This document shows positions 1 to 64,000 of a DNA stretch of 64,000 nt, one piece after another (positions within the stretch are counted from its first letter, which is position 1; every line of letters begins with the position of its first letter). Below the pieces are notes generated by a model. That model was given only the letters and a program-made list of their open reading frames with translations. It did no database searches and had not been told where the DNA came from. The DNA is taken from NCBI GenBank assembly GCA_018001225.1, contig JAGNIJ010000006.1, positions 29,188 through 93,187 on the forward strand, written 5' to 3'. Both the position numbers and the translations under genes were made by a program. The DNA comes from Kiritimatiellia bacterium. Lineage in GTDB: Bacteria; Verrucomicrobiota; Kiritimatiellia; CAIQIC01; JAGNIJ01.

Positions 1-1
1 C

Positions 2-1129
2 ATGGAAAACTCGGGCGATATTTATCGCAAGGCGAATCAACCCTATCACGTGTCCCGCCGTTCCCGGCAACTGTGGGCCAGGCAGAGGGTGACGCCGGCT
101 ACCCCTCCCGCCGGAGATTCCCCGGGCGTGTCCCCGGCCCCGGAGGGGGCCCCTCCGCCCCGCGGCCGTGTCCGCCGCCGGCGCAAGAACACGTTCAGAT
201 CCCTCTGGCGAAAATACTTGAGCGGCCGTCTCAACAACTTGCTGGTCGCCTTCAGCCTGTTCATGGGCGGCGTCATGATGCTGGTGGTCCTGTCGCACTT
301 CCTGCGCTACCGGGCGGCGACCCGGCAGCAGGCGCGGGCCGCGGAAACCCCGGGCCCTCTCCCGGAAGCGGTCTCGACCAACACGATCCCCGCCGAATTG
401 CCGGACCGGATCGCCGCCTGGCGGCAGCTGCCGGACCGGCTGGCCGAGGCGGAAGGGCTGCGGATGAAGAACCGGAAGGCCGAGGCGGAAGCCCACTTGC
501 GCACGGCGCTGGAAATTCACCCGGCGTCGGCGGCCCTGCACCTGGCCCTGGCGCGGCACCTCGCCGACACCGCCCGCCCCGCGGACGCGGTGGCGCACCT
601 GGTCGCGGCCCTGGATGCGCAGCCGGCCGACGCCGGCGCGCGCCTCCTGCTGGCCGAGACGCTCGAGCAACTCGGCGAGCACGAGTTGTGCCGCCAGGTC
701 GCCGAGTGGATGCTCGAAAGCGATCCCTATTCCGAGGAGGCCCATCGCCTCGCCGCCACGTCGTATCTCAAGAGCGACCAGCCCCGCGCCGCTATCCCTC
801 ACTTGAGGAAGATCGTCAACCTGGAACTCGACAGCCTGGATGTCCAGAACGACCTGGCCGAGGCGTACAGCCTCGCGGGAGAATACGAGAAGGCGCTGAC
901 CACGCTGGAAAGCATCCTTCAGCAGGAGCCCGGCCATCCGTCGGCCCTGTTCACCCTGGCCGTTTGCCATGCGCGGCAGGCGAAGACGAACGAGGTCCTG
1001 GCCACCTTCCAGCGGGCCTCGGCGCTGATCGGCGCCGACGCGGTCAACGAGTGGATGAGCCGGCCGGAGTTGCAAGCCTGGCGAACGCCATCGGACGAAT
1101 CCGCGGCGAGCCCGGAAGCCGGGCCCTGA
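2..1129 (+). CDS. TPR-repeat membrane protein (possibly 5'-truncated by window edge)
   Basis: One hydrophobic TM segment (LLVAFSLFMGGVMMLVVLSHFL) followed by several TPR-like helical repeats (AEAHLRTALEIHPASAALHLALARHL..., EAYSLAGEYEKALTTLESILQQEP). Begins at ATG at window position 2. Confidence 0.55.
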   Translation: MENSGDIYRKANQPYHVSRRSRQLWARQRVTPATPPAGDSPGVSPAPEGAPPPRGRVRRRRKNTFRSLWRKYLSGRLNNLLVAFSLFMGGVMMLVVLSHFLRYRAATRQQARAAETPGPLPEAVSTNTIPAELPDRIAAWRQLPDRLAEAEGLRMKNRKAEAEAHLRTALEIHPASAALHLALARHLADTARPADAVAHLVAALDAQPADAGARLLLAETLEQLGEHELCRQVAEWMLESDPYSEEAHRLAATSYLKSDQPRAAIPHLRKIVNLELDSLDVQNDLAEAYSLAGEYEKALTTLESILQQEPGHPSALFTLAVCHARQAKTNEVLATFQRASALIGADAVNEWMSRPELQAWRTPSDESAASPEAGP

Positions 1130-1137
1130 CGGTCGCG

Positions 1138-1347
1138 CTACCCGTTCTTGGGGGCCGAGTCCGGTTTCTGGTCTTCTTCCGGCTTGGCCTCGGCGCCTTC
1201 CTTCTGGCCCTTCTTGAACTCCTGCATGCTGCGCCCCAGAGAGCGCGCCAGCTCGGGCAGTTTCTTCGCGCCGAAGAGCAGCAGGATCACCAGGAGAATC
1301 AGGATGATTTCCGGAACGCCCAGTCTGCTTAAAAACGCCAGGTTCAT
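1138..1347 (-). CDS. tatA: Twin-arginine translocase subunit TatA/E
   Basis: 69 aa. N-terminal TM helix then amphipathic helix and acidic tail (MNLAFLSRLGVPEIILILLVILLLFGAKKLPELARSLG...); classic TatA architecture and length. Confidence 0.8.
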   Translation of the reverse strand: MNLAFLSRLGVPEIILILLVILLLFGAKKLPELARSLGRSMQEFKKGQKEGAEAKPEEDQKPDSAPKNG

Positions 1348-1696
1348 AGGTTTTCCCCGTCCTTCCCCGGTGCCGCCGTGTCCCGGGCGTCTTTTCGGGC
1401 TGCGTCCCCGTTTTGCGGCCGGCCCGCGACCACGTCCGCCGTGACGAACGGGGGCCGGAACGGCCCGGTCACCCGGAGCGTGCCTGCCGGTTCATTTCCT
1501 CGATACAGTGTGAGTGTTTCACCCTCGGAAGGCAAGCGCTCACATTGCAGGACGACGAACCCGGCGGCCGAGTTGACCCGGATCACCCGCCCGACGAACG
1601 CCGGGGGCGGCACGGGGGCGGGGTTCGGCGGGACGGGCGCCCGGCACCCGGCCAGGGCCAGCACCGCCCCGGCGATCACGGCCGGCCATTTCACGG
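1344..1696 (-). CDS. small putative lipoprotein (GTG start), translationally coupled between glycosylase gene and tatA
   Basis: In-frame lipobox (VIAGAVLALAGC) after a GTG that overlaps the stop of the upstream gene as GTGA. Its own stop overlaps the tatA ATG as ATGA. No ATG start available. The rest of the 400-aa ORF in this frame is a GC artefact. Confidence 0.3.
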
Positions 1697-2419
1697 CCGG
1701 GGTCCTCCCCGGGGCAGCCAGCGGGCCAGCGGGCAATCCGCGCAGCGCGGCGCGGCGCGGCAGTGCGTCTTGCCCAGCCGGACGATGAGGGCGTGGAACT
1801 CGTTGAACAACCGGGTCTCCCGCGGCAGCGCGCGCGTGAACGCGCGCGCGATGTCGTCGTAGGACGCCCGCGGATCGATCCATCCGTGCCGCGCCATGAA
1901 CCGGCGCGTGTACGCGTCCACGACGAACACCGGCCGGCCCGCGGCATACAGCAGGATGCTGTCCGCCGTTTCGGGGCCGATCCCGTGGATGTCGAGCAGC
2001 TCCGCGCGGAGCGCGCCGGTCTCGAGCCGGAACAGCCGCGGCAGGCTGCCGTGTCGCGCGGTCACGCGGGAGGTCAGGGCGCGGAGCCGGCGGGCCTTGA
2101 CGCGGAAATAGCCGGCCGGGCGGATCAGGGTTTCCAGCCGGCGCCGGGGCAGGGCGTGGAGCCGCGGGAGGGACAGCGCGCCCGCGCGGCGCAGCCGCGC
2201 GATGGCCTTTTCCACGTTGCCCCAGGCGGTGTTCTGGGTGAGGACCGCGCCGACGACCACCTCGAAGCGGGTGCGGCCCGGCCACCAGTGCTGGGGCCCC
2301 CACGCGCGGAAGAGCGCGCGGAACACCGCGCGCCAGGTCCTGGATTTCGGGCTCTTCATGAGGCGGTTCCCATGATAGCGCAGATCGCGCGGCCTGGCCA
2401 TCGCCGCGAGACCCTTCAC
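1691..2419 (-). CDS. HhH-GPD superfamily base-excision DNA glycosylase (endonuclease III-like)
   Basis: VLTQNTAWGNVEKAI motif typical of the EndoIII/HhH-GPD family, then the helix-hairpin-helix LPGIGPETAD-like segment (IHGIGPETADSILLYA). C-terminal Cys cluster is partial (C-X5-C-X2-C only). Alternative start at 2401. Confidence 0.65.
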   Translation of the reverse strand: MKGLAAMARPRDLRYHGNRLMKSPKSRTWRAVFRALFRAWGPQHWWPGRTRFEVVVGAVLTQNTAWGNVEKAIARLRRAGALSLPRLHALPRRRLETLIRPAGYFRVKARRLRALTSRVTARHGSLPRLFRLETGALRAELLDIHGIGPETADSILLYAAGRPVFVVDAYTRRFMARHGWIDPRASYDDIARAFTRALPRETRLFNEFHALIVRLGKTHCRAAPRCADCPLARWLPRGGPRP

Positions 2420-2478
2420 GCGCGGGAGGGTTGCGCGCGCCGCGTCCGCACGGTAAGGTAACCGACAACCGGAGAGCG

Positions 2479-3867
2479 ATGATGCGATTACAATTCCTCG
2501 GCGGCGTGGACACGGTGACCGGCACCCAGCACCTCGTCGAATCCAACGGCGCTCGCGTGCTGCGCGACTGCGGCCTCTACCAGGGCCGCCGCGCGGAGTC
2601 CCGGGAGATCAACAGCCGCCTGCCGTTCGATCCGAAGAGTCTCGACTCCGTGGTCCTCTCGCACGCGCACATCGACCACTGCGGCAACCTGCCCTCCCTC
2701 GCGCGCGCCGGCTTCCGCGGACCGATCCACGCCACCACGGCCACCGCGGCGCTCTGCGGCGTGATGCTGCGGGACTCGGCGCACATCCAGGAGCAGGACG
2801 CCGCCTACCTGAACCAGAAGACCAGCCGGAAGGGCGAGGAGCCCGTGGTGCCCCTCTATACCCTGCGGGACGCCGAGGCCGCGCTGGGGCTGTTCCGGGG
2901 CTACCGCTACGGGGAGCCCGTGGACGTCGCGCCCGGCCTGCAGGCGACGTTCCGCGACGCCGGCCACATCCTCGGCGCCGCGCTGACGGTTTTCACGGAA
3001 CGGCGCGACGGCGCGGAGAAACGCGCCGGCTTCGCCGTGGACCTGGGGCGCGAGGGCCTGCCCCTGATCCGCGACCCCGAGCCCATGGAGAACCTGGATG
3101 CCCTGGTGCTGGAAAGCACCTACGGCGACCGCCTGCACGGCGAGGCCGCCGCCGCGGAGGACCAGTTATGCGACGTCGTCCAGCGGACCCTGCGGCGCGG
3201 CGGCAAGGTAATGATTCCCTCGTTCGCGCTGGAGCGGACGCAGGAGGTGGTCTACCACCTCGCCTCGCTGGTCCAGGCCGGGCGCCTCGCCAACCTGCGG
3301 GTCTACGTCGACAGCCCCATGGCCACCGCGATCAGCGGCCTGTTCGAGCAGTTCGCGGACTACCTGGACGACGAGTACCGCCAGCTCAACCACCGGTTCG
3401 GCTCGGTCATGTACCCGGAATGGGTGCGGTACATCGCCAGCGTCGACGAGTCCAAGGCCGTGACCGCCTGCCCGGATTCCTGCATCATCATCGCCGCCTC
3501 CGGCATGTGCGAGCACGGGCGCATCCTGCACCATCTCAAGCACGGCATCGAGAACCCGAAGAACACCGTGGTCATGGTCGGGTTCCAGGCCGCGCACACC
3601 CTCGGCCGCCGCCTGCTGAACGGCGAGAAGAAGGTCCGCATCTTCGGCGACTGGTTCGAACCGAAAGCGGAAGTGGTCGATCTCGATGCCTTCAGCGCGC
3701 ACGCGGACCGGAATGAACTGCTGGACTACGTCGCCCGCACCCGGCCGAAGCGGATCTTCCTGGTGCACGGCGAGCCGGACCAGCGCGCGGCGCTCGCCGC
3801 CGCGCTGAAGGAGAAGACCGACGCGCCCGTTGAACTGCCGAAACCGGGAGACGTAGCGGATATCTAG
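2479..3867 (+). CDS. MBL-fold metallo-hydrolase, beta-CASP family ribonuclease (RNase J / CPSF-like)
   Basis: HAHIDHCG metallo-beta-lactamase motif, the N-terminal LQFLGGVDTVTG pattern, and a C-terminal beta-CASP/RNA-specificity region. Start chosen at MMRLQF (in-frame ATGs also at 2431 and 2482). Confidence 0.75.
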   Translation: MMRLQFLGGVDTVTGTQHLVESNGARVLRDCGLYQGRRAESREINSRLPFDPKSLDSVVLSHAHIDHCGNLPSLARAGFRGPIHATTATAALCGVMLRDSAHIQEQDAAYLNQKTSRKGEEPVVPLYTLRDAEAALGLFRGYRYGEPVDVAPGLQATFRDAGHILGAALTVFTERRDGAEKRAGFAVDLGREGLPLIRDPEPMENLDALVLESTYGDRLHGEAAAAEDQLCDVVQRTLRRGGKVMIPSFALERTQEVVYHLASLVQAGRLANLRVYVDSPMATAISGLFEQFADYLDDEYRQLNHRFGSVMYPEWVRYIASVDESKAVTACPDSCIIIAASGMCEHGRILHHLKHGIENPKNTVVMVGFQAAHTLGRRLLNGEKKVRIFGDWFEPKAEVVDLDAFSAHADRNELLDYVARTRPKRIFLVHGEPDQRAALAAALKEKTDAPVELPKPGDVADI

Positions 3868-4005
3868 AATACAAACCTCCCCGGCGACCTTGTGTCGCCG
3901 GAAGGAAGGTTGGGTTGAACGGAGCGCTTTTCCAGACCTTCGCTCCCGCGACACAAGGTCGCGGGGGGCGAGACCAACCAGAAACACCGGACACCTTTTC
4001 TCCCC

Positions 4006-4902
4006 ATGCCCCACCCGAACTCATCGGACCTGAAACCCGCGGCCCTGGTGGCCGTGGTCGGCCGCGCCAACGCGGGCAAATCCACGCTGGTCAACGCGCT
4101 GGTCGGCGAGAAGGTCAGCATCGTCAGCCCCGTGGCCCAGACCACGCGGACGCGGGTGCGGGCGATCCTGACCGAGCCGCGCGGGCAACTGGTATTTCTC
4201 GACACGCCCGGCGTCCACAAGGCGACGTACGACCTCGGCAAGGTCATGAACCGCGCCGCCCGCGCCTCGGTGGAGGGCGCCGATATCGTCCTGCTGGTTC
4301 TCGATGCCTCGCGGCCGCTGCGCGAGGAGGATCTGGGCTGGATCAAGCGGCTGGGCCGCGGCGAGACACCCGTGGTGGTCGCGCTCAACCAGGCCGACCG
4401 GGGCGCGGCGCACGCGCCGGACGGCGGGAGCGCGTGGGAGAAGCCGCCCGCCGCGCAGGTCGCGGTGTCCGGGTTGACGGGGCAGGGGACCGGCGAGTTG
4501 CTCGCGGCCCTGTTCCGGCTCGCGCCTGCCGGCCCGCCGCTGTTCCCCGACAACGTGGTCACCGACTATCCCCGCAAGCTCATCATCGCCGACACCGTGC
4601 GCGAGAAGTATTTCCAGGTGCTGAAGGAGGAGTTGCCCCATGCCCTCGCGGTCGAGGTGGAAAGCTTGGAGGAGGGGCCGGACGGGTGGGTTGCCGAGGG
4701 GACGGTTTTCGTGCAGAAGAGTTCCCAGAAAGGCATCGTGCTGGGGGCGAAGGGCCGCCTGCTCAAGCGCGTCCAGGCCGCCGCGGAAAAGGAACTTGCC
4801 GAGATCTACGGGCATCCGGTGACCCTGTACCTCTGGGTCAAGGTGGACCCGAACTGGAGCCGGAATTTCTGGATGCTCCGGCGGCTCGGGTACGTGGAAT
4901 AA
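4006..4902 (+). CDS. era: GTPase Era
   Basis: G1 P-loop GRANAGKST, G3 DTPG, G4 NQAD motifs, plus a C-terminal KH-domain region (VESLEEGPDGWVAEGTVFVQKSSQKGIVLGAKG). Confidence 0.85.
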   Translation: MPHPNSSDLKPAALVAVVGRANAGKSTLVNALVGEKVSIVSPVAQTTRTRVRAILTEPRGQLVFLDTPGVHKATYDLGKVMNRAARASVEGADIVLLVLDASRPLREEDLGWIKRLGRGETPVVVALNQADRGAAHAPDGGSAWEKPPAAQVAVSGLTGQGTGELLAALFRLAPAGPPLFPDNVVTDYPRKLIIADTVREKYFQVLKEELPHALAVEVESLEEGPDGWVAEGTVFVQKSSQKGIVLGAKGRLLKRVQAAAEKELAEIYGHPVTLYLWVKVDPNWSRNFWMLRRLGYVE

Positions 4903-4999
4903 GCTTCGCCGCGCTGGAGGCGGGCCGCCCCCGGCCCGCGTCGGACGTCTTGTCGCCGCTTGACTCGATCACCGTACGGGGTATTGTGAAATGGATCGC

Positions 5000-5095
5000 T
5001 CGCGGGGGAGCTTGCTCGGCAGGCTGAGATTCCTCCATGAAGGAGAACCCCTGGAACCTGTACGGGTAATACCGTCGAAGGGAAGCGGCGCGAAC
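5000..5095 (+). promoter_or_regulatory. TPP (THI-box) riboswitch aptamer in the 5' leader of the PurM-family gene
   Basis: GGGGAGC...CUGAGA..(hairpin)..ACCC..GGAACCUGUACGGGUAAUACCGUCGAAGGGAA matches the conserved THI-element blocks (CUGAGA, ACCC, GAACCUG, GGnUAAUACC, CGnAGGGAA). Followed by a perfect hairpin ACGGGGTCTC...GAGACCCGT and the RBS GAAGGAGAA. Confidence 0.7.
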
Positions 5096-5172
5096 GGGGT
5101 CTCCCGGCGAGACCCGTTGCATTCCCGCCCCCGGGCCAGGACTCCCACGCGAACGGCCGAAGGAGAACCGCC

Positions 5173-6219
5173 ATGGCCCAACTCGGAAAAATCACGGACG
5201 ATTTCTTCCAGAAGATCATCAAGCCCCGCCTCGGCGCGAAGCGGCCCGAGGTGGCCGTCGGTCCCGAGCAGGGCGTGGACGTCGGCATCATCGAGCTCGG
5301 CGAGTACGCCCTCGCGATGACCGCCGACCCGGTGTTCATCGTGCCCGAGTACGGCTTCGAGCGCTCGGCCTGGTTCGCGATCCATATCCTCGCCAGCGAC
5401 GCGGCCACCTCTGGCCTGCCGCCGGCCTTCCTTTCCATCGATCTCAACCTTCCGCCCGAATTGCCCGACGCGGACCTGGCGGCGATGTGGGAGGTGATCC
5501 ACCGCGAGTGCGAAAAGATGGGCGCGGCGATCGTCACGGGGCACACCGGCCGGTATGATAATTGCCATTATCCCATGGTCGGCGGGGCGACGTTCATGGC
5601 CCTGGGCCCGCGGGATGCGTACTGCTCGCCGAAGTTCTGCCGGCCGGGCGACCGGATCATCATCACCAAGGGGCCCGCCGTCGAGGCCACGGGCATCTTC
5701 GCCGCGATGTTCCCAGGCCGGATCGAGAACGAATTCGGGGCCGCGGTCCGGAAACAGGCGGAGGACGTTTTCTACAAGATGTCCGTGGTCGAGGACGCGC
5801 GGATCGCGGCGTCCGTCGGCACGCGCGATCGCGGTGTGGCCGCGATGCACGACGCGACCGAGTACGGCATCACCGGCGGCCTGCTGGAATTCGCGAAGGC
5901 CGCGGGGCTGGGCCTGGTGGCGCACTACGACGAGATCGTCATGACGCCGGCCGTCGCGGAAATCTGCCGGTTGTTCGAAATGGAGCCCTTCAGCAGCATC
6001 AGCGAGGGCACGCTCATCGCCGCGGTCCGGCCGCACGCCGCCGGAGAAGTGTTGCGGCGGCTCCAGGATCGGGGCATTCTGGCCTCGATTTGCGGCGAGA
6101 TGACGCCGGCGTCGGACGGGATCCACGCGGTGATCGGCGGGAAGAAAAAGCCGATGGAACACCCGGGCGAGGATCCCTTCTGGGCCGCGTTCTTCCGCGC
6201 GCTGAAAGAGCGGGGATGA
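5173..6219 (+). CDS. AIR-synthase-related (PurM superfamily) protein, putative thiamine-monophosphate kinase-like enzyme under TPP riboswitch control
   Basis: PurM-like N-terminal domain pattern (GVDVGII...AMTADP...ASDAATSG, comparable to ThiL/HypE/PurM). The upstream THI-box suggests a thiamine-related role. No C-terminal Cys, unlike HypE. Confidence 0.6.
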   Translation: MAQLGKITDDFFQKIIKPRLGAKRPEVAVGPEQGVDVGIIELGEYALAMTADPVFIVPEYGFERSAWFAIHILASDAATSGLPPAFLSIDLNLPPELPDADLAAMWEVIHRECEKMGAAIVTGHTGRYDNCHYPMVGGATFMALGPRDAYCSPKFCRPGDRIIITKGPAVEATGIFAAMFPGRIENEFGAAVRKQAEDVFYKMSVVEDARIAASVGTRDRGVAAMHDATEYGITGGLLEFAKAAGLGLVAHYDEIVMTPAVAEICRLFEMEPFSSISEGTLIAAVRPHAAGEVLRRLQDRGILASICGEMTPASDGIHAVIGGKKKPMEHPGEDPFWAAFFRALKERG

Positions 6220-6244
6220 ACCACGGATTACACGGATCGCGCGG

Positions 6245-7849
6245 ATGAATTCAAGCATGGCTCCATCCGCGTTATCCACGACATCCGCGGGTTCACCTTC
6301 CGCGGAACGGGCCGGCTCCGAACGTCGGCGCTTGGTGGCGATGGTGCTGGTTCTCGCGCTGGTGGCCGTCCTGCCGTACACGCGCGGCCTGAAGCATGAG
6401 TTCGTCTACGACGACCTGGGCTCGATCGCGGAAAACGCCTTCCTGAATGAACCTGGCGCCGCCGCCCGCGCGTTGACCGGCCGCACGCTGCTGGACACGA
6501 CCGTCCCCGACGGGCGCCGGCCGGTCGTGATCGCGTCCTACTTGCTGGACCGGGCGCTGTGGGGCCTGCGGCCCTTCGGCTTTCACCTGGCGAACGTGCT
6601 GCTGCACGCGGGTGTTGTTCTTCTGCTATTCGGGCTCTTGCGCCGGTTGACGGGCGGGCGCTTCATTCCCTGGGCCGCCGCCCTGCTGTTCGCGCTGCAT
6701 CCCGTGGATGTCGAGGTGGTCCAGTCGCCGGCATTCCGCGAGGACCTGCTGGCGGCCCTGTTCGGCCTGGCGTTCCTGCGGGTCGCACTGGCCGGCGGTC
6801 CGGCGGCGTGGTGGTCCGTCCCGCTGCTGGGTCTGGCGCTGCTTTCCAAGGAGTCGGCGGTGGTTCTCGTTCCGCTGCTCGGCTGGATGGCGCTCTGCTT
6901 TCCTGTCGCGGGTCCGGATCGCCGAAAAGCGGTCCGCCTCTTGCTGGCCGGCCTCGGGTTGATCCTCGCCGCCGCCGCCCTGTGGTGGGGTAGCGGTTCG
7001 GTGCAGGCGGCGATGGGGGCCCCGGTCGGCATCGGCCTGCCGTTCCCGGAGAACCTCTGGACGGCGCCCTGGCTCTGGGTGAAGGCCCTGCGCTACCTGG
7101 TCCTGCCGTGGCCCCTGGTCGTGGACCACGTGGTGGAGCCCGTGCCGTCCTGGTCGTCGCCGGCCTGCCTCGCGGGCATCGCGCTCGCGGCGGGATTGGG
7201 CGCGGTTGCGTGGCTGATGCGCCGCCGGGCCCCGGACCTCGCGCTGGGGTTGGGCTGGCTGCTGCTGGCTTTCCTGCCGGTCTCGAACCTGGTTCCGCTC
7301 TTCAATCCGTTCGCCGAGCGCTATCTCTACTTCATGGCGCCCGGCGCCGCGCTGCTGGCGGCCGGGCTGCTGGCCCGGTGGCCCTCGCCCCGCGCGCGGG
7401 CGGCCGGCCTGGCCGCACTCGCCGCCGCCGGCGCGGCCCTGATCCTCCTGCGGCTCCCGGACTGGTCGGACAACGCCACGCTGTGGCGCCGCACGCTGGA
7501 GCGGGAGCCCCGCAGCGCGCGGGCGCATACCTGGGTCGCGCTGGATCTGAAACACAGGGGCGAACTCGACGAGGCGCGCCGCCTGCTGGAAGAGGCGGAC
7601 CGGCTGAACCCGCAGGACACGTCGGCGCTGGTCAATCTCGCGATCCTGTCGGGGCAGGCGGGGCAGCTCGAGGCGGCGGTGGCCCTGCTGCGCGAGGCGA
7701 CCCGCCGCCGGCCGGACAAGGCGGACGCGTGGTGGAACCTGGCCGTGGCCCTGAACCTCCAGGGCCGGACCGACGAGGCGGCGGACGCCGTGCGCCGCAC
7801 CCTGGAGGCCGATCCCCGCCACCCGGCCGCGCGCGCCGCCCGGGAATAA
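6245..7849 (+). CDS. TMTC-like polytopic membrane protein (DUF1736-like N-terminal region) with C-terminal TPR repeats; putative glycosyl/mannosyl-transferase family
   Basis: About 10 predicted TM helices with the hallmark FVYDDL motif near the N-terminus, then TPR repeats (AHTWVALDLKHRGELDEARRLLEEADRLNPQD...). Confidence 0.55.
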   Translation: MNSSMAPSALSTTSAGSPSAERAGSERRRLVAMVLVLALVAVLPYTRGLKHEFVYDDLGSIAENAFLNEPGAAARALTGRTLLDTTVPDGRRPVVIASYLLDRALWGLRPFGFHLANVLLHAGVVLLLFGLLRRLTGGRFIPWAAALLFALHPVDVEVVQSPAFREDLLAALFGLAFLRVALAGGPAAWWSVPLLGLALLSKESAVVLVPLLGWMALCFPVAGPDRRKAVRLLLAGLGLILAAAALWWGSGSVQAAMGAPVGIGLPFPENLWTAPWLWVKALRYLVLPWPLVVDHVVEPVPSWSSPACLAGIALAAGLGAVAWLMRRRAPDLALGLGWLLLAFLPVSNLVPLFNPFAERYLYFMAPGAALLAAGLLARWPSPRARAAGLAALAAAGAALILLRLPDWSDNATLWRRTLEREPRSARAHTWVALDLKHRGELDEARRLLEEADRLNPQDTSALVNLAILSGQAGQLEAAVALLREATRRRPDKADAWWNLAVALNLQGRTDEAADAVRRTLEADPRHPAARAARE

Positions 7850-7854
7850 TCGTA

Positions 7855-7886
7855 ACAAAACACATCACGGCCGTGATGTATTTTGT
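7855..7886. promoter_or_regulatory. 32-bp near-perfect palindrome (ACAAAACACATCACGG|CCGTGATGTATTTTGT) between the TMTC-like gene and gspE
   Basis: 16-bp arms with one mismatch, AT-rich relative to surroundings. Lies 6 nt after the upstream stop and about 90 nt before the gspE start. No T-tract follows, so not a classical terminator. Confidence 0.4.
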
Positions 7887-7976
7887 TGCAGTTAATCCAT
7901 GTGAACGCGGGGGCCCTCGGGGCGGACTAAACGGGTGCGGGGCGGCCGGATGGCCCTTGAATCCGGCTGCCCGACC

Positions 7977-16743: not shown

Positions 16744-19287
16744 ATGACCATGACACAAACAGGCCAAAAGAAATGGGCGAAGGCGCTGACCTGGTGGATG
16801 ATTCTTTCCTTCGCGGCCGCCGCCCTCCCGGCGCGTGGCCAGCCGCCGCCCGGCTTTCCCCCGGCGCCGGAAAGTGGAGAGGAGGAGAAATCCGTCAAGG
16901 TGGGTGACGACAAGCTGCTTTCGTTGAGTTTCCGCGACGCGCCGATCGAGCAGGTGGTGATGTTCTACAGCGAGCTGGTGGGGCGCACCCTGCTCCGCGC
17001 CCAGGGCCTCCCCGGCGGCACGATCACCCTCAAGTCCCAGACCCGGCTCACCCAGCGCGAGGCCCTCGAGGCCATCGAGAGCGTGCTGGCCATGAACCAG
17101 GTGGGCCTCGTGCCCATGGGCGAGAAGTTCCTCAAGGTCGTGCCCATCGGCAACGTGCGCGGCGAGGGCATGAAGCTTTCCCTCGAGATGCCGGAGACCC
17201 CGTTCCCCGAGACCGACCAGCTCGTCAGCCAGGTCGTGCCCCTGAAGTACATCGAGCCGGCCGAGGCCAACACGGTCCTGACCGGTTTCCTGCACGCGTC
17301 GTTCGGCAAGGTGCAGGTTCTCGAGCGGACCAGCAGCCTGCTGATCACCGATACCGCCGCCAACATGCAGCGCATCCTGGAAATCCTCGCGTACGTGGAC
17401 CAGCCCACGGAGGCGCGGGTGGAAACCCGGATCTACGAGATCAAGCACACCGAGGCCGCCAAGCTCGCCTCCCGCCTGAACGAACTGATCGCCGATACCC
17501 AGGCCAAGGAGGAGAAACCCCGCGTGGCCGCGCCGGTGACGTCCTCCATTCCCACGCCGCCGGGCGTTATCCGCGCCCGCCAGGCCGGCGCGGCCCCGGA
17601 CCAGGCCGCGCAGGACCTCGAGGCCGCGCTCGCCGAGCGCGGCATTGTCCAGGGCAAGGTCAAGATCGTCGCCGACGACCGCACCAACATCCTGATCGTG
17701 CTTTCGCGGCCCTCCAACTTCACCTTCTTCGACAAGATCATCACCGTGCTGGACCGGGAGGTGGACCCCGAGGTCGTCGTCAAGGTCCTGCCGCTCGAGT
17801 TCGCCAAGGCGAAGGACATCGCCGGCATCCTCAACGAGTTCATCGGTGCCGCGACGTCCGAGTCCAAGGACGCCCCGGCCGGGACGGGCCAGGCCCCCGC
17901 GGAAGGCGCGACGCCGGAGGCGGCGCGCAGCCAGGCCTTGCAGGAGTTCGTGGCGCAGCGGGCCGAGGCGCGCATGCGCCAGATCGCGTCGGGCGAAAAG
18001 ACCCGCATCGGCGAGCTCTCGCCCAACACGAAGATCCTGGCCGACGAGCGCACCAACGCCCTGCTGCTCATGGGCACGGTGAACGACATCAACGCATTGA
18101 TGGACATCATCGGCCAGCTCGACACCATGCTGGCCCAGGTCCTGATCGAGGCCGTGATCCTCGAGGTCAGCCTCACCAAGAGCCTGGACTACGGCGTCGA
18201 CTGGCTCCAGCGGTCCATGGCCGTCTACTCCGACGACAAGGTTGGCGCCGACGGCGGCGTCACGGTCAGCCAGCCGCTTTATTCCTTCGGCGGCGGCCAG
18301 CGCTTGAGCGACGGTACCGTCTTCCGGGACGGCAGCCAGATCACCCGGACCGACAGCGGGATCGGGGCGGGCGGGCTGACCTACTACTCCACGCTGGTCA
18401 ACCTGAACATCGATGCCGTCATCCGCATGGCCGCCGGGTCGTCCGACGCCCGCATCCTGTCCACCCCCGTCATCCTGACCACGGACAACACCGAGGCCAC
18501 CATCGTGGTCGGCGAGGAGCGGCCGGTCGTGACCTCCACCAGCACCTCCAGCGGCGGGCAGCAGACCTCCAGCTACGAGTACCGCAACATCGGCATCGAC
18601 CTCGCCGTCACGCCCCGGATCAACCCGGCCCGGTTTGTCACCATGGAGATCAAGCAGTCGGCCGACAACGTCGGCGGGTTCGAGACCATCGACGGCAACC
18701 GCGTGCCGGTGATCACGAAGCGCGAAATGGCCGCCCAGGTGGCCGTGGGGGACCGCTCGACCATCGTGCTGGGCGGGCTGGTCAGCACCGACCGCCGGGC
18801 CACGCGGGTCAAGGTGCCCATCCTCGGCGACATCCCGATCATCGGCACGCTCTTCCGGAACGACACCCGGGACGACAACCGCACCGAACTGCTCGTGCTC
18901 ATGACGCCGTACGTCCTGATGACCCAGGAGGAGGCGCGGAAGGAAACCGCGCGCCTGCACCGGGCCACGCGCTACTCCCAAACCCGGTGGCAGCGCGGCT
19001 GGTCGGACAGCGAGCTCGCCGGCCCGTCGAAGACGCGGGAACTGAAGATGGCGCCCTCGCTGCTGGACGATCCCGGGCAGAAGAAAAAGCGGAAGATCAA
19101 GGAAGCCAAAACGATTTCCCTGACGCCGGCCGAGACCAATGCGCCCACGCAGTCCCGCTTCCTCGTCACCGTCCCGGAGGATATCTCGTCCTCCCTCTTC
19201 AGCGAGCCCGCGGACGGCGGGGCGGAAGAGGGCGCCGCGCCCGAGGGCGGCGGCGAGGACGATCCGAACGCGCCCGTGCCGCCGTGA
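16744..19287 (+). CDS. gspD: Type II secretion system secretin GspD
   Basis: Signal peptide, N0 and N-domain repeats (SLSFRDAPIEQVVMFYSELVGRTLL; PLKYIEPAEANTVLTGFL), and the secretin core (VLIEAVILEVSLTKSLDYG..., VPILGDIPIIGTLFRN). Long acidic C-terminal extension. Confidence 0.85.
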   Translation: MTMTQTGQKKWAKALTWWMILSFAAAALPARGQPPPGFPPAPESGEEEKSVKVGDDKLLSLSFRDAPIEQVVMFYSELVGRTLLRAQGLPGGTITLKSQTRLTQREALEAIESVLAMNQVGLVPMGEKFLKVVPIGNVRGEGMKLSLEMPETPFPETDQLVSQVVPLKYIEPAEANTVLTGFLHASFGKVQVLERTSSLLITDTAANMQRILEILAYVDQPTEARVETRIYEIKHTEAAKLASRLNELIADTQAKEEKPRVAAPVTSSIPTPPGVIRARQAGAAPDQAAQDLEAALAERGIVQGKVKIVADDRTNILIVLSRPSNFTFFDKIITVLDREVDPEVVVKVLPLEFAKAKDIAGILNEFIGAATSESKDAPAGTGQAPAEGATPEAARSQALQEFVAQRAEARMRQIASGEKTRIGELSPNTKILADERTNALLLMGTVNDINALMDIIGQLDTMLAQVLIEAVILEVSLTKSLDYGVDWLQRSMAVYSDDKVGADGGVTVSQPLYSFGGGQRLSDGTVFRDGSQITRTDSGIGAGGLTYYSTLVNLNIDAVIRMAAGSSDARILSTPVILTTDNTEATIVVGEERPVVTSTSTSSGGQQTSSYEYRNIGIDLAVTPRINPARFVTMEIKQSADNVGGFETIDGNRVPVITKREMAAQVAVGDRSTIVLGGLVSTDRRATRVKVPILGDIPIIGTLFRNDTRDDNRTELLVLMTPYVLMTQEEARKETARLHRATRYSQTRWQRGWSDSELAGPSKTRELKMAPSLLDDPGQKKKRKIKEAKTISLTPAETNAPTQSRFLVTVPEDISSSLFSEPADGGAEEGAAPEGGGEDDPNAPVPP

Positions 19288-19313
19288 GCCGTCCGGCGGT
19301 CCGGCTTTGATCC

Positions 19314-19342
19314 TTGACGCGTGCGCACCCCGGCCGTAGTGT
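19314..19342 (+). promoter_or_regulatory. Putative sigma-70 promoter for ilvC (TTGACG-N17-TAGTGT)
   Basis: Good -35, 17-bp spacer, and an extended TG at the -10. Lies 35 nt upstream of the ilvC ATG. Confidence 0.35.
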
Positions 19343-19376
19343 TTCCCGCTTCGCGTAATGGAAAGGAGCAACGGTT

Positions 19377-20477
19377 ATGGCAGTCATTGATTTCGGCGGC
19401 GTGAAGGAAAAGGTCATCACCCGCAAGGAGTTCCCGCTTTCGAAGGCCCGGAAGGTCCTGAAGGGAGAGGTCATCGCGATCATCGGCTACGGCGTGCAGG
19501 GCCCCGCCCAGTCGCTGAACCTCAAGGACAACGGCTTCAAGGTCATCATCGGCCAGGCCCCGGAGTTCAAACGCGACTGGGACCGCGCGGTGGCCGACGG
19601 CTGGGTGCCCGGCAAGACGCTCTTCGACATCGAGACGGCCGTGAAGAAGGCCACGGTCATCCAGTTGCTCGTCTCCGACGCCGCGCAGCGCGCCGTCTGG
19701 CCGGTGATCAAGAAGAACCTGAAGAAGGGCGACGCGCTCTACTTCTCGCACGGCTTCTCGATCACCTACAAGGACAAGTCCGGCGTGGTGCCGCCGAAGT
19801 GGGTCGACGTGATCATGGTCGCCCCGAAAGGGTCCGGCACCTCCGTGCGCCGTAACTTCCTCTCGGGCGCGGGCATCAACTCGAGCTACGCGGTCTACCA
19901 GGACGCCACGGGCCGCGCGAAGCAGCGCTGCCTCGCGCTCGGCATCGGGATCGGATCGGGTTATCTGTTCCCGACCACGTTCCCGCACGAGACCAACAGC
20001 GACCTGACCGGCGAGCGCGGCGTGCTGATGGGCTGCCTGGCGGGCGTGATGGAGGCCCAGTACGACACGCTCCGCAAGAACGGCCACTCGCCGAGCGAGG
20101 CGTTCAACGAGACCGTGGAGGAATTGACGCAGAGCCTGATCCGCCTCGTGGACGAACGCGGCATGGACTGGATGTACTCGAACTGCTCGGCCACGGCCCA
20201 GCGCGGCGCGTTGGACTGGAAGCCGAAGTTCAAGGCGGCGGTCCTGCCGGTGTTCCGCAAGCTGTACCAGCGCGTCTGCAGCGGCCAGGAGGCCGAGCGC
20301 GTCATCCAGGTCTGCGGGAAGAAGAACTACCAGCAGCGGCTGGCGAAGGAACTGGGCGCCATCCGGGATTCCGAGATGTGGCGCGCTGGCGCCGCCGTGC
20401 GCGCGCTGCGCCCGAAGGATACCGGCCGCGAGATCAAGAGCGGCACCAAGGGCGTCGGCGGCCGGGCCGCGAACTGA
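19377..20477 (+). CDS. ilvC: Ketol-acid reductoisomerase
   Basis: IIGYGVQGPAQSLNLKDNG Rossmann motif and class I KARI length and core. Confidence 0.85.
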   Translation: MAVIDFGGVKEKVITRKEFPLSKARKVLKGEVIAIIGYGVQGPAQSLNLKDNGFKVIIGQAPEFKRDWDRAVADGWVPGKTLFDIETAVKKATVIQLLVSDAAQRAVWPVIKKNLKKGDALYFSHGFSITYKDKSGVVPPKWVDVIMVAPKGSGTSVRRNFLSGAGINSSYAVYQDATGRAKQRCLALGIGIGSGYLFPTTFPHETNSDLTGERGVLMGCLAGVMEAQYDTLRKNGHSPSEAFNETVEELTQSLIRLVDERGMDWMYSNCSATAQRGALDWKPKFKAAVLPVFRKLYQRVCSGQEAERVIQVCGKKNYQQRLAKELGAIRDSEMWRAGAAVRALRPKDTGREIKSGTKGVGGRAAN

Positions 20478-20490
20478 AGAAGACCTGAAA

Positions 20491-20528
20491 CAAAAAGGCC
20501 GCGTCCATCCGGGCGCGGCCTTTTCTCT
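20491..20528. terminator. Bidirectional rho-independent terminator between convergent ilvC and parA
   Basis: AAAAAGGCCGCGTCCATCCGGGCGCGGCCTTTTCT: a GC hairpin flanked by an A-run and a T-run. Confidence 0.6.
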
Positions 20529-20538
20529 TCGAAGGTCC

Positions 20539-21426
20539 CTATGGCGCTGGCGTCGAGGGCGATGCCGCGCTACTCTGTTCCGTGGCCGGAGGAGGCGGCA
20601 GCGTTTCAGGCTGGGCCGGGGTCTCCTCCCCCTCGTCCTTTTCCTTGCCCGCCATGCGCCGGCGCTTGAGAAACTCCCTCGCCAACTGCCGGTAAGCCGC
20701 CGAACCGGTGCAGTGCCGGTCGTAAAGAATGATGGGTTTCCCGAAGCTCGGCGCCTCGCTCAAGCGCACGCTGCGCGGGATCAGGGTCTCGAACACCCGG
20801 TCGCCGAAGTGGTTCAGCACTTCCTGCACGACCTGCTGCGAGAGGTTCGTGCGGATATCGTACATCGTCAGCACGATGCCCTCGATGTGCAGCCCCGGGT
20901 TCGCGCCGCTGTCGCTGATGCGCTGGATCAGCTTCGCGATGACGCTCAAGCCCTCGAGGGCGTAGTACTCGCACTGGATCGGGATCAGCAGCGATTCCGA
21001 ACCCGCCAGCGCGTTCATCGTCAGGATGCCGAGCGACGGCGGGCAGTCGACGAGGATGTAGTCGTAGCGGTCCGACGCGGCCACGGGGGCGACGGCCTCC
21101 TTGAACCGGTGCAGGTAGCGGTCCGCGCGGGCGATGTCCACCTCGGCGCCCGCCAGGTCGAGTTCGGAGGGCACCACGTCCAGCCGGTCCATCACGGTCT
21201 TCTGGATGAGCGGGTCGAGCGGGATCTCGCCCAGCAGGGCGCGGTAGATGCTCGCGCCCTCTTTTTTTTCTAGGCCCAGGCCGCTCGTCGCGTTGGCCTG
21301 CGGATCGAGATCGATCAGCAGGATTCGCTTGCGCCGCTCGGCGAGACAGGCGGCCAGGTTGACCGCCGTCGTGGTCTTGCCGACGCCGCCCTTCTGGTTC
21401 GCCACCGCGATGATGGGAATGGCCAT
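20539..21426 (-). CDS. parA: ParA/Soj-family partition ATPase (Walker-type, MinD/ParA superfamily)
   Basis: MAIPIIAVANQKGGVGKTTTAVNLAA deviant Walker A and the ParA core. The 150-aa upstream extension in the ORF track is rejected. No parB adjacent. Confidence 0.8.
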   Translation of the reverse strand: MAIPIIAVANQKGGVGKTTTAVNLAACLAERRKRILLIDLDPQANATSGLGLEKKEGASIYRALLGEIPLDPLIQKTVMDRLDVVPSELDLAGAEVDIARADRYLHRFKEAVAPVAASDRYDYILVDCPPSLGILTMNALAGSESLLIPIQCEYYALEGLSVIAKLIQRISDSGANPGLHIEGIVLTMYDIRTNLSQQVVQEVLNHFGDRVFETLIPRSVRLSEAPSFGKPIILYDRHCTGSAAYRQLAREFLKRRRMAGKEKDEGEETPAQPETLPPPPATEQSSAASPSTPAP

Positions 21427-21506
21427 GATCGGGCCGAGAATACGGGGGAAGAGGGCCCGGCTCAAGCTGAAGTTGCGCCGCGGGAGGCGGGCCGCCCCCG
21501 GCCCGC

Positions 21507-24500
21507 TTACGGGGAGAGCACCCGGACCCGGTACAGGCGCGAGGTGATGCTCGGCGTGGCGAAGTTGGTGTCCACGTACGTAGTCGTGCCGGAACTGCCC
21601 CAAAACGCGCCGCCGAGGTAGAGCCAGCCGTTCGTAAAGGGCGGCGCGGCGCTGCGATAGAGAACCTGGTAGCGGCGGTTGGTGCTGGACAGGAACCGGA
21701 TCTGCGCCCAGCGGCTGGTCGGAATCGCGGCCGCCTGGGTCACGCGCAGGAGGCTGTTGGCGAGGTTGGGGTCGGTATCCGCCATGTACTCCTCGTAATT
21801 CGACAACCCGTCGCCCTCGATGTCGATGTTGCGGTCCGCGTCGTTCGTGGGATTGAGGCCGTTGGTCTGCTCCCACGTATTCGGCATGCCGTCGCCATCC
21901 CGGTCGCTGTCGCAGGCGTCGCCGACGCCATCACCGTCCAAGTCGGCCTGGTCCAGGTTGGCGACGTTGATGCAGTTGTCCTCGATGTCGCGGAGGCCGT
22001 CGGAATCCGCGTCGTGGTTGGTGTTGCACAGCGTGCAACGCAGGACGACGTCGTCCACCTCCCAGAACAGTTCGTTCCGGGCGTTGTAATAGCGGAACCG
22101 GATGCCCACGTTGGTCAGGCCGGCGAGCGGGGTGGTGAGGTTGATGGTCTCGGTGGCCGGGCCCCGGTAGTCGGCCCGCGACTTCCGCCAGACGTTCGAC
22201 CATGGGCCGGAGAACCCGCTTCGGCAGATATCCACGTCGCAGGTTTCGGACCGGTTGCCGGAGTACCAGTCGAAATCGGTCTTGAACTCGAGTTCCACCG
22301 AGCTCACGGCGCCCAGGTTCAGCACGGGTGGGCGCATTTCCACGTCCATCGTCACGCGGGAGTAGAACCGGCTGTCGGCGATGGCCATGCCGTTGGAGCC
22401 GCCGGTGCCGTTGACCACGTCGCGCGGATTGTCGAACCGCCACGCGGCGGTGCCGCTGTTGGTGGCCAGGGTCCAGCCCGCGGGCAGCGTTTCGGAGGAG
22501 AACGACTCGTCCAGCAGGTTGGTGGTCACGATCGCCCCGGTACACTCATCGCATGCGTCGCCCGTGCCGTCCCCGTCCCGGTCAAGCTGGTTGGCATTGG
22601 CGATGCCCGGGCAGTTGTCCACGCTGTCCTCGACGCCGTCGAGGTCCGCGTCCACGGCGCAGGCGTCGCCGATGCCGTCCCCGTTGGAGTCCTGCTGCCC
22701 GGGATTGGAGGTGGTCGGGCAGTTGTCGCTGTCGTTCGGGATGCCATCGTTGTCGCTGTCGTCGTCGCAGGCGTCGCCCTGTGAGTCCCCGTCGGCATTT
22801 TCCTGCAGCGGGTTGTATGCGGAGGAGCAGTTGTCGAGCGAGTTCGACACCCCGTCGCCGTCCAGGTCGAGGTCGCACGCATCGCCCTGCCCGTCGCCGT
22901 CCAGGTCGGCCTGGTCCGGGTTGTAGGTGGCCGGGCAGTTGTCCTCGTCGTCGTAGATCCCGTCGTTGTCGTCGTCGTAATCGCAGGCATCGCCGTCGCC
23001 GTCGCCGTCACTGTCCACCTGGTCGGCATTGGCGAGATACGGGCAATTGTCGCTGGCGTTCAGCACGCCGTCGTCGTCGATGTCCGGATCGCAGGCGTCG
23101 CCGAGCCCGTCGCCGTCCGCGTCGCTCTGGATGGGGTTCCAGTTGGTGGGGCAGTTGTCGTCCGGGTCGAAGAAACTGTCGCTGTCGGTGTCTTTCTCGC
23201 CGGTGACCAGGCTGCCGGAGATCTGCCCGCTGTTGATCGCGCCCGGGGTGGCCGTGGCCAGGATCCAGTTCGTGGTCGTGCCGATGATATCGTTGGGCGC
23301 CTGGAGCGTGGTGTCTGTCGAGGAATCGGCGCGCAGAACGTGAAGGTAGGTGTTCTCGAGCGACGAGATGTTGGTGAACACGGTGCCGGGGTCGTCGTAG
23401 GCCAGGTCGCCCGCGCCGCCCCAAGCGATGGCGTCGAGGATATTGGTCACCGAGTCGTAGAGGACCAGGCCGTCGCCGGGCCCGTTTTGAAGGCTATCCG
23501 GCAGCAAGAGGTCGGTATTGGCCACGTTGTTGCTGTTCTGGCTAATCACCACGAAGCCCATGGCCTGTCCGTTGGTGTTGACCACGCCGTCGTCCGGCAC
23601 GGTGATGGAAGGCAGGTCATACCGCCACAAACCGCCCTCTTCGTTCGTGGCCCCGTTGAAATGGCGGATGAAATAGCCCTGGAGATTCACCCCGGCCGGC
23701 GCGATGAGTTCAACAAACTCGTTGGTGTCCGTGCTGTTGCCGTCCGCTTGAACCTCGTTGAAGAACGGGCGGGATGCCGCCTCGTAGGTGGCCGGGAAAG
23801 CGTAACTGTTGGTCACGGTGAAGCCCGGGCTGACGGCGTTGGTGCCCTGGAACGCATACCGGACATAATAATCGAAGCTGTCGCCGGCGTCGGGCGACAT
23901 GGAGAGGGTGCCGGTGGACCACTGGTTGCTCGCGCCCTCCGTCATGGCGTTGCTCACCCAGGCGCCGCTCGCGATCCGGTAGAACGCCGCGGCGGCCAGG
24001 TTGGAGGCGGGGAGGTTGTCCTGGAGCGCGACCACGATCGCCACGGCCGTGGTGTGGAAGGGCGCGGAGGGCGACAGGCGCAGGGAGGAACTGACCACGC
24101 CGGCCTGGTCGCAGGCCGCGTGGACCCGGGGCGTGGCCAAGGCCCCCGCCACGAGGGTCCACTCGTTGGTGTCGAATTCCGACAGGGGATCGCAGACCCC
24201 GGCCTTGCGGTACACCGCGTTGCTGCGGTAGGCCCAGGCCATGCTGTAGTCGTTGGTGCTCGCCGGCTCGCCGGAGACGCCGTAGATGTCCATGATCGAG
24301 CCGGCCGAGTTTTTCAGCGCCACCACGTCGTTGCCGTTCAGGAACAACAGGTTGGTGTGCGCCCGTTCCGCGCCCAGGCCGTACGCGTTGAAGAAATCGG
24401 AGGTCCGGGCCGTGACGATGTAGGTCTGGCCCGCGGCGATCGAGTTGCTCAACGGCACGTTCAGCGTCGTGGAGCCGTCCCGGTAGATGACCAGCGTGTA

Positions 24501-25634
24501 GTTGGTCAGCGAATAACCGGCCGTGCCGGAGTTGTACAACTCGACGTAGTTCGCGCCGGCGTTGGTCGGATGGTCCACCACCTCGCTGATCAGCGCGACC
24601 GGGTTCAGGCAGGGGAGCGAGTCCATCAAATGAATGTCGGAGAAAATCAGGAAGTGATCGGACGAGTTGGTGCTGGTCGAGGCGGCGAGGGGCGCGCCGT
24701 ACTTCGTCAACCCGCCGCTGCCGTCGTCCTGGGCGGAGTTGTAGATCTCGCCGACAGGGGCCCCGTACGGGCTGTCCATGATCTGGCCGCTGAAATAGAA
24801 GTAGTCGTAGCGCGGCCCGGTCATGTACGTGTTCATGTTCGTGCTGTCTTCCTGGAAGATGTTGAACTGCTCCAGGCCGATCTCGGCGGGCTTGTCGGTC
24901 GGGTGAAGCCGGTACTTGACCGCGTAGACAATGTCCGTTCCCACGGCGAAATCGGCCGGGTAATCCCCGGCCGGTTGCGAGGCAAAACTATCCACCTGAC
25001 TGTCGGTCACGTCCTCGTTGAAGTCCCCCGTGATCACGTACTCCGTGTCCAGCGGGTAGGTCTCGGCCCAGCCGGCGATGTTGGTCACCGTGCGCATGAG
25101 CTCCAGGGCCCGCCGGAACTGATCGGCGCTGGTGTCGGCGGCCTTGTTGTGCACGCAGTAATAATGGAAGGGGTTCAACGCGCCGGGCACCTGGATCACC
25201 GCGTGCAGCGGCCAGCGGGTCATCTCCTTGGCGCCGTCCGGCTCCTTGATTTCGTACGTGGCCGTGATGGGGTAGCGGCTGTAGAACCCGTTGCGGTGCG
25301 CGCCGGCGTACGTGCCGCCCGTGCCGTAGGCGTAATAGGGATAGTCCAGCTCCGCGGCGAGCGTTACCCAGTAATCGTAGTCGCCGTCGTTCAATTCCTG
25401 GAAGGCGATGATGTCGGGATTGATCCGCTGCAGGATGCCCTTGGCCGCGTTGTAATTGGTGGAGCCGACCGCCCCGACGCCGAACAGCGTGTTCCACGAG
25501 GCGATGCGGACCTTCACGGCCTCCGCCGGAAGCGCCAGGCCCACCGCCATCAAGCCATAAACACAGACACGAGCCGCCTTCCTGCACCACCATGCCCTGC
25601 CCGTCATCAACATGACCTCCCAGCCCTTATGCAA
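21507..25634 (-). CDS. Large secreted endonuclease/exonuclease/phosphatase (EEP) family protein with two lamin-tail (LTD) domains and many thrombospondin type 3 Ca-binding repeats
   Basis: Signal peptide and an EEP domain ([12 protein letters not shown]...[11 protein letters not shown]). Two LTD-like segments ([22 protein letters not shown]...; [23 protein letters not shown]...). Runs of DxDxDGxxDxxDNCP TSP3 repeats and a C-terminal beta-rich domain. Confidence 0.7.
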
Positions 25635-25803
25635 AGTGCCTTTTAATGCTAATCCAGATTTAATCAGCAGGAAATGCGCCAGTGTTCATTTCCACGCGCG
25701 CCCACCCTCCTATTTGTCCGCGCTGCAGGTCAAAACGCCTTTAAAAACTGGAAAAACGGCAAAAAGGCTCTCTCAAAAAATAAAAAATGCAAACAGGATT
25801 TTC

Positions 25804-26898
25804 CTACGGTTGGAGCGGGACGGATGGCGGCGAGGCGGGGGCTTCGAGCCCCTTGGAGGTGCCTTCCAACTGCTCCATGTGCCCCTCGATTTTTGTCAGC
25901 CGCTTTTCGGCTTCGTCGTATTTCTTCTTCGAGTTGTCGAGGTGCTGGCCGATCAGCCGGAAGGCCTCGTCGAACCTCTCCAGGTCGCGCCGCAGCCCGA
26001 CGAGCTTGTCGAGCAGCTCCCGCGCGCTCTCCTCGATCCGCAGCCCCTTGAGCCCGAGCAGGATGGTCTGGAGGTAGGCGTAGAAGCTGTTCGGCGAAAC
26101 GGGGATCACCCGCTTCTTGAGGGCGTACTGGAACAGGGCCGACTCGCCCTCGGCGCTGTCGTCCTTGATGATGGTCTCGTAGTAGACGTTCTCCGCCGGG
26201 ATGTACATCAGCGCGAAGTCGAACGTGCCCTCGTCGGTCCGGATGTACTTTTCCGCGATCGCGTCGATGTGCTTCTTGACGTCGCGCGCGAAGAGCTTGC
26301 GCGCCGCGGCGCGCGCCTCGTCGCCGGCGGCCGCGACGAGCTGCCGGAAGTTGTCGAGGGGAAACTTGGCGTCCACGGGCACCATCCCGCTCCGGAGCAC
26401 GATCACCGCGTCCACGGCCTGGCCGTTGCGGAACGCGTGCTGCATCCGGTAGTGCTCCGGCGGCAGGATCTGGCCGAGCAGGTCGTCCAGGAACAGCTCG
26501 CCGATGTTGCCCCGTAGCTTCGGCGCGCGCAGGATTTCCTGCAGGCCCGCGATGTCGCGCCCGACGTCGAAGATGCGCTTCGAGGCCTCGTCGAGCTGGC
26601 CCAGTTTCACGCTGACGCCCTGGATGACGCGCGCGGCGCCGTCGAGCCGCTCGTCCATCCCCTTGCGCGTGGCGTCCAGGGCCTGGCCGATCTGGCCCGA
26701 GAAGCCCCGCAGGGCGGCCTGCAGCGCCTCGGCCTGCTGGGCGGTCTGCTGGGCCACGGCGTGGACCTGGTTCTGGAGCAGGGTCAGGGCCGTATCGTTC
26801 CGCGCGCGCTCCAGGGCCTGGCGGATCGCCCGGGAGAGCCACCAGGCCGCGCCGACGAGCACGAACGCCAGCAGGAGCGCGGGGAGGAGATAGGGCAT
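25804..26898 (-). CDS. rmuC: DNA recombination protein RmuC
   Basis: N-terminal TM, a long coiled coil, and the conserved VPVDAKFPLDNF core with the RmuC C-terminal domain. Confidence 0.75.
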   Translation of the reverse strand: MPYLLPALLLAFVLVGAAWWLSRAIRQALERARNDTALTLLQNQVHAVAQQTAQQAEALQAALRGFSGQIGQALDATRKGMDERLDGAARVIQGVSVKLGQLDEASKRIFDVGRDIAGLQEILRAPKLRGNIGELFLDDLLGQILPPEHYRMQHAFRNGQAVDAVIVLRSGMVPVDAKFPLDNFRQLVAAAGDEARAAARKLFARDVKKHIDAIAEKYIRTDEGTFDFALMYIPAENVYYETIIKDDSAEGESALFQYALKKRVIPVSPNSFYAYLQTILLGLKGLRIEESARELLDKLVGLRRDLERFDEAFRLIGQHLDNSKKKYDEAEKRLTKIEGHMEQLEGTSKGLEAPASPPSVPLQP

Positions 26899-26911
26899 CG
26901 CCGCTCCGGGT

Positions 26912-27754
26912 TCAGCGCACGAGCATCACGGGCAGGCGCGACAGGGTGACCAGCGTGGTCGTGGTGCTGCCGAGGATCATCTCGCGCACGCGGCTGTGCC
27001 CGTAGGCGCCGACGACGATCAGGTCGCACTGCTCCTGCTGCGCGCATTCGAGGATGGTCGCGGCCGAGCGGCCGTGGCCGATCTGCGCCCGCGCGCGGGC
27101 CCCGTGCGCCCCGACCAGCGCCATGGCGTCCTTCGAGACCGCCGCCGCCTTCTCCTTGTCGCCGGATTCGGCGACCGTGAGCACGACGATCTCCAGGTCG
27201 AGCGCGACGGCCAGCTCGGCGGCCTCGCGGAGGGCCTGGCTGGCGTGGAGGCTGCCGTCGTAGGCGGCGAGGATCCGCGTGAACGGCTTGAAGCGGTCGG
27301 GGACGACGAGGCACGGCTTGATGGAATGGCGGATCACCCGCTCGACGGTGGATCCCATCAGGTCGCCCATCCAGTCCGCGTGCTCCCCGCGCTGGCCCAT
27401 GACCACCAGTTCCGCGCGGGTTTCCTCCTCGAGGATGACGCGCGCCGGGTGGCCCATCTTGAGCCAGCTCTCCGCCTGGAGGCCGGCCTTTGTGCAGCGG
27501 TCGTCGAAGGCCCGCACGACGGCCTGGCCCTTCTGCTCCATGAGGGTGCGGAACTGCTGCAACTGCGCCCCGTAAGGTTGGGCTCCGACCCAGCCCGAAA
27601 GGTCGGCCATCAGCGGGCCCTCCAGCATGCGCGAGTCGAGGACGTGCAGGCCCAGCAGCCGCGCCTGCAGCTTGGAGGTGAGATGAAGAGCCAGGTCGCA
27701 GGCCGCGTCGCTGTGCGGGGACCCGTCCAGGCACACCAGGATGCTCTTGATCAT
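26912..27754 (-). CDS. Tandem-domain universal stress protein (UspA family)
   Basis: Two UspA-like halves, each ending in the G-x2-G-x9-G(S/T) ATP-binding-type motif (LGSTVERVIRHSIKPCLVV; LGSTTTTLVTLSRLPVMLV). Confidence 0.7.
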   Translation of the reverse strand: MIKSILVCLDGSPHSDAACDLALHLTSKLQARLLGLHVLDSRMLEGPLMADLSGWVGAQPYGAQLQQFRTLMEQKGQAVVRAFDDRCTKAGLQAESWLKMGHPARVILEEETRAELVVMGQRGEHADWMGDLMGSTVERVIRHSIKPCLVVPDRFKPFTRILAAYDGSLHASQALREAAELAVALDLEIVVLTVAESGDKEKAAAVSKDAMALVGAHGARARAQIGHGRSAATILECAQQEQCDLIVVGAYGHSRVREMILGSTTTTLVTLSRLPVMLVR

Positions 27755-27931
27755 GGCTTTCTCCTTTGTATGGGTAACGCTTCCTCTATCCCATCCTGCC
27801 CGATCCCCGGCCTCGTGTCGAGCGAAGAGGGCCGATCATATTTCATAAAAGGTGATCGTTTTTTTAACCGGGCGGCGCGGCGCCCGCCCGGCGAAGGCGA
27901 TTCTTGCTACCGGCCGCCGGGGATTGATAGG

Positions 27932-30295
27932 ATGCCCGGTATGGCGGCCTTGAAAGATTTCCGGCGTACCGGCTGGCGGGATGCGGCGGGGATTCTCCTG
28001 CTGGCCCTGGCGGTGCTCCTGGTGTTGAGCCTGGGATCCTACCGGGCGGAGGATATCTCCGTCATCCAGGAACCCCCGAACGACCCGACCATGAACTTCG
28101 TCGGGCCGGTCGGGGCGTGGCTCGCGTTCCTGCTGTTCATGGGCCTCGGCCTGGGGGCCTGGCTGGCGCCGCTCGTCCTGGCCGGGGCGGGCCTGTACCT
28201 GCTGTTCCAGCGCGAAGGCCGGTTCTGGCCCAAGGCCGTGTGGATGCTGGGCGGCCTGCTGGCCGCCGCCACCCTGCTCGATCTGCACGCGGGAGGCGCC
28301 CGGGAGTGGCTCCACCGCGTCAATGCCGCGAGTCCCGGCGGCCTGCTGGGCTGCGGGCTCGGTGAGGGATTCCTGGTGCGTCTGCTGGGCCGCCCCGGCA
28401 CCACGGTGGTCGCCGCGGCCGTACTCCTGGCCGCCGTGATCTTCGTGGCCGAGACCCATCCGCTGCATGTGCTGCGCAAGCTGGGCTCTTGGTTCGGCGT
28501 CCTGGCCGCCGCGCTGACCGCCCGGATGGCCCGGCGCCGGGAGGGGCGCGAGGCCGCCGCCGCGGAGCAGAAGGAAATCGACCGCCGCCGCCAGCGTCTC
28601 GAGGAGGCCATGCGGGAGGCGGCCGCGCGGCGCACGGAATCCGCGCGTCCCGCCGCGCCCGCCAGGACTCCCCCGGCGGAGCCGCCCCCGCCGCCGCGCA
28701 AGCCGGAGCGCGAGCCGCCCGCCGAGCCGCCGCGCCCACCCCGTCCGCCGCGTCCGCCCAAGCCCGCGCCGCCTCCGGCGCCCGCCCCGCTGGCGCCGGT
28801 CGGCAACCTGCCGCTGCCCGGCCTCGACCTGCTCGATCCCATCCCGCCGGATTCCGAGCGCGAGATCAAGGGCGACTACCGCGCGGGCGCCGAGATCCTC
28901 AAGGAAACCATGTCGGAATTCGGCGTGGAGGTGGACGTCACCCACGTGGAGAGCGGGCCGGTGGTGACGCGCTATGAATTGCTGCCGGCGCCCGGCGTGC
29001 GGGTCGAGCGTATCGTCGCCTTGAGCAACAACATCGCCCTGGCCATGAAGGCCGAGAGCGTGCGCGTCCAGGCCCCGATCCCCGGCAAGGGCGTGGTCGG
29101 CATCGAGGTGCCCAATTCCAAGACCACGATGGTCTGCCTCCGCGAGATCCTCGAAAGCCCCGCCTGGAAAAACTCCCCGGCCGCGCTGCCGCTCGCGCTC
29201 GGCAAGGACGTCGGCGGGCGCGATCTCGTGGCCGACCTGGGCGAGATGCCGCACATGCTGATCGCCGGCGCGACCGGCTCCGGCAAGACCGTCTGCATGA
29301 ACTCCATCCTCGCGGGCCTGCTGATGACCCGCACGCCGGACCAGATGCGCCTGATGCTGATCGACCCGAAGATCGTCGAATTCTCCGTCTACAACCACCT
29401 GCCGCACCTCGTCGTGCCCGTGATCACGGATTCCAAGAAGGTCGGCATCGGGCTGCGCTGGGCGATCAACGAGATGGAGAAGCGCTACAAGCTTTTCGCC
29501 AAGGTCGGCGTCCGCAACATCCAGTCCTTCAACCGGCGGCCGCTGATGAAGCAGGCGGAACTGTTCCCGGAGGGCGGGGCCGAGGCGCCGCCGCCCGAGG
29601 AGCAGATCCCCGACCGCCTGCCGTACATCGTGATCATCGTGGACGAACTGGCCGACCTGATGCTCGTGGCCCAGGCGGAGATCGAGCTGTCCATCACCCG
29701 GCTGGCCCAGCTCTCCCGCGCCGTGGGCATCCACATGATCCTCGCGACGCAGCGCCCGTCCGTGAACGTGATCACCGGGACGATCAAGGCCAACTTCCCG
29801 GCGCGCATCAGCTTCCAGGTGGCCCAGAAGGTGGACAGCCGCACCATCCTCGACGCCAACGGCGCGGACAAGCTGCTCGGCAAGGGCGACATGCTCTTCC
29901 TGCCGCCCGGCACCAGCAAGCTCGTTCGGGCCCAGGGCACCCTGACCACCGACGCCGAGATCCGGCGGCTGACGGAATACTGGAAGAAGCAGGGCGCCCC
30001 CAGCTACGAGGCCGCCGTCAAGGACAAGATCGAGGGCAAGACCGCCGACCTGCCGGAGATGGAAGAGGACGACGAACTGCTCGACCAGGCCATCGAGGTC
30101 ATCCGCCAGACGCGCCGCGCGTCCACCTCCTCGCTGCAGCGGCGCCTGCGCATCGGGTACACGCGCGCGGCCCGCTTGATCGACCTGCTCGAGGAGCGCG
30201 GCGTGGTCGGCCCGCCCTCCGGCTCCGACCCGCGGGAGATCCTGATCGACCTGGACGGCGAAATCCCGCAGAATGAGCCCGACGAAGAGAGCTGA
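27932..30295 (+). CDS. ftsK: DNA translocase FtsK/SpoIIIE
   Basis: N-terminal 4-TM domain, Pro/Ala-rich linker, motor domain with Walker A GATGSGKT, and a C-terminal gamma winged-helix (SSLQRRLRIGYTRAARLIDLLE). The upstream part of the ORF-track frame is rejected. Confidence 0.85.
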   Translation: MPGMAALKDFRRTGWRDAAGILLLALAVLLVLSLGSYRAEDISVIQEPPNDPTMNFVGPVGAWLAFLLFMGLGLGAWLAPLVLAGAGLYLLFQREGRFWPKAVWMLGGLLAAATLLDLHAGGAREWLHRVNAASPGGLLGCGLGEGFLVRLLGRPGTTVVAAAVLLAAVIFVAETHPLHVLRKLGSWFGVLAAALTARMARRREGREAAAAEQKEIDRRRQRLEEAMREAAARRTESARPAAPARTPPAEPPPPPRKPEREPPAEPPRPPRPPRPPKPAPPPAPAPLAPVGNLPLPGLDLLDPIPPDSEREIKGDYRAGAEILKETMSEFGVEVDVTHVESGPVVTRYELLPAPGVRVERIVALSNNIALAMKAESVRVQAPIPGKGVVGIEVPNSKTTMVCLREILESPAWKNSPAALPLALGKDVGGRDLVADLGEMPHMLIAGATGSGKTVCMNSILAGLLMTRTPDQMRLMLIDPKIVEFSVYNHLPHLVVPVITDSKKVGIGLRWAINEMEKRYKLFAKVGVRNIQSFNRRPLMKQAELFPEGGAEAPPPEEQIPDRLPYIVIIVDELADLMLVAQAEIELSITRLAQLSRAVGIHMILATQRPSVNVITGTIKANFPARISFQVAQKVDSRTILDANGADKLLGKGDMLFLPPGTSKLVRAQGTLTTDAEIRRLTEYWKKQGAPSYEAAVKDKIEGKTADLPEMEEDDELLDQAIEVIRQTRRASTSSLQRRLRIGYTRAARLIDLLEERGVVGPPSGSDPREILIDLDGEIPQNEPDEES

Positions 30296-30300
30296 CGCCC

Positions 30301-30885
30301 ATGCTGGACATCGGACAGACCCTGCGCGAGGCCCGGGAGAGGAAGAAAGTGACGTGCTCCCAGGCCGCGTCCGCGACGCGGATGAAGGTCCAGCACGTTG
30401 AGGCCCTCGAGCGCAATGACTTCAAGCCCATGGCCGCGCCGACGTACGCCAAGGGGTTCATCCGCCTGTACGCGGGCTACCTGGGCCTGGACCCCGGGCC
30501 CCTGATCCGGGCCTACACGGAGCAGCATGCGGCCAAGGAGCCGCCCTCGCTCGTGGCGGAGGACCGCAACTATTCGCGCCCTTCGCTGGCGGACCTCGCG
30601 AGCCGCCAGGCGCGGCGCCTCTGGGCCGCGTGCCGCCCGAAGCTGGTGGCGTGGAAGAGACCGCTGTGGATCGCCGGCCTGCTCGTTCTCGTGTTCATCG
30701 CGTGGCGGCTGTGGCGGGGCCGGGAGAAGGCGATGCCCGCGCCGCCCGAGGCGGTCGAGACCCGGGCCGCGGAGCCCGCGAGCCCGCGCCCGCCCCTGCC
30801 GCTGCTCCGGGAACCCCCGGACGCCTACCTGGATGACGTGAAACCCGCGGCGGAGCGGACGCCGCCTCCCGGACCGGCCCGATGA
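30301..30885 (+). CDS. RodZ-like cytoskeleton protein (XRE-type HTH + TM)
   Basis: N-terminal HTH (IGQTLREARERKKVTCSQAASATRMKVQHVEALE), a single TM (LWIAGLLVLVFIAWRLW), and a Pro-rich tail. Confidence 0.5.
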   Translation: MLDIGQTLREARERKKVTCSQAASATRMKVQHVEALERNDFKPMAAPTYAKGFIRLYAGYLGLDPGPLIRAYTEQHAAKEPPSLVAEDRNYSRPSLADLASRQARRLWAACRPKLVAWKRPLWIAGLLVLVFIAWRLWRGREKAMPAPPEAVETRAAEPASPRPPLPLLREPPDAYLDDVKPAAERTPPPGPAR

Positions 30886-31466
30886 ATCTGCCGAACATGC
30901 TGACCTTGAGCCGCCTCCTGCTGGCCGCCGTGATGATGGCCTTTCTGTCGCTGGAGTTTCCCTTCGCGCGGACCGCGGCGCTGCTCGTCTTCAGTGCCGC
31001 GGCGATCACGGACTATTTCGACGGCTACCTGGCCCGGCGCCACTACGGCATCACGGCGTTCGGGCAGCTGATGGACCCGCTCACGGACAAGGTGCTGGTC
31101 TGCGCCGCGTTTGTCAGCTTCGTCGGGATGCAACTGGTGCCCGCGTGGATCGCGGTGGTGATCATCGGCCGCGAATTCCTGGTCACGGGGCTTCGCCTGC
31201 TGGCCGCGCATCGCGGCCACGTGGTCTCCGCGGGGCGGTGGGGCAAGCACAAGACCGTTTGGCAGATCACGGCCATCGTGCTGGTGCTGATGGGCCTGGC
31301 GCTGCGCCACGATTTCCTGGGCCGGGCCTCGCCCGCGGCGCTGGAGTCCTTCGACCTGTGGTTCGGCCGCCTGACCTACGCGATCTCGCTGGCCGTCGCG
31401 GGAATCACGCTGGTCTCCGGCGGGCTGTATTTCCGGGAGCACCGGGACGTGATCGACGCCCGCTAA
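30882..31466 (+). CDS. pgsA: CDP-diacylglycerol--glycerol-3-phosphate 3-phosphatidyltransferase
   Basis: CDP-alcohol phosphatidyltransferase motif D-x2-DG-x2-AR...G-x3-D-x3-D (ITDYFDGYLARR...GQLMDPLTDK). Confidence 0.8.
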   Translation: MNLPNMLTLSRLLLAAVMMAFLSLEFPFARTAALLVFSAAAITDYFDGYLARRHYGITAFGQLMDPLTDKVLVCAAFVSFVGMQLVPAWIAVVIIGREFLVTGLRLLAAHRGHVVSAGRWGKHKTVWQITAIVLVLMGLALRHDFLGRASPAALESFDLWFGRLTYAISLAVAGITLVSGGLYFREHRDVIDAR

Positions 31467-31591
31467 TACCAGGTACGGGTGAGAGGCGGTACGAACGGCG
31501 TCGCAGAGCTCCGCCCTCCAGTGGCAGGAATCATGGAGGGGCGAGCTCCTGCGAGCCCGAAATCTACCCGCCTCACCCGGATTTGGTATAA
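31465..31591. repeat. MITE-like 127-bp hairpin element, copy 1 (terminal inverted repeats ATACCAGGTACGGGTGAGAGGCGG / CCGCCTCACCCGGATTTGGTAT)
   Basis: About 97% identical to the second copy at 38556-38684. Terminal plus nested internal inverted repeats (CGCAGAGCTCCGCCCTCC...GGAGGGGCGAGCTCCTGCG). Sits in a convergent intergenic gap and abuts the pgsA stop codon. Confidence 0.65.
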
Positions 31592-31611
31592 CTCGTGGCG
31601 GCCTCGCGCCG

Positions 31612-32451
31612 TCAGGCCGGATTCTCCGCCGCCTCCGCCTCGATCTGCTTGCGGATCCGGTCCAGGCAGGCGTCGTAGGCCAGCGCGGTCGTGAGGAAGA
31701 AATGGCAGGAGCGCCCGGTGAGGCGCCGGACCTCGTCGCGCAGCTCGGTGTCGTAGGGGTTGAGCAGGGCCACCAGCGCGTCGGAATTCATCAGCTCGAA
31801 CACCACCGCGGCGCGGCGCGCCATGAAATCCGCGGGCAGCAGGCTGTAGGCCTCCTTCGGCAGGTCGAACTGCCCGAGCGGGATGATCGGCAGCCCGCTG
31901 TTGATGGACATGAACTGCAGGATCTTGTCGATCTGCTTGAACCCCCGGTCGTAGAGGACGTGCTGGACCGTGACGGGCACGACCACCGTGCGCATGGAAT
32001 TCTCGCTTAAGTCGTGCGCGATGGAGGCGTAGTCCTCCTGGGAGAGCTCCCCGGCCTGCGCCAGGTTCCAGGCCAGCGCGAGCTCGGGGGCGATATCCAC
32101 GCCGCGGCGGCGGACGGGTTCGGCGGCGGCGGCCGCGGGCTCCACGGGCGAGGTCAGGCGGGTGAGCCGCTCCGCCAGGGCCGCCGCGGGGGGCTGGCCC
32201 GCGCCCAGCTCGTGGAGCTTCTCGATGATCCGGGGCGCGGCCTCGGCGTCCGATTCGTCCGCCACGACGCGCGCCAGGCGGACCAGGTACTCGAGGGCCT
32301 TGGGGCGGTCGCCGATCTCCTCGTAGGCGTCGAACAGGGTCTCGAGCGCCAGCCGGTCGTCCGGCAGGGCTTCGAGGATCTGCTCGAAGGCGGCGATGGC
32401 CTCCCGTACGTGGGGGGCATCTCCCGAGGCGTCCTGTGGGTTCTTGTCCAT
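31612..32451 (-). CDS. Stand-alone GspE-N-terminal-like (T2SSE_N / MshEN-like) domain protein
   Basis: C-terminal half matches the T2SSE_N fold pattern (LLPADFMARRAAVVFELMNSDALVALLNPYDTELRDEVRRLTGRSCHFFLTTALAYDACLD). No ATPase domain. Divergently adjacent to a PilB/GspE-like ATPase. Start taken at MDKNPQ (alternative at 32499). Confidence 0.5.
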   Translation of the reverse strand: MDKNPQDASGDAPHVREAIAAFEQILEALPDDRLALETLFDAYEEIGDRPKALEYLVRLARVVADESDAEAAPRIIEKLHELGAGQPPAAALAERLTRLTSPVEPAAAAAEPVRRRGVDIAPELALAWNLAQAGELSQEDYASIAHDLSENSMRTVVVPVTVQHVLYDRGFKQIDKILQFMSINSGLPIIPLGQFDLPKEAYSLLPADFMARRAAVVFELMNSDALVALLNPYDTELRDEVRRLTGRSCHFFLTTALAYDACLDRIRKQIEAEAAENPA

Positions 32452-32585
32452 CCGGCTTTCCTGTTGGGCCTTTGTCCTATATAATACACAAGATGCCATT
32501 TGTCATCCAGCGCCTGCGGCCGGGCGGGCCGGCGGCGGTTGGCATTGCAGTTGCTTGAAGGACAGGGAACGGGAAGGAAAGCGCC

Positions 32586-34298
32586 ATGGAAGCGGGTTCG
32601 TTGGGCGAACGGGTACTGGATATTCTGTTGCAGCGCCGGGACATTCCCGAGGAACCGCTGCGCGAAGTGCGGCAGGAGGCCAGCACCTCCGGCCGGCGGC
32701 TGGAGAAGCTGCTGGTCGAGAAAAACCTGGTCTCCGCCCTCGACATGACCCTTGCCCTGGCCGAGCATCTGAAAATTCCGCCGATCACGCTGACCCATTT
32801 CACGCCCAATCCCGACCTGCTCCAGATCCTGCCGATGGAACTGCTGGCGGCGCACGCCATGCTCCCGCTGGACCGCACGGGCTCCATGCTCACGCTGGCC
32901 GTGGCCGATCCCTTCGACGTGGTCGGCCTCGAGGAGGTCCATACCCATACCCACCTGGAGATCGTGCCCGTCGTGGCCGCCGAGAAGGAGGTCACCGACC
33001 TGCTCCAGCGGTTCACGAAGGCGCCGGGCCAGGGGCTCGAGGAAATCATCCGGGACGTGAGTGAAGGCGAGGTCGAGGTCGGCCGCGAGGAGAAGGAGGA
33101 GATCAGCCTCGAGGAGATGCTGGAGAGCGCCGGCGACGCGCCGGTCATCCGGATCGTCAACTCGATCATGATCGAGGCGATCCGCAAGCACGCCAGCGAT
33201 ATCCACGTGGAGCCGATGGAAAAAAGCATCCGGCTGCGCTACCGCATCGACGGCTCCCTGTACGAAACGCCGAGCCCGCCGAAGTCGCTGCAGTCCGCGA
33301 TCATCTCGCGCGTGAAGATCATGGCCAACCTCAACATCGCCGAGCGCCGCATCCCGCAGGACGGCCGCTTCCGCATTCGCGCTGTCGGCAAGGAGGCCGA
33401 CGTGCGCGTCAGCATCCTGCCCACCGTGCACGGCGAGAAGATCGTCATGCGCATCCTCGACCGCGCCGCGCTGGCGCCCAACCTGGCGTCGTTGGGGCTG
33501 GACAAGAAGGCCTACGAGGATCTGCGGTATTCCATCGGCCAGCCGCACGGCATGATCCTGGTCACCGGGCCGACGGGCAGCGGCAAGACCACCACCCTCT
33601 ATTCCGCCCTGCAGGAGCTGAACACCCTCGACGTCAATATCATCACGATCGAGGACCCGGTGGAGTACCAGTTGCAGGGCATCAACCAGATCCAGGCCCA
33701 CCCGGAGGTCGGCCTGACCTTCGCCACCGGCCTGCGCTCCATCCTGCGGCAGGACCCCGACATCGTGATGGTCGGCGAAATACGCGACCAGGAAACGGCC
33801 GCCATCGCCGTCCAGGCCGCCCTGACCGGCCACCTGCTGTTGAGCACCCTGCACACGAACGACGCCGCCGGCGCCGTGGCCCGGCTCCTCTACATGGGCA
33901 TCGAGGCGTTCCTGCTGGCCTCGTCGCTGATCATGACCCAGGCGCAGCGGCTGTACCGCAAGCTCTGCCCGGCCTGCAAGAAGGAGCGCCGGATGCCCCT
34001 CGAAATTCTGCGGCTGAACCATATCGACCCGGAACGGTTCGCCGACGTCAAGATGTACGAGGCCGTCGGCTGCCCGAAATGCTTCAACACGGGCTACCGG
34101 GGCCGGGCGGCGCTGATGGAGGTTCTGCTCCTGGATGACCCGGTGCGCGCCCTGATCCTCGAGGAAGCCAGCGCGGGCGCGATCCGGGAGCAGGCCGTCA
34201 AGGGTGGCATGCTCACCCTCCGCGAGGCGGGATTGCAGCGCGTCCGCGAGGGGATCACCAGCATCGAGGAAGCGCTGCTCGTCACCAGCGGAGACTAG
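32586..34298 (+). CDS. PilB/GspE-family secretion ATPase (second copy)
   Basis: T2SSE_N domain, Walker A GPTGSGKTTT, and the tetra-Cys motif CPAC...CPKC. Paralogous to gspE at 7977. Confidence 0.8.
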   Translation: MEAGSLGERVLDILLQRRDIPEEPLREVRQEASTSGRRLEKLLVEKNLVSALDMTLALAEHLKIPPITLTHFTPNPDLLQILPMELLAAHAMLPLDRTGSMLTLAVADPFDVVGLEEVHTHTHLEIVPVVAAEKEVTDLLQRFTKAPGQGLEEIIRDVSEGEVEVGREEKEEISLEEMLESAGDAPVIRIVNSIMIEAIRKHASDIHVEPMEKSIRLRYRIDGSLYETPSPPKSLQSAIISRVKIMANLNIAERRIPQDGRFRIRAVGKEADVRVSILPTVHGEKIVMRILDRAALAPNLASLGLDKKAYEDLRYSIGQPHGMILVTGPTGSGKTTTLYSALQELNTLDVNIITIEDPVEYQLQGINQIQAHPEVGLTFATGLRSILRQDPDIVMVGEIRDQETAAIAVQAALTGHLLLSTLHTNDAAGAVARLLYMGIEAFLLASSLIMTQAQRLYRKLCPACKKERRMPLEILRLNHIDPERFADVKMYEAVGCPKCFNTGYRGRAALMEVLLLDDPVRALILEEASAGAIREQAVKGGMLTLREAGLQRVREGITSIEEALLVTSGD

Positions 34299-34327
34299 GG
34301 AAGGCGACGGCGCGAGGAGAAATCACG

Positions 34328-35458
34328 ATGGCCATCAGCACAACGCCGGGAAGCCGGTCCCGTTCCGCCGCGACCGCCGCCTCGGCCCCGATCCGGAAGC
34401 GCCGGATCCCCGGCGCGCAGAAGATCAAGGCCAAGGAACTGCCGGCCTTCACCCGCCAGATGGGCGCCATGCTGTCGGCCGGTCTGCCGGTGGTCCAGAC
34501 CCTGGAGGCGCTGGAGGAGCAGAACACCAACAAGGTCTTCAAGCACGTCATCAGCGGCGTCAAGTCGCGCATCGAGGGCGGGGCGTCTTTTTCCGAGGCG
34601 CTGGCCCAGTACCCGGACATCTTCGACGAGCTCTACATCAGCATGCTGCGGGCCGGGGAGAGCGGGGGCATGCTGGCGGAAACCACCGCCCGCATCGCGA
34701 CCTTTCTCGAGGGCTGGGTGCGGCTGAAGCGCAAGGTCAAGTCGGCCATGATGTACCCCGTCATCGTGATGGTGGTCGCCCTGCTTATCACGTCGTCCCT
34801 GATCATCTGGATCGTGCCCATCTTCGCGAGCATCTATGCCGACTTCGGGGCGGATCTTCCCGGCCCCACCCAGTGGCTCATGAACGTCAGCACCGCCATG
34901 CGCAAGAACGCGGTTTTTGTCGTGGCGGGGATCGTCGTGACGGCGATCGCCCTGGGCCAGTTCAAGAAAACCGAGAAGGGGGCGTTCATGTGGGACGGGA
35001 TCAAGCTCCGGCTCCCGGTTGTCGGCGAACTGGTGCGCAAGATATCCCTCGCCCGATTCTCCTCCACCTTCGCCCAACTGACGCGCAGCGGGGTGCCGAT
35101 CCTGCAAACCATGGAGATCGTCGCCTACGCGACGGGGAACAAGGTGCTGGGCAAGATCGTCCTTGACGCGCGGACCAACGTCGAGCGGGGCGAGCCCCTC
35201 TCCGCGGCCCTCAACAAGAGCAGGGCCTATCCCCGCCTGCTGATCCACATGCTCACGGCGGGCGAAAAAACAGGCCGCGTGGACGAGATGCTCGCCAAGA
35301 TCGCCGACTTCTATAACGACGAAGTGGAGACCACGCTCGCGGGCCTGACCTCCCTCATTGAGCCCCTGCTGATCGTGTTCCTGGGCGTGATCATCGGCGG
35401 CGTCGTGGTCTGCATGTTCATGCCCATCTTCAAGATGCATGAGATCGTAGGCTTCTGA
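34328..35458 (+). CDS. PilC/GspF-family platform protein (second copy)
   Basis: Two PilC/GspF repeats and 3 TM. Paralogous to gspF at 9736. Confidence 0.75.
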   Translation: MAISTTPGSRSRSAATAASAPIRKRRIPGAQKIKAKELPAFTRQMGAMLSAGLPVVQTLEALEEQNTNKVFKHVISGVKSRIEGGASFSEALAQYPDIFDELYISMLRAGESGGMLAETTARIATFLEGWVRLKRKVKSAMMYPVIVMVVALLITSSLIIWIVPIFASIYADFGADLPGPTQWLMNVSTAMRKNAVFVVAGIVVTAIALGQFKKTEKGAFMWDGIKLRLPVVGELVRKISLARFSSTFAQLTRSGVPILQTMEIVAYATGNKVLGKIVLDARTNVERGEPLSAALNKSRAYPRLLIHMLTAGEKTGRVDEMLAKIADFYNDEVETTLAGLTSLIEPLLIVFLGVIIGGVVVCMFMPIFKMHEIVGF

Positions 35459-35668
35459 AGCCCGCTCTGAATCCGGCGGCAGGGCAGAATCGAGATGCGT
35501 TGCGTGATCCACGCGCATGCTCCAACACCCCTTTGGATAATCGCCGCCGGACCACTCCCTTTGCATGAAAAATGCATCCATTTTTTACAAAATGAGAACA
35601 TTTTTCTTAACATTGAGTGGATAAACCTGTACTCTTACCCCGGTGGTCGGGTTGTCTTGGAGATTATT

Positions 35669-37048
35669 ATGGCGCGAATACTCTTGGTGGATGACGAGGC
35701 CAGTATCCTTAGCGTGTTAAGCACCTTGCTCAAGGCCGAGGGGCACGAGGTGCTGCCGGTCATGGGCGGCGAGAAGGCGCAGGACCTCATCCGCAACGAG
35801 CAGTTCGACCTCATGATCTCGGACATCCGGATGAGCCCCGTAGACGGCATGCAGCTTCTCCAGCAGATCCGCAAGGAAAAGCCCCAGACGGCGGTAATCA
35901 TGATCACGGCGTACGGGTCAGTGGAGACTGCCGTCGAAAGCATGAAGCAGGGCGCCTTTGACTACGTGACCAAACCCTTCAAGGTGGACGAGCTCCTGCT
36001 GACCGTCCAGCGGGCGCTGGAGTACGGGGCGGCGATGGCGGAGAACGTTGAACTCAAGGCCCAGATCGAATCGCGTTACCATTTCGAGAACATCATTGCC
36101 GAGAGCGCGGCCATGCGCCGGGTCTGCGAAATGATCGAGCGGGTGGCCCCGACGGATACCACCGTGCTGATCCTGGGGGAGAGCGGGACGGGCAAGGAAC
36201 TGGTGGCCAAGGCCATTCATGCCCACAGCCGCCGGAAGAACAAGCGGTTCCTGCCCATCAACTGCGCGGCCATGCCCGAGCCGCTCCTGGAGTCAGAGAT
36301 GTTCGGGCACGTCAAGGGCGCCTTCACGGGAGCCACCGTCAACAAGGATGGCTTGTTCGAGGCCGCCAACGGCGGGACGATCTTCCTGGACGAGATCGGG
36401 GCCATGCCGCCCAGCATCCAGGGCAAGCTCCTGCGAGTGCTCCAGGACAAGCAGATTCGGCGGGTGGGGGGGACCGACTCGGTGGCCGTGGATGTCCGTG
36501 TCCTGGCCGCCACAAACGACCGGCTGGAAAATCTGATCGAGCAGGGCAAGTTCCGGGAAGACCTGTATTATCGTTTGAGCGTTATCCCTATAGAAATCAA
36601 GCCGCTGCGGGAGCGTATCGAGGATGTCCTTCCCTTGTGCTATCACTTTCTCCGCCAGGAGGCGGGCCCCAACCGCGAGCCTTTGCCCGTGGATCCGGAT
36701 GCCCAGTTGGTCATGGAGCAGTACTCCTGGCCGGGTAACGTGCGGGAACTGGAAAACGCCGTCCGCCACGCCATGACCTTCGCACAGGAAAAGGGGCGTA
36801 TCACGAGGGATGTCCTGCCCGCGAAGATTGTCGCGGCAGTCGACAGCGGAGCCACGACCGCGGCGGCGATAGGAATCCGCGCCGAGCAGTTCAAGGGTAA
36901 ATCACTGAAGAGCTTCCTTCGCAGCAAGGAAAAAGAGTACCTTGAGCAGGTGCTAAAGAACGTTGATGGTGATAAAGCCAAGGCCGCCAAGGCGTTAAAG
37001 ATAAGCCTTGCCACTCTCTACCGGAAGCTTCCGGAGCCCAGAGAATAA
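35669..37048 (+). CDS. Sigma-54-dependent response regulator (NtrC/PilR family enhancer-binding protein)
   Basis: REC domain (LLVDDE...D in LMISDIRM), AAA+ sigma-54 activator domain with Walker A GESGTGKE and the GAFTGA motif, and a C-terminal Fis-type HTH. Preceded by a low-GC leader containing the palindrome TGCATGAAAAATGCA. Confidence 0.85.
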   Translation: MARILLVDDEASILSVLSTLLKAEGHEVLPVMGGEKAQDLIRNEQFDLMISDIRMSPVDGMQLLQQIRKEKPQTAVIMITAYGSVETAVESMKQGAFDYVTKPFKVDELLLTVQRALEYGAAMAENVELKAQIESRYHFENIIAESAAMRRVCEMIERVAPTDTTVLILGESGTGKELVAKAIHAHSRRKNKRFLPINCAAMPEPLLESEMFGHVKGAFTGATVNKDGLFEAANGGTIFLDEIGAMPPSIQGKLLRVLQDKQIRRVGGTDSVAVDVRVLAATNDRLENLIEQGKFREDLYYRLSVIPIEIKPLRERIEDVLPLCYHFLRQEAGPNREPLPVDPDAQLVMEQYSWPGNVRELENAVRHAMTFAQEKGRITRDVLPAKIVAAVDSGATTAAAIGIRAEQFKGKSLKSFLRSKEKEYLEQVLKNVDGDKAKAAKALKISLATLYRKLPEPRE

Positions 37049-37300
37049 GGCTTGTTGCAAACGTTTTATAACAAGTAACTTGTCCCTCGCTATACCGCTT
37101 TCGATTATTTTCAAAGTTGTTATGTCATCTTTTATAATTTGATTACACATTGTCGATTGTTAAAATATTGTGTATTATATTGTCTATTAAATAGTTGCGA
37201 AGATGTTATCCGTCGCCGAAGCATTTTTTTATTCCAATGTGCGCATCGGTATCTATTGGTTTTGTATCTTTTTCGGCCCTTTGAATGGCCTTGGCTCGCA

Positions 37301-37316
37301 TGGCATGGTGATTGCT
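37301..37316 (+). promoter_or_regulatory. Sigma-54 (-24/-12) promoter TGGCATGGTGATTGCT upstream of first pilin gene
   Basis: GG-N10-GC spacing with TGGCA and TTGC elements (consensus TGGCACG-N4-TTGCW). About 65 nt upstream of the ATG at 37383, in an AT-rich 300-bp intergenic region. The TTCCAATGT half-motif lies at 37232-37240. Confidence 0.6.
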
Positions 37317-37382
37317 TATTATCAATACGAAGGGCTGGGGTAGCCCATGGCGGATAAGAGAAAACAACTAGAGGAGAATGCA

Positions 37383-37733
37383 ATGAGAAGGAATGCTGGT
37401 TTCACGCTGGTGGAGATCATGATCGTTGTGGCCATCATTGGCCTGTTGGCGGCCATCGCCATTCCGTCGTTTGTGCGCGCGCGCCAGACGACCCAGACCA
37501 ATACCTGCATCAACAACCTCCGGCTGATTGATGCGGCCAAGCAGCAGTGGGCGCTGGAAACGGGCGCGGCGGCCGATGCGGCCCCGGGCGAAGCGGACAT
37601 CCAGCCCTACATGAAGAATGATGAATCCCCGATTTGCCCCCTCTCCGATGCGTTTGATTACACCATCGGCGACCTGGCAACGGATCCGACCTGCGCGAAT
37701 TTCAACGCCGATTCGCATAACGCCGTTCTGTAA
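37383..37733 (+). CDS. Prepilin-type (type IV pilin / pseudopilin-like) protein with CINNLRLID...QWALE motif
   Basis: MRRNAG|FTLVEIMIVVAIIGLLAAIAIPSF class III signal. 116 aa. Paralog of 37864-38241. An alternative upstream ATG at 37347 precedes the predicted transcription start. Confidence 0.7.
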   Translation: MRRNAGFTLVEIMIVVAIIGLLAAIAIPSFVRARQTTQTNTCINNLRLIDAAKQQWALETGAAADAAPGEADIQPYMKNDESPICPLSDAFDYTIGDLATDPTCANFNADSHNAVL

Positions 37734-37741
37734 GTGGTCAG

Positions 37742-37785
37742 TCCACCCGTTAGCAGCCCCGGCATGGCGCCGGGGCTGCTTTTTT
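37742..37785 (+). terminator. Rho-independent terminator after first pilin gene
   Basis: AGCAGCCCCGGCATGGCGCCGGGGCTGCTTTTTTTG: a perfect GC stem plus a T7 run. Confidence 0.75.
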
Positions 37786-37824
37786 TGTGTAATTATTTGC
37801 CCGTGAAATAGATAAGCTGGAGCT

Positions 37825-37840
37825 TGGCATGAAGCCTGCT
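37825..37840 (+). promoter_or_regulatory. Second sigma-54 promoter TGGCATGAAGCCTGCT upstream of second pilin gene
   Basis: GG-N10-GC with TGGCAT and CTGC elements, about 25 nt upstream of the ATG at 37864. Confidence 0.5.
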
Positions 37841-37863
37841 TTATTTATATGCACTCGGGCCCC

Positions 37864-38241
37864 ATGAAAAGGCGAATCCAGTGTCGCACGGCGGTGGTTC
37901 CGAAACGGGCGACTCTACGGCGCGGGTTCACCTTGCTTGAAATCATGATCGTGGTCAGTTTCATTGGGCTCCTGGCAGGATTGGCCGTTCCCGGCTTGCT
38001 GCGCGCAAGGCAGTCCTCCCAGCGGGTGCGGTGCATCGACAATCTTCGTCAGATCGATTCCGCGAAGGAGCAGTGGGCCATGGAGAATTTCGCCGGCGAG
38101 GGGGACCCGGTGGGCGAGGGGGACATCACCCCGTATTTCCAGAGGGGTTTCCCCGTGTGCCCCGCCCGGGGCGAGTACACGATCATGGCGATCGGACAGA
38201 ATCCGCAGTGCGACCAGGACGGTCACGTGTTGCGCGAGTAG
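37864..38241 (+). CDS. Prepilin-type protein, paralog of 37383 (CIDNLRQIDSAKEQWAME motif)
   Basis: RRG|FTLLEIMIVVSFIGLLAGLAVPGL class III signal. Conserved C-x-NLR-ID-AK-QWA-E block shared with the upstream pilin. Leader is 21 aa from ATG 37864; a GTG at about 37894 would give 11 aa. Confidence 0.65.
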   Translation: MKRRIQCRTAVVPKRATLRRGFTLLEIMIVVSFIGLLAGLAVPGLLRARQSSQRVRCIDNLRQIDSAKEQWAMENFAGEGDPVGEGDITPYFQRGFPVCPARGEYTIMAIGQNPQCDQDGHVLRE

Positions 38242-38298
38242 TTCGGTCTCCGGCGCAGCAATTCGAATTATGACCTACCCGCCTCGGAAGCGATGTGT

Positions 38299-38394
38299 TG
38301 TCATTCCGAGCGAAGCGGGGAATCTCCAGCGTTCTTCACGACTCCGGAGATCCCTCCCGCCGGAGGTGGGCAGGCGGCTCCGCTCGGGATGACA
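38299..38394 (+). repeat. Long-range inverted repeat TGTCATTCCGAGCG ... CGCTCGGGATGACA enclosing a GC-rich 68-nt segment downstream of the pilin genes
   Basis: 14-bp arms with one mismatch, read directly. Lies in a 310-bp non-coding stretch with further local hairpins. Possible RNA stability or terminator element, or a small RNA. Confidence 0.35.
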
Positions 38395-38555
38395 GAACCC
38401 CGTTTGGAACAGGCCCAAATGCGAATGGCGGCTTCCGGCGTTGGGGGGATCGTACAGGCTTGTAACTGGATAGGATGAAGGCTCCGGGCCATCCTGCTTC
38501 TACGGCCTTACGGCCGCGCTACCAGCAGGAGGTTTGCAGCGCGCCCGTCAGGGCG

Positions 38556-38684
38556 TAATACCATGTACGGGTGAGAGGCGGTGCGAACGGCGTCGCAGAG
38601 CTCCGCCCTCCAGTGGCAGGAATCATGGAGGGGCGAGCTCCTGCGAGCCCGAAATCTACCCGCCTTCACCCGGATTTGGTATAA
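38556..38684. repeat. MITE-like hairpin element, copy 2
   Basis: Near-identical to 31465-31591 (2-3 substitutions and a 1-nt indel). Also sits in a convergent intergenic gap. Confidence 0.65.
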
Positions 38685-38715
38685 GACCGGCATTGAAGTT
38701 TCCGGCCCGTCCCGT

Positions 38716-39918
38716 TCAGCGCGGTACGATATCCCTGCAGAACGTGACGAATGTATTGCGGCGCCGAGTCAAGGGCGCGGAAACTTCCACGGAGCGCAGG
38801 GTATTCCCCATGGAATTCTTGAACACGACCTTGACCGAGGAGAGATCCTTCGGCGCCCGGACCCGCGCCACCTGCATCCACCGGGGCAGCGTTTGCCACC
38901 GCCGGACATCCGGCTGCTCCAGCAGCCCGATCAGGATGAATCGGACCAGTTCCCCCCAGCCTTCGCTATGAGTTTCATGCTCGACGGCTTCGGCGATGGC
39001 TTCCTTGAGAATGATGCGGCCGACGGTCTTGGCGGTCTGCTGCAGCGCGCGCAGTTTTTCGGTCAGAAAGGTCAGCTCGACCGTGTCGGAGAGGTTGTAG
39101 CTCCGGCCCAGGAGTTGGTTCCCGGCATAAATCTCGGCATAGGCCGCCGGCTCCGGGTGCCAGTCCTCGCGCCACTGGGCGTCGGCCCGGGGGGCGCGGC
39201 CGATCAGGACGAAGGCGACCAGTTCCGCCGGCCAGCGTTCTTCGGTTTCCGCGGGAGGGGCGGCGGGCTGGCCGTCCGCGCCGGGCGGGGGTCGCACGTA
39301 AAGGCGGCCGGTGTTCTCGTTCACGGCGAGCCCGCCCATGAGCTCCGAGGCGCGCTTGTACTGCAGGGCCGCATTGGAATCGTCGTCGATCATCTCCAGG
39401 CAGAACCCGGCCATGTACCGCGAGTAGGCGTCCTCGGGATACTCGCCCCGGATGTCCGGTTCCAGGGACTTGATGATGCGGCGCGACTCGACCGCGGCAT
39501 CGTCCCATTTCCCCAGGGCCAGGTAGTTCTTGGCCGCCATGGCGTGGAGCAAGGTCCGCTCGAACGGCGCCCCGCGGAAATTCTGGACGCCGTCGTTGAC
39601 CACCCAGCTGGCGGCGCCCTTGGAGACGCTGTAGGTCTGCAACTCCTCGAGCCGCTGGTTCGCCGCGTCGAAGTCCTTGGCGCTGTCCTCGTAGCGCCCC
39701 GCCGCTTGCCGGATGGTGCCGCGCTCCATCAGGAAGAGGACCTCGTCCTTTTCCGGGGGCTTGGCCGTCTCCAGCACCTGGTCAGCCTGGGCCGTCCGCC
39801 CGAGGTAGTAGTTCTGGCGGGCGGCTTCCAGGCCGGGGGTGGCGCATCCGGCGCCCAGGCCCGCGAGGGCCAGCAGGGCGCAAAGCCTCACCCAGGCAAT
39901 GGCGCGCGGACGGGCCAT
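38716..39918 (-). CDS. Lipoprotein of unknown function (signal peptide + lipobox LAGLGAGC)
   Basis: Lipobox at residues 18-25. 400 aa with an N-terminal TPR-like region. Sits directly upstream of, and apparently co-transcribed with, the LpoB-like lipoprotein gene. Confidence 0.55.
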   Translation of the reverse strand: MARPRAIAWVRLCALLALAGLGAGCATPGLEAARQNYYLGRTAQADQVLETAKPPEKDEVLFLMERGTIRQAAGRYEDSAKDFDAANQRLEELQTYSVSKGAASWVVNDGVQNFRGAPFERTLLHAMAAKNYLALGKWDDAAVESRRIIKSLEPDIRGEYPEDAYSRYMAGFCLEMIDDDSNAALQYKRASELMGGLAVNENTGRLYVRPPPGADGQPAAPPAETEERWPAELVAFVLIGRAPRADAQWREDWHPEPAAYAEIYAGNQLLGRSYNLSDTVELTFLTEKLRALQQTAKTVGRIILKEAIAEAVEHETHSEGWGELVRFILIGLLEQPDVRRWQTLPRWMQVARVRAPKDLSSVKVVFKNSMGNTLRSVEVSAPLTRRRNTFVTFCRDIVPR

Positions 39919-39928
39919 GGGAGCTCCT

Positions 39929-40552
39929 TTACCAGCCGATCAGCGGCAGGCTGGCCTGGCGGGCGAATTCCTTCTCCGTGGTCCAGGAAATCAGGCCCGT
40001 TTCCAGGTCGGTGATCTCGATCGTCAGCTTGTAGTAGTTGCGCTGCTGCTTCGAGACGCGGACCTGGCGCTTCGACCGGTCCTCCATCTCGATCAGCGAG
40101 CCGGTAAGCATGTACTTGGCGCCGAGTTGGCGGCCGATCGCCGTCTGGGTCTCCGCCGTGGCGTGCGCGGCCTGGTAGCCCTGCTCCTTGAGCAGTTCCT
40201 CGCGCCGGGACTCGTTGACGAACTGGGCCTTGCCGGCCTGGATGATCATCGTGCGGATGCGGTCCGTCAGGGCCTTGAGGTCGCGGTGGTCCATCGTCCG
40301 GTTCTGCACGCCCGCGATCATCATGATCGGGGGCTGGGGCTGGTCGTTGAGGAAGGGGCTGGCCAGCAGTTCGTTGGCGACCTCCTCCGTGAGGAAGCGC
40401 ATGTCGGTGTAATCGTACGTGGAGCCGAAATGCTGGCGGTCCTCCACGTTGACATCGGTCGTCGAGGCGCGGAACGCGGCGCATCCCGCCGAAAACACCA
40501 GCGCGACCAGGGCCAGGCTGCTCACTCCCATCCATTTCATCAGGCGATTCAT
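39929..40552 (-). CDS. LpoB/CsgG-fold-like small lipoprotein (possible penicillin-binding-protein activator LpoB family)
   Basis: Lipobox VFSAGC. About 200 aa. C-terminal YYKLTIEITDLETGLISWT motif resembling the LpoB/YcfM family. Confidence 0.4.
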   Translation of the reverse strand: MNRLMKWMGVSSLALVALVFSAGCAAFRASTTDVNVEDRQHFGSTYDYTDMRFLTEEVANELLASPFLNDQPQPPIMMIAGVQNRTMDHRDLKALTDRIRTMIIQAGKAQFVNESRREELLKEQGYQAAHATAETQTAIGRQLGAKYMLTGSLIEMEDRSKRQVRVSKQQRNYYKLTIEITDLETGLISWTTEKEFARQASLPLIGW

Positions 40553-40735
40553 GGCTGTCTCCTTTGTTGGTCCACTCGCTTGAAACCCGTATACCGCTTT
40601 CCCGCGGCTGAATCAACACGCATCGGTTTCCGCACGGTTAGACGGCGGCCCGTCCGGATCATTCAAAAATGCCGGTTGCCCTCCCGGCGTTTTGTGCTAA
40701 AGTCCCCCGGTTTGCGGCCCGAAAGGCCGCCGGGC

Positions 40736-40808
40736 GACCCCATCATCTAGAGGCCTAGGATACCAGGTTTTCATCCTGGACACACGGGTTCGAATCCCGT
40801 TGGGGTCG
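40736..40808 (+). tRNA. tRNA-Glu (anticodon TTC)
   Basis: GACCCCATCATCTAGAGGCCTAGGATACCAGGTTTTCATCCTGGACACACGGGTTCGAATCCCGTTGGGGTCG. The 7-bp acceptor, D-arm, anticodon loop TTTTCAT and T-loop GGTTCGAATCC resemble E. coli tRNA-Glu. No encoded CCA. Confidence 0.8.
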
Positions 40809-40871
40809 TTCTTCAATGCGGCGGGCGGGCGCGAGTCGGACGTCCGCCGATTCCACGGGAAAGGTGCGAGC

Positions 40872-41930
40872 ATGAAAAGCTACAACATAGCGGTAATCGG
40901 CGGCGACGGAACGGGGCCGGAGGTCGTGCGCGAGGGCCTCAAGGTCCTGAACGCGGCGGCGGCGAAATTCGGGTTCAAGCTGAACACGACCGACTTCGAC
41001 TTCGGGGGCGATCGCTACCTGCGGACGGGCGAAGTCCTGCCGGACAGCGCCTCCGGCGAAATGCGCAAGTTCGATGCCATCTACCTCGGCGCCATCGGCC
41101 ACCCGGACGTCAAGCCCGGCATCCTCGAGAAGGGCATCCTGCTGCGCCTTCGCTTCGAGCTGGACCAGTATATCAACCTGCGGCCGGTCAAGCTCTATCC
41201 CGGTGTCGCCTGCCCCCTGGTCGGCAAGGGCCCCGAGCACATCGACTACGTCGTGGTGCGCGAGAACACGGGCGACCTGTACACGGGCACGGGCGGCTTC
41301 ACGATGAAGGGCACCCCGCACGAGGTGGCCGTGCAATCGGCGGTCTATACCCGGTTCCAGGTGGACCGTTGCCTGAAGTACGCCTTCGAGTACACGCGGA
41401 AGCGGAACAAGAGAAAGACCCTAGCGCTGTGCGGGAAGACGAACGTGCTGACCTACGTCTACGACCTGTGGGAGCGCGCGTTCCACGAGATGGGCGCGAA
41501 GGACTTCGCGGACATCAAGCGCGAGTACTATCACGTGGACGCGACCTGCATGTGGATGGTCAAGAATCCCGAGTGGTTCGACGTGATCGTCACGGGTAAC
41601 ATGTTCGGCGACATCATCACCGACCTCGGCGCCATCACGCAGGGCGGCATGGGTATCGCGGCCGGCGGCAACATCAACCCGGAGGGCGTGAGCATGTTCG
41701 AGCCGATCGGCGGCTCCGCGCCCAAGTACACGGGCCGGAACGTCATCAACCCGCTGGCGGCCGTCTGCGCCGGCGGCATGATGCTGGACACGCTCGGGGA
41801 ATCCGCCGCGGCGGCCGCGATCGAGAAGGCGGTCATGGATGTCACGGCGAACAAGCTCAAGAGCCTGGCCGCCGGGAAGATGGGCTACGGCACGACCCAG
41901 GTCGGAGACCTGGTGGCGGAACGGGTATAG
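40872..41930 (+). CDS. Isopropylmalate/tartrate dehydrogenase family enzyme (LeuB-like, NAD-dependent beta-hydroxyacid decarboxylating dehydrogenase)
   Basis: [14 protein letters not shown]-terminus, and substrate-binding and GGSAPKYTG motifs of the IDH/IPMDH family. The [17 protein letters not shown] segment resembles the tartrate-dehydrogenase subgroup. The ORF-track N-extension overlapping the tRNA is rejected. Confidence 0.7.
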
Positions 41931-41941
41931 TAGAAGGGGTT

Positions 41942-42005
41942 AGGGTTCAGTGGTCAGGGTTCAGGAGAAAGGCTCTCGAATCCTGAACCCCGAACCCTGA
42001 ACCCT
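41942..42005. repeat. 64-bp hairpin built from GGGTTCA heptamers (AGGGTTCAGTGGTCAGGGTTCAGG ... CCTGAACCCCGAACCCTGAACCCT)
   Basis: About 24-bp arms with 3 mismatches and a 16-nt loop. Lies between the leuB-like gene and asd. REP-like element or transcript-stabilising hairpin. Confidence 0.5.
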
Positions 42006-42025
42006 CGTAACTGTGGAGACCGGTC

Positions 42026-43030
42026 ATGAAGAACTGCAACGTCTGCGTCGTGGGCATTGGGGCGGTCGGCACCGAGATGGTGCGCCTGCTCAAGTTGCGT
42101 AATTTTCCCGTGGCGAACCTGACCATCTTCGCGCGCAGCGAGCGCACGGAGGTGATCGACGGGGTGGAGTATCCCGTCAAGGTCGGCTCGCCCGAGGCGT
42201 TCGAGGGCATGGATTTCGCCTTCTTCGCCGGGACCGAGGGCGCGAAGGGCGCCTCCCAGACCCTGGGCTGGGAGGCCGCCAAGCGCGGCTGTGTTGTCGT
42301 GGACAACGGCGACGACTTCCGCATGGACCCGCGCGTCCCGCTGGTGATCCCCGAGATCAACCCGGAGGCGCTGAAGGGCCACCCGAACTTCATCGCGAAT
42401 CCCAACTGCAGCACGATCATCGCCCTGATGCCGCTGGCGCCACTGCACCGCGCCGCGAAGATCAAGCGGATCGTGGCGAGTACCTACCAGGCTGTGTCCG
42501 GCACCGGCGCGCCGGCCGTGCGGGAGTTGGAGGCGCAGACCCGCGCGTGGGTGACCGGCCAGCCGCTGCCCCGCGAGGTGTACCCGCACCAGATCGCCTT
42601 CAACCTGATCCCGGGCGTGGGCTCGTTCAAGGACGACTCGGGCGAGAGCTCCGAGGAGATCAAGATGCGCAAGGAAACCCATAAAATCCTGGGCGATTCG
42701 TCGATCCGGGTGGGGAACACCTGCGTGCGCGTGCCGGTGGTCAACGGGCACAGCATCGCGATCAACGTCGAATTCGAAAAGCCCTTGAGCCCCGCCCAGG
42801 CGCGTGACCTGCTCGCGAAGGCGCCCGGCATCAAGGTCGTGGACGACCCGAAGAACGCCGTGTACCCGATGCCGAAGGATGCCTCGGGGGGCTATGACGT
42901 GCTGGTCGGCCGCATTCGTAAGGACCAGAGTTGCGACAACGGGCTGGTGCTGTGGGCCTCCGGCGACAACATCTGGAAGGGCGCCGCCCAGAACGCCATC
43001 CAGATCGCCGAGGCGCTGATCAAGGGGTAG
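42026..43030 (+). CDS. asd: Aspartate-semialdehyde dehydrogenase
   Basis: VVGIGAVG Rossmann motif, catalytic NPNCSTI segment, and the overall ASD core. Confidence 0.85.
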   Translation: MKNCNVCVVGIGAVGTEMVRLLKLRNFPVANLTIFARSERTEVIDGVEYPVKVGSPEAFEGMDFAFFAGTEGAKGASQTLGWEAAKRGCVVVDNGDDFRMDPRVPLVIPEINPEALKGHPNFIANPNCSTIIALMPLAPLHRAAKIKRIVASTYQAVSGTGAPAVRELEAQTRAWVTGQPLPREVYPHQIAFNLIPGVGSFKDDSGESSEEIKMRKETHKILGDSSIRVGNTCVRVPVVNGHSIAINVEFEKPLSPAQARDLLAKAPGIKVVDDPKNAVYPMPKDASGGYDVLVGRIRKDQSCDNGLVLWASGDNIWKGAAQNAIQIAEALIKG

Positions 43031-43046
43031 GACGAAAGACGCTTTT

Positions 43047-43193
43047 TTACCGGTCGTTCAAGCCCGGGATCGTGGGGGCCGTTTCCCAGGGCTGCGGCGT
43101 GTTCCAGGGAAGATCGGAGTCCTGGTCCGGCGTCGCGCACCCGGAGAACAGCAGGCCCAGCATCAGGCCGAGGAAACCCAGGACGGCCTTCAT
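43047..43193 (-). CDS. 48-aa putative small lipoprotein (below ORF-track length cut-off)
   Basis: Reverse-strand translation MKAVLGFLGLMLGLLFSGCATPDQDSDLPWNTPQPWETAPTIPGLNDR carries a signal peptide and lipobox. Its start lies 3 nt after the stop of the next small ORF. Confidence 0.3.
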   Translation of the reverse strand: MKAVLGFLGLMLGLLFSGCATPDQDSDLPWNTPQPWETAPTIPGLNDR

Positions 43194-43196
43194 GGG

Positions 43197-43322
43197 TCAG
43201 GGCCAGACCGAGGGTTCCGCCCCGTAGTGGACCAGCTCGAACGCCTGCAGCCCGATCAGGACCAGGAAGCAGACGACCGAAACCAGGGCCAGCCACGCGG
43301 CCAGTTTAGAAGATAAGGACAT
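43197..43322 (-). CDS. 41-aa putative single-TM small protein
   Basis: Reverse-strand translation MSLSSKLAAWLALVSVVCFLVLIGLQAFELVHYGAEPSVWP. Overlaps the 3' end of the coiled-coil gene by 17 nt. Confidence 0.25.
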   Translation of the reverse strand: MSLSSKLAAWLALVSVVCFLVLIGLQAFELVHYGAEPSVWP

Positions 43323-44136
43323 CGTCGCCCTCTTTCACCGGGACCTGTTCCCAATCCTTCACGATGTCGGCGATGGCCGTGTTCTGCTCGACGGTGCTGA
43401 CCTTGACCTTGCCGACCAGCTTGTCGTCACGGTGCACGTGCAATTCCGTGTTGGGCACAATGCCCTCTTCCTGGCCGAGATCCAGGACCACGAAGTTCCA
43501 GTCGGGATTCACCACCAGGATGCGCCCGGTGAGCCCCATCAGTTTCTTCGGGCTGCCCGTCGGCGGCTCGATCTTGGCGATGTAGTTCTCCAGCGTGGTG
43601 ATGGTGGACTTGAGATCCGCGATCTGGTCGTCCTTCTTCGCCATCTCCAGGTTGATCTCGTCGATCTGGGCCTGGAGGCCGATCTTATCCTGCTCGAGCT
43701 GGTCGATGCGGCCGTTGGCCTGCGCGATCTCGGCGTCCTTCTGCTCGATGGTGGCGTTGAGCTGGACGATCTGGTTCTTGGCCACTTCGAGTTCCGCGCG
43801 GGTGTCGGCGAGCATCTGCTCCGTCTCGGCCAGCTTGGTCTTCGTGGCGGCCAGGTCGGCCTTGGTGTTCTGGAGGTCGTCGTACTGGTTGCCCGCGGCG
43901 ACGGCCATGAGGTCGAGCTGGGGCTTCAACTGGGTTACGTCCTTCAGGGCGGCGACGTTGAGCTGGTCGTAGTGGAACTTGGCGGCGATGTCGGCCAAGC
44001 CGGTCTCGTGCAGCCGCGTGCGCTCCTTGAGGATCTCGCGCTTGGAGAACAGCAGGATCCCTAGAACGAGCGAAGCGATGCTCAAAAGGAGGAGGACGAT
44101 CACCAACGGTTTTAGCGCCTTGCCCATAGGATTCAC
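43306..44136 (-). CDS. Membrane-anchored coiled-coil protein with C-terminal beta domain, unknown function
   Basis: N-terminal TM (LVIVLLLLSIASLVLGILLF), about 150 aa of heptad-rich coiled coil (Q/E/A/L/K-rich), then the segment GRILVVNPDWNFVVLDLGQEEG. Confidence 0.5.
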   Translation of the reverse strand: MNPMGKALKPLVIVLLLLSIASLVLGILLFSKREILKERTRLHETGLADIAAKFHYDQLNVAALKDVTQLKPQLDLMAVAAGNQYDDLQNTKADLAATKTKLAETEQMLADTRAELEVAKNQIVQLNATIEQKDAEIAQANGRIDQLEQDKIGLQAQIDEINLEMAKKDDQIADLKSTITTLENYIAKIEPPTGSPKKLMGLTGRILVVNPDWNFVVLDLGQEEGIVPNTELHVHRDDKLVGKVKVSTVEQNTAIADIVKDWEQVPVKEGDDVLIF

Positions 44137-44224
44137 CTCCGCGATAAGCGGTTTCCCATCTTCTACTAACGCACTCTAGGAGAGGGCGGGGGCGCTGTCA
44201 ACGGTAAAGCGGCCCGGGGCGCCC

Positions 44225-46669
44225 CTAGATGAAGAGGGTGGTTCCCGCCCGGTCCGCCTCGCCCAGGAAGGAGGCCACACCGCCCAGTTCGATGCCGTCG
44301 AGCAGCTCCTCGCGCTTCAGGCCCATGACGTCCATGGTCATTGTGCAGGCGATCATCCGCGCCCCGCCGCGCCGGGCCGATTCAATCAGGTCCGGCAGGG
44401 CGGTGACGTTCTTGTCCTTCATGACCTTCTTCATCATCGCCGTGCCCGCGCCCAGCATGTGGAGCTTGGAGAGTTTCAGCGCCCCGGCGCCCCGCGGCAT
44501 CATGGCTCCGAACATCTTCTCCAGGAACGGCTTCCGGATCGGCGCCGCATTCCGCCTGCGCAGGGCGTTCAGGCCCCAGAAGGTGAAGAACAGGCTGACC
44601 TCGTTGCCCATCGCCAGCGCGCCGTTGGCGATGATCAGGGCGGCCATGACCCTGTCCAGGTCGCCGGAAAAGACGACGAAGGTTTTGCGGCCGGACCGGC
44701 CCGCGGGCTCGGCCGACCGGGCCGGGGCGCCGCCCTTGCGGATGCGCGCCTCCAGCACGGCGCCCTTCCGGTCGAGCGACACCAGTTCATGGCCCTGGCC
44801 CCGGCACCAGGCCGGGGCGTCCGAGGCAAAGCCCGGGTCGGCCACGCGCACGAGGACTTCGTCCCCGGCGGCCAGTCCGTCCATTTTCTCCTTCAGGCGC
44901 AGGATCGGGCCCGGGCATTGCAGCGCCGTGCAATCCAGTTCCACGGTCTTTCCCGTTGGCGCGGACTGTTCCGCCATCTTTTCCTCGGCGTAGGCCAGGA
45001 ACGGCACCTCGGCCTCCTCCGCGCCGAGCGGTCCGTGCCACTGCCGGAAGGTCCGGCTCCCGCCCGCGAGCGTGGCGACATCGCGGAATCCCCGCTGTTT
45101 CAGCAGGCGATAGGCCAGGTAGCTGCGGAAGCCGACGGTGCAATACACGCGCGCCGGACGGTGCGAATCCAGTTCGCCGATGCGCGACCGGAGCTGGCCC
45201 AGCGGGATGTTCCGCGCGCCGGGGATGTGCCAGGTCTCGAATTCCGGGGCGCCGCGCACGTCCAGGATCAGCGCGCCCTCCGTGTTCGTCGGATAGTCCT
45301 CCGCGTACCAGAATTCCACGTCGCCCCGCAGCAGGTTGGCCCCGACGAAGCCCGCCATGTTCACCGGGTCCTTCGCCGATCCGAACGGCGGCGCATAGGA
45401 AAGTTCCAGGTTCTCCAGGTCATAGACCGTCAGCCCGGCGCGGACCGCCGTGGCGAAGACGTCCAGCCGCTTGTCCACGCCGTCAAACCCGACGACCTGC
45501 GCTCCGAGCAGCCGCCCCGTGTCCGGCGCGAAGAGGACCTTGATGTGCATCGGCGCCGTGCCGGGGTAGTAGCCGGCGTGGCCGGACGGGTGCAGGTAGA
45601 CCTTGCGGAAAGGCGTGCCGGCGCGGACCAGGCCCTTCTCGATGGCCCCCGTGCCGCCCGCGGTCATGTCGAAGATCTTCACGATCGCCGTGCCCTGCGA
45701 GCTGTCGTAGGTCGTGTCCCGCCCGCAAATGTTCTCCGCCGCGATCCGGCCCTGCCGGTTGGCGGGCCCGGCGAGGGGAATCAGCCACGCGTCGGGCAGC
45801 ACGACGTGCGCGACCTCGACGGCATCGCCGGCCGCGTAGATGTCCGGATCGGACGTGCGCATGTGGGCGTCCGCCTTGATGCCGCCGCGCGGCCCGAGTT
45901 CCAGCCCGGCGGCTTTCGCGAGGGCGGTATCCGGCCGCACGCCGGCGGAGAGGACGACGAAGTCCGCGGTCAGGACCGTGCCGTTCTTGAGTTCGACGGC
46001 GGCCCGGCCGCCGGCATCCCGGAACGCCGCGGCCGCGGTGCCCAGGTGGAGATTCACGCCGTGCTGCCGCAGGTGGTCCTCGAGCGGCGCGACCATTTCC
46101 TTGTCCAGCGGCGGCATGACCTGGTCGAGCATCTCGACCAGGTCGACCGCGAGGCCGCGGTGGCGCAGGTTCTCCGCCATCTCGACGCCGATGTACCCGC
46201 CGCCGATGACCACGGCGTTCTTCGCGCCGCGATCGACGGCCTCCTTGATCGCGTCCATGTCGTCCATGTTCCGCAGGACGTACACGCGGGGGTGGTCGAG
46301 GCCGGGCAGCGGGGGTTTGAGCGGCGTCGCGCCGGGGCAGAGCACCAGCTTGTCGTACGCCTCGTCGTATTCCCGGCCCGTGGCGAGCTCGCGCACGCGG
46401 ACTTTCCGGGTCGCCCGGTCGATGGCGAGCGCCTCGTGGCCGGTCCGCACGTCGAGGTCGAGCGAGGCCTTCAGGCTCTCGGGGGTCTGGAGGAGGAGTT
46501 GGGCGCGGTCGCGGATCACCCCGCCGATATGGTAGGGCAGGCCGCAGTTGGCGAAGGACACGTAGCGGCTGCGCTCCAGCACCACGATGTCCGCGCGCTC
46601 GTCCAGCCGCCGGGCCCGCGCCGCCGTGGACATGCCCGCCGCCACTCCGCCGATGACCACCAGTTTCAT
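44225..46669 (-). CDS. Multidomain CoA-disulfide/persulfide reductase-like flavoprotein: pyridine-nucleotide-disulfide oxidoreductase + rhodanese + TusA-like (CPGP) + DsrE/DsrF-like domain
   Basis: FAD-binding motif VVIGGVAAG and the redox Cys of the CoADR family (SFANCGLPY). Rhodanese segment with an active-site Cys (VYCTVGFRS). TusA motif LDCTALQCPGPILRLK. C-terminal DsrE-like Cys. Start at MKLVVIGG (in-frame ATG also at 46705). Confidence 0.7.
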   Translation of the reverse strand: MKLVVIGGVAAGMSTAARARRLDERADIVVLERSRYVSFANCGLPYHIGGVIRDRAQLLLQTPESLKASLDLDVRTGHEALAIDRATRKVRVRELATGREYDEAYDKLVLCPGATPLKPPLPGLDHPRVYVLRNMDDMDAIKEAVDRGAKNAVVIGGGYIGVEMAENLRHRGLAVDLVEMLDQVMPPLDKEMVAPLEDHLRQHGVNLHLGTAAAAFRDAGGRAAVELKNGTVLTADFVVLSAGVRPDTALAKAAGLELGPRGGIKADAHMRTSDPDIYAAGDAVEVAHVVLPDAWLIPLAGPANRQGRIAAENICGRDTTYDSSQGTAIVKIFDMTAGGTGAIEKGLVRAGTPFRKVYLHPSGHAGYYPGTAPMHIKVLFAPDTGRLLGAQVVGFDGVDKRLDVFATAVRAGLTVYDLENLELSYAPPFGSAKDPVNMAGFVGANLLRGDVEFWYAEDYPTNTEGALILDVRGAPEFETWHIPGARNIPLGQLRSRIGELDSHRPARVYCTVGFRSYLAYRLLKQRGFRDVATLAGGSRTFRQWHGPLGAEEAEVPFLAYAEEKMAEQSAPTGKTVELDCTALQCPGPILRLKEKMDGLAAGDEVLVRVADPGFASDAPAWCRGQGHELVSLDRKGAVLEARIRKGGAPARSAEPAGRSGRKTFVVFSGDLDRVMAALIIANGALAMGNEVSLFFTFWGLNALRRRNAAPIRKPFLEKMFGAMMPRGAGALKLSKLHMLGAGTAMMKKVMKDKNVTALPDLIESARRGGARMIACTMTMDVMGLKREELLDGIELGGVASFLGEADRAGTTLFI

Positions 46670-46724
46670 ATCCTGCTCCTTTCGGGTCGGGAGAAGATAA
46701 CGCAAAAGCGGGCGGGGTCCAGTC

Positions 46725-47267
46725 TCAAGACCGCCTGTGCGCGCGCCAGGCGTACAACGCCAGCCACGTCGCCGGCAGCGCTAACCAGTAGAGCGCAACG
46801 AGCCACGGATGCTGCCACCAGGAGAGCCCGTTGAAGGCCCAGGAGGAGAGCGGGAAGAACAGCTCCGTGTGGAACTTGCCCGGGCTCGCGTGCGTCAGCG
46901 CGTCGAGGACCAGGTGGAGCGGCCAGGCCAGCGAGGGCAGGACGAGCGGCTGCCGCACGAGAACCAGCAGGCCGGAAACCGCCAGGGCGACGAGCAGGCT
47001 GTGCGCGTAGCGGTAATGGACCAGCCCGTCACCGCCGAACTCGCGGAAGAAATGACCGACGTGGTCGCCGTGGTCGAACCGGAGAAACGGCAGGCCCATG
47101 GAGAGCAGGTCCGGCAGCACGCCGAAGAGCATGGCGAGCCAGACCGTCGGGTCCCGGAACCAGCTCCGGCCGGCGCCCGCGCGGCCGCCGGCCAGTCCAG
47201 ACCGGCTGCACATCGTCGCGCCGTAGATCGCATGGGCCAGCACATCCATGGCGGCAAGATACTGCAC
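46725..47267 (-). CDS. Membrane-bound metal-dependent hydrolase-like protein (YdjM/DUF457-like)
   Basis: Four hydrophobic segments and His-rich motifs (DHGDHVGH, HYRYAHS). Assignment is tentative. Confidence 0.35.
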   Translation of the reverse strand: MQYLAAMDVLAHAIYGATMCSRSGLAGGRAGAGRSWFRDPTVWLAMLFGVLPDLLSMGLPFLRFDHGDHVGHFFREFGGDGLVHYRYAHSLLVALAVSGLLVLVRQPLVLPSLAWPLHLVLDALTHASPGKFHTELFFPLSSWAFNGLSWWQHPWLVALYWLALPATWLALYAWRAHRRS

Positions 47268-47346
47268 GAGGCCGGGCCTGTCAGCCCGGGGCCCTAAAAA
47301 AATCGGCCTTGCGCGCCTTTTTCGATGTGCTAGTCTTACTTTCGGC

Positions 47347-47421
<75 letters not shown>

Positions 47422-47630
47422 CTCCAAACCCCGGCTCTCCGCCAAAAACCGGGGCAAGCATCTGCCGGCCAGGCGTATACGTCGGCGGCCGCGCTGAAGA
47501 CATAAGGACGGGTTTCCCGGCAAGAAAGACGGCGGCCAAACGACTAAAGGCATAGTTGGCGCGGATCAATAGCATGGCGTTTACGCGCGGGAACCGCGCG
47601 TGTACACTGGTTCCACGCGCGCGAGAGTAG

Positions 47631-50600
47631 ATGAGGCGCACTTCATATAGCGTGGGGAGTGTGGTCTGCCGTGGCGGGCTGTTGCTGGGCCTGTGCGTGG
47701 CGCTGGCCGGGCCGGCGGCGGGCGAGGTGCTCTTCCAGGAGGACTTCGAGAGCGGTATCCTGGCGCCCTGCTGGGCGACAAACTCCACCGGCCAGGGACG
47801 CCTCCGCGTCACCGAGGACTGGACGCCCGCGGGCGGCGTCCGGCACGTGGTGATGGACGATTTTCAGAGCGACCTGGTCTCCTCCCGGAACGAACTGGTC
47901 CTGACCGTGGACCTCGGCGGGCAAAGCAATGTCGTTTTGAGTTTCCAGCACAAGTCGCTCAACGACGAGGATCACGAGATGCCCGACTCGTTCGGCGGCA
48001 GCCATGATTCGGACGGCGTGGCCGTCAGCGACGACGGCGGCACGACCTGGCACAAGATCCAGGGCCTGACCTCGTCCAATTTCACAGCCTCCGGCTACAA
48101 GTCGTTCGAGGTGCCGTTGACCCCGGGCGCGGCCTGGTCCCTGGTCGACGATTTCAAGATCAAGTTCCAGCAGTACGACGACTCGCCGGCAGAGGAGGAC
48201 GGGTTTGCGCTTGACGACATTCTCCTGGAGACGGTTTCCACGGCGCCCGGCGCGGACCTGACCTTGACCCTGGGGGCGCTGTTCTCCGGGCAGGGGCTCG
48301 CGGTTTCGAACGAGTACCCGCTGCTGTTGACGCTGGTGAACAAGGGGCCGCGGGAGGCCGTCGACGTCACGATCACCAACCGGCTGCCCGCGGGCGTCGA
48401 ACTCGTCACGGCCACGCTGGGCTACGAGGTCGATCCGGTCGGCCATGCCGTCCTATACCGCCTCGCGGAAATGGCCGCCGGCCAGACCTCCAGGTTCTGG
48501 ATGATCTGTTCGCCGGGGGTGACCGGCCTCTGCGTGTGGACGTCGGTCGTGACCTCCGCCGGCGCGGATACGAACGCCGCCGATAATACCGCGGCGTACC
48601 AAACCACGTTCGGGCCCCGGGGGGAACCCGCCGCGGATATCGGAGTTGAGGTCACGCTGTCCGATGCGGCCTGCCTTTCCCAGCCGTTCACCAACACGGT
48701 ACACTTGGAGAACTACACCGCCGAATACGTTTCCAACGTCCTGATCGTCAGCGAGTTCTCGGCGCCCGTGGAGATCCTGGACGGCTATTTCCGGGCCCAC
48801 AGCAACCAGCTGTGCAGTTCGCTCACCCTGACCCCTTCGTGGGGCGCCTTTTTCTCGTACCGGGTGCGGGCGACCCGGGAGGGCCTGCTGACGAACATCG
48901 TGCGGATCAGCGCGGCCCGCTCGCTGGCCTCCACGAACGGGCTGGTTTTCACCAATGTGATCCAGATCATCCCCGACTCGTCCTGGGAGCAGGTCCTGGA
49001 CGGCTACTGCGAGGGGCGCTACCTGGCCGGCGCCTATTCCGGCGGGGCGGACGACAGCCAGCCGGCGCTGGCGGACATGGACGCCGACGGCGACCCGGAC
49101 GCATTCATCGGCAGCGCGGACAAGCTGATGTATTACCGGAACATCGGCACCTCCAACGCGCCGGCGTGGGCGCCGCCCGTGCTGGTCCGACGGTTCTGGT
49201 CTAACGAGCGGCATGCCCCGGCCCCCGCGGACCTGGACGGGGACGGCGATCTCGATCTGCTGGTGGGCCGGCTCTGGGGAAACCTGATGCTGATCGAAAA
49301 CGAGGGCACCGCCACCAACGCCGCCTGGGGGGAACCCCAGTACAGCTACGGCGGCATCGACGTTGACTCCACCAGTGTCCCGGCCCTGGCCGACGTGGAC
49401 GGCGATGGCGACCCGGACCTTTTTGTCGGCAACGGCGACGGCGACATCCTCGTGTACACCAACACCGGGACCGCCGCCTCGGCCGCCTGGAGCGGGCCGT
49501 ACACCAACTTCCCGTGCCCGATTCCCAATTACGCGTACGCGGCGCCCCGGCTCGCGGACCTGGACGGCGACGGGGATTTCGATCTCGCGGCGGGCTACGA
49601 TCCGTATCCTTCACGGACCAACGCCTTCTGGCTCTACTGGGCCAACACCGGGACCGTCTTCCAGCCGCGGTGGGCGCCGTTCGCGACGCAGGAACTCGGG
49701 GTCGCCGCGGCGCACTACTTCGCCTCCTTCGCCCCGGCGTTTGCCGACCTGGACGGCGACGGTGACCTGGACGCCTGTATCGGCCAGTCGCAAGGCCGGC
49801 TGGATTTCGTGGCGAACCTGGGGCAGGCGACGCAGGCGGTGTGGCTGGGCCGGGGCGAACGGGTTTTCCTGCTGGACCTGCCCTCCCCGCAGATCGCCGG
49901 CGGCGACCTGGACGGCGACGGGGACGGCGACCTGCTGGTGAAGGGCCCGCACGACCCGCACCTGTGGCTGTACGAGAACGCGGGCACCCCCCTGCTGCCC
50001 ATCTGGCACCTGGCCACCACCAACTACCTGAACTGGACCGGCGGAGTCATTTACGGCATGACGTTCTGCGACATCGATGCCGACGACGATCCCGACCTGC
50101 TGGTCAACACGGCGGATCTCCTGGACGACACCCGCTGGATCATCATGTTTCTGGAAAACACCGGGACGGCGGCCCAGGCCTCCTGGGCCGCCCCGGTTCA
50201 TGACTACCTCGTCCTGAACGCCGCCACGGGCCATATGAACTACGGCGCGGTGGCGGCGGGCGACATGGATGACGACGGCGACTTCGACCTGTTCATCAAA
50301 GGATGGATCACCAACGGGCCCTTGCTCTACATCCAGAACACCGGGACGGCCGCCGCGGCCGCCTGGGCCCCTCCCGCGGATCCCGGAGTGGCCTGGTTCG
50401 GGGGGAATTACCATACGCCTCTGATCCTGGACATGGACGAGGACGGCGACCACGACCTGATCGGCATGACGGGCAGGGATTGGGTGTTCTACCCGAACAC
50501 CGGCGACGCGCAGCAGCCCCGGTGGTCGCTTCCGAGGCGTTTGTATGCCCCGGTGGACCCGTTCGGCCTCAACGATTTTGTGCAGTCCGGCGCCGCGATG

Positions 50601-53600
50601 GACCTGGATGCCGACGGCGATCTCGACCTGCTGTTCGCCACCGCGGAGGGCGGCTTGCTGTTCTACCGGAACCAGGCGGAGAAGCTGCAGGTGATCCCGG
50701 GGCAGCGGCCGCTGGAGCCGGGCGCGGGCTGCGATTTCAACCTCACGAACGGGTCGCCGGCCGCCTGGCAGTTCGTCGTGAACCGGAGCGGCGGAACGCT
50801 GGACCCGGCGACCGGCGCCTACCAGGCCGGCCCGACGCAGGCCCTCGACATCGTCGAGTCCCGCCTCGCGGACGGCCGCTACGGCCGGGCGTTCGTCCAG
50901 GTGATCAGCAACAGCCTGTCGGCCGGCCAGTCCCGGGCCATCGTGATGGCCGGCAGCAAGACCGCCGTGCTGACCGACGACCCGGCCTGGGAGGCGACCG
51001 ACTACCTGGCGGACCTGGCCTTCAACGCGCTGCGGGCCCGCGGCTACAGCAAGGGCAGCATGGCCTACTTGAGCCCCATGGTGGGACAGGACGTGGACGG
51101 CGACGGCTACCCCGACGTGACCCGGGCGACCACCCGGGCGAACGCCGAGTGGGCCTTCCAGACCTTCGCCCCGGGCGCGTCGAATCTCTTCGTCTACCTA
51201 GTCGACCACGGCGCCACGAACGAGGGCGGCGGATACTTCCGGCTGAACTCGACGGAGATTCTGGCGGCCACCAACCTGTCCGCCTGGCTCGACGGCCTGC
51301 AGGACGTTCACGGGATGGACGTGACCGTGGTGCTGGACTTCTGCCAGGCCGGCAGCTTCCTCGCACCCCTGGCGTATACCGGCGCCGCCGCGCGCATCGT
51401 CATCGCCGGCGCGGGCCCCGCCGAGGCCGCCTACTTCGTGGCGGGCGGGCTCGTGAGTTTTTCCGAGGCGTTCTTCCACGGCGTGCGGCTCGGGCTGGGG
51501 CTGGGCGAATCCTTCCGGGTGGCCCGCCGCGCGATGAGCGATTACCAGGACGCCTGGCTCGACGCGGACAAGGACGGCCGCTTCGACGAGGGCGTGGACG
51601 ACGCGGCCGGGGCGCTGGACCTGCCGGTGGGCGTGAGCATCGGCGGTGAACAGGGCGCCCCGCAGGTGGGGCTCATTGCGGACAACCAGTACCTGGACGG
51701 CGACAGCGCCGCGACCCTGTGGGCGGCGAACGTCTCCGCCGGGCAGCCGATCGACCGGGTCTGGTGCGTCGTGGTGCCGCCCGGGTATCAACCCGATCCC
51801 GACGTGCCCATCGCGTCCCTGCCCGAGATCGAACTGATCTATGCCGGCGGCCGGTACGAGGCGCAGTACACGGGTTTCGGCCAGGCGGGCACCTACAAGA
51901 TCATCTACTACGCCCACGCGCAGGGCGGAGGCGTGTCCCTGCCGAAGTACGGTTACGTCACGCAGGCCGGCGCGAACGAGCGCGCGATCCTTGTCGCCGG
52001 CGGGACGACCAACCTCGCCCTCTGGACCAACATCAACAGCGTGGCGAACGGCGCGTGGGAGACCCTGTTGGCCCGGCAGTTCACCACCGCCACGGTCTGC
52101 TACTTGAGCATGGACGCGGGGCAGCCGGGCGTGGACGGGGCGGTCTCCCTGGAGGCCGTCGGACAGGCCATCACGAACTGGGCCGGCGATTCGAAGAAGC
52201 TGACCCTGGTCCTCGTGGGCGAGGCGACGAACGATCTCCTGCGCCTCGCCGAGGGCGAGGACCTCGACGCACTCCAACTCGACGCCTGGCTGGACGCGTA
52301 CCAGGAGAGCAACCGGACGGTGATCGCCGCGATGGATTTCGCCGGCGCTGGAAGTTTCATCACCAACATGACCACGCCGCCCGGGCGCGAGCGAATCCTG
52401 ATCGCCGGTGCGGGGCCGGGCGAGCCCGCGGTCTGCGAGCAGTCCGGCTGGATCAGCTTCACCCGTGTATTTTTCAGCCACGTGTTCGACGGGCGCGACG
52501 TGCTCGAGTCCTTCCGGGCCGCGCGGGACATCGTCTTCAACCTCACCCGCGGCGCCCAGGACCCGCAGCTCGACGACAACGGCAACGGCGTGCCGAACGA
52601 GAAGGACGTCGAGGGCGCCGCGGCGCAAGGCGAGTACCTCGGGTCGGCCTTCGTGACCGGCGCCGAGGCGCCGGTGATCGGGGCCGTGACGCTGGACACC
52701 GTGCTGGCGGGCACGAACGCCCTCGTGCTCTGGGCCTCCGAGATCGTTGCGGCCGCCGGCGTGGACCGGGCCTGGTGCGTTGTTGCGCCGCCGTCCGACG
52801 CGGAGGATTCCGCCCTCGTGACCGTGGACCTGGCCTGGTCGGCCGGCGAAAGCCGCTACGAGGCGGCCTGCACGAACTTCACCGAGCCCGGCGTTTATAT
52901 CTGTACGTTTTTCGCCATGGATTACGACGGCGTGATCGGCGCGCCGCGCCAAGCCCAGGTCTTCAGCGCGGACCGGTACGAGCCGGACAACAGCGCGGAC
53001 GACGCCCGGCCCTTCGAGATCGCCGGCGTGCAGGTCCGCAATTTCCACGTCGCCGGCGACGAGGACTGGGTCGGGTTCTTTCTCGTCACCAACTACGTCT
53101 ACGAGCTGCGCACGCGGCAGCTCGGCACCAACGTGGACAGCGTCGTGGACCTGTACCGCGTGCTCGGCGACGGGAGCCTCTCCAACGTCGTGCACCAGGA
53201 CTTGCAGGGCGCGGGGGCCGGCCAGGGCGAGTACCTCCTGCTCGAGCACAGACCCGCGGGCCTGTACCTCGCGCGCGTGACCGCCTACCGGCCGTGGCAG
53301 GCGGGCCTGGGCACGGAATACGAGGTGCGCATCCACGTGCCGGCCGCGCCCTCGACGACCTTCCTCTGCATCCTCGGGGCGGACCTGCACGACTCGGATC
53401 GCTCCCCGCCGGGCGCGGTGGCCTGGGTGGACGGCGCGCCCCACGCTTTCTCCGGCGGCCGCAACTTGATCGAGCTGACGGGGATCGCGGCGAAGACGTA
53501 CACGATTACCGTGACGGCGCCCGGCTGCCTGCCCGCGCAGCACGCCAGCCGGGCCGGGCAGGTGGAGGACCAGAACAACCAGGCCTACGGCAATCCGCGG

Positions 53601-54350
53601 CGGGTGCGGGTCCGCAGCGGGGCGTTCGTCGCCGCGCCCTTCCTCCTGGAGCCCTGCGTGCGGGTCAAGGGTGTAGCGCGCGATGCCGCGACGGGCAAGC
53701 GCCTGAAGAACGCCAGCCTGGCCTTTGCGCCGAATTCCTCGTCCGGCCTGCCGTGCAGCCGGTACGACGGTTACCCGGGCTACGCCAGCTACCGCCGGCG
53801 CTGGCTCACCGCGCCGGACGGCCAGTTCCCGACCAACGTCTACCTGCCGCCGCGCGCGGGATGGCTGACGGTCACGGCCGACGGCTATTCGAACGCCGCG
53901 TTCTATCTGAACCTCGCCTTGCCGAACGGCAGCACGAACGAGGCCGGGGAACTGCCCTGCGGGCCGGTCGTCACCAACGCGGGCGGCTTGCCCAACCGGT
54001 GGATCAACCTGCACTTCGGTGGCCCGACCAATATCCTGGCGATGCAGGACACGGACGAGGACGGGCAGAGCAACTGGAACGAATTGTTGACCGACACCGA
54101 TCCCAACGACCCGGACAGCGTGTTCGCCCTCTTCGGGGCCGGCGTCGGCTTCATGCCGGCCGGGCTGCGGTTGCAATGGAGCGGCGTCGAGGGGCACGCC
54201 TACCAGGTGGCCGGGTGCAGCAACCTGTGGCCCGAGGCCTGGTCCGTCGTCGGCGGGCCGTGGACCAACTGGGACAATTCAGCCATGGAATGGACCAGCC
54301 CCGAACCGGCCGGCCGCGGCCTCTACCGCCTCGAGGAATTCCGGCCGTAG
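47631..54350 (+). CDS. 2239-aa secreted FG-GAP/VCBS-repeat protein with two tandem legumain-like (peptidase C13 / CD-clan) caspase-fold domains and C-terminal beta domains
   Basis: Signal peptide. Many FG-GAP-type repeats (ADLDGDGDLDL...). First domain has the legumain-like His and Cys dyad (FVYLVDHGATNEGGGYF; VVLDFCQAGSF). A duplicated second domain has both replaced (LVLVGEATNDL; AAMDFAGAGSF). Confidence 0.7.
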   Translation: MRRTSYSVGSVVCRGGLLLGLCVALAGPAAGEVLFQEDFESGILAPCWATNSTGQGRLRVTEDWTPAGGVRHVVMDDFQSDLVSSRNELVLTVDLGGQSNVVLSFQHKSLNDEDHEMPDSFGGSHDSDGVAVSDDGGTTWHKIQGLTSSNFTASGYKSFEVPLTPGAAWSLVDDFKIKFQQYDDSPAEEDGFALDDILLETVSTAPGADLTLTLGALFSGQGLAVSNEYPLLLTLVNKGPREAVDVTITNRLPAGVELVTATLGYEVDPVGHAVLYRLAEMAAGQTSRFWMICSPGVTGLCVWTSVVTSAGADTNAADNTAAYQTTFGPRGEPAADIGVEVTLSDAACLSQPFTNTVHLENYTAEYVSNVLIVSEFSAPVEILDGYFRAHSNQLCSSLTLTPSWGAFFSYRVRATREGLLTNIVRISAARSLASTNGLVFTNVIQIIPDSSWEQVLDGYCEGRYLAGAYSGGADDSQPALADMDADGDPDAFIGSADKLMYYRNIGTSNAPAWAPPVLVRRFWSNERHAPAPADLDGDGDLDLLVGRLWGNLMLIENEGTATNAAWGEPQYSYGGIDVDSTSVPALADVDGDGDPDLFVGNGDGDILVYTNTGTAASAAWSGPYTNFPCPIPNYAYAAPRLADLDGDGDFDLAAGYDPYPSRTNAFWLYWANTGTVFQPRWAPFATQELGVAAAHYFASFAPAFADLDGDGDLDACIGQSQGRLDFVANLGQATQAVWLGRGERVFLLDLPSPQIAGGDLDGDGDGDLLVKGPHDPHLWLYENAGTPLLPIWHLATTNYLNWTGGVIYGMTFCDIDADDDPDLLVNTADLLDDTRWIIMFLENTGTAAQASWAAPVHDYLVLNAATGHMNYGAVAAGDMDDDGDFDLFIKGWITNGPLLYIQNTGTAAAAAWAPPADPGVAWFGGNYHTPLILDMDEDGDHDLIGMTGRDWVFYPNTGDAQQPRWSLPRRLYAPVDPFGLNDFVQSGAAMDLDADGDLDLLFATAEGGLLFYRNQAEKLQVIPGQRPLEPGAGCDFNLTNGSPAAWQFVVNRSGGTLDPATGAYQAGPTQALDIVESRLADGRYGRAFVQVISNSLSAGQSRAIVMAGSKTAVLTDDPAWEATDYLADLAFNALRARGYSKGSMAYLSPMVGQDVDGDGYPDVTRATTRANAEWAFQTFAPGASNLFVYLVDHGATNEGGGYFRLNSTEILAATNLSAWLDGLQDVHGMDVTVVLDFCQAGSFLAPLAYTGAAARIVIAGAGPAEAAYFVAGGLVSFSEAFFHGVRLGLGLGESFRVARRAMSDYQDAWLDADKDGRFDEGVDDAAGALDLPVGVSIGGEQGAPQVGLIADNQYLDGDSAATLWAANVSAGQPIDRVWCVVVPPGYQPDPDVPIASLPEIELIYAGGRYEAQYTGFGQAGTYKIIYYAHAQGGGVSLPKYGYVTQAGANERAILVAGGTTNLALWTNINSVANGAWETLLARQFTTATVCYLSMDAGQPGVDGAVSLEAVGQAITNWAGDSKKLTLVLVGEATNDLLRLAEGEDLDALQLDAWLDAYQESNRTVIAAMDFAGAGSFITNMTTPPGRERILIAGAGPGEPAVCEQSGWISFTRVFFSHVFDGRDVLESFRAARDIVFNLTRGAQDPQLDDNGNGVPNEKDVEGAAAQGEYLGSAFVTGAEAPVIGAVTLDTVLAGTNALVLWASEIVAAAGVDRAWCVVAPPSDAEDSALVTVDLAWSAGESRYEAACTNFTEPGVYICTFFAMDYDGVIGAPRQAQVFSADRYEPDNSADDARPFEIAGVQVRNFHVAGDEDWVGFFLVTNYVYELRTRQLGTNVDSVVDLYRVLGDGSLSNVVHQDLQGAGAGQGEYLLLEHRPAGLYLARVTAYRPWQAGLGTEYEVRIHVPAAPSTTFLCILGADLHDSDRSPPGAVAWVDGAPHAFSGGRNLIELTGIAAKTYTITVTAPGCLPAQHASRAGQVEDQNNQAYGNPRRVRVRSGAFVAAPFLLEPCVRVKGVARDAATGKRLKNASLAFAPNSSSGLPCSRYDGYPGYASYRRRWLTAPDGQFPTNVYLPPRAGWLTVTADGYSNAAFYLNLALPNGSTNEAGELPCGPVVTNAGGLPNRWINLHFGGPTNILAMQDTDEDGQSNWNELLTDTDPNDPDSVFALFGAGVGFMPAGLRLQWSGVEGHAYQVAGCSNLWPEAWSVVGGPWTNWDNSAMEWTSPEPAGRGLYRLEEFRP

Positions 54351-54384
54351 GAGACCCGCGCCGGCCGTCGCGCTCCGCCGGACA

Positions 54385-56142
54385 TCAGAAGTGCTTGATG
54401 CAGGAGACGAAGACCTGGTGCTCGGTGACGTCGGTGCGGAGGTTCTCCGCCGGGACCAGGCTGCCGAGCACGTCGTCGCCCCGCGTGTAGACGTAGGCCA
54501 CGTCGAGGATCCAGCGCGCGGGCTTCTTCCCGAGGGCCACGCCCGTGCCCACGCTGCCGCTCCAGTACTGGTCGGGCTCGCCGATCGCCGGCCGCTCCTC
54601 CCACGCCACGCCCGCCCGCAGCGGGATCTCCACCCGCGGGAACACGAGCAGGTATTCGATCCCGCTCCGCACCGCCCACGTGTCGTCGAGCGGGTGCTCG
54701 CCGTGCGGGCTGCCGTCGAGCGGATTGATCTTTTCCTCGCCCTCGGCCTGGAAGGCGAAGTCCGACCAGCGCGTGTGGTTGACGTCCAGCGACGTGTACA
54801 GGCGGTCCGTCCAGCGCCACACCGCGCCCAGCGCGAAGGCCGCCGGGAAGGTGAACTCCACGTCCTTGGAAACGAGGCTCTCGGTGGACGTCACGTCCAG
54901 GACGCGCGTCCGGGCGGCGTTGTAGGTCGTCGCGGTGTCCCGGATGGTCTTGGTCTGTTCCGCGTCGGCGGTCCAAGGCAGATCCGCCGCGCCGCCGAGG
55001 CTCAAGTGCCGCGACACGGTCCACAGGAAGCCCAGCGTCGCGTTGAACCCGCACAGGTCGTCGATCCGGTTCTCCTCCTCGTACACGCCGTCCACCACGA
55101 TCCCGGACGAGTCCTCCGAGAAGGACCGCTCGGAGAAGTCGGGGAACGCGCCCGAACTGGAGAAGGGGATCTCGGGGAAGGGCGGGGGATATCGGATCAC
55201 GCCCTCGTACTCGTACGTCGAACTCGTCACGCGCGTGTCGCGCCGGGCGCTGTCCAGCGTGGACGAGCCCGTGTAGCGGGCCGTGGTCTTCGAGCGGATG
55301 TCCCGGTTCGGCATCGGGCTGTCCTGGTACAGGTTCAGCGAAAGCCCCGCGGCCAGGTTCGGCAGGATCTCCACCGCCATCGCGGGCGTGACGGCGTCGA
55401 TGATGCCCTGCTGTTCGAAGTCCAGCCCGGTCAGCAGGTCCGACCGCAGGATCTCCTGCAGCGCGCTGGTGTGGCGCGTGGTCAGGCGAGTGGTGAAGGT
55501 GACGGAGGCGGTGACGCCCTCCTCGAGCACGCTGTCGAAGCGGTCCACCTGCGTGGCGGTGTCCACGCGGGTCTCGGTCTTTCCGCCGGCCGCCGGCCGC
55601 GCGCCTTCTTTCGCCGTGGCGGTGAACTCCTGGGTGAAGTCGTAGGCCTCCTGGTAGTTCAGGGCGAAGACCACGTTGCGGTTGAAGAGCGTGACGGGAT
55701 AGGCGCAGCTGAAGTAGTTCAGGTTCTCGTTGCCGTACTCGTTGACCCCGACGATGAAGGCGTCGGAATCGGAGTTGTTTTCGTTCCGCTCGCGCGACGA
55801 GCGGACCATGATGGAGGCCTCGGGGCGCTCGAGCTGGATCAACCCGGCGGGATTCCACGAGGCCGCCGTCGCGTCGTCGGCGACCGCCGTGAACGCACCG
55901 GCCAGGCCGAGCGCCCGCGCGCCGGACCCACTGGGCAGCGGCGCGGAGAAGATGCTCGGCGGGCGAAAGGCCGGCGACGACGGCGCGCCGCCCTGGACCA
56001 GGGTGCCGCCCGGCCCGGCGTGATCCAGCGAGATGGTCACCGGCCCCGCCGGCGTCTCCACCGTGAAGTCCTCCGCGCGGACGGATCCGCCCAGGAGCAG
56101 CCCTGGCACAAGCAGGAAAACGGCTTTCTTTATCCAGTGCAT
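54385..56142 (-). CDS. FadL/TodX/OMPP1-family outer-membrane beta-barrel transporter
   Basis: Signal peptide, N-terminal hatch motif GLAGAFTAVADDATAASWNPAGL (the NPAG of the FadL family), and a C-terminal aromatic residue (…CIKHF). Confidence 0.65.
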   Translation of the reverse strand: MHWIKKAVFLLVPGLLLGGSVRAEDFTVETPAGPVTISLDHAGPGGTLVQGGAPSSPAFRPPSIFSAPLPSGSGARALGLAGAFTAVADDATAASWNPAGLIQLERPEASIMVRSSRERNENNSDSDAFIVGVNEYGNENLNYFSCAYPVTLFNRNVVFALNYQEAYDFTQEFTATAKEGARPAAGGKTETRVDTATQVDRFDSVLEEGVTASVTFTTRLTTRHTSALQEILRSDLLTGLDFEQQGIIDAVTPAMAVEILPNLAAGLSLNLYQDSPMPNRDIRSKTTARYTGSSTLDSARRDTRVTSSTYEYEGVIRYPPPFPEIPFSSSGAFPDFSERSFSEDSSGIVVDGVYEEENRIDDLCGFNATLGFLWTVSRHLSLGGAADLPWTADAEQTKTIRDTATTYNAARTRVLDVTSTESLVSKDVEFTFPAAFALGAVWRWTDRLYTSLDVNHTRWSDFAFQAEGEEKINPLDGSPHGEHPLDDTWAVRSGIEYLLVFPRVEIPLRAGVAWEERPAIGEPDQYWSGSVGTGVALGKKPARWILDVAYVYTRGDDVLGSLVPAENLRTDVTEHQVFVSCIKHF

Positions 56143-56196
56143 CGGTCTCCTCTTTTATAGCCGAAGCCCGGCGGCCCGGTCATGGAAAAAGACCGG

Positions 56197-57843
56197 CTAC
56201 GGGCCTTTTTCGCCGGCAGGCCGCGGGGCATCGTCGGGGCGCAGGGCTACAAGGGCAGCCGCCACCTGCTGCGCCAGGTCTGTGCAGGCGGCGGGAAGGG
56301 CGGCCTCGTCGAGGGCCACGCTCCACGACTCGAGGATGCGGCTGGTCTCCGTGTCCACGAGGCGCAGCAGGGCGGTCCATCCGTCCCCCTGCCGGGCCAC
56401 GTGGCCCAGCAGCAGCGTGCTGGCCGGGAGGAAGCGGCCGACCTGGAGCCGGGCCTGGGGATCGGCGAGGCTGGAGAATCCGAGGTTCAGTTCCTGTAGG
56501 GCCGCCTCCAGGTTCTCGCGCTCGACCGTGATGATCCGGTCCTGGCGCTGCAGCGCCGCCGTCAGGCCGATCCGGACGAGCGCGGCCATGTTCGCGCCGG
56601 CGGCATCCTCGCCCAGCGGCTCCGGACCGAGACAGGCAATCACGCGCGGCAGGACCCGGTCCGCCGGCGCCGCGGCGGGCGGCGCGGCGCGGACCTGTTC
56701 GATCAGTTGCCGGAGCGCCGCCTGTCGTTCCTGCCGCTTGCCACGGTGAAGGTGGTCCGACACGGCGGCGGTCAGCGAGCCTGGCTCCGGCGCGGCCTCC
56801 GCCAGGAGCCGCGCGGCCGAGTTGGTCGCGCCCTCGCGGTCCAGCCAGAGCGCGTCGCGGGCGGCCTGCACATCAGAGTCCGGCTCCGCGCCGCGCGCCG
56901 CGGCGGGCGCCTCGCCGAAGGCCAGGAGGGCGGGATCGGTGGAGAAGACGAATTCCCCGCCGCCGTGCGACGAAACCGCCAGCGGCCCTATCCGGACCCG
57001 CTGGCCGGTCAGGGCGCCGACTTTCTCGCGCACCGCCAGGGCCATGTCCGACGCCGAGAACACGGGGCTGTTGGGATTGCGGAGAAACTGGAGCAGCGCC
57101 TCGGCGAAGACGCTGTGCTCGAACCCGCTGTCCAGCACCGGCTCCAGGTCGCCGCTGGCGACGAGGTAGCGCGACGGCTGGTCGAGGGCCCGGGCGTACC
57201 AGGCCGCCGCCCGTTCCGCCGCCGGCTCGCCGCCCCGGAAGAGGGACCCGGCGTAGCAGGAATCCGCGATGACGAGGACGTGCCGCGCGCGCGAGGCGTT
57301 GATCATCTTCGTGATCATGCTGTTCCAGATCCAGTCCTCGCGGGCGTCGCGTCCTTCGGCTGTCTTCCGGGCGTCGCACGGGATCCAGAATCCCTCGTCC
57401 AGGGCCTCGTCGTAGGAGCCATGCCCCGCGTAGTAGATCAGCACGGCGTCGCGGTCGTCCAGGGTGGCCAGCTTGTCGAGGGCGGTGAGGATGCCGCTCT
57501 TCGAAGCCCGCGGGCCCGTCAGGAGATCGACGGAAAAACCGTATTGCAGCCGGAGCACCTCCGCCATGGCCTCGGCGTCCGCGCGGGCGGTCTTGAGATT
57601 CTCCCAGCCCCCGCCGGCCCGGGCGGCATAGTCGCCGATGCCGATGACCACGGCGTGGTAGTTCGGCGCGCCGGCGGCGTGTGCCCCGTCCGGCGCGACG
57701 CGGCCCGCGCCGCCCGCCGGGCCCCGGTACGTGGACGCGGAGCGCCCGAGGTAGATCACCAGACCCAGGCAGAGGCCGATCGCCAGCAGGAACGCCGCCG
57801 ACCGGGCCGCCGGTCCCGCCTCCTTTCTGGACTCATCGGGCAT
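56197..57843 (-). CDS. Membrane-anchored caspase (peptidase C14) domain protein with C-terminal LpoB/CsgG-like module
   Basis: N-terminal TM (AAFLLAIGLCLGLVIYLG). C14 domain with the His and Cys dyad (AVVIGIGDY...VLIYYAGHG...FWIPCD...VLVIADSCYAGS). C-terminal region contains a LLRLVDTETSRILESW motif shared with the LpoB-like lipoprotein at 39929. Confidence 0.75.
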   Translation of the reverse strand: MPDESRKEAGPAARSAAFLLAIGLCLGLVIYLGRSASTYRGPAGGAGRVAPDGAHAAGAPNYHAVVIGIGDYAARAGGGWENLKTARADAEAMAEVLRLQYGFSVDLLTGPRASKSGILTALDKLATLDDRDAVLIYYAGHGSYDEALDEGFWIPCDARKTAEGRDAREDWIWNSMITKMINASRARHVLVIADSCYAGSLFRGGEPAAERAAAWYARALDQPSRYLVASGDLEPVLDSGFEHSVFAEALLQFLRNPNSPVFSASDMALAVREKVGALTGQRVRIGPLAVSSHGGGEFVFSTDPALLAFGEAPAAARGAEPDSDVQAARDALWLDREGATNSAARLLAEAAPEPGSLTAAVSDHLHRGKRQERQAALRQLIEQVRAAPPAAAPADRVLPRVIACLGPEPLGEDAAGANMAALVRIGLTAALQRQDRIITVERENLEAALQELNLGFSSLADPQARLQVGRFLPASTLLLGHVARQGDGWTALLRLVDTETSRILESWSVALDEAALPAACTDLAQQVAAALVALRPDDAPRPAGEKGP

Positions 57844-59872
57844 AGATCACGTCTCCTTCAGCCAGGCCGGCCGCCGCGGCCGGGGGGCTCACTTTCGCCT
57901 GGGCCCGCTGGGCATAAACCCTTGATATGCATAGCTCAACCGCCTTCTCCGCGTGGAGCCGCACCGTGCATTCGGCCAGGCCCCCGCGTCCTTCGCCCGG
58001 CCCGTCCAGTACCAGGAACCGCATGCCGGGTTTCAGGCCCTGCGCGGCGCCGATCCCCACGGTGGCTATGTCGCTGGAGGCCGAGAGAATCTTCCCGTCC
58101 ATCAGGGGAAACTGCTGCTCGATCTTCATCGCCAGGCCCTCGACGCGGTCGCGCAGGTCCTTCTCGGGCGCCGGCACGTAGACATCTTCGGCGCACAGGA
58201 TCTCGCCGCTGGCGGAGTCCACGACGCGGCTGAAGATCGTCAGGCTTTCGCCCTGCGGGATCAGCAGCGTCAGGGCGAGCAACTCGGCGGGGACCAGCTT
58301 GCCGATGCGCAGCGCGGCCCGCGGGTCGGCCAGGTCCGACGCGCTCAACCGCTGTTCCTCGATCAGCGCGCCCCAGCCGTCCGCCCGCTCGAGCACCCGG
58401 AAGCGCGGCGGGTGCAGCAGCAGCTCGTGCTCCATCAGCCGGCCGACCTGTTCGGCCCGCGCGTCCACGACCGGCTCCGCCGCCGCCGCGGTGCTGACGG
58501 GCGATACGCCCAGGCTCAAGCGGTAGGCCTCGTCCAGGTACTCGGGGTCCTGGCCGATCACGACGCACTGTTCGCGGTTCCGGTGTCCGGCCCGGTCCAC
58601 GGCGACCACCTCGAACACGTTTGTGCCCGGGTCCAGCGCCAGCCGCCGGGCGAAGTGAAACTGCACGCAGCCCCGCGAGGCCTCGGGCAGCAGTTCCTCG
58701 CCGTTGATGGAAAGGGAAGTCAACCCTCCGCCGTCGGAGGTCGTGCCCTCGAGGTGAAACTCGCGGTTGAACACGCGGGTGCGGAGCGGCGTGTGCAGCC
58801 GCAGGCTGGGCCGGAGCCGATCGCCGCTCTCCGGGGCCGCGCGTTCCGGGACGTCCGCGCGCCCCTCCGCCGCCCGCGCGGCGTACCTCGGCGCGCGGTC
58901 CCGGGCGACCTCCGCGAAACGGTCCGCCTCCAACAGCCGGTCCAGCGTATTGCCCGCGAAGTCCGCGAGGTGTACCGCCCGCGTCCCGCCGAAAGGCACC
59001 AGGATCTTGAAGTCCGCCGCCTTCCCGTGGCCGGGCTCGAGCGGCCGGCCGTCCACCGACACCTGCGCCAGGCCGAACCGGTCCACGGCCCGGGCCTCGA
59101 CGGCCCACCCGTCCGCCTGCCGGTCCGCCTTGAGAATGGCCAGGCCCGGCGGTTGCCAGTCCGCGGTGACGCTCCAGCGCGCGCTCGTTTCGCGATCGGC
59201 CAGGTCGCGCGCGGCCACGAGGACGATGTTTTCGCCCTCCGCCAGTTCCACGGCCCGCGAGATCGGGACGACCGGCGCCGCCAGTTCGAGGAACAGGGGC
59301 CGGCCGTTGACGGTCACGGCCTGCACGTAGCCTTCCGCGGAGACCCGTCCGGCCACCGTCAGCGTTCGTTCCCGGCTCCAGGCGGGCGGGGGCGGGGCGA
59401 GGTCGATCCGCGGCGGGGGCTGCGCCCGGCCGCGCACGAGCTCAGCGCGCGCGAGGTTCAGGAAGTGCCGGGCGCGGCCGGAAGGCTGCTGCTCCAGCGA
59501 GTGCTCGAGGAAGCGCACGGCGTTGCTCGCCTCGCCGAGCCGAAAGAAACAGATGCCCAACTCGCGGTGGGGAAAGTAGTCGTCGATGAAATGAAACCCG
59601 TACGTTCGCGCGCGCCAGGTGTCGCGCGGGTAACCGTACACGGCGCCGCGCTCCAGGCCCAGGCAGATGCGGAACTGTTGCGCGGCGGCCGCGTCATCGC
59701 CGGCGTAGGACAGCGCCGTGCCGCGCTGGTAGAAGTTCCACCAGGTCTTGTGCCGAGGCGGGGGGGCGGCGTGGCCGGCGCGGGGCGAGGGCGCGCAGGC
59801 CGGGAGCAGCAGGCCGATCGCCGCGGCGGCGCCCGCCGCCGCGATCGACCGGAAAAGGCGCCGGGCATCCAT
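57833..59872 (-). CDS. Large lipoprotein (lipobox LLLPAC) with N-terminal TPR-like region, Ig-like middle and C-terminal LpoB/CsgG-like motif; unknown function
   Basis: Lipobox at residues 22-27. The TIFSRVVDSASGEILCAEDVYV motif resembles the motif in the caspase C-terminus and the LpoB-like protein. 11-nt overlap with the downstream caspase gene. Confidence 0.5.
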   Translation of the reverse strand: MDARRLFRSIAAAGAAAAIGLLLPACAPSPRAGHAAPPPRHKTWWNFYQRGTALSYAGDDAAAAQQFRICLGLERGAVYGYPRDTWRARTYGFHFIDDYFPHRELGICFFRLGEASNAVRFLEHSLEQQPSGRARHFLNLARAELVRGRAQPPPRIDLAPPPPAWSRERTLTVAGRVSAEGYVQAVTVNGRPLFLELAAPVVPISRAVELAEGENIVLVAARDLADRETSARWSVTADWQPPGLAILKADRQADGWAVEARAVDRFGLAQVSVDGRPLEPGHGKAADFKILVPFGGTRAVHLADFAGNTLDRLLEADRFAEVARDRAPRYAARAAEGRADVPERAAPESGDRLRPSLRLHTPLRTRVFNREFHLEGTTSDGGGLTSLSINGEELLPEASRGCVQFHFARRLALDPGTNVFEVVAVDRAGHRNREQCVVIGQDPEYLDEAYRLSLGVSPVSTAAAAEPVVDARAEQVGRLMEHELLLHPPRFRVLERADGWGALIEEQRLSASDLADPRAALRIGKLVPAELLALTLLIPQGESLTIFSRVVDSASGEILCAEDVYVPAPEKDLRDRVEGLAMKIEQQFPLMDGKILSASSDIATVGIGAAQGLKPGMRFLVLDGPGEGRGGLAECTVRLHAEKAVELCISRVYAQRAQAKVSPPAAAAGLAEGDVIYAR

Positions 59873-59887
59873 GTCTTGCTCCCCGGG

Positions 59888-60691
59888 CTAGAGGGCCGCC
59901 TCGGGGCGGCGCGCGCGGACGAGGTCCTCCGCGACCCGCTGCCCGAACTCCGGCAAGGCCCGCGAAAACGCCTCGGCGTTCTCGAAGCTGTGCGACCAGC
60001 GGAACACCAGGGTGTCCTCCCCGGGCCGGAAGGCGTCCACCTCGATGGACAGCATGTTCTCCGGCAATTCCTGGAGGCGGGTGGCGAGGCGCCACTCGGT
60101 GCGTTTTTTCAGCAGCGAGCGTGGCGCCGTCTTCCCCAGCGCCTGTTCGTACTGCGCGCCGATCTCGGCCTTCAGGGCGCCGGCGAGCGCCTCCATGGCG
60201 GCCCGGCGCGCGGCGTCGTCGCCGGCCGGGGCCCCCCGGTACTGGGCGGCCTCGATCCGGTCCGTCTGCCAGGCGAGGGTGGGGGAGAAGTAGTTGCGCG
60301 CGCCGAGGAGGACCAGCGCGCAGGCCGCCAGGGCGGCGACGGTCTGCAGCGCGCGCCAGGGCTGCAGGAGCCAGAGCCGCGCCTCGCCCGGAAAGGGCAG
60401 CACCTGGGGCGGCGCGGACTCTTCAGGCGCGGCAGCGCCCCAGCGTCCCGCCTCGGGCGAAGCCTCCCAGGCGCGCAGCACTTTTTTTGCCAGGTCGTCC
60501 TCCGTCACGGCGGCCTGCGTCCCGGCCTCGCGCAGCAGGCGGTCCATGTCCTCGATCTGGCGGTACTGCCGCTGCAGGTCCGGGTTCGTCTTCAGCGCTT
60601 CCCGCAGGCCGGCGGCTTCCGGTTCGTTCAGCTGGCCATGCACCAGAGCCCATAATTTGTCCGATTCGCTCATGTCATGGAGCTCCTTCAC
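59888..60691 (-). CDS. Putative anti-sigma factor (single-pass membrane protein) cognate to the upstream ECF sigma
   Basis: 4-nt overlap (ATGA) with the sigma gene. Cytoplasmic N-domain, one central TM (LQTVAALAACALVLLGARNY), and a periplasmic C-domain. No specific family motif recognised. Confidence 0.45.
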   Translation of the reverse strand: MKELHDMSESDKLWALVHGQLNEPEAAGLREALKTNPDLQRQYRQIEDMDRLLREAGTQAAVTEDDLAKKVLRAWEASPEAGRWGAAAPEESAPPQVLPFPGEARLWLLQPWRALQTVAALAACALVLLGARNYFSPTLAWQTDRIEAAQYRGAPAGDDAARRAAMEALAGALKAEIGAQYEQALGKTAPRSLLKKRTEWRLATRLQELPENMLSIEVDAFRPGEDTLVFRWSHSFENAEAFSRALPEFGQRVAEDLVRARRPEAAL

Positions 60692-61311
60692 AGGCCACTG
60701 TCGCCCGACAGGCGAAAATCTTCCCCGAAAAAGGAATCCAGGCTCAACATTTTCCGCATCTTTTCAAGGCACTTGGCCAGCCTGGAGCCGACCGTGTTGA
60801 TCGAGATGCCCAGTTCGTCCGCCATCTGCTTGTAGGATTGCTGGGCGAAGTAGAAGCGCTGGATGGCGACGCGGCAGAGCTCGTCCACCTGGTCCAGGAC
60901 GCGCTTCACCTGGCCGGCGACCTCGGCGTTGATCACGTCGCGGAGCGGATCCTGCGACCGGTCCGCCATGCGCGCCGTCTCCTCCTCCGGCCGCTGCCCG
61001 TCCCCGGTGGCCAGCGGCACCAGGATCTGCCGCGCGCGGATCTGGCGGCGCACCTCGTCGATGCAGCGGTTGATGCAGATGCGCTTGACGTAGTACTCGA
61101 CGGAGGATTCCTCGTTGAACGACTCGATCGCCTTGAAGAGGGCCAGGCGGATGCCCTGGGCCATGTCCTCCCGCGTCGGGGGCGAAAACCGCCACTTCGA
61201 CCAGGAGACCACCGAGCGGATCAGTTCGTCGTGCTGCGCAAAAAAATCGTCCCACGCCCGGCGGTCCCCGGATTGAAGCCGGCCAAGCTCTTCTGGGCTG
61301 ATGTCGCTCAT
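60688..61311 (-). CDS. ECF-type RNA polymerase sigma-70 family factor
   Basis: Region 2 (…ELIRSVVSWSKWRF…AQGIRLALFKAIESF) and the region 4 HTH (SYKQMADELGISINTVGSRLAKCLEKMRKML). Confidence 0.8.
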   Translation of the reverse strand: MSDISPEELGRLQSGDRRAWDDFFAQHDELIRSVVSWSKWRFSPPTREDMAQGIRLALFKAIESFNEESSVEYYVKRICINRCIDEVRRQIRARQILVPLATGDGQRPEEETARMADRSQDPLRDVINAEVAGQVKRVLDQVDELCRVAIQRFYFAQQSYKQMADELGISINTVGSRLAKCLEKMRKMLSLDSFFGEDFRLSGDSGL

Positions 61312-61398
61312 GCGCTTGGGCCTGGGCGCCCCTTTTGGTCACACGATAACCTCCCGGATTCCCGGTGTATACAGAAAAGTCCCGGCGCGCCGGGTTGG

Positions 61399-61437
61399 AA
61401 AAAAGCGGCCCGCCCCGCGCGGGGCGGGGCGGGCCGC
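61399..61437 (-). terminator. Rho-independent terminator (minus strand) after the beta-propeller gene, just upstream of the ECF sigma promoter region
   Basis: Perfect 14-bp GC stem GCGGCCCGCCCCGC/GCGGGGCGGGCCGC with a 5-nt loop, preceded on the plus strand by A6 (a T6 on the minus strand). Confidence 0.65.
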
Positions 61438-61477
61438 GTGCTGTGTCTCCTCGCGCGGAGCCGATTCGGCGTCGGGT

Positions 61478-63112
61478 TTATTGCAGGGTGTACTGCGCGT
61501 GGAGGATCACGGTGGGGCCGGGGACGCCGGCGGGCAGCGCCCGGGCCGGCCAGACGCGGAACCGGACCGGCATGTTGCCGGCCAGGGCCGAAGACGTTCC
61601 CGAGCCGGTCGCCACGAGCTGCGCGCCGGCGGAAAAGGAATTCTGGTAGATCGAGGTCATGCCGCGCACGTCCCACAACTGCACCCAGAGCACACGGTCG
61701 GCGGCCGGCACCCGCGCATCCCAGGTGATCTCGATGCTGAAGAGCACCGCCGTGCCCTGCCGGACGGAGCCCGGCGTGTACAAGCTGTAGGTCGCCTCGC
61801 GCAGGTTCTCGAAGAAGACCTCGTGGTGGTCGAACTTCAGGACGTCCACCCGGCCGAGATTCCTTTCGTTGTCGCCGTAGGCGGCGTCGATGGCTTCGGA
61901 CCCGGCCGCCAGGTTGCCGTCGATGGCGACGTCGTGAATGTAGGACGCGTACTCGCCGTTCTGCCACGGCAGGTGCTTGTAATAGAGCACGTTCCAGGCA
62001 TTGTAGGCCAGGCCGTAGACGTAGATTTCGCCGGTGGTGGGATCGTCCCACGGATCGGCCAGGGAGCCTACGACGATCTTCGAGCCGCTGACGTCCACCG
62101 AGTCGCCGAAGGCCTGGTAGTCCGCGTCGATCTCGGAGGCCAGGCGCGCCTTCCACTGCCATTGGTTCTGGCTGAACTCGTAGACGCGGGCGGCGCCCCG
62201 GTAGGTGTTCTCGGCGATCGAGCCGACGACGGCCCGCAGCCCGTCCATCGCCACGCTGTGGCCGAATCGGCCGCCCGCGACGACGCCGCGGATCCGCTGC
62301 GCCTGCTGCCACTGGTTGTTGGCCCACTGGTAGGCATAGACGCAGCCCCGCCCGGCTTCCTCTTCGGGCGCGCCGGCAAGGATGCGGGTGCCGCTGATGG
62401 CCACCGAGGTCCCGAACCGGAATCCCGCCTTGGTGACCTTGGCCACCTGGTTCCACGCGCCGTTGACCTTGCGGTAGAAATACACCGATGATTCCCCCGG
62501 CGAGCCCACCACCGCGAACTCGCCGTCCACGCCGACGGAGGCGCCGAACTTCGAGGTCCGGGGCGCGTTCGCGGAAGGCCGCAAGCGCGCGGTGCGCTGC
62601 CAGTTGGCGCCCTCGTAGAGGTAGACCGCGCCCGCGTAGACGTTCTGGTTGTCCTGCGCGGCCGTGGTCATGCGGACGTTGCCCGGCGCGCCCACGATGC
62701 ACTGCGTGCCCTTCAGGTCCACCGCGGCGCCGAAGAACGCCCCGCTCAACACGTCGTTCGCGGCGGAGGACGGCTCCAGCACGCGCGGGCCGGTGTTTGT
62801 CCGCCCGTTGTTGTCCAGGGTGTAGATATGCACCTTGCCGGCGTTCACCGCGCCCCCGATCTGCACGCCCGGCCGGCCGACGGCCAGCCGCTGGCCGGAC
62901 AGCGCGACGGCGTGCCCGAACAGGTGCGTGTTCCTGTTGTAGTCCGGCGCGATGGAGCCCGCGGCCTCCCAGATCTCTTCGAAGGGCGGCGAACCGCCAA
63001 GCGCCCCCGTCGCGGCCATGCAGACCAGCCCGATGCCCGCCAGTACCTTGGTCATCCCTTGCATTGCGAACCTCCCGTCTCCATGTTTTCGCCTCCCGCC
63101 GGAACCCTTCAT
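61478..63112 (-). CDS. Secreted FG-GAP-like beta-propeller repeat protein
   Basis: Signal peptide (MTKVLAGIGLVCMAATGALG). Repeated FG/SV..G....VGAP blades (FGHAVALSGQRLAVGRP; FGASVGVDGEFAVVGSP; FGTSVAISGTRILAGAP; FGHSVAMDGLRAVVGS; FGDSVDVSGSKIVVGS). Start may be at the internal MQGM or MTKV. Confidence 0.6.
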   Translation of the reverse strand: MKGSGGRRKHGDGRFAMQGMTKVLAGIGLVCMAATGALGGSPPFEEIWEAAGSIAPDYNRNTHLFGHAVALSGQRLAVGRPGVQIGGAVNAGKVHIYTLDNNGRTNTGPRVLEPSSAANDVLSGAFFGAAVDLKGTQCIVGAPGNVRMTTAAQDNQNVYAGAVYLYEGANWQRTARLRPSANAPRTSKFGASVGVDGEFAVVGSPGESSVYFYRKVNGAWNQVAKVTKAGFRFGTSVAISGTRILAGAPEEEAGRGCVYAYQWANNQWQQAQRIRGVVAGGRFGHSVAMDGLRAVVGSIAENTYRGAARVYEFSQNQWQWKARLASEIDADYQAFGDSVDVSGSKIVVGSLADPWDDPTTGEIYVYGLAYNAWNVLYYKHLPWQNGEYASYIHDVAIDGNLAAGSEAIDAAYGDNERNLGRVDVLKFDHHEVFFENLREATYSLYTPGSVRQGTAVLFSIEITWDARVPAADRVLWVQLWDVRGMTSIYQNSFSAGAQLVATGSGTSSALAGNMPVRFRVWPARALPAGVPGPTVILHAQYTLQ

Positions 63113-63259
63113 CAGGTCAGGGTTGTCAACCGGCGGGCGGTCTTGAGCGTATCAGTCGGCGCGGGGGCGGGATTCTTCCCGACTTTTTTACGCCCGGCAC
63201 TTTTCCGGTGGGAAGAAACAGCCCTTTCCGACGACTACACAGGCAGAGGAGCAAGAGTC

Positions 63260-63643
63260 ATGAATACCGAGGGGCGGGGCGAGACGGCGGCGACGATCCT
63301 GGTCATTGACGACAATTCGTGCATCCGGAACCTGCTGGCCCGGCTGCTGCAGCGCTACGGGCGGGTCGAGTGCGCCGCGACCGTCGACGAAGGCCTGCAG
63401 ATCTTCAGCCGGTGCGAGCCCGGCCTGGTGATTACCGACTACGAAATGCCGGGGCGGAACGGGATCGACGGCATCCGCGCGATGAAAGCCCTCGCGCCCG
63501 GCGTCCACATCGTCATGCTCACCGGCTCGGCCACGCGCGAGTTGATCGACGAGGCCAAGCGGGAAGGCGCCTGCGAGTGCCTCGAAAAACCCTTCGGACT
63601 GGACGCCCTCCGCGAACTCACCGCCCGCTGCCTGGCGGTCTGA
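63260..63643 (+). CDS. Single-domain response regulator (CheY-like receiver)
   Basis: ILVIDD...D in LVITDYEMPG...K in LEKPF. 127 aa with no output domain. Confidence 0.75.
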   Translation: MNTEGRGETAATILVIDDNSCIRNLLARLLQRYGRVECAATVDEGLQIFSRCEPGLVITDYEMPGRNGIDGIRAMKALAPGVHIVMLTGSATRELIDEAKREGACECLEKPFGLDALRELTARCLAV

Positions 63644-63699
63644 TGCGCCGCCCGCGGGATTGGACATCCGGCCGCCGATCTGCTAGGTGTAGCCCCACC

Positions 63700-63885
63700 A
63701 TGAAATTCAAGGTGGATCACGACCTGTGCATCGGCTGCGGCGCGTGCGAGAGGACATGTCCGGCGGTCTTCGAACTCGCCGGCGACCAATCCAGCGTCAA
63801 GCTCGACCCCGTGCCGCCGGAGCACCAGGAGAAGGCCCTCAAGGCCGAGGACGGCTGCCCCGTCAGCGCCATCTCGCACGAGTAG
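63700..63885 (+). CDS. Small 4Fe-4S ferredoxin
   Basis: CIGCGACERTCP cluster motif plus a distal CP. 61 aa. Start at MKFKVDHD; the ORF-track N-extension is rejected. Confidence 0.65.
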   Translation: MKFKVDHDLCIGCGACERTCPAVFELAGDQSSVKLDPVPPEHQEKALKAEDGCPVSAISHE

Positions 63886-63903
63886 CGCGCAGAAAGGTCC
63901 CGC

Positions 63904-64000
63904 ATGAGGTTGGGCGGGAAATGGAAGGGCCGCCGGCTCGCCGCGCTGTTGCTGGCGATGTGCCCGGCCGCGGGCGGTTCGGTTTCCACGAATATCGCGT
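63904..64000 (+). CDS. 5' end of an ORF with signal-peptide-like N-terminus (truncated by window end)
   Basis: MRLGGKWKGRRLAALLLAMCPAAGG... only 32 codons visible. Confidence 0.15.
   Translation, partial: MRLGGKWKGRRLAALLLAMCPAAGGSVSTNIA

Follow-up and report, generated by a model that had tools for sequence, protein, structure and literature searches.

The window, as we call the whole 64,000-nucleotide stretch of DNA that was analysed, belongs to a contig of a Kiritimatiellia bacterium. In it, a thiamine pyrophosphate (TPP) riboswitch precedes a gene of the PurM superfamily, here called X, which is followed by a gene for a multi-pass membrane protein (Table 1).

Table 1. Features of the X locus, numbered from the first nucleotide of the window.
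Feature	Position	Strand	Identified by
Putative promoter-like site (TTGACT, 16 nt, TATTGT) just 5' of the riboswitch	4960..4987	+	Consensus scan
TPP riboswitch aptamer (THI element, RF00059)	4994..5101	+	Rfam cmscan
Small conserved hairpin GGUCUC..GAGACC in the expression platform, candidate regulatory element	5098..5114	+	RNAalifold
Shine-Dalgarno AAGGAG, 7 nt 5' of the ATG	5160..5165	+	Read from the sequence
Gene X, 348-aa PurM-superfamily (AIRS + AIRS_C) protein	5173..6219	+	ORF calling, Pfam, NCBIfam, homologues, AlphaFold
GT-C/TMTC-like multi-pass membrane protein of 534 aa, TPR repeats at the C-terminus	6245..7849	+	TPR Pfam, hydropathy, FVYDD
Terminator-like hairpin and T-rich tail after the TPR gene (weak)	7862..7889	+	Consensus scan

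A first-pass annotation had proposed the riboswitch on the basis of six THI-box sequence blocks and had suggested an Rfam covariance scan as a check. All six blocks were located in the leader (5005, 5024, 5047, 5054, 5064, and 5076), and the scan of the whole window (cmscan, Rfam 15) bore the claim out with a match to the full RF00059 model (1-105) at 62.6 bits and E = 6.5e-10, which is above the gathering score of 54.3. In the cmscan alignment the ligand-contacting blocks CUGAGA, ACCUG, and CG.AGGGA, at 5024, 5054, and 5076, are in register with P2-P5. The aptamer was also scored at 108 bits by R1, a covariance model built in this analysis that was used solely as a detector because its consensus structure is non-canonical. 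The gap between the riboswitch and the ATG of X, which lies on the same strand, is 72 nt. Judged by its sequence, the riboswitch is genuine and would control X; its TPP binding and its effect on expression are predicted.

Several parts of the leader around the aptamer are conserved. The -35 block CTTGACTC does not vary across four related loci, nor does the AGGAG of the Shine-Dalgarno sequence in four relatives. For the small hairpin, RNAalifold applied to five related leaders gave six pairs with zero compensatory changes, in agreement with the leader alignment, and the CUCC of this hairpin is able to pair with the Shine-Dalgarno sequence. A T-run terminator was sought in the expression platform and none was found; in minimum free energy folding, the full leader did not do better than its shuffles (z = -0.05). 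The riboswitch would sense TPP in the 5' leader, and because the platform has no T-run terminator and carries the conserved CUCC hairpin beside the Shine-Dalgarno sequence, TPP probably switches expression off at translation initiation.

The X protein passes the Pfam cut-offs for both AIRS (38.9 bits, cut-off 24) and AIRS_C (74.3 bits, cut-off 23.1), and its earlier description as AIR-synthase-related holds. It falls below every NCBIfam equivalog cut-off, namely those for HypE (TIGR02124, 68.8 against 251.6 bits), ThiL (TIGR01379, 46.5 against 184.15), and SelD (TIGR00476, 42.9 against 125), and its likeness to ThiL is therefore at superfamily level only, as had been proposed. PurM models gave no significant match to X, and solved PurM sequences matched it only at E ~0.001-0.08. 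The AlphaFold2 model is of high confidence (pLDDT 94.5) and has a PurM-like fold. A fold search placed it nearest to HypE (TM 0.78), and it matches HypE, SelD, ThiL, and PurM structures at E 1e-16 or better; a solved structure was found for no member of the X family. The acidic residues D36, D52, D76, and D227 are invariant across the X family, HypE, and ThiL (alignment A11). The Cys/His-rich insert noted in the first pass was confirmed in part. NCHYPMVGG is a family motif that includes a six-residue insertion relative to E. coli HypE, but Cys131 is invariant in the core subfamily only and lost from more distant members, and CSPKFC is not conserved even inside the core family. The broad-family alignment contains no family-wide conserved cysteine, and persulfide relay by conserved cysteines was dropped for this reason. 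Two motifs are common to X and SelD, namely GGH(S/T) and an N-terminal G-x-K-I-S-P-x-hydrophobic stretch in which the Lys is conserved; unlike in SelD, the N-terminus of X (..LGKIT..) contains no Cys, so that the N-terminal loop has no Cys/Sec, and X genes stand in a thiamine context.

Sequence comparison places X in a large and strongly conserved clade of the PurM/ThiL/HypE/SelD superfamily that is as yet uncharacterised. The family has more than 6000 matches and 257 clusters at 50% identity, and is very conserved. Its hosts are uncultured anaerobes, CPR bacteria, and archaea, and include Dehalococcoidia, Verrucomicrobia/Kiritimatiellae, Planctomycetes, Omnitrophica, candidate phyla, Patescibacteria, DPANN, and ammonia-oxidising archaea, the last with distant members. 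The JGI annotation of many members is "hydrogenase maturation factor", others are labelled just "AIR synthase family protein", and one NCBI record calls an X-ThiN fusion "ThiDN". A literature search for the family in connection with thiamine, riboswitches, or sulfur returned nothing relevant. The "PurM-like" groups of unknown function in CDD consist of generic relatives of AIR synthase whose sole annotation is "AIR synthase family protein", and we know of no function or thiamine link attached to them. The cultured Ardenticatena maritima has a homologue of X, and the gene context of this homologue is uninformative.

The riboswitch recurs in front of X. It was found directly upstream on the same strand in 17 of 80 genome loci, 9 of 80 metagenome loci, and L083, and this arrangement is shared by at least 27 homologous loci from at least four phyla (Verrucomicrobia, Planctomycetales, Zixibacteria, and Dehalococcoidia/Chloroflexi). 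Within those loci all TPP matches stand in front of X, and 12 of the loci are above the Rfam gathering score; the element of L083 reached 70 bits with R1, yet lies under that score. X genes without a riboswitch are the majority. Genes were called in high-GC loci with a GC3 filter and tblastn. In six loci (L010, L039, L067, L078, L085, and L086) thiE (TMP-TENI) lies immediately 3' of X. In other cases X is fused to ThiN, a thiamine-phosphate synthase domain, either as X-ThiN (P0123, P0271, P0272, and P0194) or in the reverse order (P0155); several contigs, independent of one another and up to 187 kb long, carry such fusions. In L168, a bacterial X-ThiN gene is itself preceded by a TPP riboswitch found with Rfam (63.7 bits). 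An archaeal contig (L165) has X-ThiN next to thiC (499.6 bits against a cut-off of 410) and a canonical thiL (197.2 bits against 184.15), from which it diverges, and ThiD is absent from the 20 kb examined there. Across the 175 X loci (~1.5 Mb in total, loci only) no ThiD or ThiM homologue was found with query sequences that had been validated against PDB ThiD and ThiM structures. In two archaeal lineages, X members at 34-38% identity to the window protein lie directly behind the thiamine transporter gene thiT, and in L048 the order is [TPP]-X-MFS transporter. Taken together, riboswitches, thiE operons, ThiN fusions, and thiT operons strongly support an independent and recurrent link to thiamine, and with it the earlier suggestion of an undescribed thiamine salvage or modification enzyme. 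Some candidates were set aside. P0278 was counted as an adjacency and not as a ThiE fusion, since it comes from just one contig of 2.8 kb and its ThiE part is truncated. P0260 and P0202 were rejected as X+PfkB fusions (weak PfkB scores, truncated X parts), and a weak ThiL-like tblastn match in L042 was traced to a SelD gene that contains a TGA codon in frame.

The family has a thiamine context, and X probably is an ATP-dependent enzyme of the thiamine pathway at the thiamine-phosphate (TMP) synthase node, neither ThiL nor HypE. It would carry out an ATP-using step of thiamine diphosphate biosynthesis or salvage adjoining the TMP synthase reaction. Probably the best reading is a new PurM-fold kinase at this node, with HMP-P kinase as the first guess and thiamine kinase as the second; kinase activity and substrate are both predicted. 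As an HMP-P kinase, an assignment that we make tentatively, X would phosphorylate HMP-P to HMP-PP and be a non-homologous replacement of ThiD with ThiL-like chemistry, the phosphorylation of a phosphate monoester. ThiL shows that a PurM fold is able to phosphorylate a phosphate monoester; we know of no PurM-superfamily enzyme that acts on HMP-P. The X-ThiN fusion puts X in the position of ThiD in archaeal ThiDN, and the canonical thiL beside X-ThiN in L165 suggests that X is not simply ThiL. ThiD, ThiDN, and ThiED are the systems that X most plausibly works like, by analogy of predicted function: like X, they occur in fusions with ThiN, ahead of thiE, in the vicinity of thiC and thiL, and under TPP riboswitches. 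There is no homology between the two. ThiD has a ribokinase fold (Phos_pyr_kin) and X a PurM fold; X is therefore not a member of the ThiD family, and only its function is proposed to be similar. Some observations speak against an HMP-P kinase. The mostly riboswitch-free X genes look more like housekeeping thiL than thiD, the thiT-X operons fit a thiamine kinase better, and in ammonia-oxidising archaea, which are reported to have ThiDN and ThiL already (PMC12236431), X would duplicate one or the other.

The thiT-X pairs, which are two-gene operons in both archaeal lineages, suggest that X could instead be a thiamine kinase or other salvage kinase that would turn thiamine taken up from outside into TMP or TPP and feed ThiL. 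This is possible, if rather unlikely. For this salvage step, we know of no enzyme in many anaerobes and archaea. X occurs in Patescibacteria and DPANN-type organisms, which usually depend on salvage, and the order with an MFS transporter gene in L048 also speaks for such a kinase. Coexistence with ThiL in L165 is compatible with it, and an essential activation step could well be encoded constitutively, within housekeeping operons. The kinase would, however, have to phosphorylate an alcohol, and we know of no PurM-superfamily precedent for this. The archaeal cluster of thiC, thiL, and X-ThiN would then be without a nearby HMP-P kinase, and the thiT-linked members are distant enough from the window protein that their substrate may differ.

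The leading idea of the first-pass annotation, a divergent TMP kinase isofunctional with ThiL, is disfavoured and in our estimate unlikely. X and ThiL have in common the superfamily, a two-domain fold, conserved Asp motifs, the thiamine pathway and, as proposed for X, the phosphorylation of phosphate monoesters by ATP. Where X is fused to a TMP synthase or encoded next to one, two successive steps would be brought together, and the frequent location of X in riboswitch-free housekeeping operons is thiL-like. Identity between the two is nevertheless about 15-19%, the ThiL score is far below the cut-off, and X is nearer to HypE in both sequence and structure. X further differs from ThiL in that it carries an N-terminal GK motif and, at the C-terminus, a DP(F/Y)W helix, and has GHT where ThiL has GDT/GDV. 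X is often riboswitch-controlled, whereas such control is reportedly rare for thiL. The X-ThiN relative of L165 shares one thiamine cluster with canonical ThiL and ThiC, and ThiL is reported in ammonia-oxidising archaea.

A second kind of neighbourhood was found around X. IscS lies within three genes of X in 72 of 163 loci, and Aminotran_5, NifU_N, MnmA, FdhD, MOSC, NIL, HcyBio, TusA, and ThiI are enriched among the neighbours. The order IscS-[TPP riboswitch]-X-thiE is seen, for example, in L067 and L146, a Patescibacteria contig has IscS-IscU-MnmA-CsoR-X, and in L167 a ThiN-X fusion is followed by MnmA. The association of X with IscS, IscU, MnmA, FdhD, MOSC, and NIL genes is at least as strong as the thiamine link, and a plain HMP-P kinase does not account for the IscS-IscU-MnmA neighbourhood. 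With such neighbours, X could be an ATP-dependent partner of IscS that would activate a carbonyl or carboxylate oxygen for the insertion of IscS-derived sulfur and so contribute to the formation of the thiazole, to the repair of thiamine, or to the pathway's Fe-S enzymes. Amide oxygens are activated in the chemistry of PurM, PurL, and HypE, and SelD partners functionally with NifS-like enzymes, a parallel to the IscS neighbourhood of X. We nevertheless regard this role as quite unlikely. X lacks the family-wide conserved cysteine that would be expected by comparison with ThiI, MnmA, TusA, and LarE, thiT-X operons would make no sense for a thiazole-forming step, and one conserved Dehalococcoidia gene string supplies much of the isc association. 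In a bolder form, to which we give similarly little weight, X would be the founder of a new enzyme class that couples PurM/PurL/HypE-type ATP oxygen activation to IscS-derived sulfur, in a previously unknown step making or repairing the thiamine thiazole. Such a class would explain the thiamine signals and the IscS-IscU-MnmA-FdhD neighbourhood together.

In the order [TPP]-X-thiE, X takes the operon position of thiM, and thiM-thiE operons and ThiE-ThiM fusions are classic; X might thus be a hydroxyethylthiazole kinase, a functional analogue of ThiM, and the lack of a ThiM homologue in any X locus agrees with this. We consider it very unlikely, since this too would be an alcohol phosphorylation unprecedented in the superfamily and the fusion partner of archaeal ThiN is ThiD, not ThiM. 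Finally, a HypE-type hydrogenase maturation factor, or a PurM paralogue that gives AIR to ThiC, is hardly credible: HypE is the best HMM match (family profile E = 1.3e-23) and fold match, both proteins have ~340 aa, and the JGI labels point the same way, but the score is far under the HypE cut-off, X ends in ...DPFWAAFFRALKERG and lacks the C-terminal PR[IV]C cysteine of true HypE (...PRIC in L081), a true HypE beside HypD coexists with X elsewhere on the same contig, no hyp families are among the most frequent neighbour families of X, where thiamine and isc genes are found instead, and PurM models have no significant match to X. The missing catalytic cysteine and the gene context effectively refute the HypE identity.

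Thiamine biosynthesis is considered essentially solved, yet a family of thousands of sequences shows four independent genomic signatures of a role in thiamine metabolism. If X is a non-homologous HMP-P or thiamine kinase, calls of B1 auxotrophy or prototrophy that rest on ThiD, ThiK, or TPK markers would be wrong for many uncultured lineages. The isc linkage, which lies outside a simple-kinase reading, leaves room for a more unusual function.

The gene downstream of X begins 25 nt past the X stop codon. In its product, about 8-9 hydrophobic segments and an FVYDD motif are combined with TPR repeats at the C-terminus, on account of which the earlier label "TMTC-like" is fair. It is probably co-transcribed with X in the window, as had been suggested; the arrangement is limited to part of a Verrucomicrobia-type clade, a TPR gene following X also in L001, L003, and L083 (4-nt overlap) and not in L002 and L007. 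The scan that gave the weak terminator-like hairpin behind this gene returned 2 sites against 1.6 expected in shuffles.

The riboswitch-linked gene of the window encodes X, a 348-aa protein (the name is also used for its homologues) that belongs to the PurM superfamily yet to none of its characterised families, since it was tested for the defining traits of ThiL, HypE and SelD and lacks those of all three. Its Pfam AIRS and AIRS_C domains score above their cut-offs and it misses all curated NCBIfam equivalogs widely (bits obtained/cut-off: HypE, 68.8/251.6; ThiL, 46.5/184.15; SelD, 42.9/125), which confirms the first-pass annotation's reading of a non-canonical PurM-superfamily gene behind a TPP riboswitch. 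More than 6000 database proteins match X. The nearest of them (75-94% identity) are encoded in Verrucomicrobiota and Kiritimatiellae MAGs, under no other name than "AIR synthase family protein" or "hydrogenase maturation factor." Among 1.84 billion cluster representatives searched, 257 X clusters reached E <= 1e-30, with identities down to ~25-30%. Conservation is unusually strong, with a mean column identity of 72% among 16 sequences from several phyla. Two MAGs each carry two X copies on separate contigs (loci L011 and L051 in CAZIAH01; L037 and L057 in JAUWLY01), so X paralogues can coexist.

The AlphaFold2 model of X is confident (pLDDT 94.5, pTM 0.92). Its top fold matches are HypE (TM 0.78), SelD (TM 0.66-0.70), ThiL (TM 0.63-0.68), and PurM, at 14-24% identity, and no X member was found among the solved structures compared. 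When the whole family was aligned with one true ThiL and one true HypE, the superfamily aspartates D36, D52, D76, and D227 were invariant. The features specific to X are an N-terminal G-K motif similar to that of SelD, the motif MHDxTEGG, and a C-terminal DP(F/Y)W helix. X has GHT where HypE and ThiL have GDT/GDV, and it lacks the C-terminal PRIC cysteine of HypE. The Cys/His-rich insert noticed earlier is present and includes 6 residues inserted relative to E. coli HypE, but it is a subfamily trait, because the family alignment contains no cysteine conserved across all of X.

When the entire 64 kb of the window was scanned with Rfam 15, three RNAs reached their gathering scores, namely a TPP riboswitch, which is an ordinary RF00059 member, and two tRNAs. 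The original claim is borne out by the Rfam score of the riboswitch, and the six sequence blocks it quoted were all located (5005, 5024, 5047, 5054, 5064, and 5076). The -35 block of a sigma-70-like promoter match ahead of it is unchanged across 4 related loci. A T-run terminator was looked for downstream of the aptamer and is absent. The CUCC of a small platform hairpin could pair alternatively with the invariant AGGAG of the Shine-Dalgarno sequence, and such pairing would place control at translation. This level of control is only inferred, because the hairpin lacks covariation support and MFE folding of the whole leader is uninformative.

Features of the window (positions in window coordinates).
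Feature	Position	Strand	Details
Beta-CASP/metallo-beta-lactamase ribonuclease	2431-3867	+	just upstream of era
era	4006-4902		
Sigma-70-like promoter match	4960-4987		TTGACT, 16 nt, TATTGT
TPP riboswitch	4994-5101	+	62.6 bits, gathering 54.3, E = 6.5e-10, full-length match
Small hairpin GGUCUC..GAGACC	5098-5114		in 72-nt platform; kept in 5 relatives
Shine-Dalgarno AAGGAG	5160-5165		precedes X ORF
Gene X	5173-6219	+	348 aa; AIRS + AIRS_C
TPR membrane-protein ORF	6245-7849		starts 25 nt past X
Terminator-like hairpin	7862-7879		after TPR gene
Type II secretion/type IV pilus and sigma-54-regulator-like genes	7935-9713; 14768-16171; 16744-19287; 34328-35458; 35495-37048		scattered
ilvC	19377-20477		
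Very large ORF, no assigned function	21507-25634	-	1375 aa
tRNA gene	40736-40808	+	Rfam 57.7 bits
tRNA gene	47347-47418	+	Rfam 66.1 bits
Very large ORF, no assigned function	47631-54350		2239 aa

The link of X to thiamine recurs across genomes. We fetched 80 genome and 80 metagenome loci encoding X and searched them with a covariance model trained on five X-linked aptamers. In 17 of the 80 genome loci and 9 of the 80 metagenome loci, plus L083, X is immediately preceded by a TPP element on its own strand, and the model found none elsewhere in the fetched loci. Rfam itself supports 12 of the X-linked elements above gathering. The hosts are labelled Verrucomicrobia, Planctomycetales, Zixibacteria, and Dehalococcoidia/Chloroflexi. 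Clustering 164 X proteins at 80% identity gave 42 clusters, 8 of them with riboswitch-linked genes; at 70% identity there were 11, of which 3 had such genes. In the Zixibacteria locus L072 the aptamer (5450-5549) follows straight after a tRNA gene and lies ~430 nt before X (5980-7053), far more than at other loci. The Brocadiaceae contig L008 has an Acido-Lenti-1 sRNA at 4318-4363 (-).

Gene order and fusions point the same way. The next gene 3' of X is thiE (TMP-TENI) in L010, L039, L067, L078, L085, and L086, all of which carry the riboswitch. X is fused to the thiamine-phosphate synthase domain ThiN in the family proteins P0123, P0271, P0272, and P0194, and in reverse order in P0155; such fusions are present on several independent contigs. 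In L168 the bacterial X-ThiN gene is itself controlled by a predicted TPP riboswitch, called by Rfam at 63.7 bits. That contig also has an FMN riboswitch at 17879-18023 (-) ahead of a riboflavin operon. A Thia_YuaJ (ThiT) gene directly precedes X in two distant lineages, a Nitrososphaerales-type cluster (38% identity) and a Bathyarchaeota cluster (34%). The predicted protein P0266 (309 aa) combines the N-terminal half of X with an EamA-type transporter domain. Two neighbouring genes may have been merged in its gene call; if the protein is real, it is a further transporter-X pairing. Full-text search found no papers tying the X family to thiamine, TPP riboswitches or sulfur metabolism. From sequence and context, X is predicted to be a new enzyme family that serves one step of the known thiamine pathway. 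This lead to a "missing enzyme" is well supported and open to direct test, one component of it being genuinely unexplained and the exact reaction hypothetical.

Most plausibly, X works like ThiD or a thiamine kinase, to both of which it is unrelated, the likeness being one of proposed function only. ThiD-ThiE and ThiD-ThiN fusions are known, as are riboswitch-controlled thiD-thiE operons, and ThiL shows that a PurM-type fold is able to phosphorylate a phosphate monoester. On these precedents the leading specific hypothesis, which we put forward tentatively, is that X may be an HMP-P kinase (HMP-P to HMP-PP). In the archaeal locus L165 (Ca. Norongarragalina), X-ThiN divergently adjoins thiC (499.6 bits, cut-off 410) and a canonical thiL (197.2 bits, cut-off 184.15). 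The sole step missing from this cluster of ThiC, ThiN, and ThiL is HMP-P to HMP-PP. X holds the place in X-ThiN that ThiD holds in archaeal ThiDN, and NCBI names the L165 fusion "ThiDN." Searches of 175 X loci by tblastn found no ThiD or ThiM homologues; the E. coli queries were validated against PDB ThiD (580 bits) and ThiM (378 bits). The main rival, a thiamine or salvage kinase, is rather unlikely. It fits the thiT-X operons, the MFS gene paired with X in L048, and the occurrence of X in Patescibacteria and DPANN lineages. It also fits ammonia-oxidising archaea, which are reported to have ThiL already, ThiDN being an archaeal marker gene (PMC12236431). A TMP kinase, the "divergent ThiL" of the first-pass annotation, is possible and less favoured, because X-ThiN coexists with a true ThiL in L165. 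A HET kinase is likewise possible and less favoured.

X also has sulfur-gene neighbours. Pfam families were counted for the four closest neighbours of X, two per side, in 78 genome loci, which gave class-V aminotransferase (cysteine desulfurase) 29, NIL 15, PALP 10, MnmA 10, FdhD 8, NifU_N 7, BadF/BcrA ATPase 6, HcyBio 6, and ThiI 3. By BLAST, IscS lies at most 3 genes from X in 72 of 163 loci. Dehalococcoidia-type contigs have the recurrent same-strand string MetY-PALP-NIL-IscS-IscU-X-MOSC-FdhD-NadA. The link reaches beyond this lineage: a Patescibacteria contig has IscS-IscU-MnmA-CsoR-X, MnmA comes after a ThiN-X fusion, and L083 has the order X-TPR-MnmA. In several loci, e.g., L067 and L146, the riboswitch lies between iscS and X. 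X proteins with a riboswitch link and those with an isc link share at least 70% identity, so on sequence grounds they almost certainly share one function. The isc neighbourhood could be housekeeping synteny, as thiL too sits within unrelated housekeeping operons, or it could reflect a sulfur- or Fe-S-related side of X. That X catalyses a sulfur-coupled reaction is improbable, and a role as persulfide carrier is argued against by the absence of any family-wide cysteine.

The string, in which MetY is Cys_Met_Meta_PP, resembles a sulfur/Fe-S "super-operon" and occurs in L006, L013 (3277-8104), L019, L036, L044-L047, L066, L096, L100, L110, L114, L116, L130, L148, and others. Its NIL member is a stand-alone 80-aa protein beside IscS (L013:5747-5989, L019:65-307, L066:4544-4786, and homologues). 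It is extremely conserved and always ends in ...GD(I/V)(V/I/M/L)EG, not in the GG with which sulfur-carrier proteins typically end. In L042, a SelD-like gene (1500-2520, +) lies ~4 kb upstream of the isc-X cluster; it shows an apparent frameshift and, within ..AAG*ASKLGPGDL.., a TGA in frame that probably encodes selenocysteine.

The gene behind X was earlier called TMTC-like, and the label fits, as ~8-9 transmembrane segments, an FVYDD motif, and C-terminal TPR repeats are GT-C/TMTC-like. The gene comes after X as well in L001, L003, and L083, where the two share 4 nt, and is absent behind X in riboswitch-bearing L002 and L007. Co-transcription with X is likely in the window's clade; no thiamine link of the TPR gene was seen. 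Among 15 window ORFs scanned there are no other thiamine genes. The ribonuclease upstream of era has a strong sub-threshold NCBIfam match to "type VII CRISPR-associated Cas14" (374 bits, cut-off 800) and scores 281 bits against the aCPSF1 model (cut-off 580). Of the secretion and pilus matches, the GspE/PilB-like ATPase is slightly below cut-offs, the PilM-like match is weak, and the PilC/GspF-like match is below cut-off, as is the best NCBIfam match of the sigma-54 response-regulator-like protein. The GspD secretin is above its cut-off.

Follow-up and report, generated by a model that had tools for sequence, protein, structure and literature searches.

A probable MITE with a 3-bp T-R-A target-site duplication in a Kiritimatiellae genome

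What are the two nearly identical hairpins that lie 7.1 kb apart, in the same orientation, in the 64-kb stretch of Kiritimatiellae DNA analysed here (the window)? A sequence-only reading of this stretch listed a MITE first, offered a structured RNA or a REP-type terminator as alternatives, and added that only two copies genome-wide, with neither target-site duplications (TSDs) nor a related autonomous element, would point to a local duplication. The two repeats are very probably copies of a non-coding MITE with a 3-bp T-R-A TSD, and this first-listed possibility is supported by the flanking 3-bp repeats, by empty sites in relatives, by a copy at a third site and by contig breaks. The element is an ordinary kind of selfish DNA, of a family that has not been described before.

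Two copies between convergent genes

The features of the two sites are as follows.

30882 to 31466, + strand: pgsA (CDP-alcohol phosphatidyltransferase); ORF intact despite the insertion
31464 to 31466, + strand: left TSD of copy 1, TAA, doubling as the stop codon of pgsA; one TGA or TAA at this point in relatives
31467 to 31588, + strand: copy 1 of the probable MITE, 122 nt, non-coding, hairpin over the entire unit
31467 to 31482, + strand: left terminal inverted repeat (TIR) of copy 1, TACCAGGTACGGGTGA
31573 to 31588, - strand: right TIR of copy 1, minus-strand reading TACCAAATCCGGGTGA
31589 to 31591, + strand: right TSD of copy 1, TAA; the next 24 nt align with the 24-nt stretch downstream of the stop in the relative L007
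31612 to 32499, - strand: MshEN-domain gene, convergent; stop codon 21 nt from the right TAA of copy 1
37849 to 38241, + strand: pilin-like gene; copy 2 lies in the 474-nt gap downstream of it
38556 to 38558, + strand: left TSD of copy 2, TAA
38559 to 38681, + strand: copy 2 of the probable MITE, 123 nt; the orthologous interval in a 94% relative (L018) is 11 nt
38682 to 38684, + strand: right TSD of copy 2, TAA
38716 to 39918, - strand: conserved hypothetical gene, 400 aa, convergent, downstream of copy 2

Copy 1 lies between pgsA and the MshEN-domain gene and copy 2 between the pilin-like gene and the 400-aa gene, and the reported placement of both between convergent genes is borne out. One copy had also been said to abut a stop codon; the contact is real but closer than that, since the pgsA stop itself serves as the first TAA of copy 1. 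Exact-protein records exist neither for the MshEN-domain gene nor for two start variants of the pilin-like gene.

The description of two near-identical copies was accurate. With the flanking triplets included, similarity is limited to 31464-31591 and 38556-38684, which begin with TAA followed by TACCA and end with TGGTA followed by TAA, and the sequence outside these limits is unrelated. Over 129 columns the copies are 97.7% identical and differ by two substitutions (31474 G/T and 31491 A/G) and one indel, an extra T in copy 2. A blastn search of the unit against the window gave no third copy, and a scan of the window found the 16-nt terminus four times at <=2 mismatches, each time at an element end (shuffle expectation, 1.4 matches at <=3 mismatches). 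Two sequences close to the terminus, at 21518 and 48858, were rejected as chance matches, both being in coding sequence that is kept in relatives.

According to published criteria (PMC10969869), a MITE is shorter than 500 bp, has TIRs of 4-30 bp, lies between direct repeats and forms a stable stem-loop. With 122 or 123 nt and no coding capacity, the unit is within the MITE size range (about 50-500 bp); two of its six reading frames contain stop codons, and the other four are open only over its ~40 codons. A composite of the six-frame open stretches, in which stop-interrupted frames were entered only in part and which was aimed at copies inside called ORFs, had no protein match among 5.8 billion proteins. 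For annotation, the element accounts for spurious identical ORFs. Its TIRs of ~16 nt, within the range of about 4-30 bp, are imperfect (TACCAGGTACGGGTGA / TCACCCGGATTTGGTA in the window units; consensus TACCAGGTNCGGGTGA). They are not the perfect repeats of 20+ bp that had been claimed, since only 14/17 positions match in copy 1 and 13/17 in copy 2 (16/17 in the distant look-alike L005, described below).

The two halves of the element are ~70% complementary, so that a hairpin is possible over the full unit. The single long hairpin proposed earlier for the whole unit is confirmed by RNA folding (dG -70 to -73 kcal/mol, z -6 to -7.4, both strands) and DNA folding (z about -5). The element also has the A+T-richer composition that accompanies the stem-loop in MITEs, with a G+C content of 60-61%, whereas the window has 67.6% and the flanks 66-71%.

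Empty sites, further copies and flanking triplets

Site 1 is without the element in three runs of one relative with 93% identical pgsA (L007-L009) and in eight contigs of relatives with 87% identical pgsA (L010-L017). These contigs are syntenic with the window, and the distance from the pgsA stop to the stop of the convergent gene is 24, 4 or 3 nt. Adding 122 nt and one more stop-like triplet to the L007 site gives site 1 of the window, and the 24-nt spacer is conserved between the two. At site 2, L018 has 11 nt between the convergent stops vs 474 nt in the window, although this is not a clean empty-site alignment, since 314 nt around the element are also missing there. The same 94% relative has a third, diverged copy at a non-orthologous site upstream of its pilin-like gene, in the opposite orientation, with 28/29 identical positions at the left end, 67/75 over the right part and TGA/TGA flanks; its middle falls between the contigs L018 and L019 and is missing, and the window has no copy at this site. 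Hence all three sites show the presence and absence at orthologous positions that is expected of a mobile MITE. The empty sites in relatives are the decisive evidence for a MITE, and the insertions of both copies in this Kiritimatiellae genome are recent.

The only complete copies observed in this genome are the two in the 64-kb window; a higher copy number is inferred from breaks in contigs. Two independent runs gave Logan contigs that both stop at base 31495, ~30 nt into copy 1, with a last 31-mer that begins at the second base of the TAA, and the contig of L018 is broken at the same point within the element. Because copy 2 differs within that 30-mer, a break at 31495 requires at least one further copy. 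This implies an additional copy, which would carry a different base ahead of the final A of its T-R-A. A contig that ends within copy 2 (L004) was not counted as repeat evidence, as its break takes in a flank base and may reflect coverage rather than a repeat.

Duplicated flanks, which the sequence-only reading had suggested looking for, are present as the direct repeats typical of MITEs: TAA/TAA at both copies in the window, and TGA/TGA at the relative's third copy and at L005. The four reconstructed targets read S-TRA-S. Read from DNA of these filled and empty sites, the flanks show that the element inserts into 5'-T-R-A-3' and duplicates those 3 bp, a target preference based on n=4 insertions. 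The TA duplication of IS630/Tc1-mariner-derived MITEs (Correia/RUP type) does not fit, as the symmetric termini give a 3-bp TAA or TGA, and the third copy and L005 have TG ahead of ATACC, so that there is no TA/TA solution.

L005 is a metagenome contig (from ERZ1066122) of 75% G+C with a 123-nt hairpin bounded by perfect 16-nt termini (TACCAGGTCCGGGTGA). It has in common with the window element only the termini, the length and the form of the flanks, and its interior is unrelated. In a control, the 51 chance 16-mer matches in viral contigs were all single half-sites in unrelated sequence, with 0 TRA flanks and 0 inverted partners. L005 was rejected as an orthologous site with a conserved 3' structure, its 390-aa neighbour being an epimerase without similarity to the 400-aa gene. 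The two-arm palindromic pattern that gave L005 in metagenome contigs also matched L006, which was discarded as an assembly fold-back artefact because the palindrome continues through the flanks to the contig end, and the one match to the left-end pattern (23 specified bases) in a scan of genome contigs, in Streptomyces, was due to chance, with no likeness outside the pattern. The central 22-mer had 0 matches in metagenome contigs, the central 27-mer and the two-arm pattern had 0 matches each in viral contigs, the unit had no match in plasmid, phage and E. coli collections, and 35-nt end queries gave only chance-level matches of 18-26 nt in plasmid records.

Function, single-strand transposition or local duplication

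Could the hairpin instead be a functional RNA or DNA structure under selection in convergent gaps, such as a REP-like unit, a bidirectional terminator, a 3'-UTR stabiliser or a small RNA, with mobility secondary or absent? Such a role would suit the very stable hairpin on both strands, the position of both window copies in convergent gaps and the perfect hairpin of the same length that L005 has despite its unrelated interior, and terminator or sRNA roles of MITE transcripts are known from other bacteria (PMC10969869). Against it, the orthologous gaps of close relatives lack the element and are only 3-24 nt long, so no structure is needed there, and neither the third copy nor the L005 hairpin is in a convergent gap. 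Intrinsic (Rho-independent) terminators, a G+C-rich stem-loop with a T/U-tract directly after it, differ from both copies, in which no such tract follows the stem; a terminator scan was empty at both, and the same scan finds a textbook terminator at 37752-37780 that belongs to the neighbouring pilin gene. The element has no match in Rfam (best 8.6 bits, E 7.7, below threshold; the window passes only for tRNAs and a TPP riboswitch). Moreover, substitutions in copy 2 and in the third copy break pairs and are uncompensated. The element does resemble REP/BIME units and intrinsic terminators as a G+C-rich extragenic palindrome of a kind often found between convergent genes. REPs, however, are ~20-40 nt with a conserved head, are without the combination of TIRs and a TSD and are linked to RAYT genes, and the 122-nt unit with TIRs and a 3-bp duplication is not such a short palindrome. 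Given the empty orthologous sites, the missing U-tract and Rfam match and the uncompensated mutations, a structured RNA or a REP-type terminator is unsupported as the primary identity of the element, and selection for function is quite improbable.

A second possibility is that the element moves by palindrome-associated single-strand transposition through an HUH/Y1 transposase of the IS200/IS605 or RAYT type, and is not a DDE-mobilised MITE. The whole element is a hairpin, and L005 keeps the hairpin and the 123-nt length but not the interior, so the fold itself could be what is recognised. Elements of the IS200/IS605 type insert beside a fixed tetra- or pentanucleotide without duplication and have subterminal hairpins rather than TIRs. 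In the present element, 4/4 copies have the same triplet on either side, TAA in some and TGA in others, and the termini are true inverted repeats; REP/RAYT units are also much shorter. This makes single-strand transposition highly improbable.

Local segmental duplication or gene conversion of a 128-nt intergenic piece over 7 kb, without transposition, would account for two copies visible in 64 kb, close together, similarly oriented and nearly identical, but it is scarcely credible and already contradicted by the sharp boundaries, TIRs and matching 3-bp flanks, by both sites being empty in relatives, by the relative's third-site copy with its TGA/TGA flanks, by contig breaks that require more copies and by L005, a relative in another taxon. 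Two of the circumstances named earlier as pointing to such a duplication, only two copies and no TSD, are not what was found, and local duplication is therefore unsupported; the other, the lack of an autonomous element, holds so far.

Parentage, mechanism and significance of the probable MITE

The probable MITE has much in common with the prokaryotic MITEs Correia/NEMIS of Neisseria, RUP of S. pneumoniae, Chunjie of Geobacter and QMITE of Coxiella, which are likewise non-coding, ~100-200 nt long, with TIRs, TSDs and a full-length stem-loop, located in intergenic sites and polymorphic in insertion from strain to strain (PMC10969869). ERIC / IRU, the 127-bp enterobacterial element that is classed as a MITE in a review (PMC10969869), is alike in its near-equal size, imperfect full-length palindrome and intergenic site, but it belongs to another host phylum, and the element is without similarity to any E. 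coli genome. Nor is there any sequence similarity to the other prokaryotic MITEs in the collections searched. Correia and RUP elements, which derive from IS630, duplicate TA, whereas the duplication here is the 3-bp T-R-A. No report of a MITE in an uncultured G+C-rich Kiritimatiellae lineage was found in the literature searched.

In the mechanism proposed here, a DDE-type transposase would act in trans, recognising the termini and cutting with a 3-nt stagger, and the gaps would then be filled in. The parent would most plausibly be an IS5 / PIF-Harbinger-like insertion sequence, which is favoured because this superfamily gives 3-bp TNA/TWA duplications: the TSD of PIF/Harbinger is TWA, that of NuwaII is TNA in a C-TNA-G context, and bacterial IS5 relatives also have 3-bp TSDs (PMC4482050). 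The 3-bp T-N-A form characteristic of Tourist-like and PHIS elements is seen here as T-R-A in 4/4 insertions, although the targets here include TGA and not only TWA. An autonomous element with these termini was found neither in the window nor in ~213 kb of related loci, plasmid records or viral contigs; as no transposase was found, it is from the geometry of the duplication only that we infer PHIS descent. The TACCAGG... termini of the element are unlike IS5 termini that start with GG or GA, and its TIR is not known to resemble any IS5-family terminus.

Target choice may explain the placement of the copies. Because TAA is rare in a 68% G+C genome and concentrated at gene ends, insertions tend to fall at or just past stop codons, and insertion of copy 1 was neutral because the duplication regenerated the pgsA stop. 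Convergent gaps would simply be where insertions are tolerated, and their occupation would be no proof of function there; if the hairpin affects the 3' ends of transcripts from the neighbouring genes, that would be a by-product. The duplication of a stop codon upon insertion is a tidy case of target choice rendering a transposon harmless.

A bolder reading, which we consider unlikely, is that the termini TACCAGGTNCGGGTGA, the T-R-A duplication and the 122-123-nt fold-back define a wider superfamily across unrelated G+C-rich bacteria (67% and 75%), in which interiors are freely replaced and hairpin and length are kept. If true, this would point to a transposase family not yet described, one that depends on a hairpin substrate or measures it and has a preference for stop-codon triplets, and to a 'stop-codon-safe' insertion strategy.

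The probable MITE leaves the current understanding of MITEs unchanged. Its practical value is more local, in that it accounts for the breaks in short-read assemblies of this lineage just past pgsA and beside the 400-aa gene, and its insertions, being polymorphic among close relatives, offer a strain-level marker for an uncultured Kiritimatiellae clade. Stacked insertions have widened convergent gaps, which measure 3-24 nt in relatives, to 145-474 nt here, and the intergenic regions of the lineage are under remodelling by several small repeat families.

Anatomy and genomic setting of the two copies

The two copies of the element, a 122-nt unit (31467-31588) and a 123-nt unit (38559-38681), share a similarity that, with the flanking triplets included, spans 31464-31591 and 38556-38684 (global alignment with flanks) and has its edges at TAA/TACCA at the start and TGGTA/TAA at the end, the sequences beyond these edges being unrelated between the copies. 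They differ by two substitutions and one additional T in copy 2, which bears out the sequence-only reading of two hairpin copies with few differences, and a blastn search with the unit gave no third copy in the window (67.6% G+C). All four element ends match the 16-nt terminus TACCAGGTNCGGGTGA with at most two mismatches, and the few other near-matches to it in the window lie inside conserved coding sequence. The terminal inverted repeats, previously read as 20 bp or longer, are present but imperfect (14/17 and 13/17). That the whole unit folds into one hairpin holds, as its halves are about 70% complementary over their full length and either strand folds as RNA at −70 to −73 kcal/mol, compared to about −45 for shuffles (z = −6 to −7.4; z about −5 for the DNA fold). 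The unit has no coding capacity.

Both copies do lie in convergent gaps, and one of them abuts a stop codon in the strictest sense, since the first TAA of copy 1 is the stop codon of pgsA itself. This plus-strand gene encodes a CDP-alcohol phosphatidyltransferase that is 100% identical to an NCBI-named protein of a Kiritimatiellae bacterium MAG, and copy 1 takes up most of the 145-nt gap between it and a convergent MshEN-domain gene. A 474-nt gap starts after a pilin-like gene and has copy 2 at its far end, where the distance to the stop of a convergent gene, a conserved hypothetical of 400 aa, is 31 nt. The same gap contains a second inverted-repeat hairpin that is unrelated to the element and occurs only once in the window:

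38299-38394: hairpin with arms GTCATTCCGAGCGAAGC / GCTCCGCTCGGGATGAC

Empty sites and further copies

Homologues of pgsA with 93% and 87% identity gave access to fully syntenic contigs with the gene order FtsK, HTH_25, pgsA (site 1), MshEN, T2SSE, T2SSF, sigma-54 regulator, pilins (site 2), 400-aa gene, LpoB. At site 1 in the 93% relative, read in three sequencing runs, pgsA ends ...GACGCCCGC TGA and the convergent stop follows 24 nt on, while in the 87% relatives it follows 4 or 3 nt after TGA or TAA. Alignment shows that the window has ...GACGCCCGC TAA, the 122 nt, TAA, the identical 24-nt spacer and then the stop. The filled site is thus the empty site of the 93% relative plus the element and one additional stop triplet, and the pgsA reading frame is unaltered by the insertion. 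At site 2 only 11 nt separate the two convergent stop codons in a 94% relative (contig L018), the entire 474 nt of the window, copy 2 included, being extra. This is an absence without a clean junction because the surrounding 314 nt are missing in that relative too, and because the whole gap is so short there, the hairpin at 38299-38394 is also an insertion. The empty sites are the decisive test of mobility.

The L018 contig itself terminates upstream of the pilin-like gene with ...GGGAAG TGA TACCACGTACGGGTGAGAGGCGGTACGAA, which matches the element's left end at 28/29 positions. Contigs from three runs (L019-L021) that reach this site from the other side have identical last 200 nt, in which the element's right-hand 75 nt (89% identical) precede a TGA; the equivalent position in the window has no element. 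With copies 1 and 2, this third copy gives the family three non-orthologous sites across two closely related genomes, and every site is filled in one of the two and empty in the other.

Further copies are implied by where assemblies stop. Logan contigs with the window's exact pgsA from two independent runs both stop at base 31495, and their final 31-mer starts with the middle base of the TAA, such that the shared 30-mer consists of the last A and 29 nt of the element. Such a stop points to another locus with the same 30-mer and a different preceding base, for example a TGA-flanked copy, and copy 2 cannot be the cause since two differences fall inside that 30-mer. Hence at least one copy beyond copies 1 and 2 is implied, an argument from de Bruijn graph behaviour as opposed to a direct count. 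The L018 contig breaks at the same internal element position, while the break of a contig ending inside copy 2 includes a flank base and was left out of the argument.

The unit was without a match in Rfam and in plasmid, phage and E. coli genome collections, its central 22-mer was absent from the JGI metagenome collection, and the joined open stretches of all six frames matched none of 5.8 billion proteins. A pattern scan of species-representative genomes gave only a chance 24-mer in Streptomyces. A search pattern of the two termini only, separated by a 75-105-nt gap, found an ENA metagenome contig (L005, 75% G+C) with a 123-nt element that has perfect 16-nt termini TACCAGGTCCGGGTGA, TGA on both sides and a near-perfect hairpin (−88 to −92 kcal/mol). 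Its interior is unrelated to that of the window copies, and it lies between co-directional epimerase and family-2 glycosyltransferase genes, not in a convergent gap. As any fold-back can satisfy a palindromic pattern, L005 was judged on features outside the pattern, namely the same free terminus bases, the T-G-A flanks, a palindrome ending exactly at TACCA/TGGTA, and the length, and none of 51 chance half-site occurrences in viral contigs had these. Judged by these features, L005 is probably a relative of the family. A second match, in JADDYB010068695.1, was rejected as a family member; it folds back perfectly over a long stretch around position 1277 (L006 1100-1388) and is most likely an artefact of assembly or amplification that matched the pattern by chance.

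Identity, mechanism and alternatives

MITEs are defined by terminal inverted repeats, direct repeats, insertion polymorphism and a non-coding nature (PMC10969869). The target-site duplication raised in the sequence-only reading is present as 3-bp direct repeats, TAA or TGA across copies and matching within each copy (4/4), and with the inverted termini, the precise insertion polymorphism and the non-coding unit the element has the defining features of a MITE. That reading had left a structured RNA or a REP-type bidirectional terminator as alternatives; the empty sites and matched flanks favour the MITE. The element has the architecture of a standard prokaryotic MITE and is near ERIC and Correia-type elements in size and fold, without sequence similarity to them, while its 3-bp TRA duplication resembles those of Tourist/IS5.

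Mobilisation would be in trans, with a DDE transposase cutting T-R-A at a 3-nt stagger. All four reconstructed targets have the form S-TRA-S, and the IS5/PIF-Harbinger superfamily typically gives TNA/TWA duplications of three bases (PMC4482050). The copies flanked by TGA rule out descent from an IS630-type (TA) element. A parent element was not found in the window, related loci, plasmids or viral contigs. The plus strand of the 64-kb window has only 108 TAA triplets, and an element seeking TAA or TGA in a 68% G+C genome will frequently land at gene ends, where insertion into a stop codon restores the stop through the duplication. Target choice therefore explains the convergent-gap placement, and no host function is needed.

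The evidence disfavours a terminator or structured RNA under selection, since the element is missing from close relatives with gaps of only 3-24 nt, has no Rfam match and has no T-tract, although the scan detects the canonical terminator of the neighbouring pilin gene, a positive control that is conserved in the relative:

37752-37780: textbook intrinsic terminator after the pseudopilin gene, 12-bp G+C stem then T7

In addition, compensatory changes are lacking: the outer stem has mismatches in 3/16 pairs in the third copy versus 1/16 in copy 1, and the G-to-T change of copy 2 likewise breaks a pair, which is what neutral decay, and not a selected RNA structure, predicts. A by-product effect of the MITE on transcript 3' ends is possible. 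A hairpin-dependent HUH mechanism would fit the conservation of fold and length in L005 but is disfavoured by flanks that are variable yet duplicated and by true terminal inverted repeats. Local duplication is contradicted by the empty sites, the third copy elsewhere, L005 and the implied further copies. With low probability, the termini, length and hairpin shared by unrelated hosts reflect an undescribed transposase family. No report of MITEs in Kiritimatiellae was found in the literature searched, and the element is of use in annotation, assembly interpretation and strain typing.

Other repeats and features

Features of the window other than the element
4914-4942 (minus), 13412-13443 (plus), 21478-21508 (minus): 29-31-nt G+C-rich hairpin repeat GAAGCGGGCCGGGGGCGGCCCGCCTCCAG, 94-97% identity
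14534-14629: relatively A+T-rich inverted repeat, 39-nt arms, 79% complementarity, 18-nt spacer
4994-5101; 40736-40808; 47347-47418: TPP riboswitch and two tRNA genes, above Rfam thresholds
21880-23194 and 49062-51116: two sets of coding tandem repeats

The GAAGCGGGCCGGGGGCGGCCCGCCTCCAG repeats, one of which directly follows the stop of a large TSP_3-repeat gene, resemble a family of short repeats of the REP or terminator type, and the inverted repeat at 14534-14629 is made of CAACG/TCCAA-like short motifs. One coding set has a 108-nt period and Asp/Cys-rich units in a large minus-strand gene whose orthologues have Exo_endo_phos, LTD and TSP_3 domains, and the other consists of DxDxDG repeats (FG-GAP/VCBS-like).

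Another multicopy element occurs in the 93-94% relative (L007 6330-6374; L019 1-40), where it sits in the promoter gap of the divergent MshEN-domain and T2SSE genes, the window's empty site being at about 32520-32545. It has a direct-repeat flank GGCGGCGGTT and inverted ends CCCTGATGGTTAGCGAATCGGGG... / ...CCCCGCTTCGCTAATGATTAG; on the MshEN side contigs of at least two runs extend 114 nt beyond the gene and stop about 26-29 nt into the element, and the junction on the T2SSE side comes from one run. In GCA_018823105.1 (contig L073), an 81% relative, the same two convergent gaps as those of copies 1 and 2 are 301 and 161 nt (14245-14545, 6642-6802) and contain other hairpin repeats (GTAGCCGGGACC..., GTAGGGCGGCTTCGCTGAAGCCGCC...). 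The convergent gaps of this clade seem to gather small palindromic elements from several families.

Follow-up and report, generated by a model that had tools for sequence, protein, structure and literature searches.

What kind of filament, if any, is built by the second pair of GspE/PilB- and GspF/PilC-type genes that, as a preliminary description had stated, accompanies a complete type II secretion system (T2SS, 7935-19287) in a 64,000-nucleotide stretch of DNA from a Kiritimatiellia bacterium (the window)? The cluster is best read as a type IVa-like pilus core with a PilR-type regulator and no adjoining kinase. We give a probability of about 70% to a type IVa-pilus-like core cassette of Kiritimatiellia with sigma-54 promoters and its own response regulator; the surface pilus itself is putative, since PilT, PilD, PilMNOPQ and minor pilins are missing from the cassette. 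The scheme of control by sigma-54 and a regulator is familiar, the partner protein is unstudied, and the pilin is very small. The features are listed in Table 1.

Table 1 Genes and transcript elements of the pilus cassette, in window coordinates.
Feature	Position	Strand	Evidence
Stand-alone TPR-GSPII (MshEN-fold) protein, 279 aa, divergent from pilB	31612..32451	-	TPR-like N-terminus, MshEN/GSPII domain
Inferred sigma-70-like promoter of the TPR-GSPII gene (ATGACA, 17 nt, TATATA)	32478..32506	-	alignment of the window with L082
Sigma-54 -24/-12 promoter of pilB (TGGCATTGCAGTTGCT)	32540..32555	+	one of three window matches
PilB-type assembly ATPase, 570 aa	32586..34298	+	Pfam T2SSE 4.8e-139 plus MshEN
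PilC-type inner-membrane platform protein, 376 aa	34328..35458	+	Pfam T2SSF, two repeats, 1e-63
Sigma-70-like promoter of the regulator gene (TTTACA, 18 nt, TAACAT)	35584..35613	+	promoter scan
PilR-like sigma-54 enhancer-binding response regulator, 459 aa, no adjacent kinase	35669..37048	+	Response_reg, Sigma54_activat, AAA_lid_14, HTH_8
AT-rich region (38% G+C) upstream of pilin 1, presumed enhancer/bending region	37049..37300	+	composition
Sigma-54 -24/-12 promoter of pilin 1 (TGGCATGGTGATTGCT)	37301..37316	+	motif match; conserved in L082
GC-rich hairpin in the pilin 1 5' leader (GGGCTGGGGTAGCCC)	37332..37346	+	identical in L082, flanks diverge
Pilin 1, 116-aa prepilin, 6-aa leader, Cys3-His head domain	37383..37733	+	N_methyl 3.6e-09
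Intrinsic terminator after pilin 1	37752..37787	+	12-bp stem, 10 G-C pairs, then T-run
Sigma-54 -24/-12 promoter of pilin 2 (TGGCATGAAGCCTGCT)	37825..37840	+	motif match; conserved in L082 at 10446
Pilin 2, paralogue, 125-aa prepilin, 20-aa leader, same head domain	37864..38241	+	head-domain profile 5.7e-29

All six genes of the proposed module are present, with corrected start codons, which were set by conservation against the syntenic locus L082. The TPR-GSPII gene diverges from a series encoding PilB, PilC, the regulator and the pilins. The cassette recurs in at least eight independent Kiritimatiellia or Lentisphaerae-type loci (among them L082/L083, L088, L089, L090, L002, L003 and L150), and the PilB of these loci is orthologous to that of the window cassette, not to the T2SS GspE. 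The six-gene pilus cassette is genuine and conserved among Kiritimatiellia bacteria. The preliminary description had also remarked that no sensor kinase, PilM-Q or PilT is nearby, and the search agrees: of the window open reading frames that pass a codon-position G+C filter, none encodes a histidine kinase, PilM-Q, PilT or a prepilin peptidase, and the 64 kb window outside the T2SS yielded no prepilin peptidase, PilMNOPQ, PilT or minor pilin. Both pilT and pilS are absent from eight of the eight cassettes. None of them encodes a kinase; near the L090 cassette there is only a protein built of PAS domains.

The ATPase by itself cannot be assigned to type IV pili over type II secretion, because its scores with the NCBIfam PilB equivalog (632.4 bits, cut-off 675.65) and the GspE model (622.5 bits, cut-off 630.25) are nearly equal and both just under the cut-offs. 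Among PDB sequences, it is closest to the PilB proteins of Myxococcus xanthus and Geobacter (3jc8 and 5zfr), the best match being M. xanthus PilB 3jc8 (3.8e-163). It is 45% identical to GspE of the window T2SS and 44-45% identical to PilB of classical Nitrospirae loci. PilC is 33% identical to the window GspF, and its best NCBIfam match is the Myxococcus-type PilC model (357 bits versus 328 bits for GspF), with the PilC models under their equivalog cut-offs. The start codon and Shine-Dalgarno site of pilC are conserved in L082.

The near-equal ATPase scores are one reason to consider a second T2SS-like system, that is, a periplasmic pseudopilus served by the GspC/L/M/D proteins and minor pseudopilins of the T2SS nearby. 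The cassette lacks a secretin, alignment proteins and minor pilins, and the full T2SS is 12-25 kb away. Family members are labelled 'type II secretion system protein' in public records, and in L088 ExeA-like and GspB/C-like genes adjoin the TPR-GSPII gene. However, the gene order and the PilR-type regulator match those of type IVa clusters, a PilM-like gene adjoins the orthologous cassette in L090, and dispersed pil genes are the norm (PMC6060248). The window T2SS has its own GspG, and neither pilin is recognised as one: PF08334 gave no match, and TIGR01710 gave 41 and 38 bits (cut-off 88.85), with the match covering the N-terminal helix only. Moreover, most pilins of the family are encoded singly or in tandem arrays, distant from any T2SS. 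We consider a T2SS-like pseudopilus unlikely, and the earlier suggestion that the module uses the L-M-D machinery of the T2SS finds no support here.

The type IVa-like reading is strengthened by the regulator. Its translation begins at MARILLVDDE rather than at the ATG further upstream from which the open reading frame had been called mechanically, and contains GAFTGA, Walker A and, in the receiver, the Asp, Thr and Lys residues. Of the cassette proteins this regulator is conserved best (68-79% identity in L088-L090), and it is 44-47% identical to the regulators of the classical pilB-T-C-S-R loci L022, L023 and L026, where the order pilB-(T)-C-(S)-R-A is that of the cassette. The sigma-70-like promoter of the regulator gene lies in the sole strongly conserved block of the spacer between pilC and the regulator.

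We scanned the window for the sigma-54 signature TGGCAY-N5-YTGCW (TGGCAYNNNNNYTGCW). Three matches were found in 64 kb against 0.16 expected, a count reached in none of 100 shuffles. All three lie inside the module, on the sense strand and between genes, one before pilB and one before each pilin gene. Both -24/-12 strings quoted for the pilin genes in the preliminary description were found; the third match, 31 nt before the pilB ATG, had been missed. In L082 all three promoters have been retained between diverging stretches of spacer DNA. The pilB promoter is conserved in L082 (5185) and L003 (148) and is not clearly present in the more distant loci L088 and L089. In a metagenome sample, 65 of 114 pilin-family genes carry the -24/-12 motif upstream, where the background is 0.021 per 220 nt, and none has it in antisense orientation; its distance from the ATG shows peaks at 85-97 and 138-151 nt. 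The claim of a second type IV filament module under the control of sigma-54 and an enhancer-binding protein is thus upheld, with agreement from related genomes.

The AT-rich upstream region noted earlier was borne out for the spacer between the regulator and pilin 1, whose surroundings have about 68% G+C. Its sequence is not conserved in L082, and no enhancer site or shared dyad was found upstream of the pilin genes. An 11-mer, TTTGATTACAC, occurs at -163 from the pilin 1 promoter and at -172 from the pilin 2 promoter. Small GC-rich hairpins such as that in the pilin 1 leader are present in the pilin leaders of other loci as well. The textbook terminator reported 3' of pilin 1 was located at 37752-37780 with the T-run beyond, and L082 has it too, with a compensatory substitution in the stem.

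Both pilins have a class III signal peptide (G/F-T-L-x-E, the slash marking the end of the leader) with a short leader and pass the N_methyl and TIGR02532 models. The leader of pilin 1 is MRRNAG/FTLVEIM and that of pilin 2 ends in RRG/FTLLEIM. The Shine-Dalgarno site and the chosen ATG of pilin 1 are conserved in L082, unlike the ATG further upstream. This pilin is probably the major one; a Kiritimatiellae MAG encodes a protein 100% identical to it, and the AF2 model of pilin 1 has a pilin fold (pLDDT 87). Pilin 2 shows 80% identity to its L082 ortholog and 49% to pilin 1, and both window pilins contain the C-x-NLR-x-ID-x-AK-x-QWA-x-E block, as described for this paralogous pair. Helix alpha-1 is nearest to Geobacter PilA-N and Myxococcus PilA.

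The DUF1559-like identity given to the pilins did not survive the model search. PF07596 (DUF1559, SBP_bac_10) matched neither pilin even at E<=10, and only two of 53 family members matched it weakly (E 0.007). The pilins are about 110 aa, not about 250-350 aa, and lack the HX9DG motif, which they could not contain because their single His sits 4-5 residues from the C-terminus. Their resemblance to the DUF1559/SBP_bac_10 proteins of Planctomycetes, in which a prepilin N-terminus is likewise followed by C-x-NNL(K/R)QI, goes no further than the C-x-NNL(R/K)QI part of helix alpha-1.

Since the mature pilins are small (about 105-110 aa), the module could also be a competence (Com-like) DNA-uptake pilus of short pilins. 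A source names one family member ComGC, the ComGC and ComGA models are matched weakly, the cassette has no PilT, and a large secreted nuclease-like protein is encoded at 21507-25634. Against these points, the pilins scored 35 and 23 bits with the ComGC equivalog (NF040999, cut-off 75), the higher match covering the N-terminal helix only. No ComEA, ComEC or DprA was found among the scanned window open reading frames, and the ATPase is PilB-like over its full length, the GSPII domain at the N-terminus included, whereas ComGA is short. A competence pilus is accordingly improbable, and we retain the type IVa-like core as the preferred reading.

The pilin head spans about 70 residues, bears a conserved Cys3-His signature and belongs to no described domain. 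It has no Pfam, NCBIfam or PDB coverage and gave no significant sequence or Foldseek match. The CCCH signature is present in 174 of 199 aligned instances, or 186 when a nearby His is counted; eight instances lack all three Cys and the conserved His, with one intermediate only. This pattern in the alignment suggests that the head is probably held together by a Cys3-His metal site. The family comprises 1,968 cluster representatives at E<=0.001, and many proteins other than pilins contain the domain too, frequently as tandem copies. Two multi-repeat head-domain proteins match Pfam PilJ_Pilin around CP-x-GG-x-Y, one match falling short of the cut-off and one narrowly exceeding it. Clostridium difficile PilJ is reported to be a pilin with a structural zinc (Piepenbrink et al. 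2014). EpsG/PulG and Thermus thermophilus PilA4 and PilA5 are small like the cassette pilins, but the cassette head is separable and is also found outside pilins.

The remaining gene encodes a TPR-GSPII protein that has the GSPII/MshEN fold without an ATPase domain. It represents a lineage-specific family that stays beside pilB. Both hexamer blocks of its promoter are conserved between the window and L082 with a variable spacer; the promoter scan did not call it because the last -10 base is A. The preliminary description had proposed that this protein is a c-di-GMP-responsive partner of the ATPase. The MshEN receptor signature consists of two tandem 24-residue motifs (PMC5013675). The pattern RLGxx(L)(V/I)xxG(I/F)(L/V)xxxxLxxxLxxQ, strict or relaxed, is absent from the TPR-GSPII protein, from PilB and from the T2SS GspE, and its relaxed 24-residue form from all 27 TPR-GSPII family members. 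The pattern alone is too strict, because the relaxed form also rejects M. xanthus PilB, which has Asn at position 10, and the consensus is not kept by all proteins reported to bind (PMC11731258); both points leave some room for a c-di-GMP sensor relaying a signal to PilB.

The other comparisons point away from such a sensor. When PilB was aligned to the c-di-GMP-binding M. xanthus PilB, Gly3 and Gln24 were lost in both motif copies. The NF053729 c-di-GMP motif model gave 22.5 bits with PilB (cut-off 38) and no match with the TPR-GSPII protein, in which Arg1, Gly3 and the hydrophobic position 12 of the motif II region are all replaced and no convincing motif I was found. The best structural and sequence match of this protein is GSPII-A of T. 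thermophilus PilF (PDB 9g1w), which likewise has degenerate motifs and is the one PilF domain that does not bind c-di-GMP by ITC (PMC11731258). In PilF, GSPII-A heads a series of three N-terminal domains within the ATPase polypeptide, whereas in the cassette the domain forms a protein of its own, fused to TPR-like helices, whose gene adjoins that of the ATPase. With the key residues gone and a non-binder as the closest fold, the proposed c-di-GMP link is not supported, and a sensor of this kind is very unlikely.

Compared with the type IVa clusters of M. xanthus and Geobacter (pilB-pilT-pilC-pilS-pilR-pilA), the cassette has the same B, C, R, A order and a regulator of the same REC-AAA+-HTH_8 architecture. 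It differs in the lack of pilT and pilS, in the divergent TPR-GSPII gene upstream, in a pilin head unrelated in sequence, and in the sigma-54 promoter of pilB itself in the closest relatives of the cassette. In Pseudomonas aeruginosa, pilA is under the control of PilS-PilR and RpoN. The RpoN2-PilRX system of Xanthomonas oryzae has the same sigma-54 GG-N10-GC promoter before the major pilin and assembly genes; as here, the response regulator is of the PilR type and its gene belongs to the pil cluster. In X. oryzae, sigma-54 and PilR act directly on the pilA, pilC and pilR promoters (PMC7170775). Unlike these systems, the cassette regulator has no adjacent kinase and its host is a PVC-group bacterium. 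We found no published description of PilS-PilR/sigma-54 pilin control in that group.

We propose the following mechanism. The regulator would be produced at a basal level, the regulator and TPR-GSPII genes having their own conserved sigma-70-like promoters. A histidine kinase encoded elsewhere would phosphorylate the intact receiver domain, and the activated AAA+ ring would bind AT-rich upstream DNA and open sigma-54 closed complexes. This would drive the two single-gene pilin units and pilB-pilC to strong expression in the manner of a switch, and read-through into the regulator gene would add positive feedback. After cleavage by a prepilin peptidase encoded elsewhere, the prepilins would be polymerised by PilB and PilC into a thin fibre with a head of about 70 residues on each subunit. 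The alignment, secretin and any retraction components would be encoded elsewhere in the genome. The TPR-GSPII protein would most likely act independently of c-di-GMP, either as an adaptor between proteins or by modulating PilB or the site at which PilB docks.

A bolder and doubtful proposal is that the cassette is the PVC group's own minimal type IV filament, combining a zinc-stabilised mini-pilin head reused as an extracytoplasmic module, the TPR-GSPII cofactor and a kinase-less PilR. If so, the head would be a free-standing module in tandem arrays, membrane-anchored coiled-coil proteins and ECF-sigma/DUF3738-region proteins; the TPR-GSPII protein would be a new class of PilB partner replacing c-di-GMP, PilZ or FimX-type input; and a PilR without an adjacent kinase acting with sigma-54 promoters would lead to all-or-none pilin expression.

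Kiritimatiellia and related PVC bacteria are mostly uncultured, and their surface structures have barely been studied. The cassette extends to them the sigma-54/PilR-type control of pilins known mainly from Proteobacteria, and its promoter signature can be used for locating major pilin genes in PVC genomes. As a possible new kind of partner for assembly ATPases, the TPR-GSPII protein is a concrete candidate that can be tested. The head domain ties the pilins to many anonymous secreted or membrane-anchored proteins, and its family could improve the annotation of thousands of hypothetical proteins.

Open reading frames showing the expected codon-position G + C pattern were called as genes in the window, whose G + C content is ~68%. 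The start codons were corrected against L082 (GCA_035453605.1), a closely related syntenic genome, because it keeps the proposed ATGs and Shine-Dalgarno sites and not the upstream ATGs of the mechanically derived reading frames. Genes and predicted promoters of the module are listed in the table. A protein from an NCBI Kiritimatiellae MAG has the same sequence as pilin 1 (100% identity). The module noticed in the preliminary description was confirmed and strengthened, and its core claim of a second pilus module controlled by sigma-54 stands. The third-position G + C content of the regulator and both pilin genes (35669-38241) was 0.76-0.82, whereas that of all neighbouring genes was 0.87-0.95. 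The lower value was also seen in L082 and could reflect codon use linked to expression or an old horizontal transfer.

Genes and predicted promoters of the pilus module, in window coordinates
Feature	Position	Strand	Basis
TPR-GSPII protein, 279 aa; weak TPR matches followed by an MshEN/GSPII domain, no ATPase	31612-32451	-	domain search
Sigma-70-like promoter of the divergent TPR-GSPII gene, inferred, conserved	32478-32506	-	conservation
Sigma-54 -24/-12 match, 31 nt upstream of the pilB ATG	32540	+	TGGCAYNNNNNYTGCW search
PilB/GspE-type ATPase	32586-34298	+	domain/family models
PilC/GspF platform protein	34328-35458	+	domain/family models
Sigma-70-like promoter before the regulator gene, inferred, conserved	35584-35613	+	scan, conservation
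Response regulator; REC, sigma-54 AAA+ (GAFTGA), HTH_8	35669-37048	+	domain search, translation
Sigma-54 -24/-12 match before pilin 1	37301	+	TGGCAYNNNNNYTGCW search
Prepilin 1	37383-37733	+	domain search
Sigma-54 -24/-12 match before pilin 2	37825	+	TGGCAYNNNNNYTGCW search
Prepilin 2	37864-38241	+	domain search

The -24/-12 motif TGGCAYNNNNNYTGCW was found three times in the 64 kb (0.16 expected), and none of 100 shuffled sequences reached three matches. All three are intergenic, on the sense strand and within the module. The promoters proposed earlier for both pilin genes were borne out, and the match preceding pilB had been missed in the preliminary description. In alignments of the window with L082, conservation covers the -24/-12 elements, the ribosome-binding sites and a hairpin in the 5' leader (37332-37346); the AT-rich DNA upstream has diverged. 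These promoter motifs are real signals. The terminator described after pilin 1 was likewise confirmed, and its stem is kept in L082 through a compensatory change. The leader hairpin, a small GC-rich element downstream of the sigma-54 promoter and ahead of the ribosome-binding site in the pilin leader, is identical in L082 despite diverged flanks, and analogous hairpins occur in the pilin leaders of the related loci L088, L089, L090 and L003. It may act as an mRNA stabiliser or a regulatory element.

Candidate binding sites of the regulator were also evaluated. TTGTGTATTATAT is present near both the pilB and the pilin 1 promoters. It was rejected as a regulator-binding site because the copy in the pilB spacer falls on the conserved -10-like block in the promoter of the divergent gene, and the copy upstream of pilin 1 is not conserved in L082. 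No shared dyads above shuffled controls were detected upstream of 13 promoters, and the search for shared k-mers in these regions gave only the 11-mer TTTGATTACAC. Its two copies share one orientation: the first, at 37138-37148, is at -163 relative to the pilin 1 promoter, and the second, at ~37653-37663 within the pilin 1 coding sequence, is at -172 relative to the pilin 2 promoter. The chance expectation is ~0.03. The 11-mer is a possible enhancer half-site, although a weak lead.

A metagenome scan using the pilin alignment identified 80 loci carrying 118 pilin genes. Most of these genes are solitary or arranged in tandem arrays, with a promoter for each copy; among the scanned loci the full cassette was found in L150 only, and L146 contains a regulator and a pilin. 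The promoter count was restricted to the 114 pilin genes whose upstream sequence spans 150 nt or more. A strict -24/-12 motif was located on the sense strand within 220 nt upstream in 65 of them and on the antisense strand in none (0/114), with an overall density of 0.021 per 220 nt. The motifs are concentrated 85-97 and 138-151 nt ahead of the start codon. This distribution points to sigma-54 control as a hallmark of the pilin family.

The cassette layout, in which the TPR-GSPII gene is divergent from PilB, PilC, the regulator and one to three pilins, is shared by L082/L083, L088, L089 (with two PilB copies), L090 and L150; the L002 and L003 contigs, to the extent that they reach, show it as well. 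In L088-L090 the regulator is the most conserved cassette protein (68-79% identity to the window protein), followed by PilB (56-75%), PilC (54-70%), the pilins (42-63%) and TPR-GSPII (37-50%). The cassette PilBs are orthologous to the module PilB, not to the GspE of the type II secretion system (T2SS) in the window, with which they share 40-44% identity. Neither a kinase nor PilT was found in any of the cassettes. A PilM-like gene adjoins the L090 cassette, and ExeA-like and GspB/C-like genes adjoin the TPR-GSPII gene in L088. Loci from Nitrospirae and other phyla have the classical order pilB-pilT-pilC-(kinase)-regulator, and their regulators are 44-47% identical to that of the module. In L002, a Kiritimatiellia MAG locus, tandem short GACGGCAGAC/GACGACGGAC-like repeats (6960-7075) lie directly 3' of the regulator gene. 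A 400-aa lipoprotein-like reading frame with no family match and an LpoB-like gene (38716-40552, minus strand) are convergent to the pilins in the window. This pair also adjoins the pilins in L082 and the more distant L088, which may indicate a functional link to the cassette or only conserved synteny.

A long imperfect hairpin of ~128 nt (-72.9 kcal/mol, z = -6) is present as direct repeats sharing 98% identity (31464-31592 and 38556-38685), in the convergent spacers on both sides of the module. A mobile island bounded by these repeats was considered and rejected, since L082 carries this cassette with the same flanking genes and has neither repeat. Given this absence from a syntenic genome, the repeats would be later insertions of a hairpin element, and they look like MITE- or REP-like elements. 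The hairpin matched nothing in Rfam, occurs nowhere else in the window and gave no exact match when the metagenomes were scanned. Another palindrome, distinct from this hairpin, is GTCATTCCGAGCG...CGCTCGGGATGAC (38300-38393; -55 kcal/mol, z = -3.7). It shares with the 38556-38685 repeat the enlarged spacer after pilin 2, which is ~470 nt in the window and 46 nt in L082.

Elsewhere in the window, a TPP riboswitch (4994-5101) precedes a thiamine-related AIR-synthase-like gene, and tRNA-Glu(UUC) and tRNA-Gly(CCC) are encoded at 40735-40809 and 47347-47421, respectively. A large TPR protein (6245-7849) is encoded directly upstream of the T2SS gspE; weakly similar TPR proteins are found upstream of pilB in L088 (8069-9940) and beside several solitary pilin genes (L084, L112, L148 and L158). 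The 1375-aa protein encoded at 21507-25634 (minus strand) combines endonuclease/exonuclease/phosphatase and lamin-tail domains with numerous thrombospondin type 3 repeats and is a probable nuclease, either secreted or on the cell surface.

The TPR-GSPII protein had been proposed as a c-di-GMP-responsive partner of the ATPase. The binding motif is published as two copies of RLGxx(L)(V/I)xxG(I/F)(L/V)xxxxLxxxLxxQ, together with a relaxed pattern for searches (PMC5013675). Neither the strict nor the relaxed pattern matched any of the 27 TPR-GSPII family members, the module PilB or the T2SS GspE. Residue-by-residue alignments were added because the relaxed pattern alone is too strict: the Asn at position 10 of M. 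xanthus PilB would cause that protein to be rejected. In motifs I/II of the module PilB, aligned with M. xanthus and Geobacter PilB, Gly3 is replaced by Leu/Glu and Gln24 by Ala/His; in the motif II region of TPR-GSPII, positions 1, 3 and 12 are occupied by Thr, Gln and Lys. Lack of the motif had been named in the preliminary description as a refuting condition, and the c-di-GMP link is not supported. Of the PilF domains, GSPII-A is the one for which ITC showed no c-di-GMP binding (PMC11731258). The TPR-GSPII family is compact (99 clusters), and its few source-named members, from Kiritimatiellae, Lentisphaerae and 'Verrucomicrobia' MAGs, are all annotated as hypothetical or TPR proteins. The gene stays beside pilB across loci. 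TPR-GSPII may act on the ATPase or its docking site, as a protein-protein adaptor or as a modulator.

The pilins do not belong to DUF1559, the family they were likened to earlier. Neither Pfam nor NCBIfam covers their ~70-residue C-terminal head domain. A search with residues 35-116, the head by itself, against 1.84 billion cluster representatives gave 1,968 matches at E<=0.001 and 117 at 1e-10. Among the best 150 matches, 33 were prepilins by pattern, which is an undercount, and proteins longer than ~140 aa mostly had no prepilin N-terminus. The head also occurs in secreted proteins, where it can be repeated in tandem up to seven or eight times, at the C-terminus of membrane-anchored coiled-coil proteins, and in proteins bearing ECF-sigma and DUF3738 regions; gene context of the non-pilin proteins gave no informative pattern. 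The consensus of 199 instances was C-x-NNLR-x-ID-x-AK-x-QWALE ... PY ... P-x-CP-x-GG-x-YT ... P-x-C-x(3)-GH. CCCH is present in 174 instances (186 if a nearby His is counted), eight retain neither the conserved His nor any of the three Cys, and only one is intermediate. In the 116-aa prepilin 1 the four residues are C42, C85, C104 and H112. Because these residues co-occur all-or-none, a four-ligand Cys3-His metal site would fit better than a single disulfide. Foldseek returned nothing below 1e-3 for the head, and its profile gave only chance matches against PDB sequences, with PilJ not recovered. Two multi-repeat head proteins match Pfam PilJ_Pilin near CP-x-GG-x-Y, one under the cut-off and one just over it by summed score, which is only a hint of a relationship.

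The module ATPase by itself cannot be assigned to PilB or GspE, because the scores of the two models are nearly equal and both under the cut-offs (632 and 622 bits, respectively), and it shares 45% identity with the window's own GspE. In the PDB, the protein it matches best over the full length is M. xanthus PilB, followed by Geobacter PilB. PilC models outscore GspF for the platform protein, and the N-terminal helix of the pilins is nearest to Geobacter PilA-N and Myxococcus PilA. GspG and ComGC models both failed for the pilins. The module also shares gene order and regulator type with type IVa pilus clusters. On these grounds the sigma-54-controlled module is read as type IVa. The preliminary description had suggested that the module may use machinery of the T2SS at 7935-19287. 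However, scattered pil genes are the usual case, and pilMNOPQ forms a cluster of its own (PMC6060248), so the missing partners are unremarkable and give no positive reason to invoke such sharing, which is speculative.

In X. oryzae, sigma-54 and PilR act directly at the pilA, pilC and pilR promoters (PMC7170775). The control logic of the type IVa module is of an already known kind. The module varies from it in three respects: its PilR-type regulator has no kinase beside it, it has a dedicated TPR-GSPII partner, and its modular pilin head has a putative Cys3-His site.

Follow-up and report, generated by a model that had tools for sequence, protein, structure and literature searches.

A legumain-like caspase-fold domain and its degenerate copy in a giant repeat protein of a Kiritimatiellia bacterium

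Why would a giant, probably exported protein carry a protease-like domain with its catalytic residues in place and, directly behind it, a second copy that has lost them? The question is raised by an open reading frame of 2239 codons plus stop (47631..54350, plus strand) in the window, the 64,000-nucleotide stretch of Kiritimatiellia DNA that was analysed. Its product is the same as NCBI MBP7828974.1, 'VCBS repeat-containing protein' (Kiritimatiellae bacterium). A preliminary description had taken it for a giant FG-GAP/VCBS repeat protein with a signal peptide and two legumain-like domains, and the first two points agree with the present results. Pfam FG-GAP_3 (E 6e-36, 7 stretches) and FG-GAP (E 2e-19) match the repeats at about aa 470-1010 (49038..50660), and the N-terminus, judged by eye only, probably forms a Sec signal peptide of aa 1-31 (47631..47723; MRRTSYSVGSVVCRGGLLLGLCVALAGPAAG, followed by EV). 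A DUF11 repeat domain lies between them at aa 233-322 (48327..48596; Pfam PF01345, E 3.6e-08). These features, and all others of the protein given below, are encoded on the plus strand.

The two adjacent segments reported to align with each other are indeed homologous, aa 1100-1428 corresponding to aa 1449-1762 (nt 50928-52916). BLASTP between aa 1051-1430 and aa 1431-1800 aligned 335 columns at 33% identity (E 1e-39), and hhalign of the unit-1 profile against the unit-2 profile gave a probability of 100% over 226 columns (E 5.9e-72). In each unit a PKD/Ig-like beta-sandwich comes after a caspase-fold domain. Unit 1 contains the intact C13-like caspase-fold domain at aa 1100-1335 (50928..51635), placed by BLASTP, profiles, Pfam, AF2 and Foldseek, and a PKD/Ig/Fn3-like sandwich at aa 1336-1428 (51636..51914). 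Unit 2 contains a degenerate C13-like domain, a pseudo-protease, at aa 1449-1672 (51975..52646; BLASTP, family alignment and hhalign) and its own sandwich at aa 1673-1762 (52647..52916; BLASTP and AF2 model). The duplication had been placed at 50930-52450; the repeat itself stands, but it is longer than that span, because each copy includes the beta-sandwich of about 90 aa.

No similarity between the copies was found in a nucleotide-level comparison, and the duplication is therefore old. A recent duplication or an assembly artefact is ruled out by this result and by the behaviour of the two units as separate orthologous groups: self-matches apart, a unit 1 is most similar to another unit 1 in 140 of 141 proteins, and a unit 2 to another unit 2 in 139 of 141. 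The live/dead pair arose by one ancient duplication.

The four motifs quoted for the two copies were found letter for letter in the translated frame. Unit 1 holds LFVYLVDHGATNEGGGYF at aa 1186-1203 (nt 51186-51239) and AWLDGLQDVHGMDVTVVLDFCQAGSF at aa 1218-1243 (nt 51282-51359), and unit 2 holds LTLVLVGEATNDLLRL at aa 1524-1539 (nt 52200-52247) and AWLDAYQESNRTVIAAMDFAGAGSF at aa 1552-1576 (nt 52284-52358). Mapping of the motifs also showed the numbering of His1193 and Cys1238 to be correct. His1193 (nt 51207-51209) is located inside the DHG of unit 1 and Cys1238 (nt 51342-51344) inside DFCQAGSF, and the order of the clan CD dyad, His and then Cys, is present in FVYLVDHG and VTVVLDFCQAGS. In unit 2, G1530/E1531/A1532 stand opposite D1192/H1193/G1194 in the hhalign alignment, and A1571 stands opposite C1238 in the family alignment. 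The Glu and Ala that had been ascribed to the second copy are E1531 and A1571, and with G-E-A and Ala1571 the unit lacks the dyad of the clan. Loops of the DxDxDG type are conserved in both units across the family alignment. Unit 1 has DVDGDG at aa 1154-1159 and DADKDG at aa 1311-1316; in unit 2 the first loop is deleted and the second is kept as DDNGNG at aa 1648-1653.

A caspase-type fold, on which the preliminary description depended, was obtained by modelling. The AF2 model of aa 1100-1762, built from an 18-row pair alignment, reached a mean pLDDT of 86.0 and a pTM of 0.67, and it replaced an earlier run on a 5-row alignment (pLDDT 53.8), which was discarded. When this two-unit model was compared with the PDB by Foldseek, the top 41 matches, the aligned unit of which is not specified, all belonged to C13: legumain, asparaginyl endopeptidases and ligases, and the GPI transamidase subunit PIGK. 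The nearest PDB neighbours of the predicted caspase-hemoglobinase alpha/beta fold are thus C13 structures. A search of viral folds in BFVD returned generic caspase-fold and Ig-like matches only.

Sequence profiles point to the same family on a narrower front. Family profiles matched C13 chains only in the PDB, and the His-Gly and the Cys of unit 1 align with the legumain catalytic residues; the matches span only about 80 residues at E values of 1e-4 or weaker, and the alignment with legumain is limited to the His-Cys core. The family profile was required for this, as a search of the PDB with the single unit 1 sequence gave nothing relevant. Against the gathering threshold of 22.8 bits for Pfam PF01650 (Peptidase_C13), the whole protein scored 19.1, unit 1 alone 20.2 and aa 1100-1762 23.0 bits, and the match to the window protein covers only positions 110-170 of the 258 in the profile. 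Among 18 relatives, 17 matched Pfam C13 at E < 0.01, the best at 1.9e-15, and several relatives carry a precomputed PF01650 assignment. Significant Pfam and PDB sequence matches were all to C13 and none to C14, C11 or C25; PF00656 (Peptidase_C14) in particular had no match in the protein, its units or the 18 relatives. NCBIfam gave weak matches to a caspase model in 13 of the 18.

Unit 2 of the window protein alone had no Pfam match, and its profile touched PIGK as the sole PDB family, weakly (E 0.17-1.1). By sequence alone unit 2 is not recognisable as C13; it is assigned as C13-like because it is homologous to unit 1 and because of its modelled fold. The likeness to legumain and GPI transamidase that had been proposed for both copies therefore holds for unit 1 but not for unit 2 by its own sequence, and the profile searches, which returned C13 only, left the Pfam match of the protein borderline. 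Of the two outcomes that would have spoken against the preliminary description, a non-caspase fold and an assignment of both segments to an unrelated family, neither was obtained, and the legumain-like (C13) reading is supported with these limits.

The scale of the family depended on the method of search. A single-protein scan of genomes found 3 loci, and a word-indexed homologue search gave 3 and then 17 relatives; an exhaustive HMMER profile search revealed a large family of 4066 cluster representatives at E <= 1e-3, with 1554 at <= 1e-30. The analysed set of 153 proteins comprised 150 search representatives and three fragments. Exactly two units, about 20 aa apart, were found in 141 of the 153, an active and a dead domain of the same fold that follow each other on a single chain and have been kept together as a pair. 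The pairing is a family-wide, ancient architecture and no peculiarity of the window gene. A different form is seen in a Pseudomonadales protein at locus L008, which has two intact units that are not adjacent. MAGs of Kiritimatiellia, Verrucomicrobia and Hydrogenedentes are the sources of the named relatives; genomes contain several paralogues each, and one Kiritimatiellae MAG contig contains two side by side.

The description of a protease paired with a pseudo-protease extends to the whole family. Both His and Cys are present in 137 of 141 first units, the His being conserved in 98% and the Cys in 99% of the 141 proteins, and only one second unit keeps both. In unit 2 the Asp-His-Gly is deleted in 82%, and the Cys is kept in about 13 of the 141. 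T1123, G1138 and F1269 are likewise conserved in unit 1 only, and Asp1236, which supplies an acidic side chain two residues N-terminal to the Cys, is retained (95% conserved). Many relatives contain the exact legumain motif DHG...DACESGS. Because the dyad is kept in unit 1 and has been lost freely in unit 2, these alignments carry the signature expected of selection on catalysis, which would act on unit 1 only.

The pair belongs to a larger constant part. With a pre-domain in front of it and a tail of about 470 aa behind, it makes up a C-terminal cassette of about 1,200 aa that recurs in many giant secreted proteins, and the part N-terminal to it varies from 0 to 5062 aa. The N-terminal domains are interchangeable: FG-GAP/VCBS repeats here, and beta-helix, PKD, Kelch/LamG or chitobiase-C domains elsewhere. 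The FG-GAP/VCBS region, common to only about 30-38 of 152 relatives, belongs to the variable part of the architecture. Coverage goes up to 42-44 matches at the pre-domain, a stretch of about 75 aa (aa ~1018-1092; 50682..50906) that is delimited by sequence conservation, starts the cassette and is probably Ig-like. Its consensus in 131 relatives is L..P...T...G...W....N.SGG...Y.AG...GVD...GR..NVI. A search of the 130 aa that precede unit 1 for a conserved cleavage motif yielded none, only this conserved Ig-like pre-domain.

The C-terminal tail (aa 1763-2239; 52917..54347) is defined by homology across relatives; it is homologous in 86 of 152 and measures 450-500 aa in 53 of 141. It includes a PPC-like domain at about aa 1777-1902 (52959-53336), a CarboxypepD_reg-like beta-sandwich region (within 52917..54347), a TSP3-like Ca-binding motif at aa 2136-2164 (54036-54122) and a terminal beta domain of about 73 aa (54129-54347). 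Pfam found PPC in 4 of 11 related tails (best E 1.8e-4), TSP3_bac in 3 and CarboxypepD_reg in 2; the tail of the window protein itself had no match to PPC (PF04151), and NCBIfam gave only sub-threshold matches to the tail.

The genomic surroundings are those that had been described. ARAGORN places the adjoining tRNA-Gly(CCC) upstream of the giant frame at 47347-47421 on the plus strand, and the frame converges on a minus-strand operon that includes a Peptidase_C14 protein. The convergent gene for a FadL/TodX-family outer-membrane protein (54385..56142, minus strand; Pfam Toluene_X, E 4.6e-12) has its stop 35 nt from that of the giant frame, and a homologue of it occurs near the homologue of the giant gene in loci L001, L002, L003 and L006. 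The C14-CsgG gene is syntenic only in L003 and L006 (77-78% identity) and is absent from the other loci compared. Since this synteny is limited to close relatives, a functional link of the C14 operon to the giant protein was rejected as unsupported.

What, then, might the pair do? The overall explanation we favour, and consider reasonably probable, is site-specific limited proteolysis after export, with the dead copy as a partner. Unit 1 would be a working cysteine endopeptidase, acting once the protein has been exported, presumably beyond the periplasm, and probably stabilised by Ca2+. A signal peptide (by eye) and the PPC domains in 4 of 11 related tails are the context of a secreted protease. 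By analogy with other clan CD enzymes, unit 1 would most likely make specific cuts rather than digest in bulk; enzymes of this clan are P1-driven, site-specific endopeptidases (PMC12445089). Unit 1 may cut its own giant protein or sibling surface proteins, and the variable N-terminal part may be matured or shed in this way. For caspase-like domains inside large bacterial surface proteins and toxins an autoprocessing role has been proposed, and for inactive caspase-like repeats structural or peptide-binding roles have been suggested (PMC3482391). Unit 2 must do something, because it is dead but has been retained through the whole family history; it may well be kept as a partner that takes no part in catalysis and serves as a scaffold or a substrate exosite. 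The P1 residue of unit 1 need not be Asn, and specificity for Asn or Asp, the functional hallmark of legumain, was not supported by the tests run on the window protein.

Several other explanations were weighed against limited proteolysis. A degradative protease acting in trans, with N-terminal domains that bind extracellular polymers or glycoproteins and a C13 unit that digests proteins for nutrition, is possible but unlikely. The layout is that of secreted bacterial proteases (catalytic domain, Ig/PKD, PPC), the N-termini of relatives are binding or carbohydrate modules (beta-helix/NosD, PKD, Kelch/LamG, chitobiase-C), and each genome has several paralogues; cultured Kiritimatiellales are known to degrade polymers (PMC6388578). 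The proteins digested would be attached or neighbouring ones, and gingipains offer an analogy for the combination of catalytic and adhesin domains. However, enzymes of clan CD tend to be processing proteases of narrow range and strict P1 preference (PMC12445089), substrate binding by the N-terminal domains is only presumed, and the protease lies inside the chain, invariably with a dead copy as its partner, which simple digestion does not need. A disagreement over classification rather than action is the reading of the family as a separate one in clan CD, sister to C13 and metacaspases, its likeness to legumain being the shared His-Gly/Cys core. The short, sub-threshold Pfam match (positions 110-170 of 258), the PDB profile matches of about 80 residues, the weak NCBIfam caspase matches, the absence of a legumain LSAM prodomain and, in an alignment made by eye, residues that do not match at the legumain S1 positions all suggest it. 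We nevertheless think it doubtful, as every significant Pfam and PDB sequence match was to C13 and none to C14, C11 or C25, PF01650 reaches 1.9e-15 in relatives, and the exact legumain motif recurs in many of them.

A transpeptidase like GPI8/PIGK or the plant asparaginyl ligases would make the cassette a built-in, sortase-like anchoring device that cuts a C-terminal segment, its own or that of a partner, and moves the new C-terminus onto an acceptor in the cell envelope. C13 transamidases and ligases rank among the best structural matches, the Cys motif DFCQAGS is nearer to the IDTCQ(G/A) of PIGK than to the EACESGS of legumain, and in every case the cassette is found at the C-terminal end, where it closes with a conserved domain. 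This is pure speculation, however, and we rate it as quite improbable: an acceptor, a sorting signal and a membrane anchor were not found, the NCBIfam sorting-domain models had no match, and the likeness to PIGK is one short motif. Equally a long shot is its extension to a self-contained surface-display device of PVC bacteria, in which each cargo would bring its own sortase-like anchoring. Unit 2 would hold a segment of the conserved tail or, like c-FLIP, be an activator that is strictly required, and unit 1 would cut the tail segment and transfer the giant protein to the cell-envelope acceptor, as GPI8 and the plant ligases do. If true, it would account for many N-terminal 'cargo' architectures with one C-terminal cassette. 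That neither unit is an enzyme and both serve as structural or adhesive spacers, with a His and a Cys kept without function, is hardly credible: the protein is annotated merely as a repeat protein, but His and Cys are conserved at 98% and 99% in unit 1 of 141 divergent proteins, and unit 2 lost both freely.

Under any of these readings, a large blind spot in annotation becomes visible. The module is unnamed despite 4066 cluster representatives, NCBI names for the relatives follow the N-terminal repeats only, and no NCBIfam model and, in the literature searched, no description was found for the live/dead pair; nothing specific was found there on bacterial C13/legumain proteins or on tandem pseudo-proteases either. 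Work on C13 enzymes has dealt almost exclusively with those of eukaryotes: legumain, GPI8 and the plant peptide ligases. C13 enzymes are a source of peptide ligases for protein engineering, and the family may offer a candidate pool in a large bacterial, extracellular and probably Ca-dependent C13 clade. With one copy catalytically conserved and the other dead yet kept, it is also a natural experiment on pseudoenzymes. Swappable N-termini in front of a constant cassette of about 1,200 aa point to a shared mechanism of maturation or display. Such a mechanism would concern the giant surface proteins made by Kiritimatiellia and Verrucomicrobia, polymer degraders that have received little study.

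Among known systems, legumain and the asparaginyl endopeptidases and ligases (C13, PF01650) share the catalytic order and motifs, a hydrophobic strand followed by DHG and a second hydrophobic strand followed by (D/E)xCxSGS. C13 also includes transamidases and ligases. Unlike legumain, the window domain is bacterial, embedded in a 2239-aa protein and equipped with DxDxDG-type Ca-binding-like loops; its family always has a dead paralogue beside it, and its Pfam score is borderline. The legumain LSAM/prodomain is C-terminal and helical and caps the active site in the zymogen, whereas in the AF2 model an all-beta PKD/Ig-like domain follows the catalytic domain and no helical LSAM prodomain is seen. 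Legumain owes its strict P1 specificity for Asn or Asp to a zwitterionic S1 pocket; when the alignment is extended by eye, Ala1122 and Thr1123 stand opposite Arg44 and His45, which we take to be the S1 positions. PIGK/GPI8 (C13) has a similar D-x-C-Q Cys motif (IDTCQ in PIGK), is the one family touched by the unit 2 profile, weakly (E 0.17-1.1), and works only with non-catalytic partner subunits. It differs as a subunit of a eukaryotic ER membrane complex with partners that are separate polypeptides of other folds, and no evidence of transamidation was found for the window protein.

Pairs of a live and a dead protease are also known outside C13. Separase (C50), a eukaryotic, cytoplasmic enzyme of another family, has a pseudo-protease domain adjoining its active domain. 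There the dead domain precedes the active one, but in the window protein it comes after it, and the window copies are clear sequence paralogues (33% identity), each with its own Ig-like domain. The caspase-8/c-FLIP(L) heterodimer is likewise a protease-pseudoprotease pair, but its partners are separate polypeptides and the enzyme is activated by dimerisation; for C13 enzymes and metacaspases the monomer is normally the active form. Gingipains have adhesin domains along with catalytic ones; both they (C25) and the internal caspase-like domains of bacterial proteins belong to other families, and no C25 or C80 sequence match was obtained. Large bacterial surface proteins and polymorphic toxins contain internal caspase-like autoprocessing domains, some repeat copies of which have no catalytic residues (PMC3482391). 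Compared with polymorphic toxins, the arrangement in the window protein is reversed, with the constant part C-terminal, the variable part N-terminal and no toxin domain.

The giant open reading frame at 47631-54350 (+) encodes 2239 amino acids and corresponds to MBP7828974.1, which carries the NCBI name "VCBS repeat-containing protein [Kiritimatiellae bacterium]". A preliminary description, made from the sequence, had proposed that two adjacent segments of this protein are duplicates. Its four motif strings were all found (aa 1186-1203, 1218-1243, 1524-1539, and 1552-1576), and its numbering of His1193 and Cys1238 is correct. When aa 1051-1430 were compared with aa 1431-1800 by BLASTP, a single alignment of 335 columns was obtained, with 33% identity and an E-value of 1e-39; alignment of a profile of 18 first units with a profile of 18 second units gave a probability of 100% and an E-value of 5.9e-72, far above chance similarity. 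The duplicated region had been placed correctly, but the repeat is longer than the span of 50930-52450 first assigned to it, comprising unit 1 (aa 1100-1428) and unit 2 (aa 1449-1762), which are joined by a linker of about 20 aa and together span nt 50928-52916. No nucleotide-level similarity was detected between the two copies; thus, the duplication is neither recent nor produced by misassembly.

In an AlphaFold2 model of aa 1100-1762 based on an 18-row alignment (mean pLDDT 86.0, pTM 0.67), each unit is predicted to consist of an alpha/beta domain (approximately 210-235 residues) and, behind it, an all-beta domain (approximately 90 residues); a previous model, for which the alignment had five rows, reached a pLDDT of only 53.8 and was set aside. 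Fold comparison had been proposed as a check, and the top 41 Foldseek matches in the PDB were all C13 structures (plant asparaginyl endopeptidases and ligases, human legumain, and the GPI-transamidase subunit PIGK), with MALT1 and caspase-7 below them, the query being the two-unit model and the aligning unit not distinguished. The profile of the pair gave 22 matches among PDB sequences at E ≤10, all of them C13, the best being legumain (E 2e-4). The unit-1 profile gave the same picture (best E 7.7e-5), and its only non-C13 matches at E <0.1 were designed "Pizza" proteins, without any scoring stretch. In both profile alignments, DHG and CxSGS are superposed on the catalytic His-Gly and Cys of legumain, and the resemblance to legumain and GPI transamidase reported for the first copy is supported by these matches.

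The same resemblance had been claimed for both copies, but unit 2 is barely recognizable by itself: it has no match in Pfam, its profile finds only weak PIGK matches in the PDB (E 0.17-1.1), and no more than 5 of 18 second units reach E ≤1 with the Pfam C13 model. It is called a caspase-fold domain because of its homology to unit 1 and its predicted structure. The Pfam Peptidase_C13 model, also suggested as a check, gives a divided answer, since the whole protein (19.1 bits) and unit 1 (20.2 bits) fall below the gathering score of 22.8 and the pair segment exceeds it (23.0 bits). Among relatives, 17 of 18 are matched by this model (best E 1.9e-15), and the commonest first-unit motif is the legumain-like DHG...DACESGS. 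Judged by its predicted fold, catalytic residues, and profile matches, the catalytic domain most probably belongs to C13 as a divergent member; for this sequence, Pfam membership is marginal.

In an exhaustive comparison of a profile with 1.84 billion cluster representatives, 4066 proteins scored E ≤1e-3, and 1554 of these reached E ≤1e-30. The sample analyzed contained 153 proteins, namely 150 listed representatives and three fragments from the first search, and in 141 of them the number of units is exactly two, with a spacing of about 20 aa. The first copy had been described as intact and the second as dead, and this holds across the family: His and Cys are both kept in 137 of the 141 first units and in only one of the 141 second units, 82% of which have Asp-His-Gly deleted while the domain itself is retained. 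The Cys column is 99% Cys in unit 1; in unit 2 the commonest residue is Asp, at 21%. Asp-His-Gly, Cys1238, Thr1123, Gly1138, and Phe1269 are conserved in unit 1 and not in unit 2; the structural core common to both includes the GxxSF motif, Arg1255, Gln1306, the DDNGDG loop, and beta-sandwich residues.

The best non-self match is another unit 1 for 140 of the 141 first units and another unit 2 for 139 of the second units, and the median identity between the two units of one protein is 33%. On this orthology pattern among the sequences, the pair is the product of a single ancient duplication that took place before the family diversified. In a few proteins there are 3-4 units, in other live/dead combinations. 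In a distant relative from the Pseudomonadales MAG contig CALSMJ010000003.1 (4011-8990, +), the two C13-like units lie about 650 aa apart, with other sequence between them, and both keep His-Gly and Cys (YLTDHGG...YDACQSGTF and YMVGHGG...YDACRSGSF), in a reading frame apparently interrupted between ORFs. Two intact, non-adjacent units in this relative suggest that the live/dead tandem is the derived state.

Relatives differ widely in the length of the N-terminal part ahead of the pair (0-5062 aa). A pre-domain (aa ~1018-1092, about 75 aa) is kept in 131 relatives; behind the pair, 53 of 141 proteins have a tail of 450-500 aa, and in 86 of 152 relatives the tail is homologous to the window tail. 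Judged from these sequences, what stays constant is therefore a cassette of about 1,200 aa at the C-terminus, composed of pre-domain, live unit, dead unit, and tail. Related tails matched PPC (4/11), TSP3_bac (3/11), and CarboxypepD_reg (2/11) in Pfam; the window tail has a sub-threshold CarboxypepD_reg match only, and neither the pair nor the tail reached the cut-off of any NCBIfam model. The protein had been described as a giant FG-GAP/VCBS repeat protein with a signal peptide; its variable part indeed contains DUF11 and FG-GAP/VCBS repeats (DUF11 and FG-GAP by Pfam), and the signal peptide was judged by eye only. Relatives have beta-helix/NosD, PKD, Kelch/LamG, or chitobiase-C domains instead, and their NCBI names follow those domains. 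The named relatives are MAGs of Kiritimatiellae, Verrucomicrobiae, and Hydrogenedentes, the nearest genome match being a Verrucomicrobia MAG (78% identity); one Kiritimatiellae MAG contig carries two paralogues side by side. Another family member of 1017 aa (P0159, contig ENA ERZ1426827) ends a same-strand gene run starting with a Phage_Mu_Gp36 homologue, which may place the C13 pair in a prophage or tail-like setting. Elsewhere in the window, a weak tblastn match to the TSP3-like part of the tail at 21663-21890 (-) (E 3.6e-4, 30% identity over 76 aa) suggests another protein with a similar C-terminal motif.

The gene lies downstream of a tRNA-Gly(CCC) (47347-47421, +) and converges on a minus-strand operon (54385-61311), both as previously noted. 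From its apparent head, this operon encodes an ECF-type sigma factor (60688-61311), an unknown protein of 267 aa (59888-60691), a TPR/Glucodextran_B-like protein (57833-59872), a Peptidase_C14 caspase domain in unusual fusion with a CsgG-like domain (56197-57843), and a FadL/TodX-like outer-membrane protein (54385-56142). Synteny extends over the entire operon in two close relatives, L003 and L006. The more distant loci fetched lack the C14-CsgG gene, and thus there is no evidence of a functional tie between the giant protein and this "caspase operon". A FadL-like gene is found near the giant gene in 4 of 8 fetched loci, two of which belong to relatives with about 50% identity, where its orientation differs: in L002 it is directly downstream on the same strand (14161-15930, +), and in L001 it is 8 kb upstream (47-1673, +). 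A functional association may exist, a weak lead from eight loci. The window also encodes an 826-aa fusion of Pyr_redox_2 and its dimerization domain, rhodanese, TusA, and DsrE_2 (pyridine-nucleotide-disulphide oxidoreductase type; 44225-46705, -), which resembles a sulfur-transfer or persulfide reductase of several domains. Close to the giant gene, a 544-aa ORF (61478-63112, -), in which FG-GAP_2 repeats (E 4e-31) occur together with signals of a Kelch-like beta-propeller, may be another repeat-rich secreted protein.

Unit 1 is putatively an active cysteine endopeptidase that would work after Sec export, and unit 2 would serve as a scaffold or exosite. DxDxDG-type loops, which we take to be Ca2+-binding motifs, occur in unit 1 (DVDGDG, aa 1154-1159, nt 51090-51107; DADKDG, aa 1311-1316, nt 51561-51578) and unit 2 (DDNGNG, aa 1648-1653, nt 52572-52589); they are conserved across the family, the second more strongly in the dead unit, and suggest that Ca2+ may stabilize the protease units. 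The main rival explanation of function, less probable, is digestion in trans, which the N-terminal binding domains would direct to its targets. Site-specific limited proteolysis by unit 1, for maturation or shedding of its own protein or of sibling surface proteins, is favored by analogy, because clan CD enzymes are endopeptidases whose site specificity is driven by P1 (PMC12445089), because the caspase-like domains inside large surface proteins and toxins of bacteria have been read as autoprocessing domains (PMC3482391), and because in some relatives the pair is followed by a PPC-type domain. Inactive caspase-like repeats have been interpreted as structural or peptide-binding elements (PMC3482391).

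Repeats with inactive copies have been noted in polymorphic toxins (PMC3482391); in the literature searched, no description was found of a fixed C13/pseudo-C13 tandem or of bacterial legumains in general. The live/dead C13 tandem is real, widespread, and unannotated. Sequence alignment of unit 1 with legumain covers the His-Cys core only, and the S1 Arg-His positions of legumain, judged by eye, are not conserved, which gives no support for Asn specificity; the window protein also differs from legumain in having no LSAM prodomain. Pairings of live and dead caspase-fold domains are known in separase and caspase-8/c-FLIP.
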